The notes under the pieces are model-generated. The model did not search any database. It was given only the letters and a program-made list of their open reading frames with translations, and had not been told where the DNA came from. Made by a program: the position numbers and the translations under genes. A stretch of DNA of 64,000 nt from Syntrophobacterales bacterium (GTDB lineage: Bacteria > Desulfobacterota > Desulfobaccia > Desulfobaccales > 0-14-0-80-60-11). This document shows, in pieces, positions 1 to 64,000 of the stretch. The DNA is taken from positions 7,697 through 71,696 of the forward strand of contig JAILZL010000007.1 of NCBI GenBank assembly GCA_023512475.1. The letters are read 5' to 3'. Each line of letters starts with the position of its first letter. Positions within the stretch are counted from its first letter, which is position 1.

Positions 1-360
1 GATATGGTGGTGGTGCGGGAGGCGGTGCGCCTCAACGGCCTCACGGGCCTGGCCATCACCAAACTGGACGTGCTCACCACCCTGGACCCGGTGCGCCTGT
101 GCGTGGCCTACGAGGTGGACGGCCGCCGCCGGGAGACCATGCCCGCCACCCTGGAGGAATTGAGCCGCTGCACCCCCATCTTTGAGGATCTCCCCGGCTG
201 GCGGGAGGATATCCGGGGGGTGCGCCGCTTTGAGGACCTGCCGGCCGCCACCCGGTCGTACCTGAGGCGGGTGGAGGAGCTGGCGGGCGTCCCCCTGCAG
301 ATCGTTTCCGTGGGCCCGGCCCGGGACGAGACCATCATGCTGCAAAATCCTTTCGCCTAG
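1..360 (+). CDS. purA: adenylosuccinate synthetase, C-terminal fragment (5' end lies left of the window)
   Basis: The frame is open from nt 1. The translation (...LTGLAITKLDVL...LPGW...PLQIVSVGPARDETI) matches the conserved PurA C-terminus. Stop at 358-360. Confidence 0.9.
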   Translation, partial: DMVVVREAVRLNGLTGLAITKLDVLTTLDPVRLCVAYEVDGRRRETMPATLEELSRCTPIFEDLPGWREDIRGVRRFEDLPAATRSYLRRVEELAGVPLQIVSVGPARDETIMLQNPFA

Positions 361-373
361 AAAAAATTGGGGA

Positions 374-379
374 TATAAT
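374..379 (+). promoter_or_regulatory. candidate -10 box (perfect TATAAT) in a short AT-rich patch after purA
   Basis: 'aaaaaattggggaTATAATg' is one of very few AT-rich patches in this GC-rich window. It lies about 330 nt upstream of the OFOR operon start. The -35 is weak. Confidence 0.35.
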
Positions 380-712
380 GCGCCGAGGGATCCGAGGAGC
401 CAATCATGGGTAAACCGGGCACGGTTAAAGGGGGAAGCGGGCGGCGGCCGCCGCATGCTTCCCTAAATCCCCGATTTTCCTCCCTTCCGCCTTCCTGCCG
501 TCTCCCGTATCCCCTCTTCCTACCCCCCCAGGCACGGAACCCACAGATGGAAGGAGTGCCCCGGATCTGGTATGGCGCGGGACGGCCCCGGAGGGAAAAC
601 GGGTATGGAGGGGCGTCTTTACTCCGAAAAAGAGGCGGGTGACCTCGAAGACGGCGGTCAATCGGGGCCGTCTCTGGCGATAGCGATCATCAGTTCTTAA
701 AGGACCCACATC

Positions 713-1270
713 ATGCTGGAAATCCGCTTTCACGGACGGGGCGGGCAGGGCGCGGTTACTTCGGTGGAGCTCCTGGCCCTGGCCGCCATTCACGAAGGCA
801 AGTACGCCCAGGGCTTCCCCAGCTTCGGGCCGGAGCGCCGGGGGGCGCCGGTGCTGGCCTTCCTCAGGATCAACGACCGCCCCATCCGGCTGCGCTGCAA
901 GATCGCTCACCCGGATGTGGTCCTCATCCTGGACCCCAGCCTCATCCGCATCCAGAAGCCCGCCGCGGATTTAAAGCCCCAGGGCATCGTGGTCCTCAAC
1001 AGCCCCAAAAGCCCCTCGGAGATCCGCCGGGAATTCGGCTTCACCCATAAGCTGGCCCTGGTGGACGCCAACACCATCGCCCGGGAGGTCCTGGGGGTGC
1101 CCATCACCAATACCACCATGCTGGGGGCCCTGCTGAAGGCCACCGGGGTGGTGCGGCTGGAGTCCCTGGAGGAGCCCCTGAAGGAGCGCTTCGGGCCCCT
1201 GGCGGTGAAGAACTTCAACGCCCTGAAAACCGCCTACGAGCGGACCGTGGTAGAGGAGGCGCGGTCGTGA
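713..1270 (+). CDS. 2-oxoacid (pyruvate/2-ketoisovalerate-type):ferredoxin oxidoreductase, gamma subunit
   Basis: 185 aa. The N-terminus MLEIRFHGRGGQGAVT... is the typical OFOR gamma GRGGQG motif. It is first in the classical gamma-delta-alpha-beta gene order. Confidence 0.9.
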   Translation: MLEIRFHGRGGQGAVTSVELLALAAIHEGKYAQGFPSFGPERRGAPVLAFLRINDRPIRLRCKIAHPDVVLILDPSLIRIQKPAADLKPQGIVVLNSPKSPSEIRREFGFTHKLALVDANTIAREVLGVPITNTTMLGALLKATGVVRLESLEEPLKERFGPLAVKNFNALKTAYERTVVEEARS

Positions 1271-1569
1271 TCAAATACACCAAGCCCCTGGAGGAGACCA
1301 CCTGGCGGGAAATGGAAACCGGCGGTGTCCTCACCATCCCGGGGAGCGCCCGGGAATACCGGGTGGGGGACTGGCGCAGCCAGCACCCGGTATGGACCAA
1401 GAGCCGCTGCATCCGCTGCGGGGTGTGCTGGACGGTGTGCCCGGAGCCGGCCATCGTGGAGGAGCCCGGCGGCTATTTCGATATGGACCCCAATTACTGC
1501 AAGGGCTGCGGCATCTGCGCCCGGGAGTGCGTCACCGGCTGCATCACCATGGTGCCGGAGGAGGAGTGA
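1267..1569 (+). CDS. 2-oxoacid:ferredoxin oxidoreductase, delta subunit (2x[4Fe-4S] ferredoxin-like)
   Basis: 100 aa with two CxxCxxCxxxCP motifs (CIRCGVCWTVCP, CKGCGICARECV). The GTG start overlaps the gamma stop (GTGA). Confidence 0.9.
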   Translation: MIKYTKPLEETTWREMETGGVLTIPGSAREYRVGDWRSQHPVWTKSRCIRCGVCWTVCPEPAIVEEPGGYFDMDPNYCKGCGICARECVTGCITMVPEEE

Positions 1570-1570
1570 G

Positions 1571-2764
1571 ATGAGCGGTCAACCTGCCAGCGCCCGCCGG
1601 GTGGGGATGGAGGTCTCCATCGCCGTGTCCTATGCGGTGCAGATGGCCCGGGCCGAGGCCATCGCCGCCTATCCCATCACCCCTCAGACCCATATCGTGG
1701 AGCACCTGAGCAGCCTGGTGGCCAACGGCGAGCTGGAGGCGGAATTCATCAACGTGGAATCGGAGCATTCCGCCCTCTCCGCCTGCATCGGCATGTCCGC
1801 GGCCGGGGCCCGGACCTACACCGCCACCAGCGCCCAGGGTCTGGCCCTGATGCATGAGATTCTCTTCATCACCAGCGGCATGCGCTTCCCCATCGTCATG
1901 ACCGTGGCCAACCGGGCCCTGAGCGCGCCGCTGAGCATCTGGAACGACCACTCGGACATCATGGCGGCCCGGGATATCGGCTGGATCCAGGTGTTTGTGA
2001 AAAACGGCCAGGAGGCCTACGACCACACCCTCATGGCCTTCAAGATCGCCGAGCACCCCGAGGTGCTCCTCCCCACCATCGTCAACCTGGACGGTTTCAT
2101 TCTCTCCCATGTGGTGGAGGCCCTGGAATTCCTCAGCCAGGAGGACGTGGACGCCTTCCTGCCGCCCTATCAGCCCAAATATCGCCTGGACCCCAAAAAG
2201 CCCGTGACCATGGGCGCCTTCGCCATGCCGGAGATCTACACCGAGGTGAAGTACGCCCATCAGGTGGCCCTGAGCAATTCCTACGGCCACATCCTGAGGG
2301 TCTGGGACGAATGGGCCGGGCTCACCGGGCGGCACTACCGGCCGGTGGAGTCCTACCTCACCGAGGACGCCAGGATCCTCTTCCTCACCATGGGGAGCCT
2401 CACCGAGGTGGCGGAGGTGGCGGTGGAGGAGATGCGGGCTCAGGGGCTGCCGGTGGGTCTTCTGAGCCTGAGGCTGTGGCGGCCCTTCCCCTTCGACGCC
2501 CTCCGGGAGGCCGTGAAGGGCGCCGAGCTCCTCATCGTCTGCGACCGGGCCCTGTCCGCCGGCGGTCCCGGCGGCCCGGTGCACTCGGAGGTGCGCAACT
2601 GCCTCTACCCCCTTGAAACCAAACCCGCCACGGTGAACTACATCATCGGCCTGGGCGGCCGGGATGTGCCGCCTAAGGCCTTCCACGACATCCTGGCCCG
2701 GGCCCGGCAGGAGGCGGAAAGCGGGCCCACCGGGGAATTCTTCCTCTATGGAGTGCGAGGGTGA
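1571..2764 (+). CDS. 2-oxoacid:ferredoxin oxidoreductase, alpha subunit
   Basis: ATG at 1571 lies 1 nt after the delta stop. MSGQ...AIAAYPITPQTHIVEHL...SEHSA is the OFOR alpha N-terminal signature. The longer track ORF from 1325 overlaps delta in another frame and is not credible. Confidence 0.9.
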   Translation: MSGQPASARRVGMEVSIAVSYAVQMARAEAIAAYPITPQTHIVEHLSSLVANGELEAEFINVESEHSALSACIGMSAAGARTYTATSAQGLALMHEILFITSGMRFPIVMTVANRALSAPLSIWNDHSDIMAARDIGWIQVFVKNGQEAYDHTLMAFKIAEHPEVLLPTIVNLDGFILSHVVEALEFLSQEDVDAFLPPYQPKYRLDPKKPVTMGAFAMPEIYTEVKYAHQVALSNSYGHILRVWDEWAGLTGRHYRPVESYLTEDARILFLTMGSLTEVAEVAVEEMRAQGLPVGLLSLRLWRPFPFDALREAVKGAELLIVCDRALSAGGPGGPVHSEVRNCLYPLETKPATVNYIIGLGGRDVPPKAFHDILARARQEAESGPTGEFFLYGVRG

Positions 2765-3768
2765 TGGACAAATTCGGATTCGCCCAGAGCCAGAAATTTG
2801 ACACCTATGCCTCCCGGCTGCTGCCCCGGGAGGAATACTTCACCTCGGGGCACCGCTCCTGCCAGGGCTGCGGCGAGGCCCTGGCGGTGCGCTGGGTCTG
2901 CAAGGCCATCGGCAAGGACGCCATCATCGCCCACGCCACCGGCTGCATGGAGATCGTCTCCAGCGGCATGCCCCAGACCTCCTGGATGCACCCCTGGATC
3001 CATGTGGCCTTCGAGAACACCGCGGCGGTGGCCGCCGGCATCGAAACCGGCCTCAAGATCCTGGCCCGCAAAGGCAAGATCCCGGAGCCCCTCCCCGCGG
3101 TGGTGGCCATGGGCGGGGACGGCGGCACCTCGGACATCGGGCTGCAGGCCCTCTCCGGCGCCCTGGAGCGGGGGCATAACTTCACCTATGTCTGCTGGGA
3201 CAACGAAGCCTACATGAACACCGGCATCCAGCGGTCCAGCTCCACCCCCTACGGCGCCATGACCACCACCTCCCCGCCGGGCAAGCGCAGCATCGGCCAG
3301 GCCACCTGGAAGAAGAACATGGTGGCCATCGCCGTGGCCCATGGCATTCCGTACGTGGCCACCGCCTCCCCCAGCTATGTCTTCGATCTCTACTTCAAGG
3401 TGCGCAAGGCCATCGAAACGCCGGGGCCGGCCTACATCCATGTGCTCAGCGTCTGCCCCACGGGCTGGCGCTCGGCCACGGACCTGAGCGTCCGCCTGGG
3501 CCGCCTGGCGGTGGAGACCGGGGTCTTTCCTTTGTATGAGGTGGTGAACGGCCGCTACCGCCTCACGGTGCAGCCCCCCAAGCTGCGGCCGGTGATCGAT
3601 TACCTGAAGCCCCAGGGCCGTTTCCGGCACCTCAGGAAGCCGGAGCTGGACCTCATCCAGCGGCAGACCCTGGCGGCCTATGAGCTCCTTTTGGCCAAAT
3701 GCCAGGCTCCGTATCCGGAATTTCCGGTCCTGAGCCACGAAGAAGAGACCATCGCTGAGGGTGCATGA
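2761..3768 (+). CDS. 2-oxoacid:ferredoxin oxidoreductase, beta subunit (TPP/[4Fe-4S] binding)
   Basis: 335 aa. It has HRSCQGCG, the GGDGGTSDIG TPP motif and CPTGW. The start overlaps the alpha stop. Confidence 0.9.
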   Translation: MMDKFGFAQSQKFDTYASRLLPREEYFTSGHRSCQGCGEALAVRWVCKAIGKDAIIAHATGCMEIVSSGMPQTSWMHPWIHVAFENTAAVAAGIETGLKILARKGKIPEPLPAVVAMGGDGGTSDIGLQALSGALERGHNFTYVCWDNEAYMNTGIQRSSSTPYGAMTTTSPPGKRSIGQATWKKNMVAIAVAHGIPYVATASPSYVFDLYFKVRKAIETPGPAYIHVLSVCPTGWRSATDLSVRLGRLAVETGVFPLYEVVNGRYRLTVQPPKLRPVIDYLKPQGRFRHLRKPELDLIQRQTLAAYELLLAKCQAPYPEFPVLSHEEETIAEGA

Positions 3769-4224
3769 ATGGATGCGGCGCGACTGGAAGCCATCCTCTC
3801 CCGCTATGAAGGGGAGCCCTACGATCTGATCCCGGTGCTTCAGGAGATCCAGGACAATTACGGCTATCTGCCCAAGGACGAGGTGAAGGAGGTGGCCCGG
3901 CGGCTGAATGTGCCGCTCACCCAGATCTACAGTGTGGCCACCTTTTACAAGATGTTCAGCCTCATCCCCAAGGGCAGACACCAGGTCAAGGTCTGCCTGG
4001 GCACCACCTGCCACCTGAAGGGCGGCCCCCGCCTGGTGGATTCCCTCTCCAGCCGCCTGGGGGTGGAGGTGGGCTACACCTCCAAGGACGGGCAGTTCTC
4101 CCTGGAGACGGTGGGCTGCCTGGGGTCCTGCGCCCAGGCCCCGGTGATGATGGTGGACGACAAATACTTTGCCCGGGTGACCGTGGACAAGGTGCCCAAG
4201 ATTCTGAAACTCTACCAGTCCTGA
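3769..4224 (+). CDS. NuoE/HydC-like thioredoxin-fold [2Fe-2S] subunit
   Basis: 151 aa. LIPVLQEIQDNYGYLP..., CLGTTCHLKG and GCLGSCAQAP are the NuoE-family cysteine pattern. ATG immediately follows the beta stop. Confidence 0.85.
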   Translation: MDAARLEAILSRYEGEPYDLIPVLQEIQDNYGYLPKDEVKEVARRLNVPLTQIYSVATFYKMFSLIPKGRHQVKVCLGTTCHLKGGPRLVDSLSSRLGVEVGYTSKDGQFSLETVGCLGSCAQAPVMMVDDKYFARVTVDKVPKILKLYQS

Positions 4225-4296
4225 GCTGCGGGGGCCGCCCGGGGGCGTTGGGGCCCCGCCTGAGGGAGGGCGGCGAGGCAGTGAAAGAGATCGCTT

Positions 4297-6150
4297 ATGC
4301 CCAAGTTTGAATCCATCGATCATTTAAATGAATATCGGCGCCAGCTGCGGGCCCGACGGGACCCCAGCCAGCCCCAGGTGCTGGTGTGCGCCGGCCCGGG
4401 CTGCCTGCCTCTGGGAAGCGAAGAGGTGGCCCAGGCCTTCCGGGCCCAGCTGGAGGAGAAGGGCCTGAGCGCCCAGGTGGCCCTGAAAACCAGCGGCTGT
4501 CACGGCCTCTGCGCCCGGGGGGTGCGGGTCCTCCTCCGGCCCCAGGAGATCACCTACCAGAAGGTCACCCCGGCGGATGTGCCGGAGATCGTGGAGACCA
4601 CCCTGGTGGGGGGCGGGGTGGTGGAGCGCCTGCTGCACGAGGAGCCGGAGACCCACGCCCTCTGCCGCCACAAGGGCGACATTCCCTTCTACCGGAGCCA
4701 GCAGGCCATTGTGCTGCGCAAGCTGGACGTCATCGATCCGGAGTCCCTGGACGATTACCTGGCCCTGGGGGGCTACCGCAGCCTGCGCAAGGCCTTCTTT
4801 GAGATGACCCCGGACGAGGTCATCGAGGCGGTGGAGCGCTCGGGCCTCAGGGGCCGGGGCGGCGGCGGTTTCCCCACCGGCCGCAAATGGCGCATCTGCC
4901 GGGACACCGGGGAGCCCATCAAGTTCGTCATCTGCAACGGCGACGAAGGTGACCCCGGGGCCTTCATGGACCGGGCGGTGATGGAAGGCGACCCCCACGC
5001 GGTCATCGAGGGCATGATCATCGGGGCCTACGCCATCGGCGCCCGCCGGGGCTACATCTATGTGCGCCATGAATACCCCCTGGCGGTGAAACGCCTGCAG
5101 CTGGCCATCCAGCAGGCCCGGGAGGCGGGCTTTTTGGGCAAGAACATCCTGCGCTCCGGGTTTGACTTTGACATCCAGATCAGCCAGGGCTCCGGGGCCT
5201 TTGTCTGCGGCGAGGAGACGGCCCTCATCGCCAGCATCGAGGGCCACATCGGCGAGCCCATGCCCCGGCCGCCCTATCCGGCGGTCTCCGGGCTCTTCGG
5301 CCAGCCCACCATCATCAACAACGTGGAGACCTGGGCCAACGTGCCGGAGATCATCAATATGGGGCCGGAGTGGTTCGCCGCCATCGGCACCGAAGGGAGC
5401 AAAGGCACCAAAATCTTCTCCCTGGTGGGCGCGGTGCACCACTCCGGGCTGGTGGAAGTGCCCATGGGCACGACGCTCAGGCAGATCGTCTTTGATATCG
5501 GCGGCGGCATCCCCGGCGGGCGGGCCTTCAAGGCGGTGCAGACCGGCGGCCCCTCCGGCGGCTGCATCCCGGCTGAGTTTCTGGACCTGCCGGTGGATTA
5601 TGACAGCCTGCAGCAGGTGGGCTCCATCATGGGCTCCGGCGGCCTCATCGTCATGGACGAGACCAGCTGCATGGTGGATGTGGCCCGCTATTTCATCGGC
5701 TTCCTCTATGAGGAGTCCTGCGGCAAGTGCACCCCCTGCCGGGAAGGCCTGAAACAGCTCAAGAAGATCTATGAAGACATCACCTACGGCCGGGGGGAGG
5801 AGAAGCATCTCACCCTGATGGAGGATCTGTGCGCCGTCATGGCCTCCGCCTCCATCTGCGGGCTGGGCCAGAGCGCGGTGAATCCGGTGCTATCCACCCT
5901 GAAGTATTTCCGGCACGAATATGAGGCCCACATCCGGGACAAGAAGTGCCCGGCTCTGGTCTGCCGGCCCCTCCTCAAGTACACCATTGACCCCGAGACC
6001 TGCACCGGCTGCCTGGCCTGTGTCAGGGAATGTCCGGTGGGGGCCATCTCCGGTCTGAAAAAGGAGGCCCAGGAGATCGACCAGGAGCTCTGCATCAAGT
6101 GCGGCCTGTGCTATGAGGTCTGCCAGTTTGATGCGGTGAGGAGGGAGTAA
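4297..6150 (+). CDS. NuoF/HydB-like NAD(H)- and FMN-binding flavoprotein with an N-terminal [2Fe-2S] domain and C-terminal 2x[4Fe-4S] domain
   Basis: 617 aa. It has GLRGRGGGGFPTGRKW (FMN/NADH site), ESCGKCTPCREG (N3 cluster), CAGPGC...GCHGLC at the N-terminus, and CTGCLACVRECP / CIKCGLCYEVC at the C-terminus. Confidence 0.9.
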   Translation: MPKFESIDHLNEYRRQLRARRDPSQPQVLVCAGPGCLPLGSEEVAQAFRAQLEEKGLSAQVALKTSGCHGLCARGVRVLLRPQEITYQKVTPADVPEIVETTLVGGGVVERLLHEEPETHALCRHKGDIPFYRSQQAIVLRKLDVIDPESLDDYLALGGYRSLRKAFFEMTPDEVIEAVERSGLRGRGGGGFPTGRKWRICRDTGEPIKFVICNGDEGDPGAFMDRAVMEGDPHAVIEGMIIGAYAIGARRGYIYVRHEYPLAVKRLQLAIQQAREAGFLGKNILRSGFDFDIQISQGSGAFVCGEETALIASIEGHIGEPMPRPPYPAVSGLFGQPTIINNVETWANVPEIINMGPEWFAAIGTEGSKGTKIFSLVGAVHHSGLVEVPMGTTLRQIVFDIGGGIPGGRAFKAVQTGGPSGGCIPAEFLDLPVDYDSLQQVGSIMGSGGLIVMDETSCMVDVARYFIGFLYEESCGKCTPCREGLKQLKKIYEDITYGRGEEKHLTLMEDLCAVMASASICGLGQSAVNPVLSTLKYFRHEYEAHIRDKKCPALVCRPLLKYTIDPETCTGCLACVRECPVGAISGLKKEAQEIDQELCIKCGLCYEVCQFDAVRRE

Positions 6151-6154
6151 GGCC

Positions 6155-6913
6155 ATGCCCATGCGCAAACTTGCCGATCAGGTCACCCCCCGGACCATCG
6201 AGGAGGTGGGCCTTTATATCAACGACACCTTGGTGCGGGCGGACACCTCCTGGACCATCCTGCGTACCGCCCGGGAGATGGGCATCGACATCCCCACCCT
6301 GTGCTATCATCCGGACCTGCCCTCGGAAGGGCACTGCCGGCTGTGCGTGGTGGAGATCGGGGAACCTCCCCGCACCCGTCTGGTGAACGCCTGCACCTAC
6401 CCGGTGGAGGCCAACCTGAAGGTGCAGACCCACTCCGAGAAGGTCATGCACGCCCGGCGCCTGGTGCTGGAGCTGCTCCTGGCCCGGACCCCCAAGGCCA
6501 AAATCATCCGGGACTTGGCCCACGCTCACGGGGTCTATGAGAGCCGCTTCCACACCGAGGACCCGGAGGAGCTGTGCATCCTCTGCGGCCTGTGCGTGCG
6601 CACCTGCCGGGAGATCGTGGGGGTCTCCGCCATCAGCATGGCGGGCCGCACCCCCGACAAGCAGGTGGCCACCCCCTTCAAGGAGGCCTCAGAAGCCTGC
6701 ATCGGCTGCGGCTCCTGCGCCTTCATCTGCCCCACCGGGGTCATCCCCTACACCGAAAAGGACGGCATCCGCACCATCTGGGGCCGGGACTTTGAGCTGG
6801 CCGCCTGCCGGGTGTGCGGCAATTACATCGAACCTCTGGCCCAGCTGGAGCATTGGGCCCGGATTACCGGCGATCCGGTGGAGACCTTCCTGGTCTGCCG
6901 GGACTGCCGCTGA
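6155..6913 (+). CDS. NuoG-N-terminal-like Fe-S protein ([2Fe-2S] plus His/Cys and [4Fe-4S] motifs) lacking any catalytic domain
   Basis: 252 aa. It has LCYHPDLPSEGHCRLCVVE (plant-type 2Fe-2S), H...CILCGLCVRTC, CIGCGSCAFICP and a terminal CRVCG...CRDC. It starts 4 nt after the NuoF-like stop. Confidence 0.8.
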   Translation: MPMRKLADQVTPRTIEEVGLYINDTLVRADTSWTILRTAREMGIDIPTLCYHPDLPSEGHCRLCVVEIGEPPRTRLVNACTYPVEANLKVQTHSEKVMHARRLVLELLLARTPKAKIIRDLAHAHGVYESRFHTEDPEELCILCGLCVRTCREIVGVSAISMAGRTPDKQVATPFKEASEACIGCGSCAFICPTGVIPYTEKDGIRTIWGRDFELAACRVCGNYIEPLAQLEHWARITGDPVETFLVCRDCR

Positions 6914-7002
6914 GCGGACGGCCACGCCGGGGGAAGGGTGAGGGCCCTCCCCCGGTGGCGCCGCCTCTTTCCCCCTTGCCGCTTTTTCCCCCCTCTTTTG
7001 AT

Positions 7003-7008
7003 ATAATA
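7003..7008 (+). promoter_or_regulatory. candidate -10 box (TATAAT) inside a ~30-nt AT-only island
   Basis: 'ttttgaTATAATaattaatatataag' sits in otherwise GC-rich DNA downstream of the OFOR operon and about 240 nt upstream of the next ORF. Confidence 0.3.
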
Positions 7009-7244
7009 ATTAATATATAAGAGCTGCGGGCGAGGCAGAAGGCCGCCGCCTTCCTTCCGCAGTCACAGTCGGCAGTCCCCGCAGAAAGGCGTAACCGGTC
7101 CGGAAGCAGGCATGTCCCGATTCCTTCTCCTGGCTCAAGCATCCCTTTCCCCACGCCGATTTCTGAGCTGAGATCAGCCTGCCAGCCTGCGGTGGCATTC
7201 CCACATCCGTGCGGCGGATCGCCGCACCTGACGGAGGCAAGTCC

Positions 7245-7568
7245 ATGCAGAGAGCCCTCTGGTTTTTCCTGTCGTTGATTTTCGGTCTGCTGCTCGTCAA
7301 CATCACCCTGGATCCCAGCCCCTTTCTGCCCCCGGCCCCGGAGACGGTGGCCGCCGCGCCCCGGGATCCCGCCCTGCCCCTCACCGAGGCGGAGTACAAA
7401 CGTCTGAAGGCGGCGGTGAGCTCCTTTGACCTGGCCAACGGCCTCACCCGGCAGGATTTTGAGACCATGCCCGAGGGGCGGCACCACGCCTTCTACTTCA
7501 TGCTGGGGGCGTTTTGGCTGGTCCTGGGTCTGAAGACCCTGGGGAAGCCCCGCCGGCTCGATGACTAA
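7245..7568 (+). CDS. hypothetical small membrane protein (hydrophobic segments at both ends)
   Basis: ATG at 7245 is preceded by GGAGG. MQRALWFFLSLIFGLLLV... and ...FYFMLGAFWLVLGL are hydrophobic helices. No family recognised. Confidence 0.5.
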   Translation: MQRALWFFLSLIFGLLLVNITLDPSPFLPPAPETVAAAPRDPALPLTEAEYKRLKAAVSSFDLANGLTRQDFETMPEGRHHAFYFMLGAFWLVLGLKTLGKPRRLDD

Positions 7569-7681
7569 CGCGGGGGAGTCCCGGGCGGTCTGAAGGGGAG
7601 GGGAGTGGCCTCGTCGGAGAGCTTCCGGGCTGGCACGGGCCTGACGGCCGCCCTCCCCATTTCCTGCTGAAGGAGGCCGGA

Positions 7682-7981
7682 ATGCGCCGCTTCGGACTCG
7701 CCCTGGTGGGCGTCGTGTGTCTGACCCTCTGGTGGACCGGATTTCCGGCCCTGGCCGCAGACCTCTCCGGCCGGGTGGAGGCAGTGCCCCCCGGGGGCGT
7801 GGGCCCCTGGGTGGTGAGCGGGGTCCCGGTGGAGGTGACCCCGGCCACGAAAATCAAGCTCAAGGGACCCCTGGCCCCGGGCCGGGCGGTGCGCCTCAAG
7901 GGCTATTATGCCCCCGACGGCCGCTTTGTGGCCACGGAGATCAAGGCCAAAAAGGCGAAAAAGGGCAAGAAGCACTGGTGA
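7682..7981 (+). CDS. small secreted beta-rich protein (resembles DUF5666-type domain), Lys-rich tail
   Basis: Signal peptide MRRFGLALVGVVCLTLWWTGFPALA. The RBS is gaaggagg. It is a paralogue of the ORF at 31770..32084. Confidence 0.6.
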   Translation: MRRFGLALVGVVCLTLWWTGFPALAADLSGRVEAVPPGGVGPWVVSGVPVEVTPATKIKLKGPLAPGRAVRLKGYYAPDGRFVATEIKAKKAKKGKKHW

Positions 7982-9282
7982 GGAGTTCCCGCTACCGCAT
8001 CGTTACCTTCGGCTGCAAGGTGAATCAATACGACAGCGCCGCCCTGGCCGCGGTGCTGGAGGCGGCGGGCTGGCGGTCGGTGCTCCCCGGAGAGGCGGCG
8101 GGGCTGATTCTGGTGAACACCTGCACCGTCACCGCCCGGGCCGATCAGGAGGCACGCCAGGTCATCCGGCGGCTGGCCCGGGAGCACCCCGGGGCCGCCC
8201 TGTGGGTCACCGGCTGCTATGCCCACAGGGCCCCGGCCGACGTGGCGGCCCTCCCCGGCGTCACCGGGGTGTTCGGCAATCCGGAGAAACGCCGCCTGGG
8301 GGAGTTCCTCGGTGCCCTGGAGAACGGGCGCCCCGTGATGGAGGCGGGGAGTGTCCCCCCGCCGCTCCCCCGGGAGGGCCTGGTCCCCCGGCGCTTTCCC
8401 GGCCACACCCGGGCCTTCCTGATGATCCAGGAGGGCTGCAACCATGGTTGCGCTTACTGCATCGTGCCCGCAGTGCGGGGGGCAAGCCGCAGTCTTCCGG
8501 CCGCCGCGGTGATGGCGGCCCTGGCGGAGCTGGCCGGGGCCGGCTTTGAGGAGGTGGTTCTCACCGGCATCGACCTGGGGCAGTACGGCCGGGATCTGAC
8601 CCCTCCGGACAGCCTGGCCGGGTTGCTCCGGCGCCTGGCCGCGGGCCCGCGCCCCGGGCGTCTGCGCCTGAGCTCGGTGGAACCCCAGGAGGTGACTCCG
8701 GAGCTCCTCAGCGCCCTGACGGCAGTGCCGGGGCTCTGCCCCCACTTCCACCTGCCCCTGCAAAGCGGCTCCGCCCGGGTGCTGGCGGCTATGGGCCGGC
8801 CGTATCGCCCCGAACAGTTCCGGGAGCTGGCGGCGGAGCTGCTGGCCCGCTTCCCCGAGGCGGCTCTGGGCCTGGATGTGCTGGTGGGTTTTCCGGAGGA
8901 GGGCCCGGAGGACCTCGCCGCCACCTACGAGCTGATTGAGTCCCTGCCGGTGGCCTACCTCCACGTGTTTCCCTTTTCGCCCCGGCCCGGAACCCCGGCC
9001 GCGGCCCTGCGGCCCCTGCCTGCCCGGGAGGTGCGCCGCCGGGCCGCCTGGCTGAGGGAGCTGGGCCGCCGGAAGAAGGCCGCCTTCTACCAGGCCCAGG
9101 TGGGGAAGGCGGGGGAGGTGCTGGTGGAGCGCCCCGCCCGGCCAGGGTGGCTGGTGGGGGTGAGCGGCAATTACCTCCGGGTGCTCCTCCCCGGGCCGCC
9201 GGCCTGGATCAACCGGCGCCTGTGGGTGCGATTCCTCCGGGTTCAGGGGGAGCTGCTGGAGGGCGAAGTCCTGGAGACCTGA
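7978..9282 (+). CDS. mtaB: radical-SAM methylthiotransferase, MtaB-like (tRNA ms2t6A)
   Basis: The GTG start overlaps the upstream stop (GTGA). It has YRIVTFGCKVNQYDS (MtaB-type UPF0004 N-terminus), the CNHGCAYCIVP radical-SAM motif and a TRAM-like C-terminus. The track ORF from 7717 overlaps the upstream gene and is rejected. Confidence 0.8.
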   Translation: MRSSRYRIVTFGCKVNQYDSAALAAVLEAAGWRSVLPGEAAGLILVNTCTVTARADQEARQVIRRLAREHPGAALWVTGCYAHRAPADVAALPGVTGVFGNPEKRRLGEFLGALENGRPVMEAGSVPPPLPREGLVPRRFPGHTRAFLMIQEGCNHGCAYCIVPAVRGASRSLPAAAVMAALAELAGAGFEEVVLTGIDLGQYGRDLTPPDSLAGLLRRLAAGPRPGRLRLSSVEPQEVTPELLSALTAVPGLCPHFHLPLQSGSARVLAAMGRPYRPEQFRELAAELLARFPEAALGLDVLVGFPEEGPEDLAATYELIESLPVAYLHVFPFSPRPGTPAAALRPLPAREVRRRAAWLRELGRRKKAAFYQAQVGKAGEVLVERPARPGWLVGVSGNYLRVLLPGPPAWINRRLWVRFLRVQGELLEGEVLET

Positions 9283-9381
9283 GGCGACGGGAGAGGGCGG
9301 CCCCGGTTCCCGAGGAAGACCGGAGAAAGCGGCGGCCACCCTGAGGCCGACGCGGCGCCGGGTCCATACCTGACGCCCACT

Positions 9382-9409
9382 AAAAAGCCCCCGGAAAGGG
9401 GGCTTTTTT
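9382..9409. terminator. bidirectional Rho-independent terminator between convergent mtaB and lpxC
   Basis: AAAAA-GCCCCC-ggaaa-GGGGGC-TTTTTT, a perfect 6-bp GC stem flanked by an A-run and a T-run. Confidence 0.8.
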
Positions 9410-9428
9410 GCGGGGCGGCGCCTCAGGA

Positions 9429-10346
9429 TCAGGCCGGGGCGCCCTGGAAGGCCGGCATGGCCGCCACCGGCCGCCGGACCTCCCGGTTGTGGGTGGCGGG
9501 CACCCACAGCCGCCAGGCCTGCCTTTGGGCCATGAGGTGGCGGATGAAGCGCAGGTGAAAGTCGTGGCTGCCCCGGCTCACCTCCACCCGTCCCACCAAG
9601 GGGAGCCCCAACAGGGCCAGGTCGCCCACGACATCCAGGATCTTGTGGCGCACGAATTCCTCGGAAAAACGCAACCCCCCGGGATTGAGGACGCCGGTGT
9701 CGTCCAGCACCAGGGCGTTGTCCAGGGAGCCGCCCAAGGCCAGGCCCTGGGACTGCAGATACTGGACCTCCTTTAGAAAACCGAAGGTGCGGGCCGGCGC
9801 GATCTCCCGGCGGAAAGTTTCAGTGGCCAGGGACACGGAATAGCGCTGCCGCCGGATGAGGGGGTGAGGGAAGTCAATGCTGTAAGTGATGCTGAGGCGC
9901 CCCGGACTCACCCGCATCCAGGAGCCGTTGTCCCGCAGCTCCACCGGCCGCTGCACCATGAAGTAGGTCCGGGGCCAGGGCAGGGAGCGCAGGCCGGCCT
10001 CCAGGATGAGTTCGGTGAAGGGCAGGGCGCTGCCGTCCAGGATGGGGAGCTCCGGCCCCTCCACCTGCACCAGGGCGTTGTCCACCCCCACGCCATGCAG
10101 GGCGGCCAGGAGGTGCTCCACGGTGCTGAAGACCGCCTCGCCTTCCCCCAGGGTGGTGGCCCGGGCGGTGCTCAGCACCCGGCTGTAGTGGGCCGGCACC
10201 TGGGGCCGGCCGGGCAGGTCCTCCCGCACGAAGCGGATGCCGGTGTTGGCGGCCGCCGGGAAGACGGTGAGGGTCACCGGCTCTCCACGATGCAGGCCGA
10301 TGCCGCTGACGGTCACCGGCCGGGCCAAGGTCTTTTGCCAGATCAT
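9429..10346 (-). CDS. lpxC: UDP-3-O-acyl-N-acetylglucosamine deacetylase
   Basis: MIWQKTLARPVTVSGIGLHRG...TTL...STVEHLLAAL...ILDGSA...HKILDVVGDLAL matches LpxC throughout. The internal ATG at 10346 fits the conserved N-terminus. Confidence 0.9.
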   Translation of the reverse strand: MIWQKTLARPVTVSGIGLHRGEPVTLTVFPAAANTGIRFVREDLPGRPQVPAHYSRVLSTARATTLGEGEAVFSTVEHLLAALHGVGVDNALVQVEGPELPILDGSALPFTELILEAGLRSLPWPRTYFMVQRPVELRDNGSWMRVSPGRLSITYSIDFPHPLIRRQRYSVSLATETFRREIAPARTFGFLKEVQYLQSQGLALGGSLDNALVLDDTGVLNPGGLRFSEEFVRHKILDVVGDLALLGLPLVGRVEVSRGSHDFHLRFIRHLMAQRQAWRLWVPATHNREVRRPVAAMPAFQGAPA

Positions 10347-10723
10347 GTCATTCCCCCCGCTGAAGCCGAGTGCAAGGTCCATACCAGCAGCTCACGGGGC
10401 GGTGGGGGGCAACAGGTTGATAATACTCATAATTTAAATTCATTTCTCCAGGACGCAGTTTTGTTCCGCGTCTGTGTGGCATAAATCCCACAACGGTGAA
10501 TTTTCTGTGGCAGAAATGCCACAAGGAGATCGTGGCCGCCAAAGGGCTGGAGCAGCTCACCTGAGGCCGCGCAAACCCTCTCCCCGCCTCCGTCCGGGCG
10601 CGGGGGAGGCGGGCAAGGGGATCTCTACCCCTCCCTGAGGCGGGCACCGGCCCCGGACGGCGTTTCCAGGAAGGCAGAGGCGGCTTGGGCCTGGACTTAC
10701 CTTCCGGGCCGGCCCCAAGCTCC

Positions 10724-12466
10724 TTAATCGCCCTCCGGAGCGTAGTCCAGGGCCGCCCACCAGCGGGGTTCCAGGTCGGGGAAGATGCTGTCCCGCTCCC
10801 GGCAGAGGGCCAGGAAGTTCCAGTCCTCCTCCGGCAGCTCCCGCTTAGCGGCATAGCGCCGGGTCATGGCCGCCAGGCGTTTGAAGTCGTCGTGGTGCAT
10901 CACCAGGCGCAGTTCGGCATAGTCCATGGCGCTGACGGTGCTGATGAGGAACTGCCAGTCGGAGGCCTCGAGGAGGAGCAGGGTGCGGCCGCACTGCTTC
11001 AGGAGGTCCTGGAGGCGGGGGTCCGGGTCCTGCCAGAAGTTCCGGGCCAAATCCTCCATCTCCGCTTCCGCCGGGTAGATATGCCTCCAGGTCCAGGCGT
11101 TCATGTCGTTGAGCCAGATCCAGTGGTAGCCGCCTTCGCCCCAGGAGCCTTCCGGCAGGCTGATGACCGCGCTGGGTTCCACGATCTTCAGGTATTCGGC
11201 CCCGGTGACCAGCCGCACCCGGCCCTGGGCGTGGAAGGCGCGGATGACCCGCTCCACCCAGGCGGGGCCTTCGAACCACCAGTGGCCGAAGAGCTCGGTG
11301 TCATAGGGCGCCACCACGATCCCCGGCCTGCCGTGGGTGTGGCGGTATTCCTCCAGGATGCCGGTGACCAGGGAGACAAAATGGTCCGCCTGGGCCGCCA
11401 GGCGCTCCTCCACCCATTCGGGGTGGTAGGGGCCCTTGTCCGCCAGATCGGCCTTGGCGCTGGTGACCCGCCAGTACCTCAGCCCCCCGGGGAAGCGTTT
11501 CTTATGGAAATCCAGGTAGTTGCCGTCGCCGGGGTAGCCCCATTCGCCGCTCCACACCTGCAGCCCGGTCTTGGGGTCCCGGGTGAAGGCGGCCACCGGC
11601 CGTTTGGTCTCTGGGGCCGAGCTCACCAGATAGGCCTCATAGGGCGATTTTTCCTGATCCTCGGGGAGCTCCTGGTATTGGGCCGCAAAGCGCTGCCACA
11701 GGGCCTCCAGGGCGTGGAAGCGGTCCTTATAGACCCCGATGGCCTTGCCGCCTTTGAGGAGATGGGAGTCGATGAAGAAATAGGACAGGCCGTTTTCCGA
11801 CAGGAATTCCTCCACCCCCTTGCGCAAGGTGGCCTCGGCGCCGGGCGCGGCCACCGGCGGGGCCCAGCGATAGCGGGGACGATAGGCGCATTCCGGCAGC
11901 CAGCAGCCCTGGGGGTCCCGGCCGAAATGGCGGCGGTAGGCGGCCACCCCCTGCTTCACCTGGGCCTGCACCGCGGTGTCCCGGCCCAACAGGGGGAAAT
12001 ACCCGTGGGTGGCGGCGCAGGTGATGACCTCCAGCACCCCGGCATCCATCAGGCGGCGGGGGGCGGCCAGGAGGTCCTCCCCGAATTCCTCCCCGAAGGC
12101 CTTCAGGAGGCCGGCGTAATGCTCCTCCCAGAAGCGGGCCACCCGGGCGAAATGCTTTTCTCCCAGCCGGCTGAATTCGGCCTGATCCTGGCGGGCCGCC
12201 TGGATCTTGTTCTCCAGATACTCCCGGAATTCCTGCTGGAAGGCGGGCGCGGCCAGCATCTCCGCCAGGATGGGGGTGATACCCAAGGTGACCCCGGTGT
12301 GCAGACCATGGGAGCCCAGGCGCTGAAAGACCTGCCATAAGGGGATGTAGGATTCCGCCGCGGCCTCATTGAGCCAGTCCATGCCGTGGGGCCAGCGGCC
12401 GTGGCCGATGACGTAGGGGAGATGGGAGTGCAGCACCAAGGTGAAATACCCGAGGGGCTCGGTCAT
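10724..12466 (-). CDS. glycoside hydrolase family 57 protein (GH57 1,4-alpha-glucan branching enzyme type)
   Basis: 580 aa. The N-terminus YFTLVLHSHLPYV...GRWPHG..WL.EA..ESYIPL is typical of GH57 branching enzymes. A strong RBS (aaggagg) is present. Confidence 0.8.
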   Translation of the reverse strand: MTEPLGYFTLVLHSHLPYVIGHGRWPHGMDWLNEAAAESYIPLWQVFQRLGSHGLHTGVTLGITPILAEMLAAPAFQQEFREYLENKIQAARQDQAEFSRLGEKHFARVARFWEEHYAGLLKAFGEEFGEDLLAAPRRLMDAGVLEVITCAATHGYFPLLGRDTAVQAQVKQGVAAYRRHFGRDPQGCWLPECAYRPRYRWAPPVAAPGAEATLRKGVEEFLSENGLSYFFIDSHLLKGGKAIGVYKDRFHALEALWQRFAAQYQELPEDQEKSPYEAYLVSSAPETKRPVAAFTRDPKTGLQVWSGEWGYPGDGNYLDFHKKRFPGGLRYWRVTSAKADLADKGPYHPEWVEERLAAQADHFVSLVTGILEEYRHTHGRPGIVVAPYDTELFGHWWFEGPAWVERVIRAFHAQGRVRLVTGAEYLKIVEPSAVISLPEGSWGEGGYHWIWLNDMNAWTWRHIYPAEAEMEDLARNFWQDPDPRLQDLLKQCGRTLLLLEASDWQFLISTVSAMDYAELRLVMHHDDFKRLAAMTRRYAAKRELPEEDWNFLALCRERDSIFPDLEPRWWAALDYAPEGD

Positions 12467-12692
12467 GGGTCCTCCTTAATAACCGCGTGGGCCTGCCGCT
12501 TCGGGAGCCCCGAAGCCCGGAGGCGGAGCAGCCGCTGCCCTCCCGTCCCGGGGGAGAGGGCGGCCCCGGGGCCAGGCGGCGCCGGTCTGGGGCCGACGGC
12601 CCGCCTCCGGCGTGAGACCGGATGTCCTTTGCCCGGGGGAGAGGGGCCCGGGAGCCTGGCACCCCGTCTTCCCTCCCGGTCCCTCCAAGGGC

Positions 12693-12768
12693 GAGGGGAA
12701 CGGGAAAGGCCCTGGGTCCCCCAGCCCTGCCCTCCCCCCATCATACCCCAAATCGGCCGCGGGAGGAA
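12693..12768 (+). repeat. degenerate or shortened copy of the intergenic element seen at 21326 and 27705
   Basis: It shares GGGGAAcGGG...GGGTCcCCAGCCCTGCCCTCCCCC...CCCAAATCGGCC blocks with the other two copies. The middle part is missing. Confidence 0.35.
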
Positions 12769-12794
12769 AGGACGGAGTGGGGGGGGCCGGTGCC

Positions 12795-14210
12795 TCAGAC
12801 CACATCCGCCTTGAGGAGATTGGTGGTGCCCCGCTGGCCTAAGGGGGTGCCGGCGGTGATGACCACCTTGTCGCCGCTCTTCAACCAGCCGGCCTTGAGG
12901 GCCTCCTCCTTCACCACCTGGAACATCTGGTCGGTGTCGGTGAGATTCCGGGCCAGGAGGGGAAAGACCCCCCAGGAAAGGGCCAGACGGCGCCAGGTCT
13001 CCTTTCGGGGGGTGACCGCAATGATGGGGGCGGCGGGCCGGAAGCGGCTGATGAGGCGGGCGGTGGTGCCGAAATCGGTGCTGGTGAGGATGGCCGCGGC
13101 CTGGAGATTCTGGGCCATCACCGCCGCGGCGTAGCTGATGGCGTCGGAGATGTCCCGGCGGGCAACCTGGGCCCGCTCCCGGAGCCAGGGGGCATGGGGG
13201 AAATGGGCCTCGATGGCCCGGCTGATGCGGTCCAGGTAGCGCACCGCCTCCACCGGGAACCGGCCCGCCGCGGTCTCCTCGGAGAGCATCACCGCGTCGG
13301 TGCCGTCCAGGATGGCGTTGGCCACGTCGGTGACCTCCGCCCGGCTGGGCCGGGAGTGGTCCACCATGGACAGCAGCATCTGGGTGGCGGTGATGACCGG
13401 CTTGCCGGCCCGGTTGGCGGCGGCGATCACCTGTTTTTGGATAATGGGCACCCGCTCCAGGGGGAGCTCGAGCCCCAGGTCGCCCCGGGCCACCATGAGG
13501 CCGTCCGCCGCGTCCAGGATCTCCTCCAGATTCTGTACCGCCTCGTGCTTCTCCACCTTGGCGATGAGGGGGATGTCGGCGTCCAGGGTGTCCAAAAGGC
13601 GCCGGGCCTCCAGGACATCGGCGGCGGAGCGCACATAAGAAAGGGCGATGAAGTCCACCCCCAGCTCCACCCCGAAGCGGAGGTCCTCCTTGTCCTTGTC
13701 GGTGAGGGCCGGGATGGACAGGGTGTGGTGCGGGAAATTGATGCCCGCGTGGGAGCGCAGCACCCCGCCGGCGATCACCCGGCAGGTGAGGGTGTGTCCG
13801 GTCTTGTCCTCCACCTTCAGCTCGATGTTGCCGTCCGCCAGGAGCAGGTGGGAGCCCACGGGGCTGTCGGCCACGATCTCGGGGTAGGCGACGCTGACGC
13901 AGTCCTTCTGCCCCACCCCGCAGACCGCGGTGAGGGTGAACTTTTGGCCCCGCTCCAGGGTGATCTGGCCCTCGGGGAATTCGCCGATGCGGATCTTGGG
14001 GCCGGCCAGGTCCTGGAGGGCGGCCAGGGGGCGGCCCAGATCGGCGGCCAGGCGGCGCACCTCCTTAAGGCGGCGGGCGTGCTCCTCCGGGGTGGCGTGG
14101 GAGAAGTTGAGGCGCACCACGTCCACTCCCGCCTGCAACAGATGGGGCAGGATCTTGCCCAGACAGGCCGGGCCCAGGGTGGCAATGATTTTGGTACGTC
14201 TCCGGGCCAT
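12795..14210 (-). CDS. pyk: pyruvate kinase
   Basis: MARRRTKIIATLGPA...VDVVRLNFSHA...KIRIG...MVARGDLG...TQMLLSM. ATG at 14210 is preceded by GGAGG. The longer track ORF adds a non-conserved 42-aa extension. Confidence 0.9.
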   Translation of the reverse strand: MARRRTKIIATLGPACLGKILPHLLQAGVDVVRLNFSHATPEEHARRLKEVRRLAADLGRPLAALQDLAGPKIRIGEFPEGQITLERGQKFTLTAVCGVGQKDCVSVAYPEIVADSPVGSHLLLADGNIELKVEDKTGHTLTCRVIAGGVLRSHAGINFPHHTLSIPALTDKDKEDLRFGVELGVDFIALSYVRSAADVLEARRLLDTLDADIPLIAKVEKHEAVQNLEEILDAADGLMVARGDLGLELPLERVPIIQKQVIAAANRAGKPVITATQMLLSMVDHSRPSRAEVTDVANAILDGTDAVMLSEETAAGRFPVEAVRYLDRISRAIEAHFPHAPWLRERAQVARRDISDAISYAAAVMAQNLQAAAILTSTDFGTTARLISRFRPAAPIIAVTPRKETWRRLALSWGVFPLLARNLTDTDQMFQVVKEEALKAGWLKSGDKVVITAGTPLGQRGTTNLLKADVV

Positions 14211-14439
14211 GGTTCCTCCGAGGCCTGAGGGGTGGGGAATTTCCCCCACCCTCAGGTGAGAAATTCCCCAACTGCCGGTGCCGACCGCCTTTTCCCGGCC
14301 GCCACCTGTTCCCCCTATTTTCCCATATCCCGGCAAAAATTTGTGAATTTTTTATTAAAAACCGGGCCGGCCCTTGAAATCACAGAAAGGCATGGTTATT
14401 GCATAAAAGCATTGCAAATCATCAAGGGGGAGAGCACTT

Positions 14440-14640
14440 ATGCCGCTTTATGAGTATCAGTGTGTGGATTGTGGAGGCGCGGATCTCCGGGTGGCCGGCC
14501 TGGATGATCACACCGCCATCTGTGTGGAGTGCGGCGGGTTGATGCTGCGGCTCGATGAGGACATTTTCCGGCCCTATTTCGAGGAGGAGGCCCCGGCCCC
14601 GGCCGCCGGGCTGCACAAGGTCTCCAACAATGGCACCTGA
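14440..14640 (+). CDS. FmdB-family zinc-ribbon protein
   Basis: 66 aa. MPLYEYQCVDCG...CVECGG (CxxC...CxxC) is the typical MP.YEY.C N-terminus. The RBS is aagggggag. Confidence 0.7.
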   Translation: MPLYEYQCVDCGGADLRVAGLDDHTAICVECGGLMLRLDEDIFRPYFEEEAPAPAAGLHKVSNNGT

Positions 14641-14663
14641 GTTAGGCCACCGGGGTTCCTGAG

Positions 14664-14693
14664 GAAACGGCGGCGCTCTCCGGCCGCCGTTTC
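14664..14693 (+). terminator. hairpin terminator after the zinc-ribbon gene
   Basis: GAAACGGCGGC-gctctccg-GCCGCCGTTTC is an 11-bp perfect stem followed by tgtt. Confidence 0.6.
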
Positions 14694-14811
14694 TGTTGGT
14701 GGGCAGTACCCCGGGCGACCGGTAGGGGGCGGCCAGGCTGGGCCCGCCTCAAAATGACAACCGGGGGCGCCGGGGACGGTGCCCCCTTTGTCAGGTTGGG
14801 AAGGGCACGGG

Positions 14812-15318
14812 TCAGTTGATCACCCGGCTGGAGGGGCCGGACAGCTCCCCGTCCCGCATAAAGTCCTCCAGAAACTCCTGTACGAGTCGGGCCAGGGCTT
14901 CATACAGGGGCTCCCAATCCGTCTCCCTCAGCCCGCTCTGCACCTCGCCCCGGGTCTCCCGGCACCATTTCAGGTGCAGGGAGGGGCCGAAGGGCCCCAG
15001 GGAGGTGGGCTGGCCATCCACAAAAAAGACCTCCAGGCTGAAGGGCCGGCTGCCGGCTCCCGCAGGGGAGGGGAGATGGACAATCACCCCGAGGCAGGGC
15101 CCGCCCTCCCACTGATCCGCGGCAGGGTGGCGTAAGGACACCCCCGCCAGGGAGAGGCGGAGCTCCGCTTCCGTCCTGAGACGCTCCCGATTGACGGGCG
15201 AAGGTTCCCGAGTGGCGGGGGGCGGGGCGATCCAGACCTGCAGCCCGCCGGATCCGGTCGGCCGGAGGCGGGCGGCTCCAGGAGAGGGGCACGGAGACAC
15301 GTCTCGGGTCTTTTTCAC
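14812..15318 (-). CDS. hypothetical protein (no family recognised); start uncertain
   Basis: The frame is open with coding-like G/C third positions, especially in the C-terminal two thirds (...FSLEVFFVDGQPTS...WEPLYEALARLVQEFLEDFM...). It lies downstream of the two-component pair on the same strand. Confidence 0.4.
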   Translation of the reverse strand: MKKTRDVSPCPSPGAARLRPTGSGGLQVWIAPPPATREPSPVNRERLRTEAELRLSLAGVSLRHPAADQWEGGPCLGVIVHLPSPAGAGSRPFSLEVFFVDGQPTSLGPFGPSLHLKWCRETRGEVQSGLRETDWEPLYEALARLVQEFLEDFMRDGELSGPSSRVIN

Positions 15319-15571
15319 CGGTCAGTCCTTCCGGAGGCTCGTCAACGGGGGCCGCCCGCCGCGCCCTTCTCGCCCCGGGCAGGGCCCCTGGGGCCCATCA
15401 CGGCTGCGGCCGTCAACCTGCCCCATTATGCGCTTCCCGCGTATCCGGACAATCGGGAGCCGCCTGATTTTCCTCGGGGAAATCCCTGAAAATCGGCTCA
15501 GGAAAGATATGAGTCCAGGGCCGGCAGGCGGGGGAAGGCCTTTCCACCCTCCGGCCCCGGGGAGGGGTGTG

Positions 15572-16225
15572 TCAGGGTTCCAGGGAGGTGAGCCCTTCCC
15601 GGATGGCGTACTTGGTGAGCTCGGCGATGCTGTGGATTCCCAGTTTGTGCATGATCTGCTGGCGATGGGTCTCCACGGTCTTGACGCTGATGTGCAACTG
15701 TTCGGCAATCTGGCCGGTGGGCTTCCCCTCGGCCATCAGCTGCAGCACCTCCCGTTCCCGGGGGGTGAGCATGGTGAAGGCGGAGGACCGGGGGGCGGAC
15801 ATCCCCTGGACATAGTCCTGGATGACCACGTTGGAGACCCCGGGGCTCAGGTAGGTCTTGTTGGCCATCACCAGCCGGATGGCCGCGGCCAGCTCCTCAA
15901 AGGCGCAATCCTTGAGGAGATAACCGGAGGAGCCGGCCTTGAGCATATTGACCACAAAGCGACGGTCGGCATGCATGGAGAGGGCGATGATCTTGGTCTC
16001 CGGAAAGGCCGCCAGGACCTGCCGGGTGGCTTCAATGCCGTTCAGATCCGGCATGTTGACATCCATGATGACGACATCGGGCCGCAATTCCTTGACGAGT
16101 TGCACCACCTCCCGGCCGTTTTCGGCCTCGGCCACCACCTCCATGTCCGGTTCCTTGGCCAGCAAGGTGGCCAGGCCCTGGCGCACGATCATGTGGTCAT
16201 CGGCGATGATGATCCTCGTCTTCAT
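15572..16225 (-). CDS. NarL/FixJ-family response regulator (REC plus LuxR-type HTH)
   Basis: MKTRIIIADDH...DVVIMDVNMPDLNG...LSMH... then REREVLQLMAEGKPTGQIAEQLHISVKTVETHR. ATG at 16225 has a GGAGGG RBS. Confidence 0.9.
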   Translation of the reverse strand: MKTRIIIADDHMIVRQGLATLLAKEPDMEVVAEAENGREVVQLVKELRPDVVIMDVNMPDLNGIEATRQVLAAFPETKIIALSMHADRRFVVNMLKAGSSGYLLKDCAFEELAAAIRLVMANKTYLSPGVSNVVIQDYVQGMSAPRSSAFTMLTPREREVLQLMAEGKPTGQIAEQLHISVKTVETHRQQIMHKLGIHSIAELTKYAIREGLTSLEP

Positions 16226-17990
16226 GGTTTCCCTCCGTGGAAGTCCCTTCGGGGAGGGGCGCACGGATGCGGACCGTGGTCCCTTCCTGCGGCCGGGAGC
16301 TGATCTCGAGGTGTGCGCCCATGTGTCCGAGTCGCTCCCGGATGCTGAAGAGCCCGAAACCTGCCATTGTGCCGCTTTTGCCGAGAACGTCTGCCACATC
16401 GAAGCCGATACCGTCATCTTTGATGTCAATCCACAGGTTATTATCTCTTTTGTCAAGGAAAATTTCCACCTTGCGGGCCCGGGAGTGCTTCACCGCATTG
16501 GTGAGCAGTTCCTGCAGGATGTGGAAAAGGAGCACCCGGTGCGCCTCCGGCAGCGGCGGCCACGGGGTGCCCCGGTGCACCGTCACCTGGAGGTGGTGGC
16601 GCCGCTCCACCTGCTCCGCCAGCCAGGCCACCGCCTCCTCCCAGTCGCCCTCAAAGAGGAGGGGCGGGCTCAGTTTGGAGGTCAAGGCCCGGCTGGCGGC
16701 GATGGCCTCCTCCAGAAAGGCCAGGGCCTCCCGCACTTCCTGGTCCCGGCCCTCCCAGGCCAGGGCCTCCTTGAGGGCGGAGAGCCTCATCTTGGCCAAG
16801 GCCAGGGGCTGACTCACCTGGTCGTGCAGATCCACCGCCAGGCTGCGGCGCTCCCGCTCCTCGGTCAAGGAGAGCTCCGCCGCCAGGGAGCGCAGCCGCT
16901 CCTGGTAAGACTCCAGCGTAGCCTGGGCTTCCTTCTGGGAGGTGATGTCCTCCACCATGCCCACCAGGAGGAGGGGGCCATCAGGGTCCGGGCGCACCGC
17001 CGCGGTATGCACCCGGGTCCACAGGAGACGGAAGTCCTTGCGGATGAAGCGGGCCTCCCGCACATATCCCCGGCGGCGTCCCTCCCGGAGCTCCTGAAAC
17101 AGCCGCCGCCGCTCCGCCACGTCCTCGGGGTGCAGCAGATCCTCGGTGGTGAAGCGGCATAGCTCCTCCTGCGGGTAGCCCAGCATGTTGATCAGGGCGG
17201 CGTTGACCTCCAGGCCCTTGCCGTCCAGCTCCATGAGACCGATGCCGATGGGGGCGTTCTCAAAGATGGTGCGGAAGCGGGCCTCGCTCTGTCGTAAAGC
17301 TGCCTCCGCCCGGCGGCGGGCGGTGATGTCCCGGGCGATGACCAGGACCGCCGGCCGGCCGTGATAGAGGAGCCGGACCGCGGCGGTCTCCACCTCCACC
17401 ACGCCGCCGTCCCGGCGCTTAAGCTGAAGCTCCTGGCGGGGGACCTCCCCCGTGCCCTCCAGGACCTGGCGGATGCGCTCCTGAGCCAGCTCCCGGTAAG
17501 CCGGCGCCACGACCTCCAGCACCTCCCGGCCTACCAGTTCCTCCGGGGTGTCTGCCCCCAGCATCCGGGCGGCCGCCGGGTTGAGGAAGACGAAGCGGCC
17601 GTCCTGATGCAGGGCGATAGCGTCCGGCGACAGCTCCACCAGCCGGCGGTAGCGTGCCTCGCAATCCCGCAGGCGTGCCTCGGCCTGGGAGAGGGTCTCC
17701 CGGGCCGCCAGGCTCTCCTGCCGCAGCTGGAGGCATTCCTGCACCGCGGACTGGGACCGGCGGACAAAGAGGAAGGAGAGCCCGGCTCCCATGATGGCCG
17801 CGGCGGCCACTGTCAGGGCGTGCACCCCCATAAAAGTCAACTGGGGACAGAAGGCGTGGTTGGCGACTTCCACCAACGAGAGGACAGTCAGGAGAGCCAG
17901 GGCCCACAGAAGCGGTTGCAGCCGAAATCCCGGGGAGCAGTACTCCGGCCAGCCCGGCGGTTGCTCCCCTCCTTCCCAGCGTGCGGCCAT
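16197..17990 (-). CDS. sensor histidine kinase: 2 TM segments, two PAS-like regions, HisKA_3-type dimerisation domain, HATPase
   Basis: 597 aa. It has the H-box ...LAVDLHDQVSQPL, the N/G boxes ...LTNAVKHS...DDGIGF...GFGLFSIRERL, and two PAS-like segments. The 3' end overlaps the regulator start by 29 nt. Confidence 0.85.
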   Translation of the reverse strand: MAARWEGGEQPPGWPEYCSPGFRLQPLLWALALLTVLSLVEVANHAFCPQLTFMGVHALTVAAAAIMGAGLSFLFVRRSQSAVQECLQLRQESLAARETLSQAEARLRDCEARYRRLVELSPDAIALHQDGRFVFLNPAAARMLGADTPEELVGREVLEVVAPAYRELAQERIRQVLEGTGEVPRQELQLKRRDGGVVEVETAAVRLLYHGRPAVLVIARDITARRRAEAALRQSEARFRTIFENAPIGIGLMELDGKGLEVNAALINMLGYPQEELCRFTTEDLLHPEDVAERRRLFQELREGRRRGYVREARFIRKDFRLLWTRVHTAAVRPDPDGPLLLVGMVEDITSQKEAQATLESYQERLRSLAAELSLTEERERRSLAVDLHDQVSQPLALAKMRLSALKEALAWEGRDQEVREALAFLEEAIAASRALTSKLSPPLLFEGDWEEAVAWLAEQVERRHHLQVTVHRGTPWPPLPEAHRVLLFHILQELLTNAVKHSRARKVEIFLDKRDNNLWIDIKDDGIGFDVADVLGKSGTMAGFGLFSIRERLGHMGAHLEISSRPQEGTTVRIRAPLPEGTSTEGNHEDEDHHRR

Positions 17991-18322
17991 GGCGCCAGCA
18001 CCTCCGGCACGTTCTTACATACTGCAGCGGGGTGGGGGCTCATCCGTGAGCGGGACAGGTGCCAGACGCGCCAAGCCAGATCTGGCCGGGTATTGGGCCA
18101 TATCTGGGCGGGGGCCGGACTCCGGGAAGATCTTCCCGGGGGAATCACCCTCTCCCGGGCCTTTCAGCCCCGGGGTCGCAAGCTGAGAATCGCCCGAGCT
18201 GCACTCGGGCAGGACCTGAGGACTCAGCAGAATCATTATCTTAGTGTAACTATGCCATGGCGGACCGCGGCTGTCAACGACCTAATGCGGGGTCTCCCAA
18301 GGGCCCCAAAAGCCGGGAGGAT

Positions 18323-18352
18323 TTGGCGCCCCCGGGGGTTTTGTGCTACAGT
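18323..18352 (+). promoter_or_regulatory. candidate extended -10 promoter (TGcTACAGT) positioned for a leaderless transcript
   Basis: The -35-like TTGGCG is at 18323-18328 and TGC+TACAGT at 18344-18352. The ATG at 18359 lies 7 nt after the -10, and no SD sequence is visible. Confidence 0.35.
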
Positions 18353-18358
18353 GGCACC

Positions 18359-21265
18359 ATGGAGACCGTGGCCGACCTGCACCTGCATTCCCGCTATTCC
18401 GTGGCCACCGGGCGCCAGGCGGACCTGCCGCATCTGGACCTGTGGGGCCGTTACAAAGGGGTGACGGTGGTGGGCACCGGCGACTGCACCCACCCCCGGT
18501 GGCTGGCGGAGCTGACCGAGCAGCTGGAGGAAGTGGCCCCGGGAACCTATGAGCTCAAGCCCCAGGCCGCCCTGCCTCTTGACCTCCATGGTCCCTTCTG
18601 GGAGGCGGTGGAGCCGGTGCGTTTCCTTATCACCGGGGAAGTGAGCACCATCTACAAGCAAGGCGGCCGGGTGCGCAAAGTGCACCTTTTGATGGTGCTC
18701 TCCGGCCTGGAGGCGGCCCAGCGCCTCTCCCGGCGTCTGGCCCGGATCGGCAATGTGGCCGCGGACGGCCGCCCCATCCTGGGGCTTACGGCCGCCTCCC
18801 TCACCGAGCTCACCCTGGAGCAGGACCCCGACGCCCTGGTCATCCCCGCCCATATCTGGACCCCCTGGTTTTCGGTCCTGGGGGCCAAAAGCGGCTTTGA
18901 CTCCCTGGAAGACTGCTTCGGGGAGACCCTGAGGCATATTTACGCCCTGGAAACGGGCCTGTCCTCGGACCCGGCCATGAACTGGCGGGTGAGCGGCCTG
19001 GACCGCTTTGTTCTGGTATCCAATTCCGATGCCCACTCCCCCGAAAAGCTGGGGCGGGAGGCCAACCTTTTCCGCGTGCCTCCCACTTTTGCCGCCCTGG
19101 CCCGGGCCATCCGCACCGGGGAGGGTTTTCTCGGCACCCTGGAGTTTTTCCCCGAGGAGGGCAAATACCACCTGGACGGGCATCGCAAGTGCGGCCGGCG
19201 GCTCACCCCCCAGGAATCCCGGGCCGCCGGGGGGCGCTGCCCTGAGTGCGGGCAGCCCCTGACCCTGGGGGTGCTCAACCGGGTCCTGGCACTGGCCGAC
19301 CGGGAGGAGGGCTCCCCGCCCCCCCAGGCCCGTCCCTTCACCTCCCTTATCGGCCTGCCGGAAATTTTGGCTGAGGTTATGGCAGCGGCTCCCGGCAGCA
19401 AAAAGGTGCGGCAGGCGTATTTTCAGCTCCTGCAGCGTCTGGGACCCGAATTGGCCATCCTCAGGCACGGGCCCCTGGAGGAGGTGGCCCGGGAAGGGGG
19501 CCCCCTCCTGGCGGAGGCCCTGGCCCGGATGCGACGGGGCGAAGTCCGCATTGAACCCGGCTATGACGGGCTGTTTGGGAAGGTGCACCTGTTCACGCCG
19601 GAAGAATGGCGCCGTCTGCGAGGGCAGGGGGCTTTCTGGTCGGTGGCGCCGGCGGTGTCGCCGTCCCCGGGGGTCCCGCCGGCAGCCGGGCCCGCAGCCG
19701 AGGTGCCTCCGGGATCCCCGGCGGGGCCGCCGCAGCCCCTCCCCGCCCCCGCCGGCCTCAACGCCGCCCAGGAGCGGGCCGTGACCCGGAAGGGGGGCAC
19801 GGTGGTGGTCCAGGCAGGGCCGGGCACCGGCAAGACCCGGGCCCTGAGCCACCGGGTGGCGCATCTCCTGGCCTCCGGGGCGCCGCCCGGGAGTATCCTG
19901 GCCATCACCTTCACCCGCCAGGCGGCGGAGGAGATGGCCCCGCGGGTGGGCCAGCTTCTTCCCGGCCACCCCGGGGTGGGGGAGCTCTCCGTCAGCACCT
20001 TCCATGCCCTGGGTCTGCGCCTGCTCAGCGAAGCGGGGCTGGAGCGCCAGGTGGCCGACGAAGCCCTCCGGCGGCAGCTCCTCCAGGAGGTGGCCCGGCG
20101 GCATGGCCTGAAGCCCGCCATCCTGGAGCGCCGCTTCTCCCAGGCCAAGAGCCGGCCGGGCTCCCCGGACGGAGAGGGCCCGCAGGTGCCCCCCGAGCTG
20201 GGGCCCGCCTTTCGGGACTACGAGGCGGCCTTGGCCGGAGCCGGATTGTACGATTTTGAAGATCTGGTGGCCCGACCGGTGCGCCTGCTGGACAGCGCGC
20301 CGGACCTGAGGGCGGCCTGGCAGGGGCGCTGGCGCCACTTTCTGGTGGATGAATTTCAGGACCTCAACGGGGCCCAATATCGCTTCCTCTTGGCCCTGGC
20401 CGGAGAGGCCCCGGCGTCGCTTCTGGCTATCGGCGACCCGAACCAGGCCATCTATGGCTTTCGGGGTGCCAGTCCGGAGTTTTTCCGGCGTCTGCCGGCG
20501 ACGCGGCCCGACGCCCTGGTCATGCATTTTCCCGATACCTACCGGCTGCCTCCGCCCCTGCTGGCCGCCTCCCGGCGGGTCCTGCCGCCCGCGGCCCAAG
20601 GCGGGGCCCCGGAGGTGAGTCGGCGGCGGGGGGAAGCCCCCCTTCTGCTGCTGGAAGCCGCCACCCCTCTCGGAGAGGCCCGGGCCGTGGCCGGCGCCAT
20701 CGAGGCCGTGGTGGGGGGATTTCGCCACCACACCCTGCCGGCGGAGCACCGGCCGGCCGGCGGGGCGGTGGGCTTCGGCGACATCGCGGTGCTCTACCGC
20801 CTGCATGCCCAGGGGGAGCTCCTGGCGGAGGAACTCAGCCGGGCGGGCATCCCCTGCCAGCTGGTGCGGGAAGGCATGGGCCCCGACTGGGAGGAGCTGG
20901 ATCTGGCGGCGGCCCGGGTGAAGCTCCTGAGCCTGCACGCCGCCAAGGGGCTGGAGTTTGACTATGTGTTCCTGACCGGCTGCGAGGACGGGCTGATCCC
21001 CCTGAAGCTGGCTCGGGACGACCCGCCGGATCTGGAGGAGGAGCGCCGCCTCTTTTATGTGGGGCTCACCCGGGCCCGGGAGCAGGTGATTCTCACCCGG
21101 GCCCGGCGGCGCCGCCTGGCGGGACATCAGGGGCCCACCCGCCTCTCTCCCTGGGTGGCGGCGGTGGCGCCCCAGATATGGCGGCCGGCGGCTCCCCGCG
21201 GGCGGGTCCGGCAGCGAAGCCTCTTTCCGCAAGCCGCCGGTCCCCCGGGAGGCCCGCCGGATTGA
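18359..21265 (+). CDS. fusion protein: Endonuclease Q-like (PHP-fold nuclease plus Zn finger) N-terminal half and UvrD/PcrA-type superfamily 1 helicase C-terminal half
   Basis: N-terminal half: DLHLHSRYS, PAHIWTPWFS, NSDAHS, EGKYHLDGHRKC...CPECGQPLTLGVLNRV, GYDGLFGKV. C-terminal half: QAGPGTGKT (Walker A), LAITFTRQAAEEM, VDEFQDLN, GDPNQAIYGFRGA, LHAAKGLEFDYVFL, RRLFYVGLTRAR. It is one uninterrupted frame. An alternative ATG exists at 18257. Confidence 0.85.
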   Translation: METVADLHLHSRYSVATGRQADLPHLDLWGRYKGVTVVGTGDCTHPRWLAELTEQLEEVAPGTYELKPQAALPLDLHGPFWEAVEPVRFLITGEVSTIYKQGGRVRKVHLLMVLSGLEAAQRLSRRLARIGNVAADGRPILGLTAASLTELTLEQDPDALVIPAHIWTPWFSVLGAKSGFDSLEDCFGETLRHIYALETGLSSDPAMNWRVSGLDRFVLVSNSDAHSPEKLGREANLFRVPPTFAALARAIRTGEGFLGTLEFFPEEGKYHLDGHRKCGRRLTPQESRAAGGRCPECGQPLTLGVLNRVLALADREEGSPPPQARPFTSLIGLPEILAEVMAAAPGSKKVRQAYFQLLQRLGPELAILRHGPLEEVAREGGPLLAEALARMRRGEVRIEPGYDGLFGKVHLFTPEEWRRLRGQGAFWSVAPAVSPSPGVPPAAGPAAEVPPGSPAGPPQPLPAPAGLNAAQERAVTRKGGTVVVQAGPGTGKTRALSHRVAHLLASGAPPGSILAITFTRQAAEEMAPRVGQLLPGHPGVGELSVSTFHALGLRLLSEAGLERQVADEALRRQLLQEVARRHGLKPAILERRFSQAKSRPGSPDGEGPQVPPELGPAFRDYEAALAGAGLYDFEDLVARPVRLLDSAPDLRAAWQGRWRHFLVDEFQDLNGAQYRFLLALAGEAPASLLAIGDPNQAIYGFRGASPEFFRRLPATRPDALVMHFPDTYRLPPPLLAASRRVLPPAAQGGAPEVSRRRGEAPLLLLEAATPLGEARAVAGAIEAVVGGFRHHTLPAEHRPAGGAVGFGDIAVLYRLHAQGELLAEELSRAGIPCQLVREGMGPDWEELDLAAARVKLLSLHAAKGLEFDYVFLTGCEDGLIPLKLARDDPPDLEEERRLFYVGLTRAREQVILTRARRRRLAGHQGPTRLSPWVAAVAPQIWRPAAPRGRVRQRSLFPQAAGPPGGPPD

Positions 21266-21325
21266 AGGGAGGCGTGGCGGAGGAATATTGCCCGGGAGGG
21301 CCTGAGCAGGTGGCTGAAAATGGTG

Positions 21326-21444
21326 ATTCGGGGAAGGGGACAGGGGTCGCAGGCCCTGCCCCACCCCCAACCCCCTAACTGGGAGGTGGCGGCGCCCACT
21401 GGTAAAATCGGCCAGCCTCATCCCACCGGGGAAGGAGGTTTTCA
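21326..21444 (+). repeat. intergenic repeated element, copy A (downstream of the EndoQ-UvrD gene), ending in hairpin plus TTTT
   Basis: It aligns over its whole length with the reverse complement of 27566..27705. Shared blocks are ATTCGGGGAAGGGG, GGGGTC, CCCTGCC, CCACCCC, TGGGAGGTGG, GGTAAAATCGGCCAG, and CTCnTCCCnCCGG followed by a hairpin and T-run. Confidence 0.7.
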
Positions 21445-21630
21445 GCAGCCTGTCAGATCAGCGGTCCCCCTCTCCCGCCCGCACCGCCTTATCTCCGGGA
21501 CACCCGCGGTGGAGGGAAGGGGGCAGGCCGTATCTTTGCCGCCTTCCCGGCGAAAAAACCCCTGGGCAGCGGCCTCAGGCGCACAGATCTCAGATATCCG
21601 GGGGCAGAATTTTTTAGCATCAGGGGGCGG

Positions 21631-23643
21631 GTGGCACTCTATATCTCCGGGAGGGTGAGTCTGGTCGTGCGCGGACGGTTTCTCCAGGCCGGCCCAAGGA
21701 TGGGCGACGGCGCGGCGGCGGGGGGGCGAACTGCCGCCCCGGGGAGAGGGGTGGCCCTGCCTGAACCGGGCGGCACGCCGAGGCGGGACAAGCCGGCGCC
21801 ACACCTCCGTCCCGCCCCCTGGCTGGTGTGGCTGTGGCTCTGGCTGGGAGTGGGGGTCGCTCTGCCCCTGACGGCCGGGGCGGCGGTGGCCCCCGCTCCG
21901 CCCCTTACCCTGGTGGCCCTGGAAATTCAGGGGGCCAGGATCATCCCGGCGGCCCAGGTGAGGGAGCAGTTGTCCCTGGACCTGCCCTCCCGCTGGCCGT
22001 GGAAAAAGCCGCCGCCCTTCCGGCCCGAGGACCTGGAAAACGACCTGGAGCGGCTGAAGATCTTTTACCGCCGCCAGGGTTTTTATCACGCCCGCGTCAC
22101 CTCCCGGCTCCAGGTGGATGAAAAGGGACGGGTGCGGGCCATCCTCCAGGTGGAGGAGGGCCCCTTTGTCCGGGTGAACCAGATCAAGGTGGAGGTCCGG
22201 GAGCCCGGAGCGGACCTGGATTACGCCCAGTTGGCCCGGGAGCACCCCGTCAAGCCCGGGGAGCGGTTCACCGAGCGGGGCTATGACGAGCTCAGGGCCC
22301 AGTATGTCACCGCCCTGCAGGACCACGGGCACCCCCGGGGGCAGGTGAAGGGCCGGGTCTATCTGGACGAGCTGGAGAACCGGGCCGACATCCATCTCAC
22401 CGTGGATCCGGGACCCCGCTGCGTCTTCGGGGAGGTGCAGCTCAAAAAGGACGCCCCCGTCCCGGATTATCTCATTTTGCGGAAACTCACCTTCCGGCCG
22501 GGGGAGGCCTTTTCCTTCCGGAAGCTCTATGAGAGCCAGCGCCAGCTCTACGAGACGGACCTCTTCAAAAGCGTCACCCTGACTCCCGCCGAGGTGCCGG
22601 AGGCGGCCACAGTCATCCCGGTGGTGGTGGAGGTGCAGCGGGGCAAGCGGGGCACGGTCAAGGTGGGGCTGGGCTACGGCGACGTGGACCTGTTCCGGGC
22701 CCGGCTGGCCCTGAGGCTGCGCAACCTGGGGGGGGGCGGCCGCCTTATGGACCTGGAGGGGAAATACTCCATCCGGGAGAGCCGGGTCACCGGGACCTTC
22801 ACCAACCCCCAGTTTCTCGCCAGCCGGTGGGATGCCGTGGTGCAGGGCGGCTGGGTGGAATGGGACCTCCCCGGCTTCCAGGACCGGGCCTTTTTCACTC
22901 AGGCCCGCCTGGAGCGGGATCTCCCCTGGCGGCTGCGCGTTTATGTCGGGCACGGCCTGGAGTTCGCCCGCCCCTTCGGCATCCCCAACGAGACGCTCTT
23001 TATCTTGCGGGAAGCCCGGCAGGATCAGCTGTTCACCGCTTCCATGCTCCTGTTCGGGCTCAGGCGGGACACCACGGACCGGAGCCTGGACCCGGAATAC
23101 GGCCACATCCTCAGCCTGACCCAGGAGCTGGCCCTGGATTTTCTGGGAGGAAACCTCCAGTTCAGCCGCACGGTGGCCGAAGCCCGGGGGTATTACCCCC
23201 TGGGGCGCCCGGGGTGGGTGCTGGCCGGCCGGCTGAAGTTCGGGGTCATTGAGCCCCTCCAGGGCACCGGGGAGATCCCCCTGTTTCGGCGCTTCTTTGC
23301 GGGGGGCGCCGGCAGCGTCCGGGGCTACCGCTTCAATTACCTGGGACCCCGGAACGAGGCCGGCACCCCCATCGGCGGCGAGGCCATCCTGGAGGGCAAT
23401 GCGGAGCTGAGGGTGCCTCTGTATAAGGAATTTACGGGCGTGGTCTTCTTTGACTTCGGCAATGTCTATTTCCGCACCCAGGAGGTGGATCCGGGACAGC
23501 TGAAGTATGCCGCGGGCGGCGGGGTCCGCTATCGCACGCCCATCGGCCCCGTGGGGCTGGATGTGGGGTTTCCGCTGAACCGGCAGGATCCCCGGCAGGA
23601 TCCGGCCTTCCGCCTGCTTCTGACCATCGGTCAGCAGTTTTAG
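21631..23643 (+). CDS. tamA: Omp85-family outer-membrane protein with POTRA domains (TamA/BamA-like); start uncertain (21631, 21700 or 21751)
   Basis: It has a hydrophobic signal region (WLVWLWLWLGVGVALPLTAGAA), POTRA-like repeats and a C-terminal beta-barrel with GG..SVRGY and a terminal ...LLLTIGQQF. It sits directly upstream of tamB. Confidence 0.8.
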   Translation: MALYISGRVSLVVRGRFLQAGPRMGDGAAAGGRTAAPGRGVALPEPGGTPRRDKPAPHLRPAPWLVWLWLWLGVGVALPLTAGAAVAPAPPLTLVALEIQGARIIPAAQVREQLSLDLPSRWPWKKPPPFRPEDLENDLERLKIFYRRQGFYHARVTSRLQVDEKGRVRAILQVEEGPFVRVNQIKVEVREPGADLDYAQLAREHPVKPGERFTERGYDELRAQYVTALQDHGHPRGQVKGRVYLDELENRADIHLTVDPGPRCVFGEVQLKKDAPVPDYLILRKLTFRPGEAFSFRKLYESQRQLYETDLFKSVTLTPAEVPEAATVIPVVVEVQRGKRGTVKVGLGYGDVDLFRARLALRLRNLGGGGRLMDLEGKYSIRESRVTGTFTNPQFLASRWDAVVQGGWVEWDLPGFQDRAFFTQARLERDLPWRLRVYVGHGLEFARPFGIPNETLFILREARQDQLFTASMLLFGLRRDTTDRSLDPEYGHILSLTQELALDFLGGNLQFSRTVAEARGYYPLGRPGWVLAGRLKFGVIEPLQGTGEIPLFRRFFAGGAGSVRGYRFNYLGPRNEAGTPIGGEAILEGNAELRVPLYKEFTGVVFFDFGNVYFRTQEVDPGQLKYAAGGGVRYRTPIGPVGLDVGFPLNRQDPRQDPAFRLLLTIGQQF

Positions 23644-23870
23644 GAGACCCCGCAGGGCAGGAGAGCGGGTTTTTCGCGGAGACGGCGGCGCCCCGGGGCT
23701 TCCGGGCAGGGCCCGGGGCCGCAAGCCCCCATCTCCCCCTCCCTTGCCTGTCCCCGGCCCGGAGGCCCGGGCCATCGAGGTGCAAATCGGAAAGAGAGTG
23801 GGAACGGTAGAGAGGGATATACACCCTCTTGGCGGTGGCGCAATAGGGTAAGGCTCAGAGGGGAGAGGCC

Positions 23871-26800
23871 ATGCGGTGGGTGAAGATCCTGGTCCTGGGC
23901 GTGGCGGGGCTGCTGGGGCTGGCGGCCCTGGCCCTGGGGCTGGCCCTGAAAAGTGAAGGTGTGTGGACCTGGGGCGGGCATCGTCTGGTGGCCTTCGCCC
24001 AGGAGCGGCTGTATCCCACCCTGACTGTGGCCGAGGTGCGGGGGCACCCCCTCACCGGGCTCACCTTCACCGGCCTCCGCCTCACCGGCCCGGAGGGGGA
24101 GATTCTCCGGGCCGAGCGGCTGGAGCTGCGGTTTTCCTTGTGGTCTTTCGTCCGGCTGCGTCCCATCCTCTCCCGGGTGGCGGTGCATCAGCCTTTGGTG
24201 CAGCTGTGGTGGGAGCCGGACGGGCAGGTGAATCTGAAACGGGTCCTCAAGCCCCGGCCGCCGCCGCCCTTTCGCTCCTTGGATTTTCCCGGCCTGGAGG
24301 TGGTCAGGGGGGAGCTCGCGGTGCGGCGGGAAGGCCGGGTGGAGCGGTTCGGGCCCGTGGACTTCCAGGCCGCGGTGATGATCCTTAACCCCAAACGGCC
24401 GGAGCAGAAAATCCTGGTGCGGCGGGCGAGCCTCTCCTGGAGCGGGCCGCCGGGGCGCCTCACCTTGAGCGGCCGCCTGACCCTGCGGCCCGAAGAGCTC
24501 CAGCTCCTGGAGGTGGTCCTGAAACTGGACGACGACCTCCTGGTGCAGGGAAGTGGCCGGGGGTGGGGCGGCGACGCTCCCGGCCTCCGCCTGGCCCTGG
24601 AGATGGGGCCGGCGGCCCAGGAGAGCCTGCCGCGCCTTCTCCCCGGCTGGCCGGCGGCCTGGCCGCTGGCCGGCAGACTCAACCTGGAGGCAGGTCCGGC
24701 GGGAGGACAGCTCACCGGGGAGCTCACCCTGGCCGGCTCCCCCCTGACCCTGGCCGGCCGTCTCAGCCGGGAGGAGGGCGCCTGGACCTATGCCCTGGAC
24801 CTGGAGGTGCCGGCGCTGCCGGTGGAGTGGCTGCGGCCGTGGCGGCCCCAATGGGTGGCCCGGGTGGCCGACCTGCCGCCGCTGAATCTCCGTCTGGCCG
24901 GAAAGGGGACCGGGTTCAGCTGGCCGCCGGACCGGCTGGATTGGGAGCTCACCCTGGGGGCCGTCTCCTGGCGGGGGCTGAAGCTGGCGGCCGCCCGGGG
25001 GACTCTTACGGGGGATGCCCGGGAGCAGATCCTCGGCCTCAGCGGTCACGGGAGCTTCGGTCGCCTGAGTGCCACTTTGAAAGGGCCCCTCCTAACCGCC
25101 CTGAAAGGGGAGACGGATGTTCAGGTCCAGGACCTGCCACCGGGGCTCCTGGGGCTGGCGGCACCGCCGGACACCCGGGTGAACGGCCGCTTCCGGGGCA
25201 CCTTCCACCTCCCGGAGGGGGACGTAAGCCGCCTCACCCTGGCGGGGGAGCTGAGGGGCAGCGGTCGCTGGGGGGAGCTGCCGGTGCAGGAGCTCACAGC
25301 CCGGCTGGCCTGGGCTCCCCCCCGGCTGGAGATCCGGGAGGCGGCGCTGAAGGCGGCGGGGCTGTGGGCCACCGGACAGGGCGCCTTCAGCCCCCAGGGG
25401 CTGGAGGCCCGGGTGCAGGGCCAGCTGCGCGGCTCGATGCCATGGCTCCCGGGCCCCCGCTTTTCCCAGGCCGCCTTTGACCTGGCGCTCCGCGGCCCCC
25501 TCTCCGGTCCCCGGGCGGTGCTCACCGCCCAGGTTCAGAACCTGAGCGGGGGCGGGCTGGCGGCCCGGGGCCTCTCTCTCGCCGGCGAGCTGGAAGGATG
25601 GCCGCCCGCCGCCGGCCGGCTCGTCCTGACGGCCGCAGGCCTCACCAGCCCCCTGGCGTCCTTTCCCCAGGCCCAGGCAACCCTGCGGGGGGATCAGCAC
25701 CGCTGGCATCTGGAAGGCAAGGCCTCGGGAGAGGGCAAAAACCAGGTGGAGCTGGCCGGACTGCTGGAAGCCGGCGGCCGGCCCCTGGTCCTGACCCTGA
25801 ACCGGCTATCCTTCGGCCTGGGGCAGCTCGCCGGCCGGGCCCAAACCCCCGTCAGGCTGGCCTTCCTCCCCGGGGTGCGCCTGGAGCCGGCCGTCTTTCT
25901 CGTCAACGGCGGCCGTCTGGAGGCGGAAGGCCATCTCAGCGCGGGCCTGGTGAGCGCCCGCCTGGAAGGTCGGGACCTGCCCGCCGGGTTGGTGGGGCTC
26001 AAGGGGGTGCCCCTGAGGGGCAAAATCCAGCTCCGGGCGGGGCTGGGGGGCACCCCGGCCCGGCCCACCCTGACCGCCGCGGCGTCATTGACGGAAGGGG
26101 GGTGGGGGAAGCTGGAGGTGAAGCGGGCCACCGCCTCTCTCTCCTACGGCGATGGCATTCTCGGCCTGTCCGGGGCCCTGGAGGAAGCCCGGCGGGGCTC
26201 CCGCCTGACCCTGGAGGGGCGCCTGCCTTGGCGGTGGTCCCTGATGCCGTGGGCGGTGGGCCGCGGGGAGGGGGAGCTTAAGGTGGCCCTCACCGGGGAG
26301 AAATTCAACCTGGCGGTCCTGCCGGCCCTGACCCGGGAAGTGACGGAGGCTGACCTGCCCCTGGAATTTCAGGCCCTCTGGCAGGGGCCTGCCGCCCGGC
26401 CCCGGGTGCGGGGTTTTCTGCGCTGGACGGAAGGGTACCTCACCTTCCGGTTGGGAGGCGCCCGCTACCAGGTGGCCCCGGGCACCGCCCACCTGGAGGG
26501 CGATACCCTGACGCTGCCGGAGCTGGTGCTGGTGAGCGACGGCACGGCCCGGATCCGGGGCAGCATCGCCCTGGAGGGCTTCTGGCCGGGACAGTTCCAT
26601 CTGAGGGGGGAGCTGGCCAACTTCAAGGCCCTCTCCCGGCTGGGGTCTGAAGCCCGGGGGGAGGGCAGCCTGACCCTCACCGGCCCCTGGGAGGCCCTCC
26701 AGGTGGCAGGTCGGCTCACGGTCACCCAGGCGCTTTTCCGGCCGCTGTTCTTTGAGACCGGGATCTCCGAAGACATTGTGCTGGTGCGCCAGCGCCAGGC

Positions 26801-27554
26801 CCCGGAGAACGGGCCGGCGGCGCCCGCCTTTATCCGCCACGCCCGGATGGAAATCACCCTGGACGCGCCGAGAAATATCTGGGTCAAGGACAAGCGGGCC
26901 AACCTCGAGCTGGGGGGGAGGCTGCTGGCCTTCAAGGAGCCGGCCGGGCCGGTGCGCCTGCGGGGGGAGATGCGGGTGCTCACCGGCACGGTGGAGGTGC
27001 ACGGCAAGCCCTTCACCGTCAAGGAAGGCCTCATCCATCTTCCCGGCCGGCCGCCGGAGCTCATCACCGTCAAGGGCCGGGCGGAACATCAGTTGGAAGA
27101 GGTGCTCCTCATCCTGGAAATGAGCGGGCCCCTGGCCAAGCCGGAGATCCGTCTGGCCAGCCTGCCTCCCCTTCCCCCGGCGGACCTGCTCTCCTACATG
27201 GCCTTCGGGCAGCGGGCCGCCACCCTCACCCGGGAGCAGTACAGCTCCGTGGGCGCCCAGGCCGTGGGGCTCATCGGCGGGCTCACCACCAAGAAGCTGT
27301 TGGACTTTCTGGGCAAGGATTTTCCCCTGCTGGGGGACCTCTATTTCACCGGCGGCCCGGAGCGGGTGGGCGTGGGCAAGCCCATCACCCGGGATCTGAG
27401 ACTCTCCTTTGAGCGGGTGAGCGATCCCTTGACCAGGAGCGCCGCCGAAAACCAGGTGCGGCTGGAGTACCGGGTCAGCCGGCGGCTCAGCGTGGAATCC
27501 CAGGTGGGGCGGCGCAATTCAGGCGTGGACGTGTTCTGGAATTTTGACTTTTAG
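23871..27554 (+). CDS. tamB: translocation and assembly module protein TamB (DUF490 C-terminus)
   Basis: 1227 aa with an N-terminal membrane anchor (MRWVKILVLGVAGLLGLAALALGL), a long repetitive beta-rich body, and a C-terminus ...LRLEYRVSRRLSVESQVG...GVDVFWNFDF typical of TamB. Confidence 0.85.
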   Translation: MRWVKILVLGVAGLLGLAALALGLALKSEGVWTWGGHRLVAFAQERLYPTLTVAEVRGHPLTGLTFTGLRLTGPEGEILRAERLELRFSLWSFVRLRPILSRVAVHQPLVQLWWEPDGQVNLKRVLKPRPPPPFRSLDFPGLEVVRGELAVRREGRVERFGPVDFQAAVMILNPKRPEQKILVRRASLSWSGPPGRLTLSGRLTLRPEELQLLEVVLKLDDDLLVQGSGRGWGGDAPGLRLALEMGPAAQESLPRLLPGWPAAWPLAGRLNLEAGPAGGQLTGELTLAGSPLTLAGRLSREEGAWTYALDLEVPALPVEWLRPWRPQWVARVADLPPLNLRLAGKGTGFSWPPDRLDWELTLGAVSWRGLKLAAARGTLTGDAREQILGLSGHGSFGRLSATLKGPLLTALKGETDVQVQDLPPGLLGLAAPPDTRVNGRFRGTFHLPEGDVSRLTLAGELRGSGRWGELPVQELTARLAWAPPRLEIREAALKAAGLWATGQGAFSPQGLEARVQGQLRGSMPWLPGPRFSQAAFDLALRGPLSGPRAVLTAQVQNLSGGGLAARGLSLAGELEGWPPAAGRLVLTAAGLTSPLASFPQAQATLRGDQHRWHLEGKASGEGKNQVELAGLLEAGGRPLVLTLNRLSFGLGQLAGRAQTPVRLAFLPGVRLEPAVFLVNGGRLEAEGHLSAGLVSARLEGRDLPAGLVGLKGVPLRGKIQLRAGLGGTPARPTLTAAASLTEGGWGKLEVKRATASLSYGDGILGLSGALEEARRGSRLTLEGRLPWRWSLMPWAVGRGEGELKVALTGEKFNLAVLPALTREVTEADLPLEFQALWQGPAARPRVRGFLRWTEGYLTFRLGGARYQVAPGTAHLEGDTLTLPELVLVSDGTARIRGSIALEGFWPGQFHLRGELANFKALSRLGSEARGEGSLTLTGPWEALQVAGRLTVTQALFRPLFFETGISEDIVLVRQRQAPENGPAAPAFIRHARMEITLDAPRNIWVKDKRANLELGGRLLAFKEPAGPVRLRGEMRVLTGTVEVHGKPFTVKEGLIHLPGRPPELITVKGRAEHQLEEVLLILEMSGPLAKPEIRLASLPPLPPADLLSYMAFGQRAATLTREQYSSVGAQAVGLIGGLTTKKLLDFLGKDFPLLGDLYFTGGPERVGVGKPITRDLRLSFERVSDPLTRSAAENQVRLEYRVSRRLSVESQVGRRNSGVDVFWNFDF

Positions 27555-27565
27555 CAGGAGGTGGG

Positions 27566-27705
27566 AAAACGCCCCTCCCCCAAATCCGGGGGGAGGAGAC
27601 TGGCCGATTTTACCGGTTCGGCCAACCCACCTCCCATGAATGGGGTGGGGGCAGGGGGGTCGGGGGAGGGCAGGGGTCTGTGACCCCCCGGCCCCTTCCC
27701 CGAAT
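27566..27705 (-). repeat. intergenic repeated element, copy B (downstream of the minus-strand gene 27773..28219), ending in hairpin plus TTTT on the minus strand
   Basis: The reverse complement aligns with copy A (see 21326..21444). It carries a ~24-nt C-rich insertion and a shorter loop in the CCACCCC/TGGGAGGTGG hairpin. Confidence 0.7.
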
Positions 27706-27772
27706 AACCGTTGGCAACAACCTGTTCGGCGGCAGACCCGGGCCGGGAGCAGGCCGGCCCGGGCTCAGTGAA

Positions 27773-28219
27773 TCACTGGCGCCAGCGGCGGCCGCCTTGA
27801 CCGGCCCAGCGGGGCACCCCCTGGGGATCCCTCAGGGTCATTACCTGACCGCCCTTTTTCACCTCCCGGGCGATGAGCACCTTGCCTCCCTGAAAATCCA
27901 CCCGGGAGCCGGTGATCTCCACTTTATCCCCGGCGGCGAGCTTGACCGCCTGCTGGTCCACAAACCAGCTGGGTCCCAGATGGACGGTGAGAGTCTCCTG
28001 TCCGGTTTTCAGGGTGAGGTGCACTCCCTGGGCCCGGCGGCCCCAGGACACCCGGTCCACGCTCGCCACTTCGCCCGTCACGGTCTCCACCGTGGCGGGA
28101 TTGTAGATGCGGCCATATCCCGGCGCCCCTCCGGGGCCGGGCTGGGCCCAGGCGGCGGTGGCCGGCACAAGCAGGGTCACCATCAGAAGGGGGAGGAACT
28201 GTCGCTCCATTCGCATCAT
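27773..28219 (-). CDS. secreted small beta-rich (OB/BOF-like) protein, family not confidently named
   Basis: 148 aa with signal peptide MMRMERQFLPLLMVTLLVPATAAWA. The pattern GEV.SVD...GVHLTLKTG.ETLTVHLGPSWF...GDKVEITGS...G..VLIAREV.KGG.V..LRD..G.P.W recurs in periplasmic proteins. The RBS is aggagg. Confidence 0.6.
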   Translation of the reverse strand: MMRMERQFLPLLMVTLLVPATAAWAQPGPGGAPGYGRIYNPATVETVTGEVASVDRVSWGRRAQGVHLTLKTGQETLTVHLGPSWFVDQQAVKLAAGDKVEITGSRVDFQGGKVLIAREVKKGGQVMTLRDPQGVPRWAGQGGRRWRQ

Positions 28220-28510
28220 TTCGACCTCCTGGGGAATTTCAGGCGGGAGCCGGGGCAGGATGCCCTCCGACGCCGGCCCCTCACCTGGCTGTTTTCAATT
28301 TAAACCCCTGTGCCCCGGGAAACCGGCGCGGTGAAATGCCTCCTGCCGCTGGGCCGGGGTGGCCCTGGCTGCCGGGAAGGGCTATATTGAAATAACAAGG
28401 GGGGGAATCTTGGCAGGGCGGGAAGAGGGGATGGGAGGGATCCTTCCCCGGCTTCCCCCTATGCCTGGCACCGGACCCACTTGTCCTGTCGGCCAGGGGG
28501 GAAGGCGCGC

Positions 28511-29323
28511 ATGATCCAGCCGTCGGCCGTGCCCGTGAACGCCGCCGGACGCTGTTACCATCTGAATTGCGGCCCCGGGGAGGTGGCGCCCTACATCCTC
28601 ACCGCCGGGGATCCGGCCCGCATCCGGCGGCTGGCCCGCCGGCTGGAGGCCATCCGGGTGCGGCGGGCCAACCGGGAATTTCTCACGCTGACCGGCACCT
28701 ACCGGGGCATCCCGGTGAGCCTCATGGCCACCGGCATCGGGCCGGACAATACCGCCATCGCGGTGATCGAGGCCAGTGCCTGCGTGGCGCCGGTCACCTT
28801 CATCCGCCTGGGGACCTCCGGCGCCCTGCAGGAATTCATCCGCCCCGGGGACCTGGTGGTCACCGCCCGGGCTCTGAGGGATGAGCAGACGAGCGCCTAT
28901 TATGCCGGCCCGGAAGTGGCGGCCCGGGCCCACCCCCGGGTGGTGGAGGCCCTGACCCAGGCGGCCCGGGAGCTGGGCGTGCCCCATCATGTGGGCCTGA
29001 CCTGCACCACCGCCGATTTCTACGCCGGTCAGGGGCGGGTGGTGCCGGGGTTCCCCTGCCGGGAGCCGGACAAGGTGGCCCGGCTCCAGGCCCAGGGGGT
29101 GCTCAATCTGGAAATGGAGATGTCGGTTTATCTCACCCTGGCCCAGGTCTCCTCCCTGAACCTCAGGGCCGGGGGCGTGTGTACGGTGGTGGCCCACCGG
29201 GTGACGGGGCAGGCCCTCTTTGGGGGGCGGCGCCGGAGCCGGGCCGAAGCGCGCCTGGTGGACGTGGGGTTGAGAGCCCTGGAGATCCTGTATCACCGGG
29301 ATCAGACGGGGGGTGAGGGATAG
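28511..29323 (+). CDS. nucleoside phosphorylase (PNP/UDP phosphorylase family 1)
   Basis: ...APYILTAGDPARIRRLA...EFLTLTGTYRGIPVSLMATGIGPDNTAI...IRLGTSGAL...NLEMEMS fits the uridine/purine nucleoside phosphorylase fold. Confidence 0.75.
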   Translation: MIQPSAVPVNAAGRCYHLNCGPGEVAPYILTAGDPARIRRLARRLEAIRVRRANREFLTLTGTYRGIPVSLMATGIGPDNTAIAVIEASACVAPVTFIRLGTSGALQEFIRPGDLVVTARALRDEQTSAYYAGPEVAARAHPRVVEALTQAARELGVPHHVGLTCTTADFYAGQGRVVPGFPCREPDKVARLQAQGVLNLEMEMSVYLTLAQVSSLNLRAGGVCTVVAHRVTGQALFGGRRRSRAEARLVDVGLRALEILYHRDQTGGEG

Positions 29324-29391
29324 AGGCTGCGGCCTCCCTGGGGAGCAGGGGAGGGATGCAGCCGGGCACGGATGTTTGGGGTGGCTGACCG

Positions 29392-30543
29392 ATGCTGAAG
29401 CTCACCTGGCGCAACGCCCTGAGGCACCCCTTGCGGGCCGCCCTCACCGTGCTGGGCATGGCGGTGGCGGTCCTGGCTTTTTGCCTGCTGCGCACCGTGG
29501 TGGCGGCCTGGTATTCCGGGGTGTCCGCCGCCTCCCCCAACCGGCTGGTGACCCGGAACGCCATCTCCCTGGTCTTCCGGCTGCCCATCGCCTATCTCCC
29601 CCGCATCCAGGCCCTGCCCGGCATCAAAAACATCACCTATGGCATGTGGTTCGGGGGCATTTACATAGACGAGCGCAATTTTTTCCCCCAGTTTGCGGTG
29701 GAACTGCCCCATTATCTGGCCATTTTTCCGGAGTATCTCATCCCCGAGGACCAGAAGACCGCGCTTTTGCGGGACCGGCAGGGGGCCGCGGCCGGTCGCC
29801 AGCTGGCCCGCCGCTTCGGCTGGCAGGTGGGGGACGCCATCATCCTCAAGGGTACCATCTATCCCGGGGAATACCGCCTCATCATCCGGGCCATCTACAC
29901 CGGCCGGGAGCCCACCACCGACGAGGGCCGCCTCCTGTTTCACTGGGATTACCTCAATGAGAACATGAAGAAACTCCTGCCGGAACGGGCCGATCAGGTG
30001 GGCTGGTTCATCACCGAGGTGCAGGCCAAGGAGGAGGCTCCCCTGGTGGCCGCCCGCATCGACGCCCTGTTCAAAAACTCCCTGGCGGAGACCTTGACCG
30101 AGAGCGAGGCCGCCTTTGCCATGGGCTTCGTCTCCATGACCGAGGCCATCCTCCTGGCGATCCAGGTGGTTTCCTGGCTGGTCATCGGGGTCATCCTGGT
30201 GCTTCTGGCCAACACCATGGCCATGAGCGCCCGGGAGCGCCAGGGGGAGTATGCGGTGATGAAGACCCTGGGGTTCAGGCCCCGGCATCTGGCGGGGGTC
30301 ATCCTGGGGGAATCCCTGCTTTTGGCCTTGGCGGGCGGTCTCCTGGGCCTGTCCCTCACCTTCCCGGGGGTACACCTCTTCAAGGTGAAGCTGGGGCAGT
30401 ATTTCCGCGTCTTCCCCCTGACCTATGCCACCCTGGGCCTGGGGCTGGGCACCGCCCTGGCGGTGGGGGTGCTGGCGGCCCTGCTGCCGGCCTGGCGGGC
30501 GTCCCGGGTGGGGATCGCCGAAGCCCTGCGCAAGGTGGGCTGA
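29392..30543 (+). CDS. ABC transporter permease, FtsX/MacB-type (4 TM plus periplasmic domain), copy 1
   Basis: 383 aa. The N-terminus is MLKLTWRNALRHPLRAALTVLGMAVAV... and the C-terminal FtsX domain has ...NTMAMSARERQGEYAVMKTLGFRPRHL.... Confidence 0.85.
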   Translation: MLKLTWRNALRHPLRAALTVLGMAVAVLAFCLLRTVVAAWYSGVSAASPNRLVTRNAISLVFRLPIAYLPRIQALPGIKNITYGMWFGGIYIDERNFFPQFAVELPHYLAIFPEYLIPEDQKTALLRDRQGAAAGRQLARRFGWQVGDAIILKGTIYPGEYRLIIRAIYTGREPTTDEGRLLFHWDYLNENMKKLLPERADQVGWFITEVQAKEEAPLVAARIDALFKNSLAETLTESEAAFAMGFVSMTEAILLAIQVVSWLVIGVILVLLANTMAMSARERQGEYAVMKTLGFRPRHLAGVILGESLLLALAGGLLGLSLTFPGVHLFKVKLGQYFRVFPLTYATLGLGLGTALAVGVLAALLPAWRASRVGIAEALRKVG

Positions 30544-30546
30544 GAC

Positions 30547-31698
30547 ATGCTCAAGCTCACCTGGCGCAATACCCTGAGGCACCCCTTGCGGGCCGCCCTC
30601 ACCGTTTTGGGGCTGGCGGTGGCGGTCCTGGCCTTTTGCCTTTTGCGCACGGTGGTGGAGGCCTGGTATGCGGGGGTGGCGGCTTCCTCCCCGGTGCGTC
30701 TGGTGACCCGGCATGCCGTCTCCCTCATGTTTCCCTTGCCCCTGTCGCACCTGAACAAGCTGAGGGCCATCCCGGGGGTGAAGGAGGTGGCGTACGCCTA
30801 CTGGTTTGAAGGGGTATACGTGGACAAAAAGAATTTCTTCGCCCAGTTTGCCGCCTCCCTCCCGGCCTACCTGGAGTGCTACCCGGAATTTGTCCTCCCC
30901 CCGGAGCAGAAGCTGGCGCTGTTGCGGGACCGCCGGGGCGCGGTGGCCGGCCGCCGTCTGGCGCAGCGCTTCGGTTGGCGGGTAGGGCAGGTCATCGTCC
31001 TCAACGGCACCTATTTCCAGGGGGAGTACCGTTTGGTGCTCCGGGGCATCTACGAGGGCAAATACCCCACCACCGATGAGACGCTCTTCTTTTTCCATTG
31101 GGACTATCTCAACGAAACCCTGAAGAAGACCGCGCCCGGCCAGGCGGATCAGGTGGGCTGGTTTCTGGTGCAGGTGGAGCGGCCGGAGCTGGCCGCGGAG
31201 GTGGCCCAGAAGATCGACGCCGCCTTCAAAAACTCCCTGGCGGAGACCGTGACGGAGACGGAGGCGGCCTTCAACCTGGGCTTTGTGGAGATGACCAGCG
31301 CCATTCTTTTGGCCATCCGGGTGGTGTCCTGGGCGGTCATCGGGGTGATCCTCATCGTGCTGGCCAACACCATGGCCATGAGCGCCCGGGAGCGGCTGGG
31401 GGAGTATGCGGTGCTCAAAAGCATGGGCTTTAGGCCCCGGCACCTGAGCCTCATCATCCTGGGGGAGTCGCTCCTGCTGGCCACGGCGGGGGGGATCCTG
31501 GGGCTGCTTTTGAGTTTTCCGGCGGTGGGGCTCTTTCCCGACACCGTGACCCAGTATTTTCCGGATCTGAGCGTCAAGCCGCCCACCTTGGCCTTGGGGC
31601 TGGCAGTGGCCCTGGGGGTGGGGGTGGTGGCGGCGGTGCTGCCGGCCTGGCGGGCCGCCCGGGTGGTGATCGCCGCGGCCCTGCGCCAGCTGGGGTAG
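30547..31698 (+). CDS. ABC transporter permease, FtsX/MacB-type, copy 2 (tandem paralogue)
   Basis: 383 aa, collinear with copy 1. The first ~37 aa and the NTMAMSARER segment are nearly identical, also at nucleotide level. It starts 3 nt after copy 1's stop. Confidence 0.85.
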   Translation: MLKLTWRNTLRHPLRAALTVLGLAVAVLAFCLLRTVVEAWYAGVAASSPVRLVTRHAVSLMFPLPLSHLNKLRAIPGVKEVAYAYWFEGVYVDKKNFFAQFAASLPAYLECYPEFVLPPEQKLALLRDRRGAVAGRRLAQRFGWRVGQVIVLNGTYFQGEYRLVLRGIYEGKYPTTDETLFFFHWDYLNETLKKTAPGQADQVGWFLVQVERPELAAEVAQKIDAAFKNSLAETVTETEAAFNLGFVEMTSAILLAIRVVSWAVIGVILIVLANTMAMSARERLGEYAVLKSMGFRPRHLSLIILGESLLLATAGGILGLLLSFPAVGLFPDTVTQYFPDLSVKPPTLALGLAVALGVGVVAAVLPAWRAARVVIAAALRQLG

Positions 31699-31769
31699 GG
31701 CCGGATGTGAAGGGGCCGGGAAGCAGCGGCTTCCGGGTATGAAACCTTGCGATTCGAGAGGAGGGGAGC

Positions 31770-32084
31770 GTGCGGAAAGCCGGATGGGTGGTGGTGATGC
31801 TGGCCGTGGCGGCGGTGCTGGCGACGGGGATGGCCCTCGCCTCTCCGGACCAGGAATTCTTCGGGGTGGTGGAGGCCCGGCCCGCCAAAGGTTATTTCGG
31901 GGAGTGGATCATCAGCGGCAAACGGGTGAAGGTCAGCCCCCGGACAGAGTTCGATTTCCGGGGCGGGGAGCCCCAGGTGGGGTCCGTGGTCAAGGTCCAG
32001 GGGCGCTGGTCCGAGGAGGTCTTCCTGGCCCGGGAGCTGAAGACCCCCCGGGATGACCGGGGGCGGGGCCGCGGCCGGCGCTGA
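31770..32084 (+). CDS. small secreted beta-rich protein (DUF5666-like), Arg/Gly-rich tail
   Basis: GTG start with RBS gagaggagggga and signal peptide MRKAGWVVVMLAVAAVLATGMALA. It is a paralogue of 7682..7981 (G.VEA.P...G.W..SG..V.V.P.T......G....G..V...G). Confidence 0.6.
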   Translation: MRKAGWVVVMLAVAAVLATGMALASPDQEFFGVVEARPAKGYFGEWIISGKRVKVSPRTEFDFRGGEPQVGSVVKVQGRWSEEVFLARELKTPRDDRGRGRGRR

Positions 32085-32197
32085 CATGCCGGCGTAACCA
32101 GGTCTGAGGGGAAAGCCGGGGGTGGCGCTGCCGCCATCCCCTGGGGAGAAAAGGGGGAGGGCCGGGCTCAGCGGTCCCAAGCCCCCTGTCCCGGGAG

Positions 32198-33220
32198 CTA
32201 CCCGGAAGCTCCGAAGCGGCGCCGGGCCATGTCGGCGGCCATGCGCAGAGCGGCGCTGAGACTCCCGGGATGGGCCTGCCCGGTGCCCGCCAGACTGTAG
32301 GCGGTGCCGTGATCCACCGAGGTGCGGATGATGGGGAGGCCCAGAGTGACGTTGACCGCGTCCATAAAGTGCAGCAGCTTCAGGGGGATGAGACCCTGGT
32401 CATGGTACATGGCGATGACTGCGTCGAACTCCCCCTGGGCGTGGCGCCAGAAGAGGGTGTCCGCGGGAAAGGGGCCGCTCACCGCCACCCCGGCGCCTTT
32501 GGCCTCCAGCACCGCGGGGATGATGATCTCCTGCTCCTCCGTGCCGAACAGCCCTCCTTCGCCAGCGTGGGGATTGAGGGCGGCCACCGCCAGGCGGGGC
32601 TCCGCCAGGCCGAAGTCCTGGCGCAGGCAGGCCCAGGTGAGGCGCAGCAGGCGCACCAGCCCCTCCTGGCTCAGGCGCTCCGGCACCTCGGCCAGGGCCA
32701 CGTGGATGGTGGCCAAAACCACCCGGAAGTTTCCCCCGGCCAGCATCATGGCCACCTCCGGGGCGCCGGTCTTCTCCGCCAGCAGCTCCGTGTGTCCGGG
32801 GTAAGGGAACCCCGCCAGGTGCATGGCCAGCTTGCTGATGGGTCCGGTGACCAGGCCGTGGGCTACGCCTTCCTGGCAGAGCCGGATGGCGCTGAGAATA
32901 TAAGAGACCATGGCGGCCCCGGCAGCGGGGGTGGGCAGACCGTAGCGGCAGTCCTCCGGGTCCAGATGGGAGAGGGCCCACAGGTCCAGGGTGCCGGGGA
33001 GGTAGCGGCCCTGGCCGGGGTGTTCCACCAGGTGGAGGCTCAGCTCCGGCGCCAGCAGGTCCCGGGCCCGGCGGAGGGCGGTGAGGTCCCCCAATACCAG
33101 GGGGCGGCAGGAGTCATAGACCCCGGGGTCTTTGAGGGCCAGGACGATGATCTCCGGGCCCACTCCCACGGGATCGCCCATGGTGAGGGCCAACAGGGGG
33201 CGGAAGCTCTCAGGGCTCAT
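32198..33220 (-). CDS. pdxA: 4-hydroxythreonine-4-phosphate dehydrogenase
   Basis: 340 aa. LALTMGDPVGVGPEI..., GHTELLA, ...TIHVAL..., ALNPHAGEGG and AMYHDQGLIP...TSVDHGTA are PdxA signatures. Confidence 0.9.
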   Translation of the reverse strand: MSPESFRPLLALTMGDPVGVGPEIIVLALKDPGVYDSCRPLVLGDLTALRRARDLLAPELSLHLVEHPGQGRYLPGTLDLWALSHLDPEDCRYGLPTPAAGAAMVSYILSAIRLCQEGVAHGLVTGPISKLAMHLAGFPYPGHTELLAEKTGAPEVAMMLAGGNFRVVLATIHVALAEVPERLSQEGLVRLLRLTWACLRQDFGLAEPRLAVAALNPHAGEGGLFGTEEQEIIIPAVLEAKGAGVAVSGPFPADTLFWRHAQGEFDAVIAMYHDQGLIPLKLLHFMDAVNVTLGLPIIRTSVDHGTAYSLAGTGQAHPGSLSAALRMAADMARRRFGASG

Positions 33221-34130
33221 GCACGTGGGGGGGCACGGGGAAATCCACCGGTTTCACGCTCACCTCCAGGCGGCCTCCCCGGGCGGTGACCTTCAGGTAG
33301 TGGTGGAAATAATGCCGGGGGTTCCGGCCGTGCAGGGCGGTGCCGGCGCCGCCGCTGATGGTGTAGGGCAGGCCCTCCCATTCCCCGGTGAAATAGCCGT
33401 GGATATGCCCGGCAAAGACATGATCGGCCCGCCCCTCCTTGAGAACCGTGAGCAGCTCCCGGGCCGCCCCGGCCGGCAGGGCGTGGGGTTTGGACCGCCC
33501 CGGCCGGGGGTCGAAGAGGGGCACGTGCAGGAAGACCAGGCGCAGGCGGGCGTCCCGATGGCGGCTCAGCTCGGCGGCCAGCCACTGGCGGCGCGCCGGG
33601 CTCAAGCCTGCGGGCTTGGCGTTGTTGATCAGCACAAAGGCATAATCCCCCAGACTGAAGGAGAGGTCGGCCGGGCCGAAGATCTCGCCGAACAGGGACG
33701 CCTCGCCCTTCAGCTCATGGTTGCCCGGCACCGTCAGCAGGGGCAGCCCTGAAAGCGCCTTCAGGTCGCGGAAGAACTGCCGATATTCCCACAGGCGGCT
33801 CCGGTTGACCAGGTCGCCCAGATGGATGACCAGGGAGACCCCTTCTTCCCGGGCCACCTCCTGAAGGAGCAGAGGGAAGAGGCCGCCGTGGTCCCGGCTG
33901 TCCCCCAGCACGACAAAGGTGAGGGGGTTGTGGGTCACTCCCGCCAGCCGCTGGAGGTTGAGGAGGTTGAAATCCCGGGCCGGGAGCTCCTCGGCATGGG
34001 CCCGGAAGCCCAAAGGCGCGGCCCAGGCCACGGCGAGGGCCACCAGCAGGGCCGCCCACCGCCACCGGCGGCGCCACCCTGTGGCCGGTCCACACATCGG
34101 TCGCACTTTTTTCCTGCCGTTTTGCCTCAT
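33210..34130 (-). CDS. secreted metallophosphoesterase (calcineurin-like); start 34130 or 34097
   Basis: It has a signal-like segment (WRWAALLVALAVAWAAP) and the motifs FVVLGDSRD, VIHLGDLV, VPGNHE, VFLHVP and GHIHGY. Confidence 0.8.
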   Translation of the reverse strand: MRQNGRKKVRPMCGPATGWRRRWRWAALLVALAVAWAAPLGFRAHAEELPARDFNLLNLQRLAGVTHNPLTFVVLGDSRDHGGLFPLLLQEVAREEGVSLVIHLGDLVNRSRLWEYRQFFRDLKALSGLPLLTVPGNHELKGEASLFGEIFGPADLSFSLGDYAFVLINNAKPAGLSPARRQWLAAELSRHRDARLRLVFLHVPLFDPRPGRSKPHALPAGAARELLTVLKEGRADHVFAGHIHGYFTGEWEGLPYTISGGAGTALHGRNPRHYFHHYLKVTARGGRLEVSVKPVDFPVPPHVHEP

Positions 34131-34282
34131 CCTGTGCCAGAATAGGGAGGGCCGGGGCCATGTCGCTCCGGCCCGGGGTTCCCGGACGGGGGGAGGCGAA
34201 AGGCGTCCCCGTCCGCGGGGCCACAGGCAGGCGGGAATCTGCACCTCTCTTCAGACTATCGCTGGAAAAGGAGCGCTTGTCA

Positions 34283-35101
34283 ATGGCGGCAGGCATGGCG
34301 CCTACGGAGCGGCGCCTGGGAATAGTCGGTGCCGGCAACCTGGGGATGGCCTTGGTCCGGGGACTCCTTAAGGCCGGCTGGGTGTCCCCGGAAGGTCTGT
34401 GGGTTTCTGATCCGGACCCGGCCCGACGCCGGGAGCTGGAGGCCTTGGGGGTGAGGCCCGCCGGCAGCAATGCCGAGGTCCTGGCGGCCTTAACCATCAT
34501 CCTGGCGGTGAAGCCCCAGATGGCGGACCGGGTGCTGGCCGAACTTGCCGGGGCCGGTAGCGACCACCTCTTCATCTCCCTGGTGGCGGGCCTCCCCCTG
34601 GCCCGGCTGGAGGAGGCCCTCCCTTTCGCCCGGATCATGAGGGCCATGCCCAACACCCCCCTGATGGTGGGGGAGGGCGTCACGGCCTTGGCCCCCGGGA
34701 GCCGGGCCACCCCGGAGGATCTGGCCCTGGGTCAGGAGCTCTTCGGGGCCCTGGGCCGGGCCGTGGTGGTGGAGGAGACTCACCTGGAGGCCGTCACCGG
34801 CTTAAGCGGCAGCGGCCCCGCCTATGTGGCGGTCTTCATCGAGGCCCTGGCCGACGGCGGGGTGCGCATGGGCCTGCCCCGGGCGTTGGCCCTGGAGCTG
34901 GCGGCCCAGACGGTGCGGGGGACCGCCGCTCTGCTCCTCTCCCAGGGGCTCCACCCGGCGGTGCTCAAGGACCAGGTGGCTTCACCCGGGGGCACCACCA
35001 TCGCCGGGCTGCACGCCCTGGAGCAGGGGGGCTTTCGGGGGGTGGTGATGGACGCGGTGCAGGTCGCCACCTGGCGGGCCCGGGAACTGGCCCGGCGCTG
35101 A
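34283..35101 (+). CDS. proC: pyrroline-5-carboxylate reductase
   Basis: LGIVGAGNLGMALVRGLL..., ILAVKPQ, RAMPNTPLMVGEG, VTGLSGSGPAYV and VASPGGTTIAGL.LE match ProC. Confidence 0.9.
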   Translation: MAAGMAPTERRLGIVGAGNLGMALVRGLLKAGWVSPEGLWVSDPDPARRRELEALGVRPAGSNAEVLAALTIILAVKPQMADRVLAELAGAGSDHLFISLVAGLPLARLEEALPFARIMRAMPNTPLMVGEGVTALAPGSRATPEDLALGQELFGALGRAVVVEETHLEAVTGLSGSGPAYVAVFIEALADGGVRMGLPRALALELAAQTVRGTAALLLSQGLHPAVLKDQVASPGGTTIAGLHALEQGGFRGVVMDAVQVATWRARELARR

Positions 35102-35218
35102 GGCGGGAGGCGTTTCCCCTCAAGAACCTGGCCGGGTGGTCGATGAGGCGGACGAGGGGGTGAGGCCACCGGCCGAGGGGGCCTGCCTCCCGCGCCCATG
35201 ACCAGGAGGGGAGCTGAG

Positions 35219-35656
35219 ATGACCAGTGTGGACAAAGCCCCGGTGCCCGCCGAGGAGGAGGTGATTCTCCTCACCCAGGTGGTGGAGGAGCCGCCCACCG
35301 AGCCGGTGCTGGAACTCACGGACGGAGAGGGGGATTTTCTGACGCGGCCTTTTTCTCCGGCCCGACCGGAAGCCCTGCCTGCCGGGGCCGAAACCGATGA
35401 TTCCCTGGCGGACCTCCTGGCGGCTTTAAAGGAGCTGCCCCCGGATTTCGCCGGCCCCGAGGACTCCGCCGCGGACGTGGAGCCCGCCCCGGCGCCGGCC
35501 TTCTCCCTGCCGGAGGCGGAGATGGCGGCGGTGGTGCGCCAGGTGGCCGCCGAGATCATCGAGCGCCTGGCCCGGGAAGTGGTGCCGCAGGTGGCGGAAC
35601 GCCTGGTGGCTCAGGAGATCCGGGCCCTGAAGCAGAGGCTCTGCCGCGAGGACTGA
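35219..35656 (+). CDS. hypothetical acidic, Pro/Glu/Ala-rich protein with a conserved-looking amphipathic C-terminal helix
   Basis: ATG at 35219 is preceded by aggagg. The low-complexity acidic body ends in ...AAVVRQVAAEIIERLAREVVPQVAERLVAQEIRALKQRL. Confidence 0.55.
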   Translation: MTSVDKAPVPAEEEVILLTQVVEEPPTEPVLELTDGEGDFLTRPFSPARPEALPAGAETDDSLADLLAALKELPPDFAGPEDSAADVEPAPAPAFSLPEAEMAAVVRQVAAEIIERLAREVVPQVAERLVAQEIRALKQRLCRED

Positions 35657-35851
35657 TATCCCTGGGACAGTTTTATGATATATAGTGGGAGGGTGCATTG
35701 GGGGCCCACCCCGGCTCCGTCCCTCTCCCTGGGACCCTTAGACGGCGGGCCGTGGGCTTGAATCCAGGACTTTTGGGATGTTGACCCCTGACCCGTGAAT
35801 CCTGGCCCCCGGCCCCCTGGGAGAAGGAATTCGCCGAGGAAGATCACGCAT

Positions 35852-38527
35852 ATGGCGGAAGTTCTGGATAAAGTCTATCACCCCCAACACATCGAAGAGA
35901 AGTGGTACCGCTATTGGGAGGAGTCCGGTTTTTTCCGGGCCGCGGCGGATGGCCGCAGGCCCCCGTACTGTATCGTCATCCCGCCCCCCAACATCACCGG
36001 CTCCCTCCATATGGGGCACGCCCTGAACAACACCCTGCAGGATATTCTCATCCGCTTCAAGCGCATGCAGGGCTATGACGCCCTGTGGATGCCGGGCACC
36101 GACCACGCCGGCATCGCCACCCAGAACGTGGTGGAGCGCATGCTGGCCAAGGAGGGGATAGACCGCCACGCCCTGGGCCGGGAGGCCTTTGTGGCCCGGG
36201 TGTGGAAATGGAAGGAGGAATCCGGCGGCACCATCATCCGCCAGCTCAAGCGCCTGGGCTGCTCCTGCGACTGGAGCCGGGAGCGCTTCACCATGGACGA
36301 CGGGCTCTCCCGGGCGGTCCGGGAGGTCTTCGTCCGCCTCTATGAGGAGGGCCTCATCTACCGGGGGGACTACATCATCAACTGGTGCCCCCGCTGCCTC
36401 ACCGCCCTGGCGGACCTGGAGGTGGAGCACGACCCCCACGAAGGCTACCTGTATTACATCAAGTATCCCCTGGTAGGGCGGGAGGGCTGCCTCACGGTGG
36501 CCACCACCCGGCCGGAGACCCTCCTGGGGGACACCGCGGTGGCGGTGCACCCGGAGGACAAGCGCTATCTGGCCTATCACGGCGCCCTGGTGCGCCTGCC
36601 GGTTCTGGGCCGCCACATTCCGGTGATCACTGACCCCTATGTCTCCATGGAGTTCGGCACCGGCGCCCTGAAGATCACCCCGGCCCATGACCTCAATGAC
36701 TTTGAGGTGGCCAGGCGCCACGGCCTGCCCGCCATCCAGGTCATCGACGAGCGGGGCCTGATGACCGACGCCGCCGGCAAATACCGGGGCATGGACCGCT
36801 TCGGCTGCCGGGAGAAGATCGTCAAGGAGCTCAAGGCCGACGGCCTCCTGGAGAAGATGGAGCGCTACCATGTGCCGGTGGGCCACTGCTACCGCTGCCG
36901 CACCGTGGTGGAGCCCCTCCTGTCCAAGCAGTGGTTCGTGGCGGTGAAATCCCTGGCCGAGCCCGCGGTGGCCGCGGTGCGGGAGGGCCGCATCCGGCTC
37001 ATTCCCCCCTCCTGGGAGAACAGCTTCTTCGACTGGATGGGCAATATCCGGGATTGGTGCATCTCCCGCCAGATCTGGTGGGGGCACCGCATTCCGGCCT
37101 GGACCTGCGCCGACTGCGGGGAGATGACCGTGGCCCGGAAGGACCCCACGGTGTGTGCGCAGTGCGGCGGCACCCGCCTGGAGCAGGAGACGGACGTTCT
37201 GGACACCTGGTTCTCCTCGGCCCTGTGGCCCTTCTCCACCCTGGGCTGGCCCGACGACACCCCGGAGCTGCGCCTCTTTTATCCCACCAGCGTCCTGGTC
37301 ACCGCCTTTGACATCCTGTTTTTCTGGGTGGCCCGCATGATGATGATGGGCCTGCATATCATGAGGGAGGTGCCCTTCCGGGAGGTCTACATCCACGCCC
37401 TGGTGCGGGATGCGGAAGGCCAGAAGATGAGCAAGTCCAAGGGGAACATCGTGGATCCCCTGGATCTCATGGAGACCTATGGCACCGACGCCTTCCGCTT
37501 CTCCCTGGCGGCCTTCGCGGCCATGGGCCGGGACATCCGCCTCTCCGAGGAGCGCATCCTGGGCTACCGCAATTTCGTCAACAAGGTGTGGAACGCCTGC
37601 CGCTTCACCCTGATGAACCTGGAGGGCTATGATGCGGCGGCCGGCCGGGGGGAAGCGCCCCTCAGCACCGTGGAGGCCTGGATCTTAAGCCGCCTGCAGC
37701 AGGTCATCCGGGAGGTGACAGACTCCCTGGATACTTACGAATTCGACCGGGCGGCCCATGTGCTCTACCAGTTCATCTGGCACGAATTCTGTGACTGGTA
37801 CCTGGAGTTCATCAAACCCGATCTGGCCCCCACCGCCTACGGGCAGGTGCGGCGCCGGGCCCAGGGGGTGCTGGTGGAGGTGCTGAGCGCCATCCTGAGA
37901 TTGCTTCACCCATTCATGCCCTTCATCACCGAAGAGGTGTGGCACAAGCTCCCCGGAGCGGCGGGGAGCATCATGGTGGCCCCCTTCCCGGAGCCGGACC
38001 CGGCGTGGGAGAATCCCGCGGCCGAGGCGGAGATCGGCCTGGTAAAGGAGGCCATCGTGGCCATCCGCAACCTCCGGGCCGAGATGAACATCCCGCCCGC
38101 CGCCCAAGTGGAGATCCTCTGCTTCAGCCAGGACCCCCAGGGGCTGGAGATCCTGGAGAAGCACCGGCGCAGCCTGATGCAGTTGGCCCGCCTGCAGCGG
38201 CTGGAGCTCAACCCGCCCGCCGGCGCGCCGGCTGCGGCGGCCAAGGCGGTCCTGGTCACCCCGGCCAAGGCCGGTGTGGAGCTGGCCATGCCCCTGGCGG
38301 ATCTCCTGGACTTCACCGAGGAGGAGCGCCGTCTGAGCCGGGAGATGGAAAAGCTGGGGAAAGAGTTGGCTCAGGTGCAGAAAAAGCTGGCCAACGAGGA
38401 CTTCCTCACCAAGGCCCCGGCGGAGGTGGTGGCCCGGGATCGGGAGCGCCTGGCGGCCCTGAGCGAAAAGCTGGCCAAACTCAGAAGCCATCATCAGCGG
38501 CTCCTGGAGCTCCGGGGGAAAGGCTAA
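35852..38527 (+). CDS. valS: valine--tRNA ligase
   Basis: It has PPPNITGSLHMGH (HIGH), KMSKSKGN (KMSKS), the editing domain and a C-terminal coiled coil. ATG at 35852 fits the conserved N-terminus (MAEVLDKVYHPQHIEEKWY). Confidence 0.95.
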   Translation: MAEVLDKVYHPQHIEEKWYRYWEESGFFRAAADGRRPPYCIVIPPPNITGSLHMGHALNNTLQDILIRFKRMQGYDALWMPGTDHAGIATQNVVERMLAKEGIDRHALGREAFVARVWKWKEESGGTIIRQLKRLGCSCDWSRERFTMDDGLSRAVREVFVRLYEEGLIYRGDYIINWCPRCLTALADLEVEHDPHEGYLYYIKYPLVGREGCLTVATTRPETLLGDTAVAVHPEDKRYLAYHGALVRLPVLGRHIPVITDPYVSMEFGTGALKITPAHDLNDFEVARRHGLPAIQVIDERGLMTDAAGKYRGMDRFGCREKIVKELKADGLLEKMERYHVPVGHCYRCRTVVEPLLSKQWFVAVKSLAEPAVAAVREGRIRLIPPSWENSFFDWMGNIRDWCISRQIWWGHRIPAWTCADCGEMTVARKDPTVCAQCGGTRLEQETDVLDTWFSSALWPFSTLGWPDDTPELRLFYPTSVLVTAFDILFFWVARMMMMGLHIMREVPFREVYIHALVRDAEGQKMSKSKGNIVDPLDLMETYGTDAFRFSLAAFAAMGRDIRLSEERILGYRNFVNKVWNACRFTLMNLEGYDAAAGRGEAPLSTVEAWILSRLQQVIREVTDSLDTYEFDRAAHVLYQFIWHEFCDWYLEFIKPDLAPTAYGQVRRRAQGVLVEVLSAILRLLHPFMPFITEEVWHKLPGAAGSIMVAPFPEPDPAWENPAAEAEIGLVKEAIVAIRNLRAEMNIPPAAQVEILCFSQDPQGLEILEKHRRSLMQLARLQRLELNPPAGAPAAAAKAVLVTPAKAGVELAMPLADLLDFTEEERRLSREMEKLGKELAQVQKKLANEDFLTKAPAEVVARDRERLAALSEKLAKLRSHHQRLLELRGKG

Positions 38528-38711
38528 TTCCGGAGCGGGGGCCGGGGCGAGAGGCCGGAGAGCGGGGGCGGAGGGCAGGGGCCGGCGGATTGCCACCGGG
38601 CGCCCGGCCGGGGGCCGGAGCCGGTCAGGGGCAGGGAGAGGGAGGAGAAGGCCACCGCTCCCTCATGGCCCCTTGCCCCCTGGCCCGGGGCCGCCTCATG
38701 AATGGCCGCAG

Positions 38712-38813
38712 TGGTGCACTCCACTTTCATGGGATAAGCACTGGAAACCTCCGGCAACCTGACGGATGAGGATTTCGCCGCGATGGTGTACTCCACTTTC
38801 ACGGAATGAGCAC
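38712..38813 (+). repeat. tandem direct repeat (two 30-nt cores, period 72 nt; similarity extends to ~45 nt) immediately upstream of the mini-ORF/nadC
   Basis: 38712-38741 is TGGTGCACTCCACTTTCATGGGATAAGCAC and 38784-38813 is TGGTGTACTCCACTTTCACGGAATGAGCAC (4 mismatches). Each is also preceded by GCCGC and ATGA blocks. Confidence 0.7.
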
Positions 38814-38818
38814 GCTCC

Positions 38819-39004
38819 ATGAGTGAAATATCCCTCCTCTGCCCCATCGCCCCGGCGGGCCTGTGTCTCTATGAGGCCTGTCCGTATTGGGAGGAGGACC
38901 AGGGCGGCTGCACCGCCTGCTTCCAGGAGGCACCCGCCCCTGGACCGCTCCCGGCGGATGCGGCGTCCCCATGTGTCATCCCCTGGCAGGAGGAGAGCGA
39001 CTGA
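38819..39004 (+). CDS. hypothetical Cys-rich mini-protein (61 aa)
   Basis: Third codon positions are predominantly G/C. It has six Cys (C8, C16, C21, C31, C34, C52, including CTAC). The stop lies 2 nt before the nadC ATG. The SD is weak. Confidence 0.4.
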   Translation: MSEISLLCPIAPAGLCLYEACPYWEEDQGGCTACFQEAPAPGPLPADAASPCVIPWQEESD

Positions 39005-39006
39005 GG

Positions 39007-39873
39007 ATGTCCCTGGCCGGCCCCGATCCCTTCTTCCCCCGTCTCGCCCCCCAGGTGGAACGCCTCATCGACCTGGCCCTGGAGGAGGATCTCGGCCCCG
39101 GGGATGTCACCACCCAGGCCCTCATCCCCCCGGAGCAGGAGGGGGTGGCCCACATCCGGGCCAAGGAGACCCTGGTGGTGGCGGGACTGCCGGTGGCAGC
39201 CCGGGTCTTTGCCCGGGTCTCCCCGGCGCTGCGCTTCCTCCCCCGGGTGGCGGAGGGGGAGGAGGTGGGCCCCGGCACGGTGCTGGCGGAGGTGGCCGGC
39301 CCTGTGGCCCCCATCCTCACGGCGGAGCGCACCGCCCTCAATTTCCTCATGCGCCTCTCCGGTATTGCCACCTACACCCGGCGGCTGGTGGCTCTCCTCC
39401 GGGAGACCCCTGTGGCCCTGGTGGACACCCGCAAGACCACCCCGGGCTGGCGGCTGCTGGAGAAGTACGCCGTGCGCCTGGGGGGCGGGGCCAACCACCG
39501 CTTCGGCCTCTTTGACGGGGTGCTCATCAAGAACAACCACCTCACCGCGGTGGGCTCGGTGGCCGAGGCGGTGCGCCGGGCCCGGGCCCGGGTGCACCGG
39601 CTCCTCAGGGTGGAGGTGGAGGTGAGCACCCTCACGGAGCTCAAGGAGGCCCTGGAGGCGGGCGCGGACCTCATCCTCCTGGACAATATGGATGAGGACA
39701 CCCTGGCGGAGGCGGTGCGCCTCACCGCCGGCCGGGCCCTCCTGGAGGCCTCCGGCGGCATGACCCCGGAGCGCCTCCTCCGGGTGGCGGCCACCGGGGT
39801 GCATTTCATCTCCATGGGGGCCTTAACCCACAGCGCCCCGGCGGTGGATCTGCACCTGCGCCTCCTGAGGTGA
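39007..39873 (+). CDS. nadC: nicotinate-nucleotide diphosphorylase (carboxylating)
   Basis: LALEEDLGPGDVTT, LTAERTALNFL, DTRKTTPG.R.LEKYAV..GGG.NHR, LDNM and SGG match NadC. The RBS aggaggag is 10 nt upstream. Confidence 0.9.
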   Translation: MSLAGPDPFFPRLAPQVERLIDLALEEDLGPGDVTTQALIPPEQEGVAHIRAKETLVVAGLPVAARVFARVSPALRFLPRVAEGEEVGPGTVLAEVAGPVAPILTAERTALNFLMRLSGIATYTRRLVALLRETPVALVDTRKTTPGWRLLEKYAVRLGGGANHRFGLFDGVLIKNNHLTAVGSVAEAVRRARARVHRLLRVEVEVSTLTELKEALEAGADLILLDNMDEDTLAEAVRLTAGRALLEASGGMTPERLLRVAATGVHFISMGALTHSAPAVDLHLRLLR

Positions 39874-40399
39874 CGGCTGGCCCAAAGCGGCGAGGCAGAA
39901 ATCTCCATGATCCCCATTCCGCCAAGGCACTTTTCCCTTAAGAAAGCGGGGTTCTGGCCCGAAAAGCCGGGAGGGGGCGGGAGGAAAACCGGGCCGTCAT
40001 CTTCAGATGACGGCGTCGTCGCTCCCGGGGGAGATTCTCCTGTTTGTGGGGGCCGTCGGGGAAACCCCGGGGCCCGCCCGAGGACTCCGGCACCCTTCAG
40101 GGCACCGGGCTGCAAGGGGGGATGCCGGGGCAGGGGGGCAGATTTTTTGCCGGCTCCCGGGGGCCGGCGGTCGCTCCCGGGGCTGCCAGGCGTGGGCCGG
40201 GCGGCGGCAACGGGGGCGGGCGCCGCAAGTCCTCCGGCCAGGGGCCTCGGAGGCCTGGGGCGCCTTCAGGCCGCGCCGTACCGCCTCGGGCGGCTAAGTT
40301 TTCAGGGCCGCCTCTCCCCTCGCCGGCCCCCGACCGGGGGGTGCCGGAGGAAAAATTTTCTCCGGGGCGAAAATATTTTATCGGGGAAGCGAAATACGC

Positions 40400-40429
40400 T
40401 TGACAAGGTTTTGTCTCCGCGCCTAAAAT
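40400..40429 (+). promoter_or_regulatory. sigma70-type promoter for the outer-membrane protein gene
   Basis: TTGACA (40400-40405), an 18-nt spacer, then TAAAAT (40424-40429). It leaves a ~120-nt leader before the ATG at 40554. Confidence 0.55.
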
Positions 40430-40553
40430 GGGCCCGGATGGAAATGGCCGGCGGGGATGGCCGGCAACCCACGGAAGAAAAGGAGGAAATGGTTCGGCAG
40501 TTCGGAAACGGGGGATGTAACCCAAAATTTTTCATTCAAGGGGGATACCTTTC

Positions 40554-41609
40554 ATGAAAAAGAACCTGATGTTCGTGGGGTTGGTGCTGGTGGCCCTGGC
40601 CCTCCTGCCCGCTGCGGCCACCGCGGAAATGTACATCGAGGGCTACATCGGCGGCGTCGGCGTGGCCAACGACTCCCTGGGATTTTCGGGAACCGGCTCC
40701 GGATCGCAAACTTATAACTTTGGTGATGGTGTAAATATCTTGGGGACCACATACGATAATGTTACGTTGACAACCCAGTCTTTTTGGGGCTTTAACGGCA
40801 CTATTCCCGGCAGGCTGGACAATCCCTTCTTCACCGGCGGCCTGAAGCTGGGCATCTGGTTTGACCGCACCGGCATCACCGGCGGCTACGCCTGGCCCGA
40901 CTGGATGAAGTATTTCGGTTTCTATCTGGATATGTCCTACCACAATATCAACTACCGGCCCCAGAACTTCACCGGCAGCTTTGGCATGCTCACTTCCGGC
41001 ACTTTGACCGGCGAGCCGGTCAGTTTCAATGGTAACGGGTCCACAGCAGAAAGCCTAGCTGATGCGGTGGAAGGAGCCTCTGGGACTTTCCAGAATGCCT
41101 TCTCCAGCCGGGGCCGCATGTTTACCCTGGCCTTTATGTTCGCCGCCCGCATGGGCTTCTATCCCGATTCCGAGGTGCCCTTCGGCCGGCTGCAGCCTTA
41201 CATCGCGGTGGGCCCGGCCCTCTTTGTCAGCAGCCAGTCGCCTGCCTTTGACACCGGCTGGTTTGTCACCGAGGGCGAAATCAGTTTCGAGCGGGATGAT
41301 TTCGGTCTGGCGCCGGTTTTCAGCGGCCTTTACATCGGTGGCCCTCACAGGTTCCAAATCCTCAACAAGACCAAGTCCTCCGTGGATGTCGGCCTGGCGG
41401 TGGATGCCGGTTTCCGCTACTATGCTCTGAAGAACGTCTCCATCGATGTGTTCTTCAAGTATCGCTGGGTGGAACCCTCTTATTCTTTCACTCTCCGCAG
41501 CACTGTGACCGACCCGCTGGGAGTTGAATATGTGCGTAATCATTCCTTCAAGATGAACCCCAGCTACCACATGTTCAGCGGCAACATCGGCGTGGCTTAT
41601 CACTTCTAA
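40554..41609 (+). CDS. outer-membrane beta-barrel protein (porin/OmpA-beta-like), family not named
   Basis: It has signal peptide MKKNLMFVGLVLVALALLPAAATA, alternating aromatic/Gly-rich beta-strand pattern and a C-terminal ...GVAYHF. It is visibly AT-richer than its neighbours. Confidence 0.75.
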   Translation: MKKNLMFVGLVLVALALLPAAATAEMYIEGYIGGVGVANDSLGFSGTGSGSQTYNFGDGVNILGTTYDNVTLTTQSFWGFNGTIPGRLDNPFFTGGLKLGIWFDRTGITGGYAWPDWMKYFGFYLDMSYHNINYRPQNFTGSFGMLTSGTLTGEPVSFNGNGSTAESLADAVEGASGTFQNAFSSRGRMFTLAFMFAARMGFYPDSEVPFGRLQPYIAVGPALFVSSQSPAFDTGWFVTEGEISFERDDFGLAPVFSGLYIGGPHRFQILNKTKSSVDVGLAVDAGFRYYALKNVSIDVFFKYRWVEPSYSFTLRSTVTDPLGVEYVRNHSFKMNPSYHMFSGNIGVAYHF

Positions 41610-41633
41610 GCGGCGCCCTCTGAGGTCTGCCCG

Positions 41634-41659
41634 GGCGGCCCTGCGGGGCCGCCTTTTTT
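41634..41659 (+). terminator. Rho-independent terminator after the OMP gene
   Basis: GGCGGCCC-tgcg-GGGCCGCC followed by TTTTTT. Confidence 0.8.
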
Positions 41660-41794
41660 ATGGCCTGAAAGCGCCCGCCTCCGCGCCCGGGGCCTTGTCC
41701 GCCGGGGCACCGCCGTGATATGGTGTTAGCCGCGCCCCGCCCCGGGCGGCTCCCCGGGGAGGGCGGAGATCTCAGCTCCCGTGACTTGGCATCC

Positions 41795-42658
41795 ATGTTC
41801 GTCCAGCAGCTCATCAACGGCCTCACCACCGGCGCCGCCTACGCCCTCATCGCCCTGGGCTACACCATGATCTACGGCATTTTGGGCCTCATCAACTTCG
41901 CCCAGGGCGAGCTCTACATGTGCGGCGCCTTTGTGGCCGTGCTCCTGTTGGCCAGCGGCCAGGTGGGGTTTGTGGGGGCCTTTCTGGCGGGGATGCTGGC
42001 CGCGGCGCTCCTGGGAGTGGCCCTGGAGCGGGTGGCCTTCCGGCCCCTGCGGGGCTCCCACCCCCTGGTGCCCCTGCTGAGCGCCATCGGTGCCTCCATC
42101 TTCCTCCAGAGCCTGGCCCTCCTCCTCTTCGGCCCCAGTGACCGGCCCTTCCCGGTGCAGTTCGAGTTCCGCACCGTGGAGCTGGCGGGCCTGCCCGTCT
42201 CCACCCTCCAGGGCCTCATCCTCCTCACCGCCCTGGGGTTCATGGTGCTGCTGCTGGCGTTTGTCAAGTACACCACCTACGGCAAGGCCATCATCGCCTG
42301 CGCCCTGGACCGGGACACCGCCCGCCTCATGGGCATCAATGTGGACCGCATGGTGGCCCTCACCTTTTTCCTGGGCTCGGCCTTAAGTGGCGCCGCGGGC
42401 ATCCTCATGGCCATCTACTACAACGCCACCTACCCCCGCATGGGGCTCCTGCCGGGGCTCAAGGCCTTCAGCGCCGCCATCCTGGGCGGGGTGGGCAGCA
42501 TCCCCGGGGCCATCCTGGGGGGCCTTCTTTTGGGGGTGGCGGAAAGCCTGGGCGCCGGGTATCTCTCCAGCGGCTACAAGGACGCGGTGGCCTTCGTGAT
42601 CCTCATCCTGGTGCTGCTCCTGCGGCCCCAGGGGATCCTGAAGGGCAAAGGCCACTGA
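41795..42658 (+). CDS. livH: branched-chain amino acid ABC transporter permease (LivH type)
   Basis: MFVQQLINGLTTGAAYALIALGYTMIYG...INFAQGE... is the typical LivH N-terminus. The protein is multi-TM. Confidence 0.85.
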   Translation: MFVQQLINGLTTGAAYALIALGYTMIYGILGLINFAQGELYMCGAFVAVLLLASGQVGFVGAFLAGMLAAALLGVALERVAFRPLRGSHPLVPLLSAIGASIFLQSLALLLFGPSDRPFPVQFEFRTVELAGLPVSTLQGLILLTALGFMVLLLAFVKYTTYGKAIIACALDRDTARLMGINVDRMVALTFFLGSALSGAAGILMAIYYNATYPRMGLLPGLKAFSAAILGGVGSIPGAILGGLLLGVAESLGAGYLSSGYKDAVAFVILILVLLLRPQGILKGKGH

Positions 42659-42687
42659 CGGGAGGAGCATCGTCTCATCGGGCACCC

Positions 42688-43572
42688 ATGACCGCCTACC
42701 TCCTCCATCTGGCCATCCTGACGGGCATTCACATCATCCTGGCCGTGAGCCTCAACCTCATCATCGGCTATGCCGGCCAGGTGTCCTTGGGGCACGCCGC
42801 CTTCTACGGCATCGGCGCCTATGTCTCGGCCCTTTTGGCCCTGCACCTTGGTCTCCCCTTTCCGGCCTGCATGGCCGCCGCGGGGCTGGCCGCCGGCTTC
42901 TGCGGCCTGGGTTTGGGCCTGCCTACGTTGCGCCTCAAGGAGGACTACCTGGCCATCGTCACCCTGGGCTTCGGGGTGATTGTGGACCTCATCCTCCTCA
43001 ATCTGGAGATCACCGGCGGCCCCGACGGGCTGGTGGGCATCCCGGCGCCCGTGATTTTCGGGCTGAGCTTCCGGCCCCAGCCCCGGTTCCTGGCCCTCAC
43101 CGTCCTCCTCACCCTGCTGGTCCTGACCCTGGCCGCCGCCCTGGTGCGCTCCTACCACGGCCGGGCCCTGAGGGCCATCCGGGACCACGAAACCACCGCC
43201 CAGGTCCTGGGGATCAACACCCCGGCCTACAAGATCGCGGTCTTCACCCTGGCCGCGGCCCTGGCCGGGCTGGCCGGCTCCCTCTATGCCCACTACATCA
43301 CCTTCATCAACCCGGAATCCTTCGGGCTGCACACCTCCATCCTGGTGCTCTCCATGGTGATCCTGGGGGGGATGGGGTCCCTGGCGGGCTCCGTGGCGGG
43401 CGCGGTCATCCTCACCGTGCTGCCGGAGCTCTTCCGGCAGTTCAAGGATTATCAGGACCTGGCCTATGGCGCCCTGCTGGTGACTCTGCTGATTTTCCGC
43501 CCCCAGGGCCTGCTGGGGGGAGGCCAACTGAGCCTGAAATTCTTGCGGAAGGGGGAGGAGGGGAGGGGCTGA
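42688..43572 (+). CDS. livM: branched-chain amino acid ABC transporter permease (LivM type)
   Basis: ...LNLIIGYAGQVSLGHAAFYGIGAY...LRLKEDYLAIVTLGF... is the LivM signature. Confidence 0.85.
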   Translation: MTAYLLHLAILTGIHIILAVSLNLIIGYAGQVSLGHAAFYGIGAYVSALLALHLGLPFPACMAAAGLAAGFCGLGLGLPTLRLKEDYLAIVTLGFGVIVDLILLNLEITGGPDGLVGIPAPVIFGLSFRPQPRFLALTVLLTLLVLTLAAALVRSYHGRALRAIRDHETTAQVLGINTPAYKIAVFTLAAALAGLAGSLYAHYITFINPESFGLHTSILVLSMVILGGMGSLAGSVAGAVILTVLPELFRQFKDYQDLAYGALLVTLLIFRPQGLLGGGQLSLKFLRKGEEGRG

Positions 43573-43632
43573 GGTCATCTTTCCGGGGGGCAGGGAGCCA
43601 CCGCTTCCTGGCCCTCCCCACCCAGGAGGGCG

Positions 43633-44354
43633 ATGCTCACCTTAAAAAGCGTGCAGGCAGGCTACGGGCGGCTGGTGGTGCTCAAGGGCGTCTCCCTGCA
43701 CGTGCGCGCCGGCGAAGTGGTGACCCTCATCGGCGGCAACGGCGCCGGCAAAAGCACCCTCCTCAAGGCCGTCTGCGGCCTGGTGCCGGTGCGCCGGGGG
43801 GTGGTGGAGTTTGCCGGCCAGGATCTCACCCGGCTGCCGGCGGAGCGCATCGTCAGCCTGGGGCTGGCCCTGGTCCCCGAAGGCCGGCGGGTCTTCGCCT
43901 CCCTGAGCGTGGCCGCCAATCTGGAGCTGGGGGCCTTCCACCGCCGGGACCGGCAGCAGGTGCGCCGGGATCTGGAGGAGCTGATGGCCCGCTTCCCCCT
44001 CCTCCGGGAGCGGGCCGGTCAGCCCGCGGGGACGCTCTCCGGCGGGGAACAGCAGATCCTGGCCATCGCCCGGGCCCTCATGTCCCGGCCCCGGCTCCTC
44101 ATGCTGGATGAACCCTCCATGGGGTTGGCGCCCAAGATGCTGGCCCAGGTGTATGAGATTCTGGGGGAGCTGAAGCGGGCCGGCACCACCCTGCTTTTGG
44201 TGGAGCAGAACGCCCGGGCCGCCCTGAAGCTGGCGGACCGGGGCTATGTGCTGGAGACCGGCCGCATCATCCTCCAGGGAAGCGCGGCGGAGTTGCAGGA
44301 GGACCCGGAGGTGCAGCGGGCCTACCTGGGGAAAGGCTACCGGGAAGTGTGGGA

Positions 44355-44358
<4 letters not shown>
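43633..44358 (+). CDS. livF: branched-chain amino acid ABC transporter ATP-binding protein (LivF type)
   Basis: It has Walker A (GGNGAGKST), LSGGEQQ, LLMLDEPS and a C-terminal ...VQRAYLG. Confidence 0.85.
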
Positions 44359-45143
<785 letters not shown>

Positions 45144-45167
45144 GTTCCGTGTCCACCGGAGGACGTC

Positions 45168-46466
45168 ATGCCCATCTATGATCGGGAGGCGGAGTGCATG
45201 GAGCGGGAGGAGCTGGCGCAGCTGCAGCTGGAGCGCCTGCAGGCCACCCTGCACCGGGTCTACAAGAACGTCAAGTTCTACAAGAAGCGCTTTGACGCCC
45301 TGGGATTCCTCCCGGAGGACTGCCAGTCCCTGGAGGACCTGGCCCGGCTGCCCTTCACCACCCGCCATGACCTGGCGGCCAGCTACCCCTATGAGATGTT
45401 TGCGGTGCCCTTGCGGGAGGTGGTGCGCATCCACTCCTCCACCGGCAGCCCCGGCAACCCCATCGTCATGGGCTACACCTGCCGGGACCTGCGCACCTGG
45501 GCGAAGCTGGCGGCCCGGGTGCTCACCGCCGCCGGGGTGGACCGGGACGACGTGGTCCAGGTGACTTTGGCCTACGGCCTGATGACCAGCGCCTTCGGGC
45601 TGCACTATGGGGTGGAGCTTCTGGGCGCCTCCGTCATCCCCACCGGCCCCGGGGGCACCGCCCGCCAGGTCCAGATCATGCGGGACTACCGCACCTCGGT
45701 GCTCATCAGCACCCCGGGCTACGCCCTGGTCATTGCCGACGCCCTGGAGGCCCTGGGGGTGGACCCCAAGACCCTGCACCTCAAGGTGGGGCTCATGGCC
45801 GGGGAACCCTGGACCGAGGCCCAGCGGGCGGAGATCGAGGCCCGGCTGCTTTTGACCGCCTATGACAACTACGCCCTCTCCGAGGCCATGGGCCCGGGGA
45901 TGGCCGGGGAGTGCGAGCACCGCCAGGGCATGCACCTGAACGAAGACCATTTCTACCCTGAGGTGGTGGATCCGGCCACCGGCGCGCCTTTGCCCCCCGG
46001 GGAGCTGGGGGAGCTGGTGCTCACCACCCTGAGCCGGGAAGCCACCCCCCTCATCCGCTTCCGTACCGGCGACCTCACCCGCCTGGACTTCCGTCCCTGC
46101 CCCTGCGGCCGCACCCTGGCCCGCCTCGGCCGCATCGCCGGCCGGGCCGATCAGGTGGTGGTGGTGAAGGGCATCAATATCTTCCCGGAGCGGGTGGGGC
46201 AGATTCTGGCCCAGATGGTGGGGGAGGACCCCGTGTACCAGCTGGTCATCGGCCGGGAAGGGGCCCTGGATTACCTGGAGGTGCGCCTGGAGGTGCGGGA
46301 GGGGGTCTTCTTTGACAAGATGACGGCCCAGCGGGAGTTCCTGCAGAAGCTCACCACCAAGCTGGCCCAGGGGATCGGGGTGACGCCCCGGGTGAAGCTG
46401 GTGGAGCCCCATTCCATCGACCGGCGCCGGGAGACCTCGCCCCTGGTGATTGATTTGCGCCCTTGA
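45168..46466 (+). CDS. paaK: phenylacetate--CoA ligase family protein
   Basis: MPIYDREAECMEREELAQLQLERLQATLHRVY.NV.FY...LPFT.K.DL...YP....VP...V.RIHSSSG.TG.P matches the PaaK family end to end. Confidence 0.85.
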   Translation: MPIYDREAECMEREELAQLQLERLQATLHRVYKNVKFYKKRFDALGFLPEDCQSLEDLARLPFTTRHDLAASYPYEMFAVPLREVVRIHSSTGSPGNPIVMGYTCRDLRTWAKLAARVLTAAGVDRDDVVQVTLAYGLMTSAFGLHYGVELLGASVIPTGPGGTARQVQIMRDYRTSVLISTPGYALVIADALEALGVDPKTLHLKVGLMAGEPWTEAQRAEIEARLLLTAYDNYALSEAMGPGMAGECEHRQGMHLNEDHFYPEVVDPATGAPLPPGELGELVLTTLSREATPLIRFRTGDLTRLDFRPCPCGRTLARLGRIAGRADQVVVVKGINIFPERVGQILAQMVGEDPVYQLVIGREGALDYLEVRLEVREGVFFDKMTAQREFLQKLTTKLAQGIGVTPRVKLVEPHSIDRRRETSPLVIDLRP

Positions 46467-46513
46467 GTCTGTTAGCATGGTGGCAAAATCAATCGTGCTG
46501 TTAAGGAACAGCC

Positions 46514-47296
46514 GTGTTGCAGGACCATCTCCTGGCCATCCGGCAAGACCTCAGACGGGGATTATTTTCCACTCAGGCGGCTGTTTCTCAAGGTATTCTC
46601 CTCCGCCTGCTTCAGGCCCTCTCCTGGCCCACCTTTGATATTACCGTTCTCTGTCCGGAGTATCCCCTCAACGGCAGGCGGGTGGATTTTGCCCTCTGTC
46701 ATCCCCCGGGAAGACCCCTGATCTTTATCGAGGTCAAGCCCCCGGGACAGGTTTCTACCGGGGAGCGCCAGCTCTTTGAATACGCCTTTCATCGAGGCGT
46801 TCCCATGGTGATTCTGACGGACGGCCAGGAATGGCAGTTTTATCTGCCGGGCGAACCGGGGGACTATGCCGAGCGCCGGGTGTACCGCCTGGATATTGTG
46901 GAGCGGGAGGTGGACGAAAGTGTCCGCCGGCTTGAGCGCTACCTCGGATACGCCGCGGTCTGCTCCGGGGAGGCCCTGGCGGCGGCCCGGGCGGATTACC
47001 AGGATGTGGCCCGCCAGCGCATCATCCGGGAAACCCTGCCCCAGGCATTTAAAAAGCTCATTGAAGGGGAAGAAGAACTTTTGCTGGAGATCATCGCCGA
47101 CCAGGTGGAGAATCTCTGCGGGTATAAGCCGGACCTGGACACCGTGGGCAGTTTTTTGAGGGAGCATGTCAGCCTCAGCTCGGGCTCCGAGGCCAGGCCC
47201 GCGGTGACCCGCCCGGTGGCGCCGGCCGGGAGTGAGCCGCCGGGGCCCGTCGGCTTCCGCTTCCGGGGCCAATGGTACCCGGCTCAGAGTGCCTGA
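46514..47296 (+). CDS. hypothetical protein with an N-terminal PD-(D/E)xK nuclease-like (HsdR-N-like) domain
   Basis: GTG start with an aagga RBS. ...GRRVDFAL...LIFIEVKPPG... gives a D...E.K core preceded by a helical region. The C-terminal half is unassigned, and the ORF ends abruptly at the AT-rich toxin-antitoxin cassette. Confidence 0.55.
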   Translation: MLQDHLLAIRQDLRRGLFSTQAAVSQGILLRLLQALSWPTFDITVLCPEYPLNGRRVDFALCHPPGRPLIFIEVKPPGQVSTGERQLFEYAFHRGVPMVILTDGQEWQFYLPGEPGDYAERRVYRLDIVEREVDESVRRLERYLGYAAVCSGEALAAARADYQDVARQRIIRETLPQAFKKLIEGEEELLLEIIADQVENLCGYKPDLDTVGSFLREHVSLSSGSEARPAVTRPVAPAGSEPPGPVGFRFRGQWYPAQSA

Positions 47297-47315
47297 GGCC
47301 CTTTCAGGATGAATT

Positions 47316-47522
47316 ATGGAAGATTTGCACAAGCTCATCGACGAGTTGCCCCCTGATTTACAGCAGGAAGTGGTGGATTTCATCCAGTTTTTGTTGTCGA
47401 AAAGGACGGCGAAAAAGGGAAGAAAGCTCCGCCAGGACTGGGGGGGAGGATTGGAGGAATACCGCCGGCAATATAAAACCTTGGAGTTGCAAAAAAAAGC
47501 TATGGAATGGCGGGGCGACTAA
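47316..47522 (+). CDS. antitoxin (DUF2281-like) of a type II TA pair
   Basis: 68 aa. MEDLHKLIDELPPDLQQEVVDFIQFLLSK... It lies 3 nt upstream of a PIN-domain gene in AT-rich DNA. Confidence 0.7.
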   Translation: MEDLHKLIDELPPDLQQEVVDFIQFLLSKRTAKKGRKLRQDWGGGLEEYRRQYKTLELQKKAMEWRGD

Positions 47523-47525
47523 CGC

Positions 47526-47921
47526 ATGTATCTTCTGGATACCAATATCTGGCTGGAGAGATTGCTTAATCAGGATAATTCCCCTCAGGTTGAAAAATTT
47601 CTCGACATAGTCCCCTCTGGACTTTTATGGATTACCGATTTCTCTTTGCATTCTATCTCCATCGTACTGTTAAGACTGGGGAAACGTGACGTTCATGCAA
47701 GGTTTATTGATGATTTGTTTCTGAACGGCGCAGTGAATCTCATTTGCCTCGATCCGGAAGACTCCCAGCATCTCATTCATAATGCAGAAAAATATGGTCT
47801 CGATTTCGATGATGCATACCAGATGACTGCAACAATGAAACACCGGTTAACCCTGATCAGCTTTGATCGTGATTTCGACCGCACCCCCGCAGGTCGGAAG
47901 ACCCCCACTGATTATCTCTGA
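47526..47921 (+). CDS. vapC: PIN-domain toxin (VapC-like ribonuclease)
   Basis: 131 aa. MYLLDTNIWLE (first acidic residue), ...LDPED..., DFDDAYQ and SFDRDF are the PIN acidic quartet pattern. Confidence 0.8.
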   Translation: MYLLDTNIWLERLLNQDNSPQVEKFLDIVPSGLLWITDFSLHSISIVLLRLGKRDVHARFIDDLFLNGAVNLICLDPEDSQHLIHNAEKYGLDFDDAYQMTATMKHRLTLISFDRDFDRTPAGRKTPTDYL

Positions 47922-47933
47922 TGGGCGAATCTC

Positions 47934-48527
47934 ATGCGGCCGTCCTGGGATGAATACTTCATGCTCATCGCCAAGCTGGTGAGCACGAGAAGCACCTGCA
48001 ACTCCCGGCCCACCGGCGCGGTGCTGGTGAAGGACCGGCAGATCCTGGCCACGGGCTACAACGGCTCCATGCCCGGCGCACCCCACTGCAGTGACGAGGT
48101 CCTGCCCGACGGCTCCCCCTACTGCCACCGCCGGGCCCTGGCTGTGGCCGATGTGGACAAATACAACTTCTGCCGGGCCTCCCACGCCGAGGCCAACGCC
48201 ATCGCCCAGGCCGCCCGCCACGGCATCGCGGTGGCCGGCGCCACCTTGTATGTCACCCTGGAGCCCTGTTTCATCTGCATCAAGCTTCTGGCCACCGCCC
48301 GCATTGAGCGGGTCTTCTTTGAAATCCCCTACGACTCCCGGGATGAGGTGCGGGACCGGGCCTGGAAGGCGGCGGTGGCTGAGGCGGGCTTTACCGAATA
48401 CCGGCAGCTGACGGTCTCGCCGGAGGCCCTGAGCTACATCCTCCCCAGCCTGACGGGCGTCACCTCCCGGCGGCGCCTGCCCGCCACCCCGGCCCTGAGC
48501 CCCCCGGGCGCAGTGGCGATGGACTAG
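47934..48527 (+). CDS. deoxycytidylate (dCMP) deaminase, ComEB-like
   Basis: MRPSWDEYFM.IA.LV..RSTC..R..GAVLV...ILATGYNG, HAEANAI and TLEPCFICIKL (zinc ligands H, C, C). Confidence 0.85.
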   Translation: MRPSWDEYFMLIAKLVSTRSTCNSRPTGAVLVKDRQILATGYNGSMPGAPHCSDEVLPDGSPYCHRRALAVADVDKYNFCRASHAEANAIAQAARHGIAVAGATLYVTLEPCFICIKLLATARIERVFFEIPYDSRDEVRDRAWKAAVAEAGFTEYRQLTVSPEALSYILPSLTGVTSRRRLPATPALSPPGAVAMD

Positions 48528-48760
48528 GGGAGGGGGCGGGGCCGGGGAAGAGGCTCCCGGAGCCCTCCCAGGGGGGAAGGGATCCGCAGGAGAGCAAGCG
48601 TCGCAAGCCCCACCTTGCGGGGGCATGAGTTTCATTATCCGAAGATCCTCGGGGAGAACGGAGCGCCGGGGGAGAGGGCAATTCCGCCTCCCCCCTGGCC
48701 CCGGCGGGGGTAAGTCACCGGAGCGATGCCCTGGTTTCCCCTCCGCCACCCAGTACGTCA

Positions 48761-51013
48761 ATGAGCAAAAACGCCGCCAACGGGGCCAAGAAGGTCGTAA
48801 ACCACAGGAAGGGCAAGGCAGCCGCGGCCCCGGCGCCGGACGCGGCCCCCTCCTGGCCGGAGCGCCTGGGCCGGGAGGTGACGGCCCTGCTCTTAGCCGG
48901 TCTGGCCCTCTTCTGGCTTCTGGCCCTCCTCAGCCACCGCCTGGAGGACCCCCAGGGGCTGGCCGCCCTGGGGCGGGTGCCTGGGGTCCACAACTGGATG
49001 GGCAAGGCCGGCGCCGCCCTTGCCGCCCTCAGCCTCTGGCTCCTGGGGCTGGGGGCCTTCTGGCTGCCCCTGCTCCTTGCCGGGCTGGCCTTCACCGCCC
49101 ACCGCCGGGGGCTGGGGGAGCTCTCCCCCCTGCAGGGGCTGGCGGGCTTAGGGGTGATCCTGGCCACGAGCGGCCTCCTGGCCCTGGCCCGGCCCCGCTG
49201 GCGCTGGGGGGAAGGCTGGCTCCACACCGGCGGCCGGCTGGGGGATGCCCTGGGCCTCACCCTCGCCGGCTGGCTCAACGGCCCCGGGGCCGCCCTGGCC
49301 CTGGTGCTGCTCCTGGTGGTGTGCGCCCGGGTGGCCACCGGCTTCGCCTGGCTGGCGGGGCTTCGGGCTCTTAGGGAGAGGCTGGGCCGGCTCAGGCGGC
49401 CGCCGGCGACGGAGCCGGAGGCGCTCTCCCGGCCCCGGCGGCCCCGGGCCCCCCGGGGGGAAGCGCAGGCCCCCACGGTGTCCCCTGCAGGCCCGGAGCC
49501 CCGGCTGGTGGTGCCCGTGCCCCCGCCGGTGAGCAGCCCGGCTCCTGCCCCCGGGCGCCGGGGAACCTCGACTTCGGGGACCGGCTCCTTCCAGCTGCCG
49601 CCCTTGGACCTCCTCAATCCCGGGGAGCCCTGGGACCGGTCGGTGCACGAAGGCCAGATGCGGGCCCAGGCCGCCAAGCTGGAGGACACCCTGGCCCACT
49701 TCGGGGTGGAGGGCCGGGTGGTGGCCATTGTGCCGGGCCCGGTGGTGAGCCGCTTCGAGCTGGAGCCGGCCCCGGGCGTGAAGATCAGCAAAATCACCGG
49801 CTTGGCGGACGATCTGGCGTTGGCCCTCAAGGCCATCTCCATCCGCATCGTGGCCCCGGTCCCGGGCAAGGCGGTCATCGGCATCGAGGTGCCCAACCCC
49901 AAGCGGCAGGTGGTGGCCCTGCGGGAGATCCTGGCGGATCCCGCCTATCAGAACTCCCCCTCCCGCCTCACCTTGGCCCTGGGGAAGGACATCATGGGGG
50001 TGCCGGTGGTCACCGACCTGGCCCGCATGCCCCACCTCCTCATCGCCGGGGCCACCGGCAGCGGCAAGAGCGTGGGGCTCAACGCCATGATCCTCTCCAT
50101 CCTCTACAAGGCCACCCCTGAGGAGGTGCGCTTCCTCATGGTGGACCCCAAGCGCATCGAGCTCTCCCTCTATGAGGGCATTCCGCACCTGTTGCACCCG
50201 GTGGTGGTGAACCCCAAGGAGGCCACCACCGCCCTGCACTGGGCGGTGATGGAGATGGAGCGGCGTTATGGCCTGCTCTCGGATCTGGCGGTGCGCAACA
50301 TCGACGGCTACAACCAGAAGATCCGGGCCCTGAAGCCGGCCCCCGGGGAGTCGGAGGCGGAGCGGCCCCGGTCCCTGCCCTACATCGTCATCGTCATCGA
50401 CGAGCTGGCGGACCTGATGCTGGTCTCCTCCCGGGACACGGAGGAGTATCTCATCCGGCTGGCACAAAAAGCCCGGGCCAGCGGCATCCACCTCTTGGTG
50501 GCCACCCAGCGGCCCAGTGTGGATGTCATCACCGGCCTCATCAAGGCCAATTTCCCCACCCGCATCTCCTACCAGGTGTCGGCCAAGGCCGACTCCCGGG
50601 TGATCCTGGACGCGGTGGGGGCCGAGCGCCTCCTGGGCATGGGGGATCTCCTCTTCATGCCGCCGGGCACCTCCCGCCTGAAGCGCATCCACGGACCCTT
50701 TGTGAGCGAGGAGGAGGTCACCCGGGTGGTGGACTTCCTCAAGGCCCAGGCGGCGCCGGACTACGAGGTGGGGCTTCTGGAGCTCAAGGAGCGGGAGGAG
50801 GAGGAGGCCGAGGTGGGGGAGCGGGATCCCAAATGGGACGAGGCCGTGGCCCTGGTGGCGGAGACCCGCAACGCCTCCATCTCCATGCTCCAGCGGCGGC
50901 TGCGCATCGGCTACAACCGGGCGGCCCGCATCATTGAGCTCATGGAAAAGGAAGGCCTGGTGGGCCCCGCCGACGGCCTCAAACCCCGGGAGGTGTATCT
51001 CCCCCGTCGCTGA
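48761..51013 (+). CDS. ftsK: DNA translocase FtsK
   Basis: It has an N-terminal 4-TM region, a Pro-rich linker, the motor domain (PHLLIAGATGSGKSVGLN, VIVIDELADLM, ATQRPSVDVITG) and a C-terminal gamma winged helix (ASISMLQRRLRIGYNRAARIIE.ME). Confidence 0.95.
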   Translation: MSKNAANGAKKVVNHRKGKAAAAPAPDAAPSWPERLGREVTALLLAGLALFWLLALLSHRLEDPQGLAALGRVPGVHNWMGKAGAALAALSLWLLGLGAFWLPLLLAGLAFTAHRRGLGELSPLQGLAGLGVILATSGLLALARPRWRWGEGWLHTGGRLGDALGLTLAGWLNGPGAALALVLLLVVCARVATGFAWLAGLRALRERLGRLRRPPATEPEALSRPRRPRAPRGEAQAPTVSPAGPEPRLVVPVPPPVSSPAPAPGRRGTSTSGTGSFQLPPLDLLNPGEPWDRSVHEGQMRAQAAKLEDTLAHFGVEGRVVAIVPGPVVSRFELEPAPGVKISKITGLADDLALALKAISIRIVAPVPGKAVIGIEVPNPKRQVVALREILADPAYQNSPSRLTLALGKDIMGVPVVTDLARMPHLLIAGATGSGKSVGLNAMILSILYKATPEEVRFLMVDPKRIELSLYEGIPHLLHPVVVNPKEATTALHWAVMEMERRYGLLSDLAVRNIDGYNQKIRALKPAPGESEAERPRSLPYIVIVIDELADLMLVSSRDTEEYLIRLAQKARASGIHLLVATQRPSVDVITGLIKANFPTRISYQVSAKADSRVILDAVGAERLLGMGDLLFMPPGTSRLKRIHGPFVSEEEVTRVVDFLKAQAAPDYEVGLLELKEREEEEAEVGERDPKWDEAVALVAETRNASISMLQRRLRIGYNRAARIIELMEKEGLVGPADGLKPREVYLPRR

Positions 51014-51153
51014 GGCCCGGCTGGGGGGCGGGCGGCGGGAGCCAGGAAGCCCGGCCACGTCCGCCTCTGCGAGCCCCTCCAGCCCCCAGAGAGTGCGGGC
51101 TGCCGCGGGCGGGACTCCCTTCTCCCGACTGCCTGATTCTTTCCCCTATGCCA

Positions 51154-51184
51154 TGGTTAACCTTTGCTGTCGCCCCGGTTGACA
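51154..51184 (+). promoter_or_regulatory. candidate BirA operator (bioO) upstream of bioB
   Basis: TGGTTAACC-N14-GGTTGACA is an imperfect inverted repeat resembling the published BirA consensus TGTwAACC-N14/15-GGTTwACA. It ends 32 nt before the favoured bioB start. Confidence 0.55.
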
Positions 51185-51215
51185 TATGCCGGCAAATGGG
51201 CGATGTTATGGGGCG

Positions 51216-52157
51216 ATGAGTCTGACGTTTTCTGAATGGCAGGAGATCTTCCGGCTCTCCTGGCCGGAGCTGTGGCCGCGGTTGGGAGAGGCCAGCCGCC
51301 TGCGGGAGGCCCGCTTCGGCCGGAAGATCAAGCTCTGCGTCATCCTCAACGCCCGGTCGGGCTTGTGCTCCGAGGACTGTGCCTACTGTGCCCAGGCCAG
51401 GGGGGCCCGCACCCAGGTGGCGAAATACCCCCTGCTCCCCCGGGACAGGCTCCTGGAGGCGGCGGCCGCAGCCCACGCCCAGGGCGCGGCCCGCTTTTCC
51501 ATTGTGACCTCCGGCCGGGGGCTCACCTCCCCCCGGGAGCGGCAGGCGCTCCTGGAAGCGGTGGCCGCCATCCGGGAGCAGGTGCCCCTCCGGATCTGCG
51601 CCTCTTTGGGGATGGTGGAGCGCCCCTTCCTGGAGGAGCTGAAGGCGGCGGGCTTGAGCCGTTACCACCATAATCTGGAGACCGCGGCGTCCCATTTCCC
51701 CCGCATCTGCACCACGCACACCTATCAGGAACGGGTGGCCACCATCGCCGCGGCAAAGGAGGCGGGGCTGGAGGTCTGCGCCGGGGGCATTTTCGGGCTG
51801 GGGGAGACGGTGGCCCAGCGCTATGAGCTGGCCTGCGCCCTCAAAGACCTGGGGGTTCAGGCGGTACCGGTCAATTTTCTCCACCCCCTGCCGGGCACCC
51901 GGCTGGAGCACCGGCCGCTGCTGTCGCCCCTGGAGGCCCTGACGATCATGGTGGCCCTGCGGCTGATGCTCCCGGAGACCTCCCTCATCATCTGCGGCGG
52001 ACGCCTCCCCACCCTGCGGTCGCTGGCGCCCCTGGCCTTCGCCGCCGGCGCCGACGGCCTCATGACCGGAGACTATCTCACCACCAAGGGCCGCACCCCG
52101 GCGGAGGACCTGGCCATGCTGGCGGACCTGGGCCTGGAGGTGGAAGGAAGGGGCTAA
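51216..52157 (+). CDS. bioB: biotin synthase
   Basis: It has CSEDCAYCAQ (radical SAM), FSIVTSGRG, YHHNLET, VCAGGIFGLGE and VPVNFLHP. ATG at 51216 gives the usual ~50 aa before the Cys motif. An alternative start exists at 51186. Confidence 0.9.
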   Translation: MSLTFSEWQEIFRLSWPELWPRLGEASRLREARFGRKIKLCVILNARSGLCSEDCAYCAQARGARTQVAKYPLLPRDRLLEAAAAAHAQGAARFSIVTSGRGLTSPRERQALLEAVAAIREQVPLRICASLGMVERPFLEELKAAGLSRYHHNLETAASHFPRICTTHTYQERVATIAAAKEAGLEVCAGGIFGLGETVAQRYELACALKDLGVQAVPVNFLHPLPGTRLEHRPLLSPLEALTIMVALRLMLPETSLIICGGRLPTLRSLAPLAFAAGADGLMTGDYLTTKGRTPAEDLAMLADLGLEVEGRG

Positions 52158-52364
52158 GGGCAGGAAGGGGCCGGGCCACTGCCGGAAGTCCGCCACCGGG
52201 GACGGGGCAAAGAGGCGCAGGGAAAAGGGGTCAGCGGCACCTTGCCGTCTCTTCCGGCCCCTATCCCGACCCCGGTAATCGGGGCGGCGGGCTTTGCAGC
52301 GGGGGCCGGATTTCCCCGGTCACCCTGAAAACCACTTCCGCCGTCGGCTCACTCAGAGGAAGCC

Positions 52365-53135
52365 ATGGAACTGCCGCATTTACCGAAGCTCAAGGGTGTG
52401 TTCATCACCGGCACCGACACCGACGTGGGCAAGACCTGGGTGGCCGCCGGCCTCACCGCGGTGTTGCGGCGCTGGGGGCTGAAAGCGGTGTACTTCAAGC
52501 CGGTGCAGAGCGGCTGCCCCGAGGAGGGGGGCCGCCTCATCCCCACCGACGCCCGCCTGGCCCGGGAGGTGGCCGGGCTGGAGGAGCCCCTGGAGCTCCT
52601 GACGCCCATCACCCTGAGGCTGCCCCTGGCGCCGGCGGTGGCGGCCTGCCAGGAAGGACGGACGGTGGATCTGGCCCAGGTGGCCGCGGCCCTGGAGGAG
52701 CTCACCCGGCGCTATGACCTCTTTGTGGTGGAGGGGGCCGGGGGCCTGTGCGTGCCGGTGGTGAACCTGCGCTTCTGGGTGCTGCACCTGGCGGCCTGGC
52801 TGAAACTGCCCCTCATGTTGGTGGCCAAGCCGGGCCTGGGCACCATCAACCACACCGTCCTCACCGTCAGTGCGGCGCACCAGGCCGGGGTGCCGGTGGC
52901 GGGCATCGTCCTCAACCGCTATCCGGCCCGGCCCTCCCTGGCGGAGAGCACCAACCCGGAGGTGATCGCCGCCCTGACGGAGCTGCCCATCCTGGGCCGG
53001 GTGCCGGAGGTGGGAGACCTGCGCCACCCCGGGGAGCGGGAAATCTTTCTGGCCGCTATGGACGAAGTGGCCCGGCACCTGGCCGACGCCTGTGCCGCCC
53101 GGGCCTTCCTGGAATGCATCCTGCTGGAGGAGTGA
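52365..53135 (+). CDS. bioD: dethiobiotin synthase
   Basis: KGVFITGTDTDVGKTWV (P-loop), YFKPVQSG, VVEGAGGL and INHTVLT. Confidence 0.85.
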   Translation: MELPHLPKLKGVFITGTDTDVGKTWVAAGLTAVLRRWGLKAVYFKPVQSGCPEEGGRLIPTDARLAREVAGLEEPLELLTPITLRLPLAPAVAACQEGRTVDLAQVAAALEELTRRYDLFVVEGAGGLCVPVVNLRFWVLHLAAWLKLPLMLVAKPGLGTINHTVLTVSAAHQAGVPVAGIVLNRYPARPSLAESTNPEVIAALTELPILGRVPEVGDLRHPGEREIFLAAMDEVARHLADACAARAFLECILLEE

Positions 53136-53146
53136 AGGGGCCTCAC

Positions 53147-54358
53147 ATGGAGGGGCAGCAGATACAGGGGCCGGCCACTCCCCTGAGGGAGCTGGCGGAG
53201 GAGCTGGCGGACCTGGAGGCCCGGGACTTACGACGACAGCTCACCGAAGTGGAGGAGGTGCTCCCCGGCGGCCGGGTGCGGGTGGGAGGCAAAGTCCTTC
53301 TCAATCTCTCCGGCAACGACTACCTGGGGCTGGCCCAGGACCCCCGGCTGGCGGCGGCCGCGGCCGAGGCTGCGGCCCGGTGGGGCACCGGCGCCGGCGC
53401 CTCCCGGCTGGTGGCGGGCCACTTCCGGCTGCACCGGGAGGTGGAGGAAAAGCTGGCGGCCTTCAAGGGGACGGAGGCCGCGGTCATCTTCAGCACCGGT
53501 TACATGGCCAACCTGGGGGCCATCACCGCCCTGGTGGGGCCGGGGGACACGGTTTTTGGCGATCGCCTCAACCATGCCAGCATCTACGACGGCATCCGGC
53601 TGTCCGGCGCCCGGCTGGCCCGCTTTCCGCACCGGGACCTCAACGTCCTGGAAAAGCTCCTCAGGGAGGCCCCGCCCCGGGGCCGGCGCCTCATCATCAC
53701 CGATTCGGTCTTTTCGGTGGATGGAGACCTGGCGCCCCTAAGGGAGCTGGTGGCCTTAAAGGAGCGCTACGGCGCCTGGTTGATGGTGGATGAGGCCCAT
53801 GCCACCGGGGTGCTGGGGCCGTGCGGCGCCGGGCTGGCCGAGGCCCTGGGGCTCACGGCCCAGGTGGAGGTGCATATGGGCACCTTCTCCAAGGCGCTGG
53901 GGGCGCTGGGGGGTTATGTGGCCGGGGACCGGCGGCTCATCGATTATCTCCACAACCGGGCCCGGTCCTTCATCTACTCCACCGCCCTGCTGCCGCCCGT
54001 CCTGGGGGCCATTGACTGTGCTCTGGAGATAGTGGCTAAGGAGCCGGAGCGGCGCCGGCGGCTTCTCGCCGAGGCCGGGGTCTTCCGGCAGGAGCTGACG
54101 GCCGCGGGGCTGGACACCCTGGGCAGCGAGACCCAGATCGTGCCGGTGCTGGCCGGGAGCAACCGGGCGGCGTTGGACTTCGCCCAGGCCCTGAGGGAGG
54201 CGGGCCTCCTGGCGGTGGCCCTGCGGCCCCCCACGGTGCCCCCGGGACAGGCCCGGGTGCGGTTTTCCCTGTCTGCGGCCCATGCCCCCGAGGCCCTGGC
54301 CCAGGCCCGGGGGACCATTATCCGGGTGGGCCGGGAGCTGGGGCTGGCAAAGGCATGA
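53147..54358 (+). CDS. bioF: 8-amino-7-oxononanoate synthase
   Basis: LNLSGNDYLGL, SRLV.GH...H.E.E..LA.F.G.E, DRLNHASI.DG, DEAH.TGV and TFSKALG (PLP lysine). The internal ATG at 53147 follows the bioD stop. The upstream part of the track ORF overlaps bioD and is rejected. Confidence 0.9.
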   Translation: MEGQQIQGPATPLRELAEELADLEARDLRRQLTEVEEVLPGGRVRVGGKVLLNLSGNDYLGLAQDPRLAAAAAEAAARWGTGAGASRLVAGHFRLHREVEEKLAAFKGTEAAVIFSTGYMANLGAITALVGPGDTVFGDRLNHASIYDGIRLSGARLARFPHRDLNVLEKLLREAPPRGRRLIITDSVFSVDGDLAPLRELVALKERYGAWLMVDEAHATGVLGPCGAGLAEALGLTAQVEVHMGTFSKALGALGGYVAGDRRLIDYLHNRARSFIYSTALLPPVLGAIDCALEIVAKEPERRRRLLAEAGVFRQELTAAGLDTLGSETQIVPVLAGSNRAALDFAQALREAGLLAVALRPPTVPPGQARVRFSLSAAHAPEALAQARGTIIRVGRELGLAKA

Positions 54359-55050
54359 AGACCCTGGCCCTGGTGCATGGCTGGGGGGCCACCGGGGAGT
54401 CCTGGAAAGGCCTCCGGGAGAGCCTGGGCGGCTCGTGGCGGGTGGAGGCCCCCACCCTCCCCGAGTGGCGGGCGGAGTGGCTGGCCCAGTGGCTCACCGG
54501 CCTGCCTCTCCCCGAGACCCTGGCGGTGGGCTGGTCCTTGGGGGGCATGCTGCTTCTGGAGGCCGTGGCCCGAGCCGGGGTGCGGCCGGCGGCCCTGGTG
54601 CTGGTGGGGGTACCGGCGGTCTTTTGTCAGCGGCCGGATTGTCCCTGGGGCCAGCCTCCGGCGGCGGTGCGGGCGATGCGGCGGGCCCTCACTCAGGATC
54701 CGGCCCGGGTCCTGGCGGAGTTTGCCCGCCGCTCTCTGGCCCCCGGGGAGGAGGCCTGGCTGGCGGAGGCCCGACGCCTCTTCCCGGCCGGGCAGGCCCC
54801 GGCGCACCTGGCCCTGGGACTGGATTACCTCCTCGCCACGGATCTGCGGCTCTGGCTGGGGGAGATATCGCTGCCGGTGACCCTGGTGCAGGGAGAGGAG
54901 GATGCCATCGTCAGGCCGGCCCAGGCGGCGCTTCTGAAGGATCATCTTCCCCCGGCCGAACTCCTGCTCCTGCCGGGCGCCGGGCATCTCCCCTTCCTCA
55001 CCCGGGCCGGGGAGTTTCAGGCGATTCTCGTCGCCAAGCTGAAGGGATGA
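54355..55050 (+). CDS. bioH: alpha/beta-hydrolase, BioH-like pimeloyl-ACP methyl ester esterase
   Basis: LVHGWG..., GWSLGG (nucleophile elbow), ...GEEDAIV... and ...GAGHLPFL. The ATGA overlaps bioF, and the gene sits between bioF and bioC. Confidence 0.7.
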   Translation: MKTLALVHGWGATGESWKGLRESLGGSWRVEAPTLPEWRAEWLAQWLTGLPLPETLAVGWSLGGMLLLEAVARAGVRPAALVLVGVPAVFCQRPDCPWGQPPAAVRAMRRALTQDPARVLAEFARRSLAPGEEAWLAEARRLFPAGQAPAHLALGLDYLLATDLRLWLGEISLPVTLVQGEEDAIVRPAQAALLKDHLPPAELLLLPGAGHLPFLTRAGEFQAILVAKLKG

Positions 55051-55901
55051 CTCCGATGAGGGAATGGCGCGATAGTAAGGGGTGGAACGGGGTTTCCAGC
55101 CCCGCGGGCAGCCTCCCCCCCGACAAGGCGGGCCTGCGGCGGAATTTCCGGCGGCGGGCCGCCACCTATGAGCAGTATGCCCAGGTGCAGCGGGCCATGG
55201 CCGGGGAGCTCCTGCGCCTGGCCGCAGCCCCGGCAGGGACGGCGCGCCGCATCCTGGAGGTGGGCTGCGGCACCGGCACCCTCACCCGGGAGCTCAGGCG
55301 CCTCAACCCCACGGCCTGGCTGGTGGCGGTGGATCTGGACCCCGAGGTGCTGAGGCGGGCCCGGGCCGCGCTGTCAGGTGACCGGCGCACCTCCTGGCTG
55401 GCCATGGACGCCGAGGCTCTCTGCCGGGGGGAGTTCGAGCTCATCATCGCCAACTCGGTTTTCCAGTGGTTCAGTCGGCCCCGGGAGACCCTGGCCCGCT
55501 ACCACGGGATGCTGGCGTCGGGCGGACTCTTGGCCTTTTCCGCCATGGGCCCGGCCACCTTCCGGGAGCTGGGGCAGGCCTGGCGGGAGGCCGTACTGGC
55601 GGGGGAGAGCTCCCCGCCGGTGCCGGTGGCCGCCACCTTTCCGGCAGGCCTTGAGTGGGTGGCGATGCTGCATCAGGCCGGGTTCCGGGAAGTGTGCCTC
55701 TCCCGGGAGCTAAAGGTGGTCTCTTATCCGTCGGTGCTGGATTTCCTCAAGGCCGTCCAGGGCACCGGCGCGGTGAGCCCCCGGCCCCGGCCCCTCACGC
55801 CGCGGCAGCTCCGGCGGCTGCTCATGGTATATCACAGTCTGTTCGGCAACGGCGTGGTGCCCGCCACCTACGAGCTCCTCTACCTTACTGCCGGGAAATA
55901 A
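55047..55901 (+). CDS. bioC: malonyl-ACP O-methyltransferase
   Basis: ...FRRRAATYEQYAQVQRAMA..L......ILEVGCGTG.LT..L...........DL...ML......ANSVFQW is the class I SAM-MTase with the BioC N-terminal pattern. The ATGA overlaps the upstream gene. Confidence 0.8.
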   Translation: MTPMREWRDSKGWNGVSSPAGSLPPDKAGLRRNFRRRAATYEQYAQVQRAMAGELLRLAAAPAGTARRILEVGCGTGTLTRELRRLNPTAWLVAVDLDPEVLRRARAALSGDRRTSWLAMDAEALCRGEFELIIANSVFQWFSRPRETLARYHGMLASGGLLAFSAMGPATFRELGQAWREAVLAGESSPPVPVAATFPAGLEWVAMLHQAGFREVCLSRELKVVSYPSVLDFLKAVQGTGAVSPRPRPLTPRQLRRLLMVYHSLFGNGVVPATYELLYLTAGK

Positions 55902-56014
55902 CCGCACAGAGCGGCGAAATCTGGTAAAGTCAGGTCATCGGGGGAGGCACAGGCCGCCGGGGCGGGCCGGGTTTCCGGAGGCGCCTTTCCCCGTTAAATC
56001 CCTGGGAGGGCATT

Positions 56015-57934
56015 GTGCGGCGACACATTTATCTGCGTCTGCGGCCGATAGAAGAGGCCCGGGAGCTGTTTCTGGCGGCGGTGGACCCGGCTGCCCTGCT
56101 GGGGGCGGAGGAGATCCCCACGGTGGCGGCCCGGGGGCGGCTCACCGCCGCGCCCCTGTGGGCCCGGCGCTCCTCGCCCCCCTGCCACCAGGCGGCCATG
56201 GACGGCTTTGCCCTGAAGGCGGCGGCCACCTTCGGGGCCACTCCGGAGGCGCCCCGGCTCCTGAAGGTGGGGGTGGAGGCCTTCCCGGTGAATACCGGCC
56301 ATCCTCTGCCGCCGGGCACCGACGCGGTGGTCATGGTGGAGCAGATCCCGGATCCGGAGACCGACCCCATCGTGGTGGAGGCGCCGGTCTTCCCCTGGCA
56401 GAATGTGCGGCGCATCGGCGAGGACCTGGTGGCCGGGGAGATGGTGCTCCCGGAGGGGGTGATCATCACCCCTTGGGCTCAGGGGGCGCTGCTGGCGGCG
56501 GGGGTCACCCGGGTTACGGTGCGGCGTCTGCCTCGGGTGGCCATCCTGCCCACCGGCTCAGAGCTGGTGCCCGGGGACTGGGAGGGGGAGCTCCCCCCGG
56601 GGCGCCTGCCGGAGTTCAACTCCGTCATGCTGGCGGGCATGGTGACGGAGCTGGGGGGGATCCCGATGGTCCTGCCCCTGGTCCCCGATGATGCCGCCGC
56701 CCTTACCCAGGCCCTCAAAGCAGCCCTGGCGGAGGCGGACGTGGTCCTCATCAATGCCGGCTCCTCCGCGGGGAGCGAGGATTACACCTACCAGGCGGTG
56801 GCCGCCCTGGGGGAGGTCTTGGTGCACGGGGTCAGCATGATGCCGGGCAAGCCCACCCTCCTGGGGGTGGCGGGGGGCAAACCGGTCATCGGCAATCCCG
56901 GCTACCCCGTGTCCGCGGTGCTCTCCTTTGAGCAGTTCGTGGCCCCGCTGCTGGCGCGCCTCACCGGGCGGCCCCATGCCGCCCGCCCCACGGTGACGGT
57001 TTTCCCTGCCCAGAATCTCCCCTCCAAGCCCGGGATCACCGAATATATCCGGGTGACTCTGGGCCGGGTGGGGGACAAGGTCATCGCCACGCCCCTCCCC
57101 CGGGCTGCCGGGGCCATCACCTCCCTGGTCAAGGCGGACGGGCTCCTCACGGTGCCGGCCTTCAGCGAAGGCCTGGAGGAGGACCGGCCGGTGCCGGCGG
57201 AGCTTCTGGTAAGGCCCGAGGAGCTGGAGGGCACCCTGGTGGTCCTGGGAAGCCACGACAATACCCTGGATCTTCTGGCCACCCTGCTGAGGCGCCGGGA
57301 CCCGCGCCTCAGGCTGGCCTCGGGGCACGTGGGGAGCCAGGGGGGATTGATGGCCCTGCGCCAGGGGCGGGCCCATTTCGGGGGCTGCCACCTCTTTGAT
57401 CCCGAAACCGGCACCTATAACGTCCCCTACATTCAGCGGCTCCTGCCGGGCCTCCCTCTCAAGCTCATCCACCTGGCCTGGCGGGAGCAGGGCTTGATCG
57501 TGGCGCCGGGCAACCCCAAGGGCATCCGCACCGTGGCGGATCTGGCCCGGCCAGGGGTGCGCTTCATCAACCGCCAGCGGGGGGCGGGCACCCGGCTGCT
57601 CCTGGATTATCTCCTGAAGGAGGAGGGCCTGAGTCCGGCGGAGATTCACGGCTACGAGCGGGAGGAGTACACCCACATGGCGGTGGCGGTGAATGTCCTC
57701 TCCGGTACCGCGGACGCCGGCCTGGGGATCCTGGCCGCGGCCCGGGCCCTGGGCCTGGAGTTCATCCCCCTGAGACCGGAACGCTATGACCTGGTGGTGC
57801 CGGAGACCACCTTTGCCGACCCCCGCTTCCAGACCCTCCTGGAGGTTTTGCGCTCCCCCGAGTTCCGGGAGGCCGCCCAGGCCCTGGGGGGCTATGACCT
57901 GACGGACTGCGGCAAAATTCTCTGGGAGCAGTGA
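56015..57934 (+). CDS. moeA: MoeA-type molybdopterin molybdotransferase fused to a C-terminal periplasmic-binding-protein-like domain
   Basis: 639 aa. The N-terminal ~400 aa have MoeA features (MDGFAL, TG.PLP.G.DAVV, PTGSELV, INAGSSAGSEDY, PGKPT, GNPGYPVS). The C-terminal ~230 aa (LGSHDNTLDLL...GTRLLLDYLL...) resemble a PBP type 2 fold. Confidence 0.8.
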   Translation: MRRHIYLRLRPIEEARELFLAAVDPAALLGAEEIPTVAARGRLTAAPLWARRSSPPCHQAAMDGFALKAAATFGATPEAPRLLKVGVEAFPVNTGHPLPPGTDAVVMVEQIPDPETDPIVVEAPVFPWQNVRRIGEDLVAGEMVLPEGVIITPWAQGALLAAGVTRVTVRRLPRVAILPTGSELVPGDWEGELPPGRLPEFNSVMLAGMVTELGGIPMVLPLVPDDAAALTQALKAALAEADVVLINAGSSAGSEDYTYQAVAALGEVLVHGVSMMPGKPTLLGVAGGKPVIGNPGYPVSAVLSFEQFVAPLLARLTGRPHAARPTVTVFPAQNLPSKPGITEYIRVTLGRVGDKVIATPLPRAAGAITSLVKADGLLTVPAFSEGLEEDRPVPAELLVRPEELEGTLVVLGSHDNTLDLLATLLRRRDPRLRLASGHVGSQGGLMALRQGRAHFGGCHLFDPETGTYNVPYIQRLLPGLPLKLIHLAWREQGLIVAPGNPKGIRTVADLARPGVRFINRQRGAGTRLLLDYLLKEEGLSPAEIHGYEREEYTHMAVAVNVLSGTADAGLGILAAARALGLEFIPLRPERYDLVVPETTFADPRFQTLLEVLRSPEFREAAQALGGYDLTDCGKILWEQ

Positions 57935-58058
57935 AGGAGTTATGGCATAGTGGGGAAAGGGCAGGGTTCGTGCTCCGGTCCCCCCGGTGCCGGGAAGGGC
58001 GGCCAAGGGGGGGCGCCGCCCCCGGTCCCTCGCCTCCGTATCCCCACCCCGGGGCCCT

Positions 58059-58553
58059 ATGGAACTGTTCCACAAAACCACCCTCATCTGCGGCTGCGGC
58101 AACACCCTCCTGGGGGACGACGGCTTCGGGCCCGCGGTGGTGGAGCGGCTGGAGACGGCCTACCGCGACCGTCTGCCCCCCGACGCCGCGGCGCTGGATG
58201 TGGGCACCAGCATCCGGGAGCTCCTCTTTGACCTGATCTTAAGCCCGGTCAAGCCCCGGCGCCTCATCATCGTGGACGCGGTGGACCAGCCGGGCCGCCG
58301 GCCAGGGGAGATTTTTGAGCTCAGGGTGGAGGACATCCCGGCGGTGAAGGTGCACGATTTCTCCCTGCATCAGTTTCCCACCGTCAACCTGCTGCAGGAG
58401 CTGATGGAGCACACCGGGGTGGAGGTGCACCTGGTGGCGGTGCAGATTCAGGAGATCCCCCCGGAGGTGCGGCCGGGGCTGAGCCCGCCGGTGGCCCAGG
58501 CGGTGGAGCGGGCCTGTGAGGCGGTCCTGGCCCTCTGCCGGCCGGAGGGCTGA
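58059..58553 (+). CDS. hydrogenase maturation endopeptidase (HycI/FrhD/HoxM family)
   Basis: TLICGCGNTLLGDDGFGPAV, ...LIIVDAVD... and ...H... are the family pattern. The internal ATG at 58059 fits the family N-terminus. Confidence 0.8.
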   Translation: MELFHKTTLICGCGNTLLGDDGFGPAVVERLETAYRDRLPPDAAALDVGTSIRELLFDLILSPVKPRRLIIVDAVDQPGRRPGEIFELRVEDIPAVKVHDFSLHQFPTVNLLQELMEHTGVEVHLVAVQIQEIPPEVRPGLSPPVAQAVERACEAVLALCRPEG

Positions 58554-58569
58554 AGGGGGCGTAAATTTT

Positions 58570-58598
58570 TTGTGCCTTGTGAAGAATTGTGCTACACT
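58570..58598 (+). promoter_or_regulatory. candidate extended -10 promoter (TTGTGC-N17-TGc-TACACT)
   Basis: It shares the 10-mer TTGTGCTACA with the candidate promoter at 18341-18350 and lies ~75 nt upstream of the Hdr-like gene. Confidence 0.4.
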
Positions 58599-58669
58599 TA
58601 AACCTGAACGGGTATAGAGGCCGGCCGGGGATGCCGGTCAGGCCTCAGTGAGACATCAAGGGAGGAAGC

Positions 58670-60028
58670 TTGCCTATGGAGGCGCATGAAATCACCATTG
58701 ACCGCAAGCGCCGGAAGATCGGGGGCTTGTCCCCGGATCTGGCCGACCGCTGCTTCACCTGCGGCACCTGCAGCGGCGGCTGTCCGGCCACGGGTCTGGT
58801 CCCCATCGAAGGCGGGGAGGGGACCTGGGACGCCCGGAAGGCCATCCGGGCCATTGTCTTCGGCATGGAGCAGGAGGTTATCGACTCCAAGTGGCCCTGG
58901 GTCTGCACCATCTGTGGCCGCTGTGAATATGCCTGCCCCATGGGCATCAAACTGATGCGTACCTTCCGGGCCTGCCGCACCCTGCGGGACCGGGACAAGG
59001 TCCCCGGCCCCATCCACAAGGGCACCGTCATGAACCTGGAAAAGGGCAACAACCTGGGCATCCCCACCGAGGATTTCCTCTACCTCCTGGCCGACATGGG
59101 CAAGGAGATGGAGGAGGAGGGCTTCCCGGGTTTTTATGTGCCCGTGGACAAGGAAGGCGCCAATATCATCGTCACCATCAACAGCAAGGAGCCCTTCGGC
59201 GAGCCGGACGACATGAAGTTCTGGTGGAAGATCTTTTATGCCGCCAAAGAGGACTGGACCGTGTCGTCGGTGAACTGGGAGGGGGTCAACTGGGGGCTGT
59301 TCTCCGGGGATGACGAGGCCTGGAAAGAGCAGTGCCGGCGCATCATCGAAAACGCCCGGCGATTGAAATGCAAAACCATCCTCTACCCGGAATGAGGCCA
59401 CGCCTACTATGCAACCCGGGTCGGGTTCAAGAATTGGTTCCCTGAGGCCTTCGAAGAGTTCCGCTGCATCAGCGTCATGGATCTCCTCGAAGAATATATC
59501 ACCACCGGTCGCATCACATTGGACACCACCCGTGTCCACGAAACCGTCACCGTCCATGACCCCTGCAACTACGTGCGCAAGTCCCAGATGGCTCTGGGCG
59601 ATCACATGGGGGACAAGACCCGCTGGATCGTCAAGCAGTGCATCAACCCGGAGCTCTACCGGGAGATGTGCGATGATCCGCTGAACAACTTCTGCTGCGG
59701 GGCCGGTGGCGGCGCCTGGGCCATGCCCTACACCGAGGAGCGCCTGGCCTACGGCCGGGTCAAGGCCGATCAGATCCGGGCCACCGGCGCCGAGCTGGTC
59801 ATCGCGCCCTGCCACAACTGCCGGGACCAGATCCTGAAGGGCCTGGGCAAGGAGCACGCCGAAGGCCGCATGGACATGGGCAATTACAAGGAAACCATGT
59901 ACCTCTGGGAGCTGGTGGCCCACTGCCTCATCGTCGAACCCTGGAGCGAGGAGGAGATCGAAGCGGCCCACGCCGCCCGGGACGCCCAGTTTGAACGGTT
60001 GGGCATCGTCATGGAAGAAGAAGAGTAA
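58670..60028 (+). CDS. HdrD-like Fe-S oxidoreductase (2x[4Fe-4S] ferredoxin motifs plus CCG domains), probable selenoprotein with in-frame UGA at 59393-59395
   Basis: The two track ORFs (58670..59395 and 59477..60028) are in the same frame. The 81 nt between them contain no other stop and translate sensibly (..ILYPE-U-GHAYYATRVGFKNW..). Motifs are CFTCGTCSGGCP, CTICGRCEYACP, NFCCGAGGG and APCHNC. The start is TTG 58670 or ATG 58676, after an agggagga RBS. Confidence 0.7.
59413..59427 (+). promoter_or_regulatory. candidate bacterial SECIS hairpin
   Basis: AACCCG-ggt-CGGGTT begins 18 nt after the UGA, with G and U in the apical loop as in bacterial SECIS elements. Confidence 0.45.
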
Positions 60029-60051
60029 CGGGCAACTTCCTCCCCCACCTG

Positions 60052-60079
60052 AGGCCGCCCCCTGGGGCGGCCTTTTTTT
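60052..60079 (+). terminator. Rho-independent terminator after the Hdr-like gene
   Basis: GGCCGCCCC-(ct)-GGGGCGGCC followed by TTTTTTT. Confidence 0.8.
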
Positions 60080-60247
60080 ATGGCCATCAGCACACAGCCG
60101 GGGATTCAGGCGACCGGGCGCCGGGAAAAGAGGGGAGGGGCTGAAGACCCCGGCCCCTCCCCCCGCAATGCCCAAAGGGATGGGAGAGGAGCCGGAGGGA
60201 AGGGCGGAGGGCTTCCGGCCCCCCGCCCCTCCCCTGACAGACTCTGG

Positions 60248-60676
60248 CTACCGCTTGGCGGCGGCCTTCCGGGTGACCAGGCTCATGAAGTCGGAATCCA
60301 CCCTGTAGCCCAAAGCCTGGGCCTGTTTCAGGTTCTCGGCGGCTTCGTGGAAGTTCTCCAGGGTATAGTACACCAGGGCCCGGTTCTTGTAGGCTTCGGC
60401 CAGCCGGGGGTTGAGGGTGAGGGCCTGGTTGTGATCGGCCAGGGCCTGGGCGTTCTGGCCCTTGGCAAAGTAGGCCCGGCCCCTGAGATCATAGAGCACC
60501 GCATCCTGGGGATGGGCCTTGAGCCCCTCATTGAAGACCTGGATGGCCTGGTCGAATTTGCCGGCGTTGCACAGTTCCATGCCCTGCTGGACATACGACG
60601 AGGCCGCCGGCCCGGCCGCCTGGGCGACGGTCAGGGCCAGACAGAGTGCGGCCACCAGCGGGATAAGGCGGGTCAT
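60248..60676 (-). CDS. secreted tetratricopeptide-repeat (TPR) protein
   Basis: 142 aa with signal peptide MTRLIPLVAALCLALTVAQA, followed by three or more TPR-like units (..A..YD.RG.AYF..G....AL.D.N.AL.LNP..AEAY.NRA..Y). The RBS is aggagg. Confidence 0.8.
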   Translation of the reverse strand: MTRLIPLVAALCLALTVAQAAGPAASSYVQQGMELCNAGKFDQAIQVFNEGLKAHPQDAVLYDLRGRAYFAKGQNAQALADHNQALTLNPRLAEAYKNRALVYYTLENFHEAAENLKQAQALGYRVDSDFMSLVTRKAAAKR

Positions 60677-60731
60677 ACCTGGACCTCCTGTCAGATACGG
60701 CAGGCCCGGCCTGCCGGGATGGGCCGGCGGC

Positions 60732-62486
60732 TCACACCGAGCACTGCCGGCATTCTTCGCTGAACTCCGGGGACACTGCCACCCCCTGGGGCGGCAGGCT
60801 CAGGACCTGCTCCGGCCGGGAGCCATAGCGGTAGACGGTGATGCCCTTCAGACCCAGGCGGTGGGCCAGCCGGAAGGCATGGGCCACCTCCGCCCGGGTG
60901 GCCTCCGGCGCCAGATTGATGGTCTTGCTCACCGCATTCTCTACATGGCGCTGGAAGGCCGCCTGCATCTGCACCTGATAGTCGATGCTCACCTCGAAGG
61001 TGGTGGGGAAAAGACGGCGCAGCTCCTCCGGCAGCTCCGGGAGATCCCGGATACGGCCGCTGGCCAGCACCCGGGGCAGCCATTCCTCCTCCCTCAGGCC
61101 GCACTCCCTGAGCTTTTTGAGAAAGAGGGGATGGATCTCGGTGAATTCCTCCCCTTCCAGGGCCCGGCGGCGGTAGGCCAGGGCGAAGAGGGGCTCGATG
61201 CCGCTGCTCACTCCGGCGATGAGGCTGATGGTGCCGGTGGGCGCGATGGTGGTCACGGTGGCGTTGCGCCGGGGCGGCCGCCCCTCCTTGTGGTAGCGGC
61301 TGCGGTAAAAGTTGGGGAAGGGCCCCCGCTCCCGGGCCAGGGCCTCGGTGGCGGCCACCGCCCGGGCCTCGATGCGGCTCATGATTTGTTCCGCCAGCTC
61401 CAGGGCCTGGGGGGAATCGTAGGGGATCCCCAGCTGGATGAAGAGGTCCGCCAGCCCCATCACCCCCAGCCCCACCTTGCGGTTGGCCCGGGTGATGGCG
61501 GTGATCTGGGGCAGCGGATAGTGGCTCTGGTCGATGACATCATCCAGGAAGGTGATGGCCATCTCCGTGAGGCGGTCCAGCTCCTCCCAGTCAAACCCCC
61601 CGTGTGTCACCAAGGCCGCCAGATTGATGGAGCCCAGGTTGCAGGATTCATAGGGCAACAGGGGCTGTTCGCCGCAGGGGTTGGTGGCCTCCAGGCGGCC
61701 CAGCTCCGGGGTGGGGTTGGCCCGTTCGATGGCATCCAGGAAGATGAGCCCCGGATCCCCGGTTTTCAGGGCGTAGTCGCAGATGAGGTCGAAGACCTCC
61801 CGGGCCGGCAGGCGCCGGACCTCCAGGCCGGTGCGGGGGTTGATGAGGGGGTAGTCCTCTCTTGTCTCCACCCGGGCTATGAACTCGTCCGTCACCGCCA
61901 CCGAGAGGTTGAAGTTGCGGAAGGCCCCGGGCTCCGCCTTGGCCCGGATGAACTCCAGGATGTCCGGGTGATCCACCCGCAGAATCCCCATGTTGGCCCC
62001 CCGGCGCCGGCCCCCCTGCTTCACCACTTCGGTGGTGACATCGAAGATGCGCATAAAGCCCACCGGCCCGGAGGCCACCCGGCCGGTGCTGCGCACCTGG
62101 TCGCCCTTGGGCCGCAGATGCGTGAAGGTGAAACCGGTGCCGCCCCCGGTCTGGTGGATGAGGGCCATGGCCTTCACCGCCTCCATGATGCTGGTCATGT
62201 CGTCTTCCACCGGGATGACGAAGCAGGCGGCCAGCTGTCCCAGGGGCAGGTCGGCGTTCATCAGGGTGGGGGTGTTGGGGAGGAACTTCAGGGAGGCCAT
62301 GGCGGCAAAGAACTCCTCGGCCCGCCGGGCCACGGCGCTCATGCCGCCGTAGCGGGCCTCCGCCGCCGCCACCCCCCGGGCCACCCGCCGGAACATCTCC
62401 TCCGGGGTCTCCACCACCCGGCCGTCGGGATCCCGGCGCAGGTAGCGCTCCTCCAGCACCCGCCGGGCTATGGGCCGAAACTCCAT
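60732..62486 (-). CDS. nrdJ: adenosylcobalamin-dependent (class II) ribonucleotide reductase
   Basis: LEERYL, ...FLPNTPTLMNA, ACFV, GGGTGF.F..LRP.GD, NPCGEQPL...CNLGSINL and a C-terminal Cys pair (...ECRQCSV). ATG at 62486 has a GGAGAG RBS. Confidence 0.9.
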   Translation of the reverse strand: MEFRPIARRVLEERYLRRDPDGRVVETPEEMFRRVARGVAAAEARYGGMSAVARRAEEFFAAMASLKFLPNTPTLMNADLPLGQLAACFVIPVEDDMTSIMEAVKAMALIHQTGGGTGFTFTHLRPKGDQVRSTGRVASGPVGFMRIFDVTTEVVKQGGRRRGANMGILRVDHPDILEFIRAKAEPGAFRNFNLSVAVTDEFIARVETREDYPLINPRTGLEVRRLPAREVFDLICDYALKTGDPGLIFLDAIERANPTPELGRLEATNPCGEQPLLPYESCNLGSINLAALVTHGGFDWEELDRLTEMAITFLDDVIDQSHYPLPQITAITRANRKVGLGVMGLADLFIQLGIPYDSPQALELAEQIMSRIEARAVAATEALARERGPFPNFYRSRYHKEGRPPRRNATVTTIAPTGTISLIAGVSSGIEPLFALAYRRRALEGEEFTEIHPLFLKKLRECGLREEEWLPRVLASGRIRDLPELPEELRRLFPTTFEVSIDYQVQMQAAFQRHVENAVSKTINLAPEATRAEVAHAFRLAHRLGLKGITVYRYGSRPEQVLSLPPQGVAVSPEFSEECRQCSV

Positions 62487-62585
62487 GGTCTCTCTCCGTG
62501 TGGCATGGTCAGGCTTTTGCGTCCCGCTCCCCATGAGATGGAGGGCATGGGGCGGCCGGGAGCTTGCAGGCGCCCCAGGACGGCC

Positions 62586-63371
62586 TTACTCAAGGATCCC
62601 CCACTTTTTGGCCCGCTCCTTGTAGGGGGGCGGAAACTCCGGCGCGAAATTCTGATACACCGTGATGGGGTAGCGGGCCCCGATCTTTTTGGCGGCTTCG
62701 GTGAGGCCGGTGAGGATGCCGTCCAGCATCCGGGCGGGAAAGCTCACCACCAGCTCGTCGTCCTGGGTCATGGAGAAGGTGCGGTCCCCCTGGCCGGGGA
62801 TGGTGATGAGGACCCGGTCCTGGCGGTAAGGCCCGATGAGATAGGAGGCGCACTCCACCTTGCCGCCGAAGTCCCCGGCCACCCGCTGTCCCAGGGCGAA
62901 GGTGGCGGCCTGGGCCAGCCGCATGATCTGGGCCGGATTGCCGAAGAGGACCACCACCTGGGGGTCCACGGCCAGGCGCTCCAGGGGGCAGAAATACAGG
63001 GCCCCCACCTCCCGGGGCCGGAAGCGGGGCAGGGCCTCCACCTCCTTCAGGGCCGGCCCCAGCTCCGGATGGAAGCCCACCTCACAGAAGAGCTGGGCCA
63101 GCTCCAGGGCCGGGTCGGTGGAGGGGGTGAAGCCGAAAGCCAGCATCCCCGGGACGCACAGGAGGTCGTCCGGGGTGAGACCCACCGGCCAGCCGTACAC
63201 CCGGGCCATGGTCACCCCCTGGCAGATGGTCACCTTCTTGCCGAAGACCTGGGAGGGCCGCCGGGTCTTCTCCGGCAGGGCCGCCGGATCCGGGAAAAAG
63301 GTCACCCCAAAGGGCTCGGTCCGGAGGCGCAGAGCCTGTTTCAATTGCGTCGCGGCGGTCTGGTAATCCAT
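62586..63371 (-). CDS. DUF169-domain protein
   Basis: 261 aa. ...LRLRTEPFGVTFF......K.TICQ.V..AR.YGW.......D..C..G and the overall layout match my recollection of DUF169. The RBS is ggagg. Confidence 0.65.
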   Translation of the reverse strand: MDYQTAATQLKQALRLRTEPFGVTFFPDPAALPEKTRRPSQVFGKKVTICQGVTMARVYGWPVGLTPDDLLCVPGMLAFGFTPSTDPALELAQLFCEVGFHPELGPALKEVEALPRFRPREVGALYFCPLERLAVDPQVVVLFGNPAQIMRLAQAATFALGQRVAGDFGGKVECASYLIGPYRQDRVLITIPGQGDRTFSMTQDDELVVSFPARMLDGILTGLTEAAKKIGARYPITVYQNFAPEFPPPYKERAKKWGILE

Positions 63372-63576
63372 GGGTGTCCTCCATCACCGTGCCGAGCTGA
63401 GGCACATGGTATCAGAAATTGCCCCGGGGGGCCAGTCGCCGCAAAGGGGAGCCGGAAGGGGGAGATACCCCCCCTGGCCACCGCGGCCCAGGTGGGATAA
63501 GATGGGCATAGGCCGAATCACTTGGGGGAGGGGTGCCAGGGCCCGCCCCTCCCTGAACCCGTGATGAGGTGAGGTC

Positions 63577-64000
63577 GTGTTCTGGCTGCCCTTTCTCAGC
63601 CGCCCGCCGCGCTTTGACTGGCTCCAGGTGGAGATCACCACCGCCTGCACCGCGGCCTGCATCTACTGCCCCCGCACGGTCTTCCGGGAGGCCTGGCCGG
63701 AGCTGTCCCTGGACCGGGAGACCTTTGCCCGCCTGGCGCCCATCTTTCCCGGGGCGCGCTACGTGCATCTCCAGGGCTGGGGCGAACCTTTCCTGCACCC
63801 GGATTTCTTCCTTTTCCTGCGGGAAGCCAAAAAAGCGGGCTGCCAGGTGGGGGCCACCACCAACGGCATGCTGGCCACCGAGGCGGTCCTGGAGCGCTGC
63901 GTGGCCGAGGGCCTGGATGTCCTGGCCTTTTCGCTGGCGGGCACGGATCCCGGCCAGGATGAGATCCGCCGGGGCACCCGCCTGGAGCAGGTGCTGGAGG
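63577..64000 (+). CDS. radical SAM protein, N-terminal fragment (continues right of the window)
   Basis: GTG at 63577 follows two in-frame stops and a gaggtgagg RBS. It has CTAACIYCP (CxxxCxxC), then GWGEPFLHPDF and ...TTNG.... The frame is open to nt 64000. Confidence 0.75.
   Translation, partial: MFWLPFLSRPPRFDWLQVEITTACTAACIYCPRTVFREAWPELSLDRETFARLAPIFPGARYVHLQGWGEPFLHPDFFLFLREAKKAGCQVGATTNGMLATEAVLERCVAEGLDVLAFSLAGTDPGQDEIRRGTRLEQVLE

Follow-up and report, generated by a model that had tools for sequence, protein, structure and literature searches.

A gene encoding an endonuclease Q-like nuclease fused to a UvrD-type helicase in a Syntrophobacterales bacterium: a candidate nick-and-unwind DNA repair enzyme

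The fused gene, its surroundings and its relatives

The window, by which we mean the whole 64,000-nucleotide stretch of a Syntrophobacterales contig (JAILZL010000007.1), carries at 18359..21265 (+) a gene of 968 codons and a stop, encoding an endonuclease Q (EndoQ)-like nuclease fused to a UvrD-type helicase; all gene features described below lie on this + strand. Translation of the window revealed no internal stop in the frame, in agreement with the single unbroken 968-codon ORF claimed in the first-pass annotation. The motifs quoted there were found in the translation: DLHLHSRYS (aa 6-14), PAHIWTPWFS (163-172) and SDAHS (223-227) on the nuclease side, EGKYHLDGHRKC...CPECG (aa 267-298) and GYDGLFGKV (401-409) in the Zn-binding and C-terminal parts of EndoQ, and AGPGTGKT (aa 486-493), DEFQD (664-668), GDPNQAIYGFRGA (692-704), LHAAKGLEF (motif V, aa 859-867) and VGLTRAR (motif VI, 901-907) in the helicase. 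The protein annotated for the Syntrophobacterales MAG, P0001, is 100% identical, and its NCBI gene model has 974 aa, with a start at 18341 (TTG) that precedes 18359 by 6 codons; an ATG at 18257 opens the + frame. The N-terminal Met of at least 90% of 111 family members falls in line with M1 at 18359, and we therefore preferred this start, the one originally chosen, over 18341. The opposite strand has a longer ORF that overlies the gene (18236-21421, 1061 aa). Since the homology searches, made with the + strand product, found homology on the + strand throughout, we attribute the minus-strand ORF to the G+C content of 68%. An AlphaFold model of the 968-aa protein had a mean pLDDT of 89.9.

We then considered the surroundings of the gene. 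A Pfam scan identified a PAS histidine kinase, tamA and tamB in the flanking ORFs, and the gene sits amid housekeeping genes (pyruvate kinase, tamA/tamB, valS and ftsK), with synteny to tamA-tamB conserved within the clade. The location is core chromosome. Across 83 loci, no neighbour of the fused gene was conserved; in particular, neither a flap nuclease nor a polymerase or ligase gene recurred beside it in the loci compared, which gives no support for a dedicated pathway. We found no homologue in 50,697 phage genomes and a single match among 72,556 plasmid records, located in a chromosome-like region, so that there were no true plasmid copies.

The first-pass annotation had proposed a survey of domain architectures, and in this survey the fusion of EndoQ with a UvrD-type helicase recurred. 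It was in frame in 72 of the 80 best of at least 597 EndoQ-like GTDB loci, in more than 12 bacterial phyla, and in 130 of the 150 closest 50%-identity cluster representatives. About 120 full-length homologues with an unbroken frame were found in Thermodesulfobacteriota (NCBI, JGI, ENA and Logan assemblies), and the species-level genomes with a fused locus include some that are complete and some from strains in culture, such as Sorangium, Streptomyces, Micromonospora and Acetatifactor. The fused form predominates among the EndoQ-like proteins closest to this protein. An assembly or frameshift artefact joining two separate genes might be suspected here, as low complexity and high GC content in the Pro/Ala junction make sequencing or assembly errors plausible, and the frames are interrupted at three related loci (L011, L022 and L078). 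However, the independent recurrence of the continuous frame in the homologues, best loci and cluster representatives just described excludes a frameshift or merge in the linker, effectively refutes this explanation and leaves it a negligible chance. The two-domain gene at 18359-21265 is genuinely single.

The literature presents EndoQ as an archaeal enzyme occurring in only 'a limited number of bacteria'. The first-pass annotation had likewise spoken of 'a few bacteria', which did not hold: EndoQ-like proteins occupy at least 597 GTDB loci and at least 1041 50%-identity clusters at E ≤ 1e-30, meaning that these nucleases are common in bacteria and, among the closest relatives, usually joined to a UvrD-type motor. 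The tree of the EndoQ domain broadly tracks taxonomy. A search of the searchable literature, whose reach did not extend to a 2017 family classification, found no paper describing an EndoQ-UvrD fusion, so the earlier description of the fusion as uncharacterised stands in that respect. The architecture itself may nevertheless have been noted before in that classification, since according to PMC5961232 three EndoQ families were distinguished by Shiraishi et al. 2017 'based on the domain organization'.

The EndoQ module and the linker

A sequence search of solved structures matched aa 5-416 to residues 5-385 of PfuEndoQ (E 9e-51 to 5e-50), a match of the N-terminal half that is far above chance. 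NCBIfam TIGR00375 matched aa 102-409 with an E-value of 1.3e-39 and 136.7 bits, under its curated cut-off of 326.6. The AlphaFold EndoQ module superposed on 5zb8 and 7k30 with TM-scores of 0.89-0.90, and on 5zb8 the target-normalised TM was 0.90 with an rmsd of 2.6 Å. These results support the original assignment of the N-terminal half to EndoQ and indicate that residues 1-421 are a full three-domain EndoQ with PHP, Zn-binding and helical domains. By sequence, the fused clade is a divergent EndoQ subfamily, its EndoQ half being 31-35% identical to characterised EndoQs. Conservation was assessed in an alignment of 131 sequences, this protein included, in which the EndoQ halves of the relatives are 49-69% identical to that of our protein.

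The PHP nuclease domain (aa 1-264; 18359..19150), delimited by the PfuEndoQ alignment, holds the metal ligands H8, H10, E94, H109, H165, D224 and H226, which correspond to Pfu H8/H10/E76/H84/H139/D193/H195; all seven are present in 131/131 family members. In PfuEndoQ, the lesion pocket is rigid, adjoins the active site and is formed by His139, Thr142, Glu167, Leu168, Gly169, Leu170, Asn191 and Asp193, with Trp144 as a wedge (PMC5961232). The counterparts here are H165, T168, E198, G200, L201, N222 and D224, with W170 as the putative wedge. H165, T168, E198, G200, L201 and D224 are invariant among the 131 relatives, N222 is kept in 114 and W170 in 112. Pfu L168 is replaced by an invariant Thr throughout the fused family, at a position where the PfuEndoQ main chain makes contact, and the substrate range could therefore differ. 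The Zn-binding domain (aa 265-329; 19151..19345), aligned to Pfu C249/C252/C268/C271, has the ligands H275, C278, C294 and C297, an H-C-C-C set compared with C4 in PfuEndoQ; His takes the first position in 129/131 members, and all three Cys positions are kept in 131/131. The C-terminal helical domain (aa 330-421; 19346..19621), aligned to PfuEndoQ 304-385, terminates in the GYDGLFGKV strand pair. With its catalytic residues intact, the EndoQ module is expected to be catalytically competent. The cleavage that characterises EndoQ falls directly 5' of dU, dI, dX and AP sites.

A disordered Pro/Ala-rich linker follows (aa 422-465; 19622..19753), with 14 Pro and 10 Ala among its 44 residues, as defined by pLDDT and alignment. 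AlphaFold pLDDT was below 50 across aa 424-462, and the region between aa 416 and 467 is unconserved across the family, with a length of 24-150 residues (median 58). The model gave no defined interface between the EndoQ and helicase halves (pTM 0.59), and a physical hand-off of the nick between them is therefore conjecture. Directly C-terminal of the EndoQ module lies the peptide GQGAFW (aa 422-427; 19622..19639; family consensus GQxxLF). A Q..[LMIAV][FWLY] pattern occurred in 74/128 distant members at a median of 15 residues past GYDGxYG (interquartile range 15-15), and GQGAFW may be a second, internal peptide of the clamp-binding type.

The helicase motor and the C-terminal peptide

Domains 1A/1B of the helicase (aa 466-711; 19754..20491) were delimited by Pfam UvrD-helicase (467-711, E 3e-55) and by alignment to PcrA 10-383, and contain Q471 of the Q motif, Walker A AGPGTGKT (K492), TFTRQAA (Ia), DEFQD (II) and GDPNQAIYGFRGA (III). 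Domain 2A (aa 712-920; 20492..21118), identified by Pfam UvrD_C (E 2.7e-27) and alignment to PcrA 557-671, contains motif IV YR (R729), motif V LHAAKGLEF and motif VI VGLTRAR. Q471, K492, D664/E665, Q696, R702, R729 and R905 are each kept in at least 128/131 members, R729 in 131/131 and R905 in 128/131. By these motifs, residues 466-920 are an SF1A motor of the UvrD/PcrA type with motifs Q and I-VI intact. The nearest structures to the helicase half are PcrA, UvrD and Rep, and its target-normalised TM on UvrD/PcrA structures was 0.60-0.66. NCBIfam scores were 256 against a cut-off of 911 for PcrA, 227-237 against 965-1144 for UvrD and 224 against 951 for Rep; in sequence, the helicase half is a separate SF1A subfamily and not a UvrD, PcrA or Rep orthologue.

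The alignment to PcrA skips from residue 383 to 557, leaving about 15 query residues against about 173 in PcrA, and this gap marks the site of the deleted 2B domain at aa 835-850 (VREGMGPDWEELDLAA; 20861..20908). The length at the 2B position has a family median of 140 residues and is ≤19 in 6 of the 131 aligned sequences, this protein included. Motifs IVa and V lie exactly 45 residues apart in 118/118 close relatives, and the median spacing elsewhere is 174. The four-subdomain 1A-1B-2A-2B layout is thus incomplete in this clade, where 2B is missing, and most other members of the fused family retain a 2B domain of about 140 residues. The first-pass description as a UvrD-type helicase held for the SF1A motifs and Pfam matches but not for a complete UvrD. 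In UvrD, the 2B domain touches the duplex ahead of the fork, and an engineered 2B deletion in Rep switches unwinding on and does not abolish it. Deletion of the autoinhibitory 2B domain in this clade suggests that the motor can work without an external activator. If so, the motor would be a natural Rep-delta-2B 'always-on' helicase with an invariant junction length, its regulation passed to the attached nuclease. We assumed, by analogy with UvrD, 3'→5' polarity of translocation and unwinding, with loading on the intact strand.

The C-terminal tail is otherwise unconserved and contains QRSLF (aa 952-956; 21212..21226), a candidate beta-sliding-clamp-binding motif identified by conservation and enrichment. 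Q952 and L955 are ≥90% conserved. Q..LF was found within the last 45 residues in 110/119 close and 88/129 distant members (68-92%), against a background of ~3% per 45-residue window. In 94/129 distant members, the terminal peptide, mostly QLSLF or QLDLF, lies ≤2 residues from the C-terminus; this clade has Q[R/K/P]xLF, with a basic tail after it, instead of the canonical QL[S/D]LF. QRSLF and the family QLxLF match the bacterial beta-clamp consensus and probably serve in clamp docking. Archaeal EndoQ binds PCNA via a C-terminal PIP box (PMC3820547; PMC8307549), which the terminal Q-x-x-L-F peptide of the fused protein would mirror. The first-pass annotation had mentioned neither the family-wide QLxLF ending nor the 2B loss, nor the core-chromosome setting with its lack of conserved neighbours and of phage copies.

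Proposed mode of action and comparison with known systems

We propose that the protein acts in chromosomal DNA repair, with a flexible tether between two modules that are both catalytically competent. Our best reading, to which we give a probability of roughly 0.55, is a clamp-tethered nick-and-unwind repair enzyme for dU, dI and AP sites; the incise-and-unwind idea fits the invariant catalytic residues in both halves. The range of substrates, the polarity of the helicase, the strand on which it loads, the binding to the clamp and the effect of 2B loss are inferred. The Q-x-x-L-F near the C-terminus would dock the enzyme on the beta sliding clamp, as the bacterial counterpart of the archaeal PCNA box. 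The EndoQ module would flip out uracil or hypoxanthine, or sense an AP site, and break the phosphodiester bond directly 5' of the lesion, to give a 3'-OH end and a lesion-bearing 5'-phosphate. The tethered SF1A motor (UvrD/PcrA type, presumably 3'→5') would be delivered to the nick held by EndoQ, load on the intact strand and travel away from the nick, peeling off the lesion-bearing 5' end and simultaneously recycling the nuclease. A 5' flap nuclease or exonuclease, a polymerase and ligase would complete repair. Archaeal EndoQ stays with the DNA that it has nicked and 'might recruit downstream enzymes' (PMC5961232), and the repair model of the EndoQ discoverers includes an unidentified helicase (PMC4357722, Fig. 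10 legend), a step to which they assigned no protein.

Nick-initiated unwinding was weighed against two other modes of action. In one, the clamp-tethered motor moves on ssDNA at forks or gaps while EndoQ inspects and cuts, the helicase being a scanner or accessory replicative motor and not an excision helicase. Deamination is fastest in single-stranded DNA, Rep and PcrA are accessory replicative helicases, and the clamp-type motif suggests replisome association. Characterised EndoQs also cleave ssDNA as well as dsDNA (PMC6202378). A cut in a single-stranded template, however, would break the fork, a high price for a housekeeping enzyme that is conserved. Nothing in the sequence separates scanning from nick-initiated unwinding, with which it has most features in common; we consider scanning unlikely. 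The other would make the helicase half mainly a turnover device or regulatory ATPase that uses ATP hydrolysis to strip the tightly bound EndoQ module from the nicked product and passes the nick on to Pol I with little strand displacement, and the persistence of PfuEndoQ on nicked product (PMC5961232) would agree with this. Loss of 2B might also weaken true helicase activity in this clade. Such a device seems very doubtful, given that the translocation motifs are all strongly constrained, the 2B domain is complete in most of the family, and the engineered deletion in Rep activates unwinding.

A role in defence against phages or foreign DNA, in which the fusion would recognise uracil, hypoxanthine or unusual invader DNA, cut it and unwind it processively in a Gabija-like manner, appears equally improbable. 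Nuclease-helicase pairings are common among defence systems, and PADLOC matched the helicase half to GajB (most of the best matches) and other UvrD-type defence profiles (E 2.6e-67). A review also passes on the suggestion that Bacillus EndoQ may act in antiviral defence (PMC8307549). However, the best PADLOC stretches, among the matches listed, are confined to the generic helicase core (aa 466-919), the flanking genes are not defence genes, the housekeeping setting is syntenic within the clade, no neighbour is conserved, phage genomes lack homologues, the only plasmid-record match is chromosome-like, and the EndoQ-domain phylogeny is roughly taxonomic; a replisome-clamp motif also suits repair better. 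A Gabija-type system was rejected on the flanking ORFs, which include no GajA-like nuclease, together with the housekeeping neighbours, the absence from phages and the near-absence from plasmids.

More tentatively, and at somewhat under even odds, the fused protein may represent a widespread, unstudied bacterial repair route in which one beta-clamp-tethered chain recognises the deaminated base, nicks 5' of it and displaces the damaged strand with its own motor. It would supply the 'missing helicase' for alternative excision repair begun by EndoQ and would be a common bacterial form of EndoQ, perhaps the predominant one, with this clade carrying a natural 2B-deleted motor. The fusion is a 'Rosetta-stone' clue to helicase-driven strand displacement after EndoQ incision, and its terminal clamp-type peptide would link bacterial EndoQ to the archaeal enzymes and their dependence on PCNA. 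The natural 2B loss in one clade offers a ready test case for SF1A helicase regulation, and the hypothesis is directly testable in cultivable, genetically tractable hosts (Streptomyces, Micromonospora and Sorangium) and in cultured gut Clostridia.

Nick-and-unwind repair resembles mismatch repair and nucleotide excision repair in its working, not in family membership. UvrD peels a strand from the MutH nick in mismatch repair, and unwinding from a repair nick is a plausible job of the fused helicase too. MutH/MutL-UvrD and UvrABC-UvrD likewise place a damage-directed nick before UvrD-type unwinding, but they are separate proteins with a matchmaker, whereas the fused protein would combine recognition, incision and motor in one chain, with its nick predicted immediately 5' of a single damaged base. 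UvrD is recruited by MutL or UvrB, and the fused helicase is joined covalently to its own nicking enzyme. Compared with UvrD, PcrA and Rep, it shares all SF1A motifs and alignable domains 1A, 1B and 2A, but it falls far under the equivalog cut-offs and has 2B deleted in this clade; in place of the UvrD C-terminal domain it has the clamp-type peptide. In RecB, AddA and AdnB, which appeared among the structural matches, an SF1A motor likewise shares its chain with a nuclease. The nuclease domain of these proteins is C-terminal, of the PD-(D/E)XK type, and acts on DNA ends in end resection, whereas that of the fused protein is N-terminal, of the PHP family and predicted to nick at lesions, so that order, fold and substrate differ.

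Archaeal EndoQ (PfuEndoQ PF1551, TkoEndoQ TK0887 and P. abyssi Pab0431; 5zb8, 7k30) has the same PHP/Zn-binding/helical layout, with all metal ligands and most lesion-pocket residues in common (TM 0.90), but is only ~35% identical and differs in its C4 Zn site and pocket L168. The fused protein has about 550 extra residues (linker and SF1A helicase) before the terminal clamp peptide, whose putative partner is bacterial DnaN rather than PCNA. The Bacillales stand-alone EndoQs (B. pumilus EndoQ and B. subtilis YqxK; PGAP 'endonuclease Q family protein') are bacterial homologues of ~390 aa that lack the helicase and the terminal Q..LF, are 31-34% identical to this EndoQ half and form a separate long branch. 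EndoQ activity has been shown for Bacillus enzymes, as cited in a passage of PMC5961232, and YqxK was enriched on AP-site DNA (PMC10220248). In Brevibacillus, the stand-alone EndoQ gene comes after a NUDIX gene.

Reading frame and domains of the fused protein

The first-pass annotation had described one polypeptide in which an EndoQ-like nuclease is joined to a UvrD-type helicase. Translation of 18359-21265 on the plus strand gave a single uninterrupted frame of 968 codons and a stop, and all the motifs quoted for it were found in their places. The open frame extends back to an ATG at 18257, and the NCBI model of the identical protein (P0001, 974 aa) starts at 18341, 6 codons upstream of 18359, at a codon read as TTG. 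Among 111 aligned relatives, at least 90% have their first Met at the position of Met1 (18359), which makes this codon the best start. For the fusion gene, neither a promoter nor a Shine-Dalgarno match was seen, and a promoter and terminator scan of the region gave nothing useful on the plus strand. The sole sigma-70-like promoter match in the region lies on the minus strand at 18249-18277 (TTGACA, 17-nt spacer, CATAGT, extended TG) and faces the PAS histidine-kinase gene at 16197-17990 (minus strand), which is located upstream of the fusion gene and divergent from it. On the opposite strand, a 1061-codon ORF (18236-21421, minus strand) spans the whole fusion gene and is longer than it. Since all the homology found, in searches with the plus-strand product, was on the plus strand, this ORF is probably a side effect of the base composition (68% G+C). 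At 18236-21421, a gene caller that greedily takes the longest ORF would choose the wrong strand.

The EndoQ identity proposed for the N-terminal half held in both profile and structure comparisons. Residues 5-416 matched residues 5-385 of the archaeal PfuEndoQ (PDB 5zb8, 7k30 and 7k31) with E values of 9e-51 to 5e-50. We built an AlphaFold2 model from a 111-sequence alignment (mean pLDDT 89.9), and its N-terminal half superposed on 5zb8 with a target-normalised TM-score of 0.90 and an rmsd of 2.6 Å at 32% identity. With limits taken from PMC5961232, the PHP domain covers aa 1-264, the Zn-binding domain aa 265-329 and the helical domain aa 330-421. Conservation was assessed over 131 aligned sequences, most of them single representatives of 50%-identity clusters. 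All seven EndoQ metal ligands were invariant in 131/131 sequences, as were the lesion-pocket residues H165, T168, E198, G200, L201 and D224 (residues as named in PMC5961232), and N222 was kept in 114/131. The single systematic pocket change relative to PfuEndoQ is L168 to Thr. In the Zn site the ligands are H-C-C-C, with His in 129/131, compared with C4 in PfuEndoQ. This half thus has all the structural and catalytic-residue features of EndoQ. Against NCBIfam TIGR00375 it gave an E value of 1.3e-39 and 136.7 bits, under the curated cut-off of 326.6, which marks it, at the level of sequence, as a divergent EndoQ subfamily.

The C-terminal half matched Pfam UvrD-helicase at aa 467-711 (E 3e-55) and UvrD_C (E 2.7e-27). 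Among proteins of solved structure it is closest to PcrA, UvrD and Rep, with E values of 1e-50 to 1e-60 by sequence and about 1e-36 by Foldseek. The SF1A motifs are present, with Q471, K492/T493, D664/E665, Q696, R702, R729 and R905 kept in at least 128/131 sequences; the four-subdomain organisation is not. The NCBIfam scores were far under all the equivalog cut-offs for PcrA, UvrD and Rep, indicating a distinct SF1A subfamily that is no orthologue of these three. We hold the domain assignment of both halves with high confidence, and both modules look catalytically alive. The Pro/Ala-rich linker between them, also part of the original description, occupies aa 422-465 and was modelled as disordered over aa 424-462 (pLDDT <50). 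It is unconserved in the 131-sequence alignment and varies in length from 24 to 150 residues, measured from aa 416 to aa 467. The AlphaFold model places the individual domains confidently, and their relative orientation is not trustworthy (pTM 0.59), so that no conclusion is drawn on an interface between EndoQ and helicase.

Loss of the 2B subdomain, and two candidate clamp-type peptides

Alignment with PcrA skips from residue 383 to residue 557 over about 15 residues of the window protein, a gap corresponding to the 2B subdomain. The family median in this gap was 140 residues in the 131-sequence alignment, and only 6/131 aligned sequences, the window protein included, had 19 residues or fewer there. 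A typical family member, the homologue P0123, matched the complete UvrD_C model (positions 1-348). Motifs IVa and V were spaced exactly 45 residues apart in 118/118 close relatives, against a median of 174 elsewhere, indicating that the 2B deletion is fixed and maintained in the clade of the window protein. Rep without 2B is a more active monomeric helicase, and by analogy the natural loss of 2B suggests a motor that would need no external activator.

The otherwise unconserved C-terminal tail of the window protein contains QRSLF at aa 952-956. The clade form of this terminal motif is Q[R/K/P]xLFPE, and most other phyla carry QLSLF, QLDLF or QMSLF at the very C-terminus. Q..LF occurred within the last 45 residues in 110/119 close and 88/129 distant members, compared with about 3% of other 45-residue windows, and it lay 2 residues or fewer from the end in 94/129 distant members. 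In bacteria, the consensus for beta-clamp binding is QL[S/D]LF. In archaea, EndoQ has a PIP box at its C-terminus, binds PCNA and is stimulated by it (PMC3820547; PMC8307549); the fused family would have its counterpart in this candidate clamp-type peptide near or at the C-terminus. A second, weaker motif of the type GQxxLF reads GQGAFW in the window protein (19622-19639, aa 422-427) and was found in 74/128 distant members, at a median offset of 15 residues beyond the final strand of EndoQ. It is sited where archaeal EndoQ ends and has its PIP box, and it may be an ancestral relic or a second clamp contact.

Distribution and genomic surroundings of the fusion

A homologue search covering 5.8 billion proteins found about 120 full-length homologues (57-100% identity, 960-1024 aa) in NCBI, JGI, ENA and Logan assemblies of Syntrophobacterales, Desulfobaccales, Syntrophales and other Thermodesulfobacteriota. 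The protein with 100% identity carries the annotation 'MAG: UvrD-helicase domain-containing protein [Syntrophobacterales bacterium]'. We then scanned GTDB, one genome per species, with the EndoQ half alone, and at least 597 loci were confirmed. The best 80 of these came from Clostridia, Actinomycetes (Streptomyces, Micromonospora, Saccharopolyspora), Myxococcota (Sorangium), Planctomycetota, Acidobacteriota, Verrucomicrobiota, Bacteroidota, Chloroflexota, Gemmatimonadota, Binatia, Spirochaetota and Fibrobacterota, among others. A tblastn survey of these loci with the whole protein, the kind of architecture check proposed at the outset, showed that 72/80 run in frame into the helicase. Five of the remainder are genuine stand-alone EndoQ genes of the fused clade (L080, L081, L073, L060 and L046), and in three the helicase is out of frame or cut short (L011, L022 and L078); these could reflect gene fission, decay or sequencing errors. 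In L078, the frame switches a few bases after the end of the EndoQ match, and the EndoQ ORF stops about 10 residues past a QLSLW motif.

Searching a library of 50%-identity representatives with the EndoQ half gave 3698 matches at E<=1e-3 and 1041 at E<=1e-30. Among the best 150 of the 3698, 130 are at least 900 aa long, and most of the shorter proteins are truncated, with helicase motifs still present. Independent occurrence of the same frame effectively rules out a frameshift or merged-gene artefact, and the fusion is neither an artefact nor rare. In a rough neighbour-joining tree of the EndoQ domain, which is indicative only as it carries no bootstrap support, all fused forms grouped into a single tight clade (51-62% identity to the window protein) that stood well apart from PfuEndoQ (35%) and the Bacillales stand-alone type (31%). 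A few stand-alone relatives fell inside this clade beside fused proteins of the same taxon, which suggests secondary helicase loss and mainly vertical descent.

Directly downstream of the fusion gene and co-directional with it are tamA/Omp85 with POTRA domains (21631-23643, plus strand) and tamB (23871-27554, plus strand). A homologue with 61% identity, on a contig of 2.5 Mb, keeps the order fusion gene-tamA-tamB; tamA-tamB span 13056-18843 in locus L001 and 6459-12246 in locus L002. No functional link between the fusion gene and tamA/tamB is apparent. The exact NCBI protein has no genomic context on record, and the homologue P0029 was used for context. The rest of the window is core chromosome, with genes for pyruvate kinase, a GH57 branching enzyme, ValRS, FtsK, MoeA and a NuoF-like protein. 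Four long ORFs had no Pfam match at E<=1e-5, namely 60519-63500 (plus strand, 993 aa), 44337-46478 (minus, 713 aa), 29302-31443 (minus, 713 aa) and 7906-9507 (minus, 533 aa); they may be wrong-strand ORFs in GC-rich sequence or genuine unannotated proteins.

For the neighbour survey, we took 83 loci and clustered every ORF of 90 aa or longer. With the ORFs overlapping the fusion gene set aside, no conserved operon partner emerged, and no flanking cluster was present in more than 7/83 loci. An apparent UvrA-like cluster proved to be generic ABC-ATPase similarity. Inspection by eye identified an MGMT-like ORF, from its PCHRV motif, adjoining the fusion gene in only three of the 83 loci (L006, 3393-3890; L010, 3215-3781; L066, 7981-8370) and a UvrA-like ABC ATPase beside it in one Streptomyces locus (L059, 1411-3831), too few to call an association. 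The EndoQ half matched none of 50,697 phage genomes and one of 72,556 plasmid records. This match, L083 (NZ_CP011075.1, 489995-500738), lies on a 733-kb Brevibacillus laterosporus 'plasmid' among the chromosomal-type genes spoIIM, xerD, fur and mciZ, where a NUDIX hydrolase gene precedes the gene for a stand-alone 'endonuclease Q family protein'. The record may represent a chromid, or a piece of chromosome under a wrong label. The best stretches of the PADLOC matches listed lay only within the generic UvrD helicase core, and a known defence system was rejected on these matches, the lack of phage homologues and the lone, chromosomal-type plasmid match. Taken together, the context, neighbour survey, phage, plasmid and PADLOC results argue for a stand-alone housekeeping repair gene, not a defence or mobile-element function.

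Proposed mechanism and relation to known enzymes

We propose that the fused protein would work like EndoQ followed by UvrD. The EndoQ module would nick 5' of dU, dI or an AP site. After nicking, PfuEndoQ stays on the product, and a role in recruiting downstream enzymes was proposed for it (PMC5961232); the original EndoQ model includes a helicase step by an unnamed enzyme (PMC4357722). In the fused enzyme, such a downstream factor would be tethered to the nuclease. UvrD acts from a 5' nick in mismatch repair. By analogy, the motor, presumably 3'->5', would load on the undamaged strand and push off the 5' end that bears the lesion. This would release the nuclease as well and open a gap for a polymerase bound to the clamp. 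Domain identities, conservation, the tether, the 2B loss, the terminal motif and the genomic context are results of the present analysis; substrates, polarity, choice of strand, clamp binding and the effect of losing 2B are inferences. We give this nick-then-unwind mechanism as a whole a probability of roughly 0.55.

The protein might instead scan single-stranded DNA at replication forks, a reading compatible with the sequence, which we nevertheless think unlikely because cutting the template strand there would be hazardous. An anti-phage role is quite improbable, being disfavoured by the genomic context, the distribution and the clamp motif. The helicase could also serve as a mere ATPase for product release, but all its translocation motifs are strongly constrained, and we see little chance of this. 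The probability of an assembly artefact is practically negligible, as independent occurrences effectively refute it.

In PMC4357722, PMC5961232, PMC6202378 and PMC8307549, bacterial EndoQ is described as restricted to a few groups, and the enzymes characterised there are all stand-alone. A full-text literature search found no description of an EndoQ-helicase fusion. PMC5961232 credits Shiraishi et al. 2017 (Biosci Biotechnol Biochem 81:931) with sorting EndoQ 'based on the domain organization' into three families, of which two are bacterial, and the 2017 paper may already have noted the fused architecture. Fused sequences abound in public databases, where they are called 'UvrD-helicase domain-containing protein'. 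Given this abundance, the literature result and the family-membership results, we rate the fusion as an uncharacterised family of known kinds, of which the window holds a further, 2B-less variant.

Follow-up and report, generated by a model that had tools for sequence, protein, structure and literature searches.

A small intergenic repeat, possibly MITE-like or SPRITE-like, present as an inverted pair around the tamAB operon of an uncultured Thermodesulfobacteriota bacterium

Several classes of small non-coding repeats have been described in bacterial genomes. Chunjie, a MITE of Geobacter uraniireducens, is 178-235 bp in length, has 21-bp inverted repeats and 9-bp direct repeats, and forms a very stable RNA fold (PMC3184786). 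The ERIC (IRU) sequences of the Enterobacteriaceae, about 127 bp long, are co-transcribed at the 3' ends of genes and can alter mRNA stability (PMC3184786). REP/BIME elements are palindromes of 20-40 bp that carry a GTAG or CGTC tag and occur in high copy number (PMC3733652). A repeat that belongs to this known kind of small intergenic element is reported here in a window of 64,000 nucleotides (the whole stretch of DNA analysed, with a G+C content of about 69%) from the MAG of an uncultured member of the Thermodesulfobacteriota (Syntrophobacterales bacterium).

The repeat is set beside the catalogued elements by description and not by sequence similarity. Like Chunjie and other MITEs, it is of similar size, non-coding, predicted to fold into a very stable structure and found at sites that are filled or empty among close relatives, and it has candidate imperfect terminal inverted repeats of about 19 nt and perhaps a direct repeat of 7-9 bp at its flanks; its host, like that of Chunjie, falls in the former Deltaproteobacteria. 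At 165-195 bp it is below the limit of about 400 bp used for MITEs and, as is required of them, has no transposase or coding capacity. Unlike Chunjie and the MITEs, it is GC-rich and not A+T-rich, it is present in two copies per genome that are 69-76% identical, only one of these copies has a significant inverted repeat, and no target duplication was seen at copy 1. Size, candidate inverted repeats, stable fold and location at 3' ends or between convergent genes agree with what is described for MITEs and for SPRITE (PMC3184786), and copy 2 has, in the manner of SPRITE, a position exactly between two convergent genes, tamB and the small gene. However, the repeat is longer than SPRITE, has an additional large 5' hairpin, a very low copy number and a U-tract of only 4-5, and occurs in another phylum; membership of SPRITE by sequence is excluded in practice because the host is unrelated and the repeat is GC-rich. 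The intergenic location at 3' ends, the probable co-transcription, the variation between lineages at each spacer and the divergence of the copies recall ERIC, which is, in contrast to this non-palindromic and low-copy repeat, a single long and imperfect palindrome, TA-flanked at its termini and present in many copies per genome. With REP/BIME elements, GC-rich extragenic hairpins at 3' ends that vary between strains are a common feature, whereas the present repeat is five times longer, composite and low-copy, and lacks GTAG or CGTC at the foot of the hairpin.

The best explanation, to which roughly an even chance is given, is that of a low-copy, lineage-restricted MITE-like or SPRITE-like intergenic repeat which incidentally supplies terminators. 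To call it a proven MITE would go too far because multiple dispersed copies were not found in the accessible sequence and the inverted repeats and the target duplication are only partly convincing.

The genes around the repeat and the features of the two copies are listed in Table 1. The order of the UvrD-like gene, tamA, tamB and the small gene is conserved in relatives. The latter two are convergent, with copy 2 occupying the spacer between them, and the small gene encodes a MamS/MamX-like protein of 148 aa, the translated N-terminus of which resembles a signal peptide. Copies 1 and 2, which lie 6.3 kb apart, form an inverted pair that brackets tamAB, a point absent from the preliminary description of this DNA. 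Each copy lies just 3' of the stop codon of an inward-reading gene (the UvrD-like gene and the minus-strand gene of the signal-peptide protein) and in sense orientation, as that description had noted.

Table 1. Positions of the genes, the two repeat copies and their component features in the window
Feature	Position	Strand	Remarks
UvrD-like helicase fusion gene	18257..21265	+	Pfam UvrD-helicase, UvrD_C, weak PHP_C; stop codon 21263-21265; 3' end precedes copy 1
Copy 1	21290..21468	+	UvrD-like/tamA spacer; upstream of conserved tamA promoter-like motif
Left terminal inverted repeat, copy 1	21302..21320	+	CTGAGCAGGTGGCTGAAAA; compared with reverse complement of 21439-21456
5' G-run/C-run hairpin, copy 1	21330..21367	+	GGGGAAGGGG..GGGTC-loop-..CCCTGCCCCACCCC
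15-mer, copy 1	21401..21415	+	GGTAAAATCGGCCAG; exact match with copy 2
Terminator-like hairpin, copy 1	21416..21442	+	CCTCATCCCACCGGGGAAGGAGG, then TTTT; -10.7 kcal/mol
Right terminal inverted repeat, copy 1	21439..21456	+	TTTTCAGCAGCCTGTCAG; pairs with left repeat
Ends that a parent insertion sequence would carry			CTGAGCAGG...GCTGAAAA
tamA-tamB operon	21751..27554	+	Enclosed by the inverted repeat pair
tamA	21751-23643	+	Pfam Omp85/POTRA
tamB	23871-27554	+	Pfam TamB/DUF748
Copy 2	27550..27745	-	Fills tamB/small-gene spacer; abuts tamB stop codon
CTGC	27554-27557	-	Partial second CTGCCGC at the other junction of copy 2
Terminator-like hairpin, copy 2	27566..27598	-	CTCCTCCCCCCGGATTTGGGGGAGGGG, then CG, then TTTT; 10-bp stem, -19.9 kcal/mol
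15-mer, copy 2	27600..27614	-	GGTAAAATCGGCCAG; exact match with copy 1
5' G-run/C-run hairpin, copy 2	27663..27701	-	Predicted fold
CTGCCGC	27729..27735	-	Candidate target-site duplication, gene-proximal junction of copy 2
GC-rich hairpin	27736..27764	-	Directly 3' of small-gene stop; outside the repeat
Small secreted MamS/MamX-family protein gene	27773..28219	-	PF26390 in orthologues; stop codon 27773-27775; 3' end precedes copy 2

The two copies are homologous. The alignment of 21326-21444 (+) with the reverse complement of 27566-27705, proposed in the preliminary description, was recovered with every listed block present and collinear; the homology is real but its extent had been drawn too short, the similarity reaching about 21290-21468 and 27550-27745. 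BLASTN aligns the copies at 70% identity over 142 nt (E=1e-12), and their local alignment score of 82 compares with 37 for the best unrelated chunk of the window and with 20.6±2.9 for dinucleotide shuffles, 0 of 300 of which reached 82. The 15-mer GGTAAAATCGGCCAG reported as common to both copies has exactly two matches in the window; it is not kept in the copy-2 orthologues described below, where it reads GGCAATATCGGCCAG in L041 and GGTCCCCCGGGCCAG in L004. The mutual identity of the copies (69-76%) argues against a recent burst of copying. No reading frame is common to the copies since the indels that separate them are many and not in multiples of three, and a small conserved ORF within the repeat was rejected because the frames differ between copies.

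Orthologous loci were fetched using TamA and the small protein as anchors. These include L041, a JGI contig (3300043543) with about 96% nucleotide identity to the window, in which both sites are filled and copy 1 is about 83-88% identical to that of the window, and L004 (ERZ781397, the same sequence as L037), in which the flanking genes are about 77-83% identical, the copy 1 site is without the element and a diverged copy 2 is present at the same position and in the same orientation (0 of 300 shuffles matched its score against both window copies). In five loci with flanking genes about 84-89% identical (L001, L003, L042, L043 and L044), the copy 2 site is empty, with a spacer of 46-47 nt; empty spacers consist of the post-stop hairpin, then CTGCCGC, then the tamB stop codon. 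Copy 1 is absent from L001 and L003, and its site is without the element in L042 and in L039, a TamA-anchored contig of the same lineage, while the contig of L044 ends before that site. The more distant L008 (TamA 71% identical) has no element at the copy 1 site and another gene adjoining the copy 2 site. Thus, filled and empty orthologous sites, by which the mobility of MITEs is judged, occur among close relatives. Three branches, namely the pair of the window and L041, L001 by itself, and the pair of L042 and L044, form a near-trichotomy with L004 as the outgroup, on which an ancestral gain of copy 2 followed by one loss costs as many steps as two independent gains. Since copy 2 is found in L004 also and copy 1 only in the window and L041, copy 2 is likely to be the older, and the distribution suggests that the window genome and L041 inherited copy 1 from a common ancestor in which it first appeared. 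The spacer downstream of tamB in L040 was considered as a further homologue and set aside, its similarity being marginal only (p ~0.04, E ~0.06-0.2).

Evidence for the ends of a discrete unit comes mainly from copy 1, in which the terminal inverted repeats match at 16 of 19 aligned columns, the remainder being two mismatches and a gap of one base. Of 1000 shuffles, 16 scored as well (p ~0.016), and the two repeats pair with each other in the minimum-free-energy fold. The corresponding score in copy 2 of the window was reached by 943 of 1000 shuffles, i.e. it is not significant; both L041 copies keep an A5...T5 terminal pairing, which window copy 2 has lost. With the terminal repeats of copy 1 so placed, the T-run of the terminator is also the inner end, or start, of the right inverted repeat. 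In each of the five copies the 5' G-run/C-run hairpin has a predicted folding energy of -24 to -39 kcal/mol, and its C-rich arm in copy 1 corresponds to a G-quadruplex motif on the opposite strand. The whole repeat has predicted folding energies of -61 to -100 kcal/mol and is not palindromic overall (opposite-strand self-matches, E>0.1).

CTGCCGC at the junctions of copy 2 may represent a target duplication, although this is suggestive only: the right junction reads CTGCCTGC in L041 and CTGC in the window, and a single CTGCCGC is carried by the empty sites of L001, L042 and L044. No target duplication was recognisable at the junctions of copy 1. The GC-rich hairpin at 27736..27764 is ancestral spacer sequence, separate from the repeat; an equivalent GC-rich hairpin of other sequence occupies its position in the empty-site relatives, and it is 91% identical to L041, compared with 68% for the adjoining repeat.

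Searches for further copies yielded none. In fetched sequence amounting to about 450 kb, a five-sequence profile (nhmmer) returned only the six known instances, with no third copy there or in the 64-kb window; the next-best matches (E=0.009-0.2) were short or due to chance. The preliminary description had spoken of a family, for which orthologues in L041 and L004 can be named, but nothing beyond two copies per genome; the multiple dispersed copies expected of a MITE are not present in the accessible sequence. The sequence GGTAAAATCGGCCAGNCTC (the 15-mer plus CTC) gave 26 matches in 185,579 species-representative genomes, all in unrelated coding sequence and close to the number estimated for chance. 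In the JGI metagenomes, a three-block pattern built to fit all three repeat versions then known matched only L037, identical in sequence to L004, and three other sequences by chance. The repeat was not found in the viral (three scans), plasmid and phage (blastn) collections. These negative results are weak: the source MAG is in neither large collection, and L041 was missed in the metagenomes despite its copy 1 fitting the pattern. The left-repeat motif has no match elsewhere in the window or in viral contigs, and within this scope no insertion sequence or transposase whose ends match could be named as a parent.

The low copy number bears directly on the main rival explanation, a one-off inverted segmental duplication of the terminator-bearing tamB/small-gene spacer involving no mobile element. 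Such a duplication could have taken place by template switching or ectopic recombination and been followed by near-neutral drift, and the inverted repeat and target duplication would then be by-products of hairpin-rich, low-complexity sequence. It agrees with the presence, in the accessible sequence, of no more than two copies, which lie 6.3 kb from each other, and a spacing of 6 kb fits local duplication as well as it does transposition. The restriction of copy 1 to the lineage of the window and L041, with copy 2 the older, and the frequent changes of spacer length in this clade (56 to 390 nt between tamA and tamB) point the same way. The similarity of the copies spans essentially the whole spacer, from a point within the GCCCGGG arm of the hairpin that follows the stop codon to a few bases from the tamB stop; this too would suit the duplication of a spacer, but the boundaries are sharp, the empty sites keep one CTGCCGC, and comparison of the flanks showed no significant similarity running into tamB or the small gene, which rules out a duplication reaching into either coding sequence. 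A one-off event also makes the inverted repeat of copy 1 (16/19, p ~0.016) unexpected, and leaves the difference of about 30% at copy 2 unexplained at a synonymous divergence of 1-4%. It is regarded as a possible but less probable origin of the pair.

The divergence of copy 2 between the window and L041 is the only feature of the repeat that appears worth pursuing, and could exemplify ectopic conversion or turnover of short inverted repeats. The coding sequences of tamB and the small gene are 97.5% and 98.2% identical between the two genomes, 4-fold degenerate sites 95.7-98.9% and neighbouring spacers 85-89%; the corresponding value for copy 2 is 68% (119 of 174 columns). Mismatch density rises abruptly at 27559 and drops after 27736, i.e. 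at the edges of the repeat. The two alleles have TCACAGACCCC, an extra C-rich segment and ACCGG in common, and these copy-2-specific features indicate that they are orthologous and not different insertions. Among the differing sites, the copy-1 state is found in the window at 18, in L041 at 15 and in neither at 4, in patches that are interleaved between both alleles. Simple gene conversion from copy 1 to copy 2 was rejected for want of polarity (18 versus 15 sites). The lengths of the T-run and the A-run agree within each genome. Substitutions affect all four bases and 20-41 gap columns occur per pair, which excludes DGR-like mutagenesis; the template/variable repeat pair of a diversity-generating retroelement was accordingly discarded, substitutions not being confined to adenine and indels being present.

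The divergence could be due to ectopic conversion in patches between the two inverted copies, to conversion from unseen copies or to structure-driven mutability. It is quite unlikely that the repeat, and above all the copy 2 cassette of about 178 nt, is a locus of targeted or structure-driven hypervariation, or that its C-rich RNA is a fast-evolving regulatory small RNA. If hypervariation were true, an active process would be operating on a terminator/3'-UTR module adjoining an essential outer-membrane assembly operon, for which frequent patchy gene conversion from one inverted copy to the other, exchange with an unseen multi-copy family and mutagenesis induced by G-quadruplex or i-motif structures would be the candidates.

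Small RNAs derived from 3'-UTRs, such as CpxQ, SdhX and DapZ of the enterobacteria, have conserved seeds and evolve slowly. Like them, the repeat lies directly after a stop codon and would share the terminator of the mRNA; unlike them, it changes more rapidly than synonymous sites do, and sister lineages can dispense with it. A functional RNA that ends at its own terminator, whether a small RNA embedded in or derived from the 3'-UTR or a 3'-UTR structure acting in cis, is considered unlikely. Its C-rich tracts CCCUGCCCCACCCCC and CCUCAUCCC could serve as seeds that target G-rich ribosome-binding sites, or could load Rho. The sense orientation directly after two stop codons, the 5' hairpin kept in all copies and the hairpin with a U-run in all five would agree with such a role, as would the retention of copy 2 at the same site in L004 despite flanking genes that are only about 77-83% identical. 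Against this, three lineages are without the element, and the rate of evolution of copy 2, which exceeds that of synonymous sites, is not that of a functional RNA under purifying selection.

Comparison with known RNAs and tests of structure are also unfavourable to such a role. Rfam at gathering thresholds gave no matches over the whole window, and in E-value mode only sub-threshold noise (best 23 bits versus gathering thresholds of at least 40), so that a known RNA family was rejected. The preliminary description had read the pairing of the CCACCCC/TGGGAGGTGG arms as a sign of selection on structure. This reading did not hold, since the arms are identical in both window copies and therefore show no covariation, and they break without compensation in L004 and in copy 2 of L041. 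Neither the 15-mer nor the CCACCCC/GGAGGTGG stem survives in the orthologues, and no compensating changes are seen. Covariation, which had been put forward as the check on structure, stayed within the range of shuffles. The RNAalifold covariation term for three sequences was +2.81, a penalty. For five sequences and a supplied structure made up of terminal stem, 5' hairpin and terminator, 79% of cells were paired and the covariation score was 0.092, a value reached by 64 of 500 shuffles; three pairs were changed on both sides, and 142 of the 500 shuffles had at least as many. The pairs of the 5' hairpin are almost invariant and hence uninformative on this point.

An extended -10 had also been proposed. 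The TGn is present in copy 1, but copy 2 has CGGTAAAAT in its place, there is no -35, and nothing was called by the promoter scan; a promoter in the TGGTAAAAT block was rejected on these grounds. The observation that both copies end in a hairpin followed by TTTT was borne out (Table 1). A hairpin with T4-T5 is kept in all five copies, with differing stems and predicted energies of -6.7 to -19.9 kcal/mol. The terminator scan requires at least 5 T in 8 and passed none of the five copies; the hairpin with T4 goes uncalled because it has only 4 T. Of the two identities originally suggested, a family of small RNAs or a REP/MITE-like repeat, the repeat is supported in part, as a discrete and sharply bounded MITE-like unit that is not REP-like, and the small RNA gained no positive support.

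The layout of the pair raises a further alternative, in which the copies are functionally coupled to tamAB, either by delimiting a composite transposable unit of the MITE-bounded type or by serving as recombination sites for inversion of the 6.3-kb segment. Pairs of MITEs are known to mobilise the DNA between them, as in the IMU-integron example (PMC3184786; see also PMC13367494 and PMC4133298). The copies bracket tamAB and its promoter-like motif exactly and in inverted orientation, and the mosaic between them could reflect exchange. However, tamAB keeps its syntenic position and its orientation in all relatives, whether they carry the repeats or not, a Pfam scan of the eight ORFs adjacent to the element found no recombinase or transposase, and 69-76% identity over about 170 nt makes a poor substrate for homologous recombination. 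Such coupling is judged highly improbable.

Under the preferred reading of a MITE-like or SPRITE-like repeat, the unit would have imperfect terminal inverted repeats of about 19 nt with an A-run at one end and a T-run at the opposite end, a very stable internal G-run/C-run hairpin, and a 3' hairpin which, with its T-run, resembles a weak Rho-independent terminator. Copy 2, at the tamB/small-gene junction, would be the older, and copy 1 may be derived from it or from a sister copy, by transposition in trans or by ectopic duplication, giving the inverted pair around tamAB. The repeat would have no dedicated cellular role and its effect would be incidental: each copy may place a hairpin and a U-tract in the transcript that runs towards tamAB from the adjoining gene, which would help to end the transcripts of the UvrD-like and small genes and shield tamAB from read-in and antisense transcription. 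If true, this adds one more small repeat of the MITE/SPRITE kind, from a poorly studied uncultured lineage of the Thermodesulfobacteriota, and indicates that such repeats can supply terminator-like insulators on both flanks of an operon; no general picture is changed by it. A practical use lies in the annotation of these MAGs, in which such hairpins should not be taken as small-RNA genes and ORFs predicted over them should be regarded as spurious.

A shortened, degenerate relative of the repeat had been proposed at 12693-12768. The nhmmer match there (E=0.17-1.8, shuffle p ~0.03 uncorrected) occurs on both strands, which indicates a generic G-run/C-run hairpin instead of a relative. Spacer hairpins of a similar G-run/C-run type are also present in the window at about 32.15 kb and at 60.1-60.2 kb.

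The copy of the element (the two-copy, MITE-like intergenic repeat that forms an inverted pair around tamA-tamB) on the tamB side is only ~68% identical between the window (27555-27736) and its close relative L041 (10483-10660), against 96-99% identity at the 4-fold sites of the two genomes. The limits of this hyper-divergent tract are exactly those of the element and, within the tamB-side copy, patches matching the other, inverted copy are found interleaved in the comparison of the window with L041.

A strong G-quadruplex motif, such as GGGGGTTGGGGGTGGGGCAGGG, is present in every copy on the strand complementary to the C-rich tract, within which GGGCAGGG is a recurring motif.

Positions in the window of the hairpins, the conserved island and the G-quadruplex motif
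Feature	Window positions	Sequence or strand	Location or occurrence
G-run/C-run hairpins	~12690-12740, 32147-32195, 60120-60165, 60195-60235		spacers
Conserved island	21614-21645	reads TTAGCATCAGGGGGCGGGTGGCACTCTATATC in the window	also in L001, L004, L039, L041 and L042
G-quadruplex motif	21354-21375 and 27642-27676	opposite strand	C-rich tract of the element copies

Hairpins of the same style, in which a C-run arm comes after a purine- or G-run arm (for example GGGAAAAG(A)GGGG), occur in several other spacers of the window; no homology to the element was detectable in the four listed, and 3'-end hairpins in this genome may commonly take this G-run/C-run shape. A spacer of 123 nt with G-run/C-run character also lies downstream of tamB in L040 (6462-6584), a lineage at 74% TamA identity, where it adjoins a different downstream gene (APH-like). 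Its resemblance to the element is marginal (p ~0.04; nhmmer E ~0.06-0.2), and the spacer may represent either a very old remnant of the element or a mere likeness of composition.

The uvrD-tamA spacer is unalignable among the window and the five relatives listed with it in the table, except for one conserved island upstream of tamA with the pattern T(T/C)AGC(A/G)T, ~16 nt and (C/T)CTAT. This island is probably the tamA promoter or operator, although its pattern does not agree with the sigma-70 scan.

Among the relatives, the tamA-tamB spacer is as short as 56 nt in L042 and as long as 390 nt in L004; in the window it carries ~106 nt (23684-23790) that are extra relative to L041, GC-rich and hairpin-prone. 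No second copy of this inserted piece was found in the window or in the relatives' loci compared. In L041, ~694 nt are missing from the interior of the UvrD-like fusion gene (window 19490-20184). The gene call in L041 is 734 aa long; those in the window and in L001 have 1002 aa and 968 aa, respectively. Further along the window (29302-31700), a tandem pair of paralogous FtsX/MacB-type permease genes, recognised from Pfam matches in the orthologous loci, gives rise to direct repeats with a period of 1155 nt and an identity of 70-83%.

Follow-up and report, generated by a model that had tools for sequence, protein, structure and literature searches.

A gene annotated as two in a Syntrophobacterales genome very probably encodes a single HdrD-like selenoprotein

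Does an in-frame TGA in an HdrD-like iron–sulfur protein gene of a Syntrophobacterales bacterium separate two proteins, or does it encode selenocysteine (Sec) inside one? The codon, TGA 59393–59395, lies in a stretch of 64,000 nucleotides (nt) that we analysed as a whole and refer to as the window, with positions counted from its first letter. We find it very probable that 58676–60028 is a single gene, encoding a soluble HdrD-like Fe–S protein of 450 residues, in which this UGA is decoded as Sec by means of a bacterial SECIS element at 59413–59427.

One reading frame across the TGA

Translated in a single frame, 58670–60028 comprises 452 codons with one internal stop, the TGA, in agreement with the earlier note, which had described two open reading frames (58670..59395 and 59477..60028) that share a frame and are interrupted by this codon alone. 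The residues before it read ...KCKTILYPE and those after it GHAYYATRVGFKNW..., with KTILYPE and GHAYYATRVGF as its immediate flanks. The region is 68% G+C, and GC3 is 0.86 in each of the two pieces, a coding signature. The gene extent that had been given as 58670–60028 holds at its end, a TAA (69 of 75 orthologues truly terminate with TAA or TAG), but not at its start: ATG 58676, at which the public gene call also begins, is a better start codon than TTG 58670. No longer N terminus is possible, because the stop-to-stop frame opens at 58652. TGA is the stop codon of about two thirds of the Pfam-supported genes in the window, and it therefore acts as an ordinary stop in a genetic code that is not reassigned. 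The features of the locus are collected in Table 1.

Table 1. Features of the predicted selenoprotein gene and its surroundings (window positions).
Feature	Position	Strand	Basis
Shine–Dalgarno-like GGAGG	58661..58665	+	Read from the sequence; 10 nt upstream of ATG 58676
Complete HdrD-like (HdrC+HdrB fusion) gene, predicted selenoprotein, 450 codons plus TAA	58676..60028	+	Translation, Pfam, NCBIfam, homologues, AlphaFold2 model of a homologue
First ferredoxin-type [4Fe–4S] motif, C26-x2-C29-x2-C32-x3-C36-P37	58751..58786	+	Columns invariant in homologue alignment; Pfam Fer4 families
Second ferredoxin-type [4Fe–4S] motif, C77-x2-C80-x2-C83-x3-C87-P88	58904..58939	+	Columns invariant in homologue alignment; HdrC match in PDB sequence search
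UGA codon, predicted Sec, residue 240, motif P-E-U-G-H	59393..59395	+	Cys in homologues, TGA in relatives, motif match
27 codons between the UGA and the ATG (59477) of the annotated 3' gene, translated within the single protein	59396..59476	+	Protein-level conservation
Predicted bacterial SECIS hairpin, 6-bp stem AACCCG/CGGGUU, apical loop GGU (59419–59421)	59413..59427	+	Fold, bSECIS criteria, comparative evidence
Complete CCG motif C297...C340-C341-G...C379-x2-C382, predicted noncubane [4Fe–4S] cluster site	59564..59821	+	Pfam PF02754, invariant Cys columns; motif role from literature
True stop TAA	60026..60028	+	Translation; orthologue stops
Strong intrinsic terminator, 10-bp stem with 8 G–C pairs (stem part 60051–60074), then T run	60051..60081	+	Sequence scan

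In the product translated with Cys at residue 240, Pfam recognized 4Fe–4S dicluster families (Fer4_8/10/17) over residues 23–91 and the CCG domain PF02754 over residues 291–385, and the complete set of CCG cysteines that had been noticed downstream of the TGA is in place (C297, 59564–59566; C340-C341-G, 59693–59701; C379-H-N-C382, 59810–59821). NCBIfam gave partial matches across residues 64–386 to HmcF, TmcB and DsrK, and each alignment runs through the TGA site. The scores (202.9, 151.6 and 144.7, respectively) lie far below the equivalog cut-offs of 750, 735 and 400, none of which was passed, and the product of 58676–60028 is therefore HdrD-like but no orthologue of these three proteins. 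A sequence search of the PDB matched the N-terminal part to HdrC (E about 1e-20) and the CCG part to HdrB or EtfD; its alignments covered the HdrC-like and intact CCG parts only, not the lobe that holds the Sec, and it found no DsrK structure. The closest Cys homologue (P0001), which is 67% identical to the window protein, was modelled with AlphaFold2 (pLDDT 91.3, pTM 0.91), and the model resembled EtfD (E = 1.6e-12), LutA and HdrB over about 290 residues and HdrC over about 120. On these sequence and homologue-model matches, the window protein is therefore predicted to be a fusion of HdrC and HdrB, and by the model the TGA falls inside the HdrB-like fold and not at a domain boundary. Within the N-terminal HdrB-like lobe, residue 240 is all that is kept of a CCG motif, the position of the first Cys being N169-S170 in the homologue alignment. 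Profile–profile comparison (hhalign) of this pseudo-CCG lobe with the C-terminal CCG lobe gave no signal (probability 2.8%), and for this reason the assignment of the Sec to a specific CCG-motif position is taken from the literature.

As had been expected of standard gene callers, the gene is split in GenBank, into a '4Fe-4S dicluster domain-containing protein' of 239 aa (MCL6621279.1) and an '(Fe-S)-binding protein' of 183 aa (MCL6621280.1). No fewer than 74 near-identical entries, which go by the names 'ferredoxin', 'HdrC' or '(Fe-S)-binding protein', would likewise represent one enzyme in fragments: at 90% identity, MCL6621279.1 falls into a cluster of 74 members, and most among the 15 listed are 239–242 aa long and thus appear to be truncated at the same place. 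Taken at face value, this annotation makes the TGA a genuine stop between two polypeptides, an HdrC-like ferredoxin that also contains one half of the HdrB-like fold and, from ATG 59477 on, a CCG-domain protein. The HdrC and HdrB of methanogens are indeed separate subunits, and TGA is the commonest stop codon in the genome. However, the break would then fall at a conserved Cys within the HdrB-like fold, away from the HdrC/HdrB boundary, and the 27 codons from the TGA to ATG 59477 are strongly conserved as protein: around the GHAYYATR of the window, GHAY(Y/F)ATR.G(F/L)..W is kept, and third positions are free outside the hairpin. Reading the sequence directly, we found no Shine–Dalgarno sequence upstream of ATG 59477, and there is no terminator-like site between the UGA and 59477. 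Cys-type relatives, moreover, are single proteins. A pair of separate polypeptides is, in our judgement, very improbable.

A single gene for the window protein lies downstream of genes for a MoeA–PBP fusion and a HycI-type protease, with TPR and RNR genes also nearby. The MoeA–PBP/HycI context is common to only 7 close loci. In about 25 of 79 related loci, hdrA and mvhD lie a few kb upstream; an hdrA/mvhD/hydrogenase operon was not found at the window gene, and a search among the related loci for a universally conserved gene neighbour returned none. The 64-kb window contains no adjacent gene for a membrane cytochrome b or other complex partner. Elsewhere in the window, three other in-frame TGA junctions (1268–1270, 3766–3768 and 30541–30543) were considered as selenoprotein candidates and rejected as ordinary gene ends.

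Conservation of the TGA and of the downstream hairpin

The earlier note had proposed that the TGA encodes Sec at a position that is Cys in homologues, and the comparison supports this proposal. A search of 5.8 billion proteins returned 770 homologues at E ≤ 1e-10, the best 120 of which are nearly all single proteins of 426–534 aa that span the TGA site. Homologues of 440–490 aa cross it as one chain, and Cys is nearly invariant there: in an alignment of 21 homologues, at least 90% have Cys opposite the TGA, and one has Ser, within the motif P-(E/D)-C-G-(H/G). Scanning GTDB with one genome per species, we retrieved 80 loci that are 60–83% identical to the window and come from Desulfobaccales, Syntrophobacterales, Desulfobacterales, Desulfatiglandales (including strain NaphS2), Desulfarculales and others. 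Every one of these species-representative loci has TGA at the Sec codon (78 by a first pattern and 2 by a second). A metagenome scan, which was seeded on purpose with Cys-type, HTH-fused relatives, resolved the codon at 78 loci as TGA in 54–55, TGC or TGT in 19–20, Ser in 3 and Thr in 1, which makes the site a Cys/Sec pair. Identity of the relatives to the window is 61–89% in the N half and 50–78% in the C half, and both halves are thus conserved.

The hairpin that had been noted downstream of the TGA, AACCCG-GGT-CGGGTT, is present in the window, and a spacer of 17 nt separates its stem from the TGA. The published bSECIS model describes a loop of 3–9 nt, an upper stem of 4–16 bp, a spacing of 16–37 nt from the UGA to the apical loop, a G at the first or second loop position or at both (as a rule G and then G or U) and a minimum free energy (MFE) of −7.5 kcal/mol or lower. 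The window hairpin has a 3-nt loop (GGU) that opens with G, a stem of 6 bp and a spacing of 23 nt (59396–59418), and the MFE of its 27-nt segment, −7.7 kcal/mol, falls narrowly below the limit. The 71-nt region 59390–59460 folds no better than its shuffles (z = 0.5; the region is 68% G+C), and because of this we dropped the single-sequence hairpin as stand-alone evidence. An Rfam scan of 59300–59550 at permissive E-values gave one chance snoRNA match and no SECIS family. When the same peptide is re-encoded with synonymous codons, only 1.4% of the variants reach a fold as good as that of the window hairpin, whose stem uses the Ala codon GCA, 2% of the Ala codons in the genome. Taken alone, the window hairpin is weak evidence; the comparative evidence, drawn from aligned sequences, is decisive.

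In all TGA loci, a predicted hairpin lies 15–17 nt downstream of the TGA. At this position, 117 of 117 TGA loci fold with an MFE of −6.4 to −14.3 kcal/mol (mean −9.1), whereas 19 Cys loci have a mean of −4.4 and no common hairpin (Mann–Whitney p = 2e-12, a value that overstates independence because Sec and Cys loci each cluster in the phylogeny). That a structured hairpin is kept only where the codon is TGA also counts against two separate polypeptides. Two hairpin variants occur at the same place in the family, with their 3' arms shifted by one nucleotide. Type A, to which the window hairpin belongs, has the form GCA-ACC-CGG-NNC-GGG-TT; alignment columns 28–33 and 37–41, three four-fold-degenerate third positions among them, do not vary across 69 distinct sequences, and the flanking four-fold sites vary freely. 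Because the type A core stem is invariant, direct covariation comes from its sister only. Type B (GCG-ACC-AGG-CTT-GGT-CTG-C) has a stem of 7 bp, in whose 3' arm one U is bulged, and a GGCU loop, and 97.6% of its cells are paired in 47 distinct sequences. Compensatory double changes occur in two of its pairs: C–G to U–A in 11 sequences (ACC..GGT to ACT..AGT, at the cost of a Gly-to-Ser change in the protein), and G–C to U–A or A–U. None of 500 column shuffles equalled the observed pairing, slid controls were 16–37% paired, and RNAalifold returned the same type B helix.

Codon choice around the hairpin follows the same division. Loop columns 32 and 33 of the alignment are G in 127 of 127 and 122 of 127 Sec-type sequences, respectively. 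The Arg+8 codon of Sec forms is CGG, AGG or CGT; CGC, which most Cys forms use, does not occur among them. The Gly+10 codon of Sec forms is GGG or GGT and never GGC; by these choices the loop G and the stem are kept. The predicted hairpin is thus conserved in orthologues, covaries in type B and is lost where Cys replaces Sec, and in the window its dimensions lie within those of the bSECIS model.

Could the UGA be read through without Sec, as Cys or Trp by near-cognate or suppressor decoding, or in a lineage whose Sec synthesis has been lost? We hold this to be highly improbable. A scan of the 64-kb window for selA, selB and selD (as Pfam-supported genes) and for tRNA-Sec (selC) found none, which speaks for such a reading. 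The hairpin, however, has the loop (G-G/U) and spacing that would be expected of a SelB-binding bSECIS element, an established selenoprotein family exists in the same bacterial group, and TGA and SECIS are kept together across more than 130 loci, which is not expected without Sec decoding.

Decoding as Sec presupposes that the TGA is genuine. The same TGA is present in four independent assemblies of a close strain, which differ from the window at 42–44 of 1353 nt. Upstream of the TGA, 17–19 codons differ, all of them synonymously; downstream of ATG 59477, 21 codon differences are synonymous and 2 change the amino acid. Nearly all the differences fall at third positions of the read-through frame, before the TGA as well as after it. 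Although MAG assemblies do hold errors, and one related locus (L074) appears frameshifted upstream, a pseudogene or a sequencing or assembly error, with a Cys codon (TGC/TGT) mutated or misread to TGA, has a negligible probability and is effectively refuted by the comparative data, because the TGA recurs in these four assemblies and in 80 of 80 related species and the substitutions, including those downstream of it, are overwhelmingly synonymous.

A proposed role for the selenocysteine

Sec usually marks a catalytic redox residue. The analysis establishes one gene, a Cys/Sec pair, conservation of the TGA, a hairpin that is conserved and covaries, and the domains of the protein; insertion of Sec at residue 240 in vivo, its catalytic role and its substrate we infer. 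DsrK, HmcF and TmcB contain one complete CCG motif only; a lone, strictly conserved Cys in (T/G)ECGH remains of the other, and it has been proposed to be essential for disulfide or trisulfide reduction (Barbosa et al. 2024). The window protein shares with these three the two ferredoxin-type [4Fe–4S] motifs and the single complete CCG motif, and its P-E-U-G-H (residues 238–242) has the same layout as their (T/G)ECGH. From motif identity, position and the NCBIfam alignments through the site, the window Sec is probably the equivalent of the DsrK ECGH Cys, and by this shared layout Sec240 would therefore occupy the proposed catalytic position. The differences are that the window protein has Sec where DsrK, HmcF and TmcB have Cys, and that these belong to membrane complexes of sulfate reducers whereas the window gene has no adjacent membrane partner.

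By analogy with DsrK, HmcF and TmcB, electrons would enter the protein through the two ferredoxin-type clusters and then reach the single noncubane [4Fe–4S] cluster, opposite which Sec240 would be the redox-active nucleophile; a disulfide or trisulfide substrate would be reduced, probably via a selenenyl-sulfide intermediate. We lean towards the view that Sec at the lone ECGH Cys, which is the rule in the soluble clade (80 of 80 species), amounts to a natural Sec-for-Cys experiment, indicating a redox nucleophile that works with a single noncubane cluster via a selenenyl-sulfide. The near-universal Sec at the ECGH position supports the role proposed for this residue in DsrK-type reductases, that of a catalytic partner beside the single noncubane cluster. 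If the Sec-for-Cys reading is true, the mechanism of single-cluster DsrK-type disulfide or trisulfide reductases becomes directly testable, and hundreds of public MAG annotations split the enzyme into a 'ferredoxin' and an '(Fe-S)-binding protein'. Because the gene is split in annotation, metabolic reconstructions of Desulfobaccales, Syntrophobacterales and related MAGs miss a redox enzyme. The value of the locus lies in correcting this annotation and in linking obligate Sec use to the ECGH catalytic-cysteine hypothesis; it presents no new kind of biology.

Known relatives

Among known RNA elements, the window hairpin compares with the bacterial SECIS consensus (bSECISearch; E. coli fdhF type), with which it shares a stem–loop just 3' of the UGA within the open reading frame and a small G-G/U apical loop; it differs in having no Rfam match and in belonging to a family with two hairpin variants. 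Among structures, the best match of the modelled homologue is mycobacterial EtfD (PDB 9OJN; E = 1.6e-12, TMq 0.68), which has an HdrD-like Fe–S/CCG module but is a 1042-residue membrane protein linked to beta-oxidation, is 17% identical and is not a selenoprotein. With HdrB/HdrC and HdrD of methanogens (PDB 5ODC, 7BKB and 8RVU), the window protein shares an N-terminal domain that matches HdrC and a CCG motif, and the C-terminal part of the modelled homologue, about 290 residues, has the HdrB fold (Foldseek probability 1.0). HdrB itself has both CCG motifs complete and cleaves the heterodisulfide between its two noncubane clusters (Barbosa et al. 2024), whereas in the window protein the second CCG motif is cut down to the single Sec.

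The closest precedent is a catalogued one. A bacterial selenoprotein family of 'Fe-S oxidoreductase (GlpC)-like' proteins (COG0247 / PTHR43551) was described by Kryukov and Gladyshev in 2004, according to PMC13188914, PMC9312934 and PMC1794560. Zhang et al. (2006) assigned five members to the Fe-S oxidoreductase (GlpC) family and located them in hdrA-frhD-frhG-frhA operons of Syntrophobacter fumaroxidans and Desulfotalea, a description with which the upstream hdrA and mvhD of about 25 related loci agree. Two reviews list the GlpC-like selenoprotein family, one of them, from 2026, giving its Sec motif as 'UGH', and the Desulfobacterium autotrophicum genome paper records a Sec-containing HdrD4. 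Like the window protein, members of this family are of the GlpC/HdrD type (ferredoxin-type clusters and a CCG domain) with one Sec in U-G-H, and they have Cys-containing homologues and occur in Deltaproteobacteria (Desulfobacterota). The hdrA-mvhD-frhG-frhA operon (mvhD being the 'frhD' of the 2006 paper) accompanies some members without strictly defining the family, and it is absent at the window gene. Judged by the family's description, namely its architecture and UGH motif, the window protein can be placed in the GlpC-like selenoprotein family, catalogued since 2004. What is new here is an additional, mis-annotated member; the family and the bacterial SECIS mechanism by which its UGA would be decoded are already established.

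Termination codons and predicted RNA structure at the UGA

Among 75 orthologous genes from loci in species-representative genomes (L001–L080), the true stop codon is TAA in 37, TAG in 32 and TGA in only 6, in contrast to the ordinary genes of the window, around two thirds of which end in TGA. For the set of orthologues carrying the type-B variant of the SECIS hairpin, RNAalifold predicted a small second helix that takes in the UGA itself (columns 5–8 with 19–22 of A3, the alignment of this set around the UGA and hairpin), and column pair 6/21 showed apparent covariation (GC 21, AU 12, GU 10 and AC 5). However, because an A–C mismatch occupies the 6/21 position in the window and in the type-A set, this helix is unsupported for the window gene.

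In two metagenomic relatives, L086 (2419–2478) and L090 (same register), the codon at the Sec position is one for Thr (ACC) or Ser (TCG), and a ACCCGGTACGGG(T/C)T hairpin is still present 3′ of it. These hairpins look like fossil SECIS elements remaining after Sec loss.

Further in-frame TGA codons and gene clusters in the window

At three further sites in the window, a TGA is followed by a coding-looking ORF in the same frame; we rejected these as selenoproteins, as they appear to be ordinary adjacent genes. The 2-oxoacid:ferredoxin oxidoreductase cluster and the genes that directly follow it could constitute an NADH-linked electron-transfer module.

Features of the window, with coordinates
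Feature	Position	Context
Same-frame TGA junction	1268–1270	POR gamma / next subunit
Same-frame TGA junction	3766–3768	POR beta / NuoE-like gene
Same-frame TGA junction	30541–30543	Two FtsX-type permeases
2-oxoacid:ferredoxin oxidoreductase cluster (gamma, alpha, beta) together with the genes directly after it	713–6913	Genes after the cluster encode NuoE-like, NuoF-like and 2Fe-2S/4Fe-4S subunits
MoeA molybdopterin molybdenumtransferase fused to PBP-like domain	56015–57934	Directly upstream of Sec gene (with HycI, 56015–58553)
HycI-type hydrogenase maturation protease	57987–58553	Directly upstream of Sec gene
Positions equivalent to the second helix predicted for the type-B set	59391–59394 with 59405–59408	A3 columns 5–8 with 19–22

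Domain architecture and genomic neighbourhood

Most of the more distant homologues (P0002–P0120, from the best 120 of 770 proteins, and metagenome loci L081–L160) carry an excisionase/MerR-type helix-turn-helix domain (PF12728) at the N terminus of the HdrD-like Fe-S body, whereas the window protein does not. Both Sec and Cys forms of these fusions were found, and the joining of a disulfide-reductase-like protein to a DNA-binding domain is an odd architecture.

The HycI neighbour is retained in just seven close relatives, and no hydrogenase structural genes were found across the whole 64-kb window. In about one third of the related loci (L030, 1–4700, and about 25 others), the Sec gene is the last of an apparent operon, preceded by hdrA-like and mvhD-like genes and by three genes with products of 316 aa, 349 aa (an Fe-S protein) and 291 aa, an arrangement that resembles the hdrA–mvhD clusters described for Syntrophobacter.
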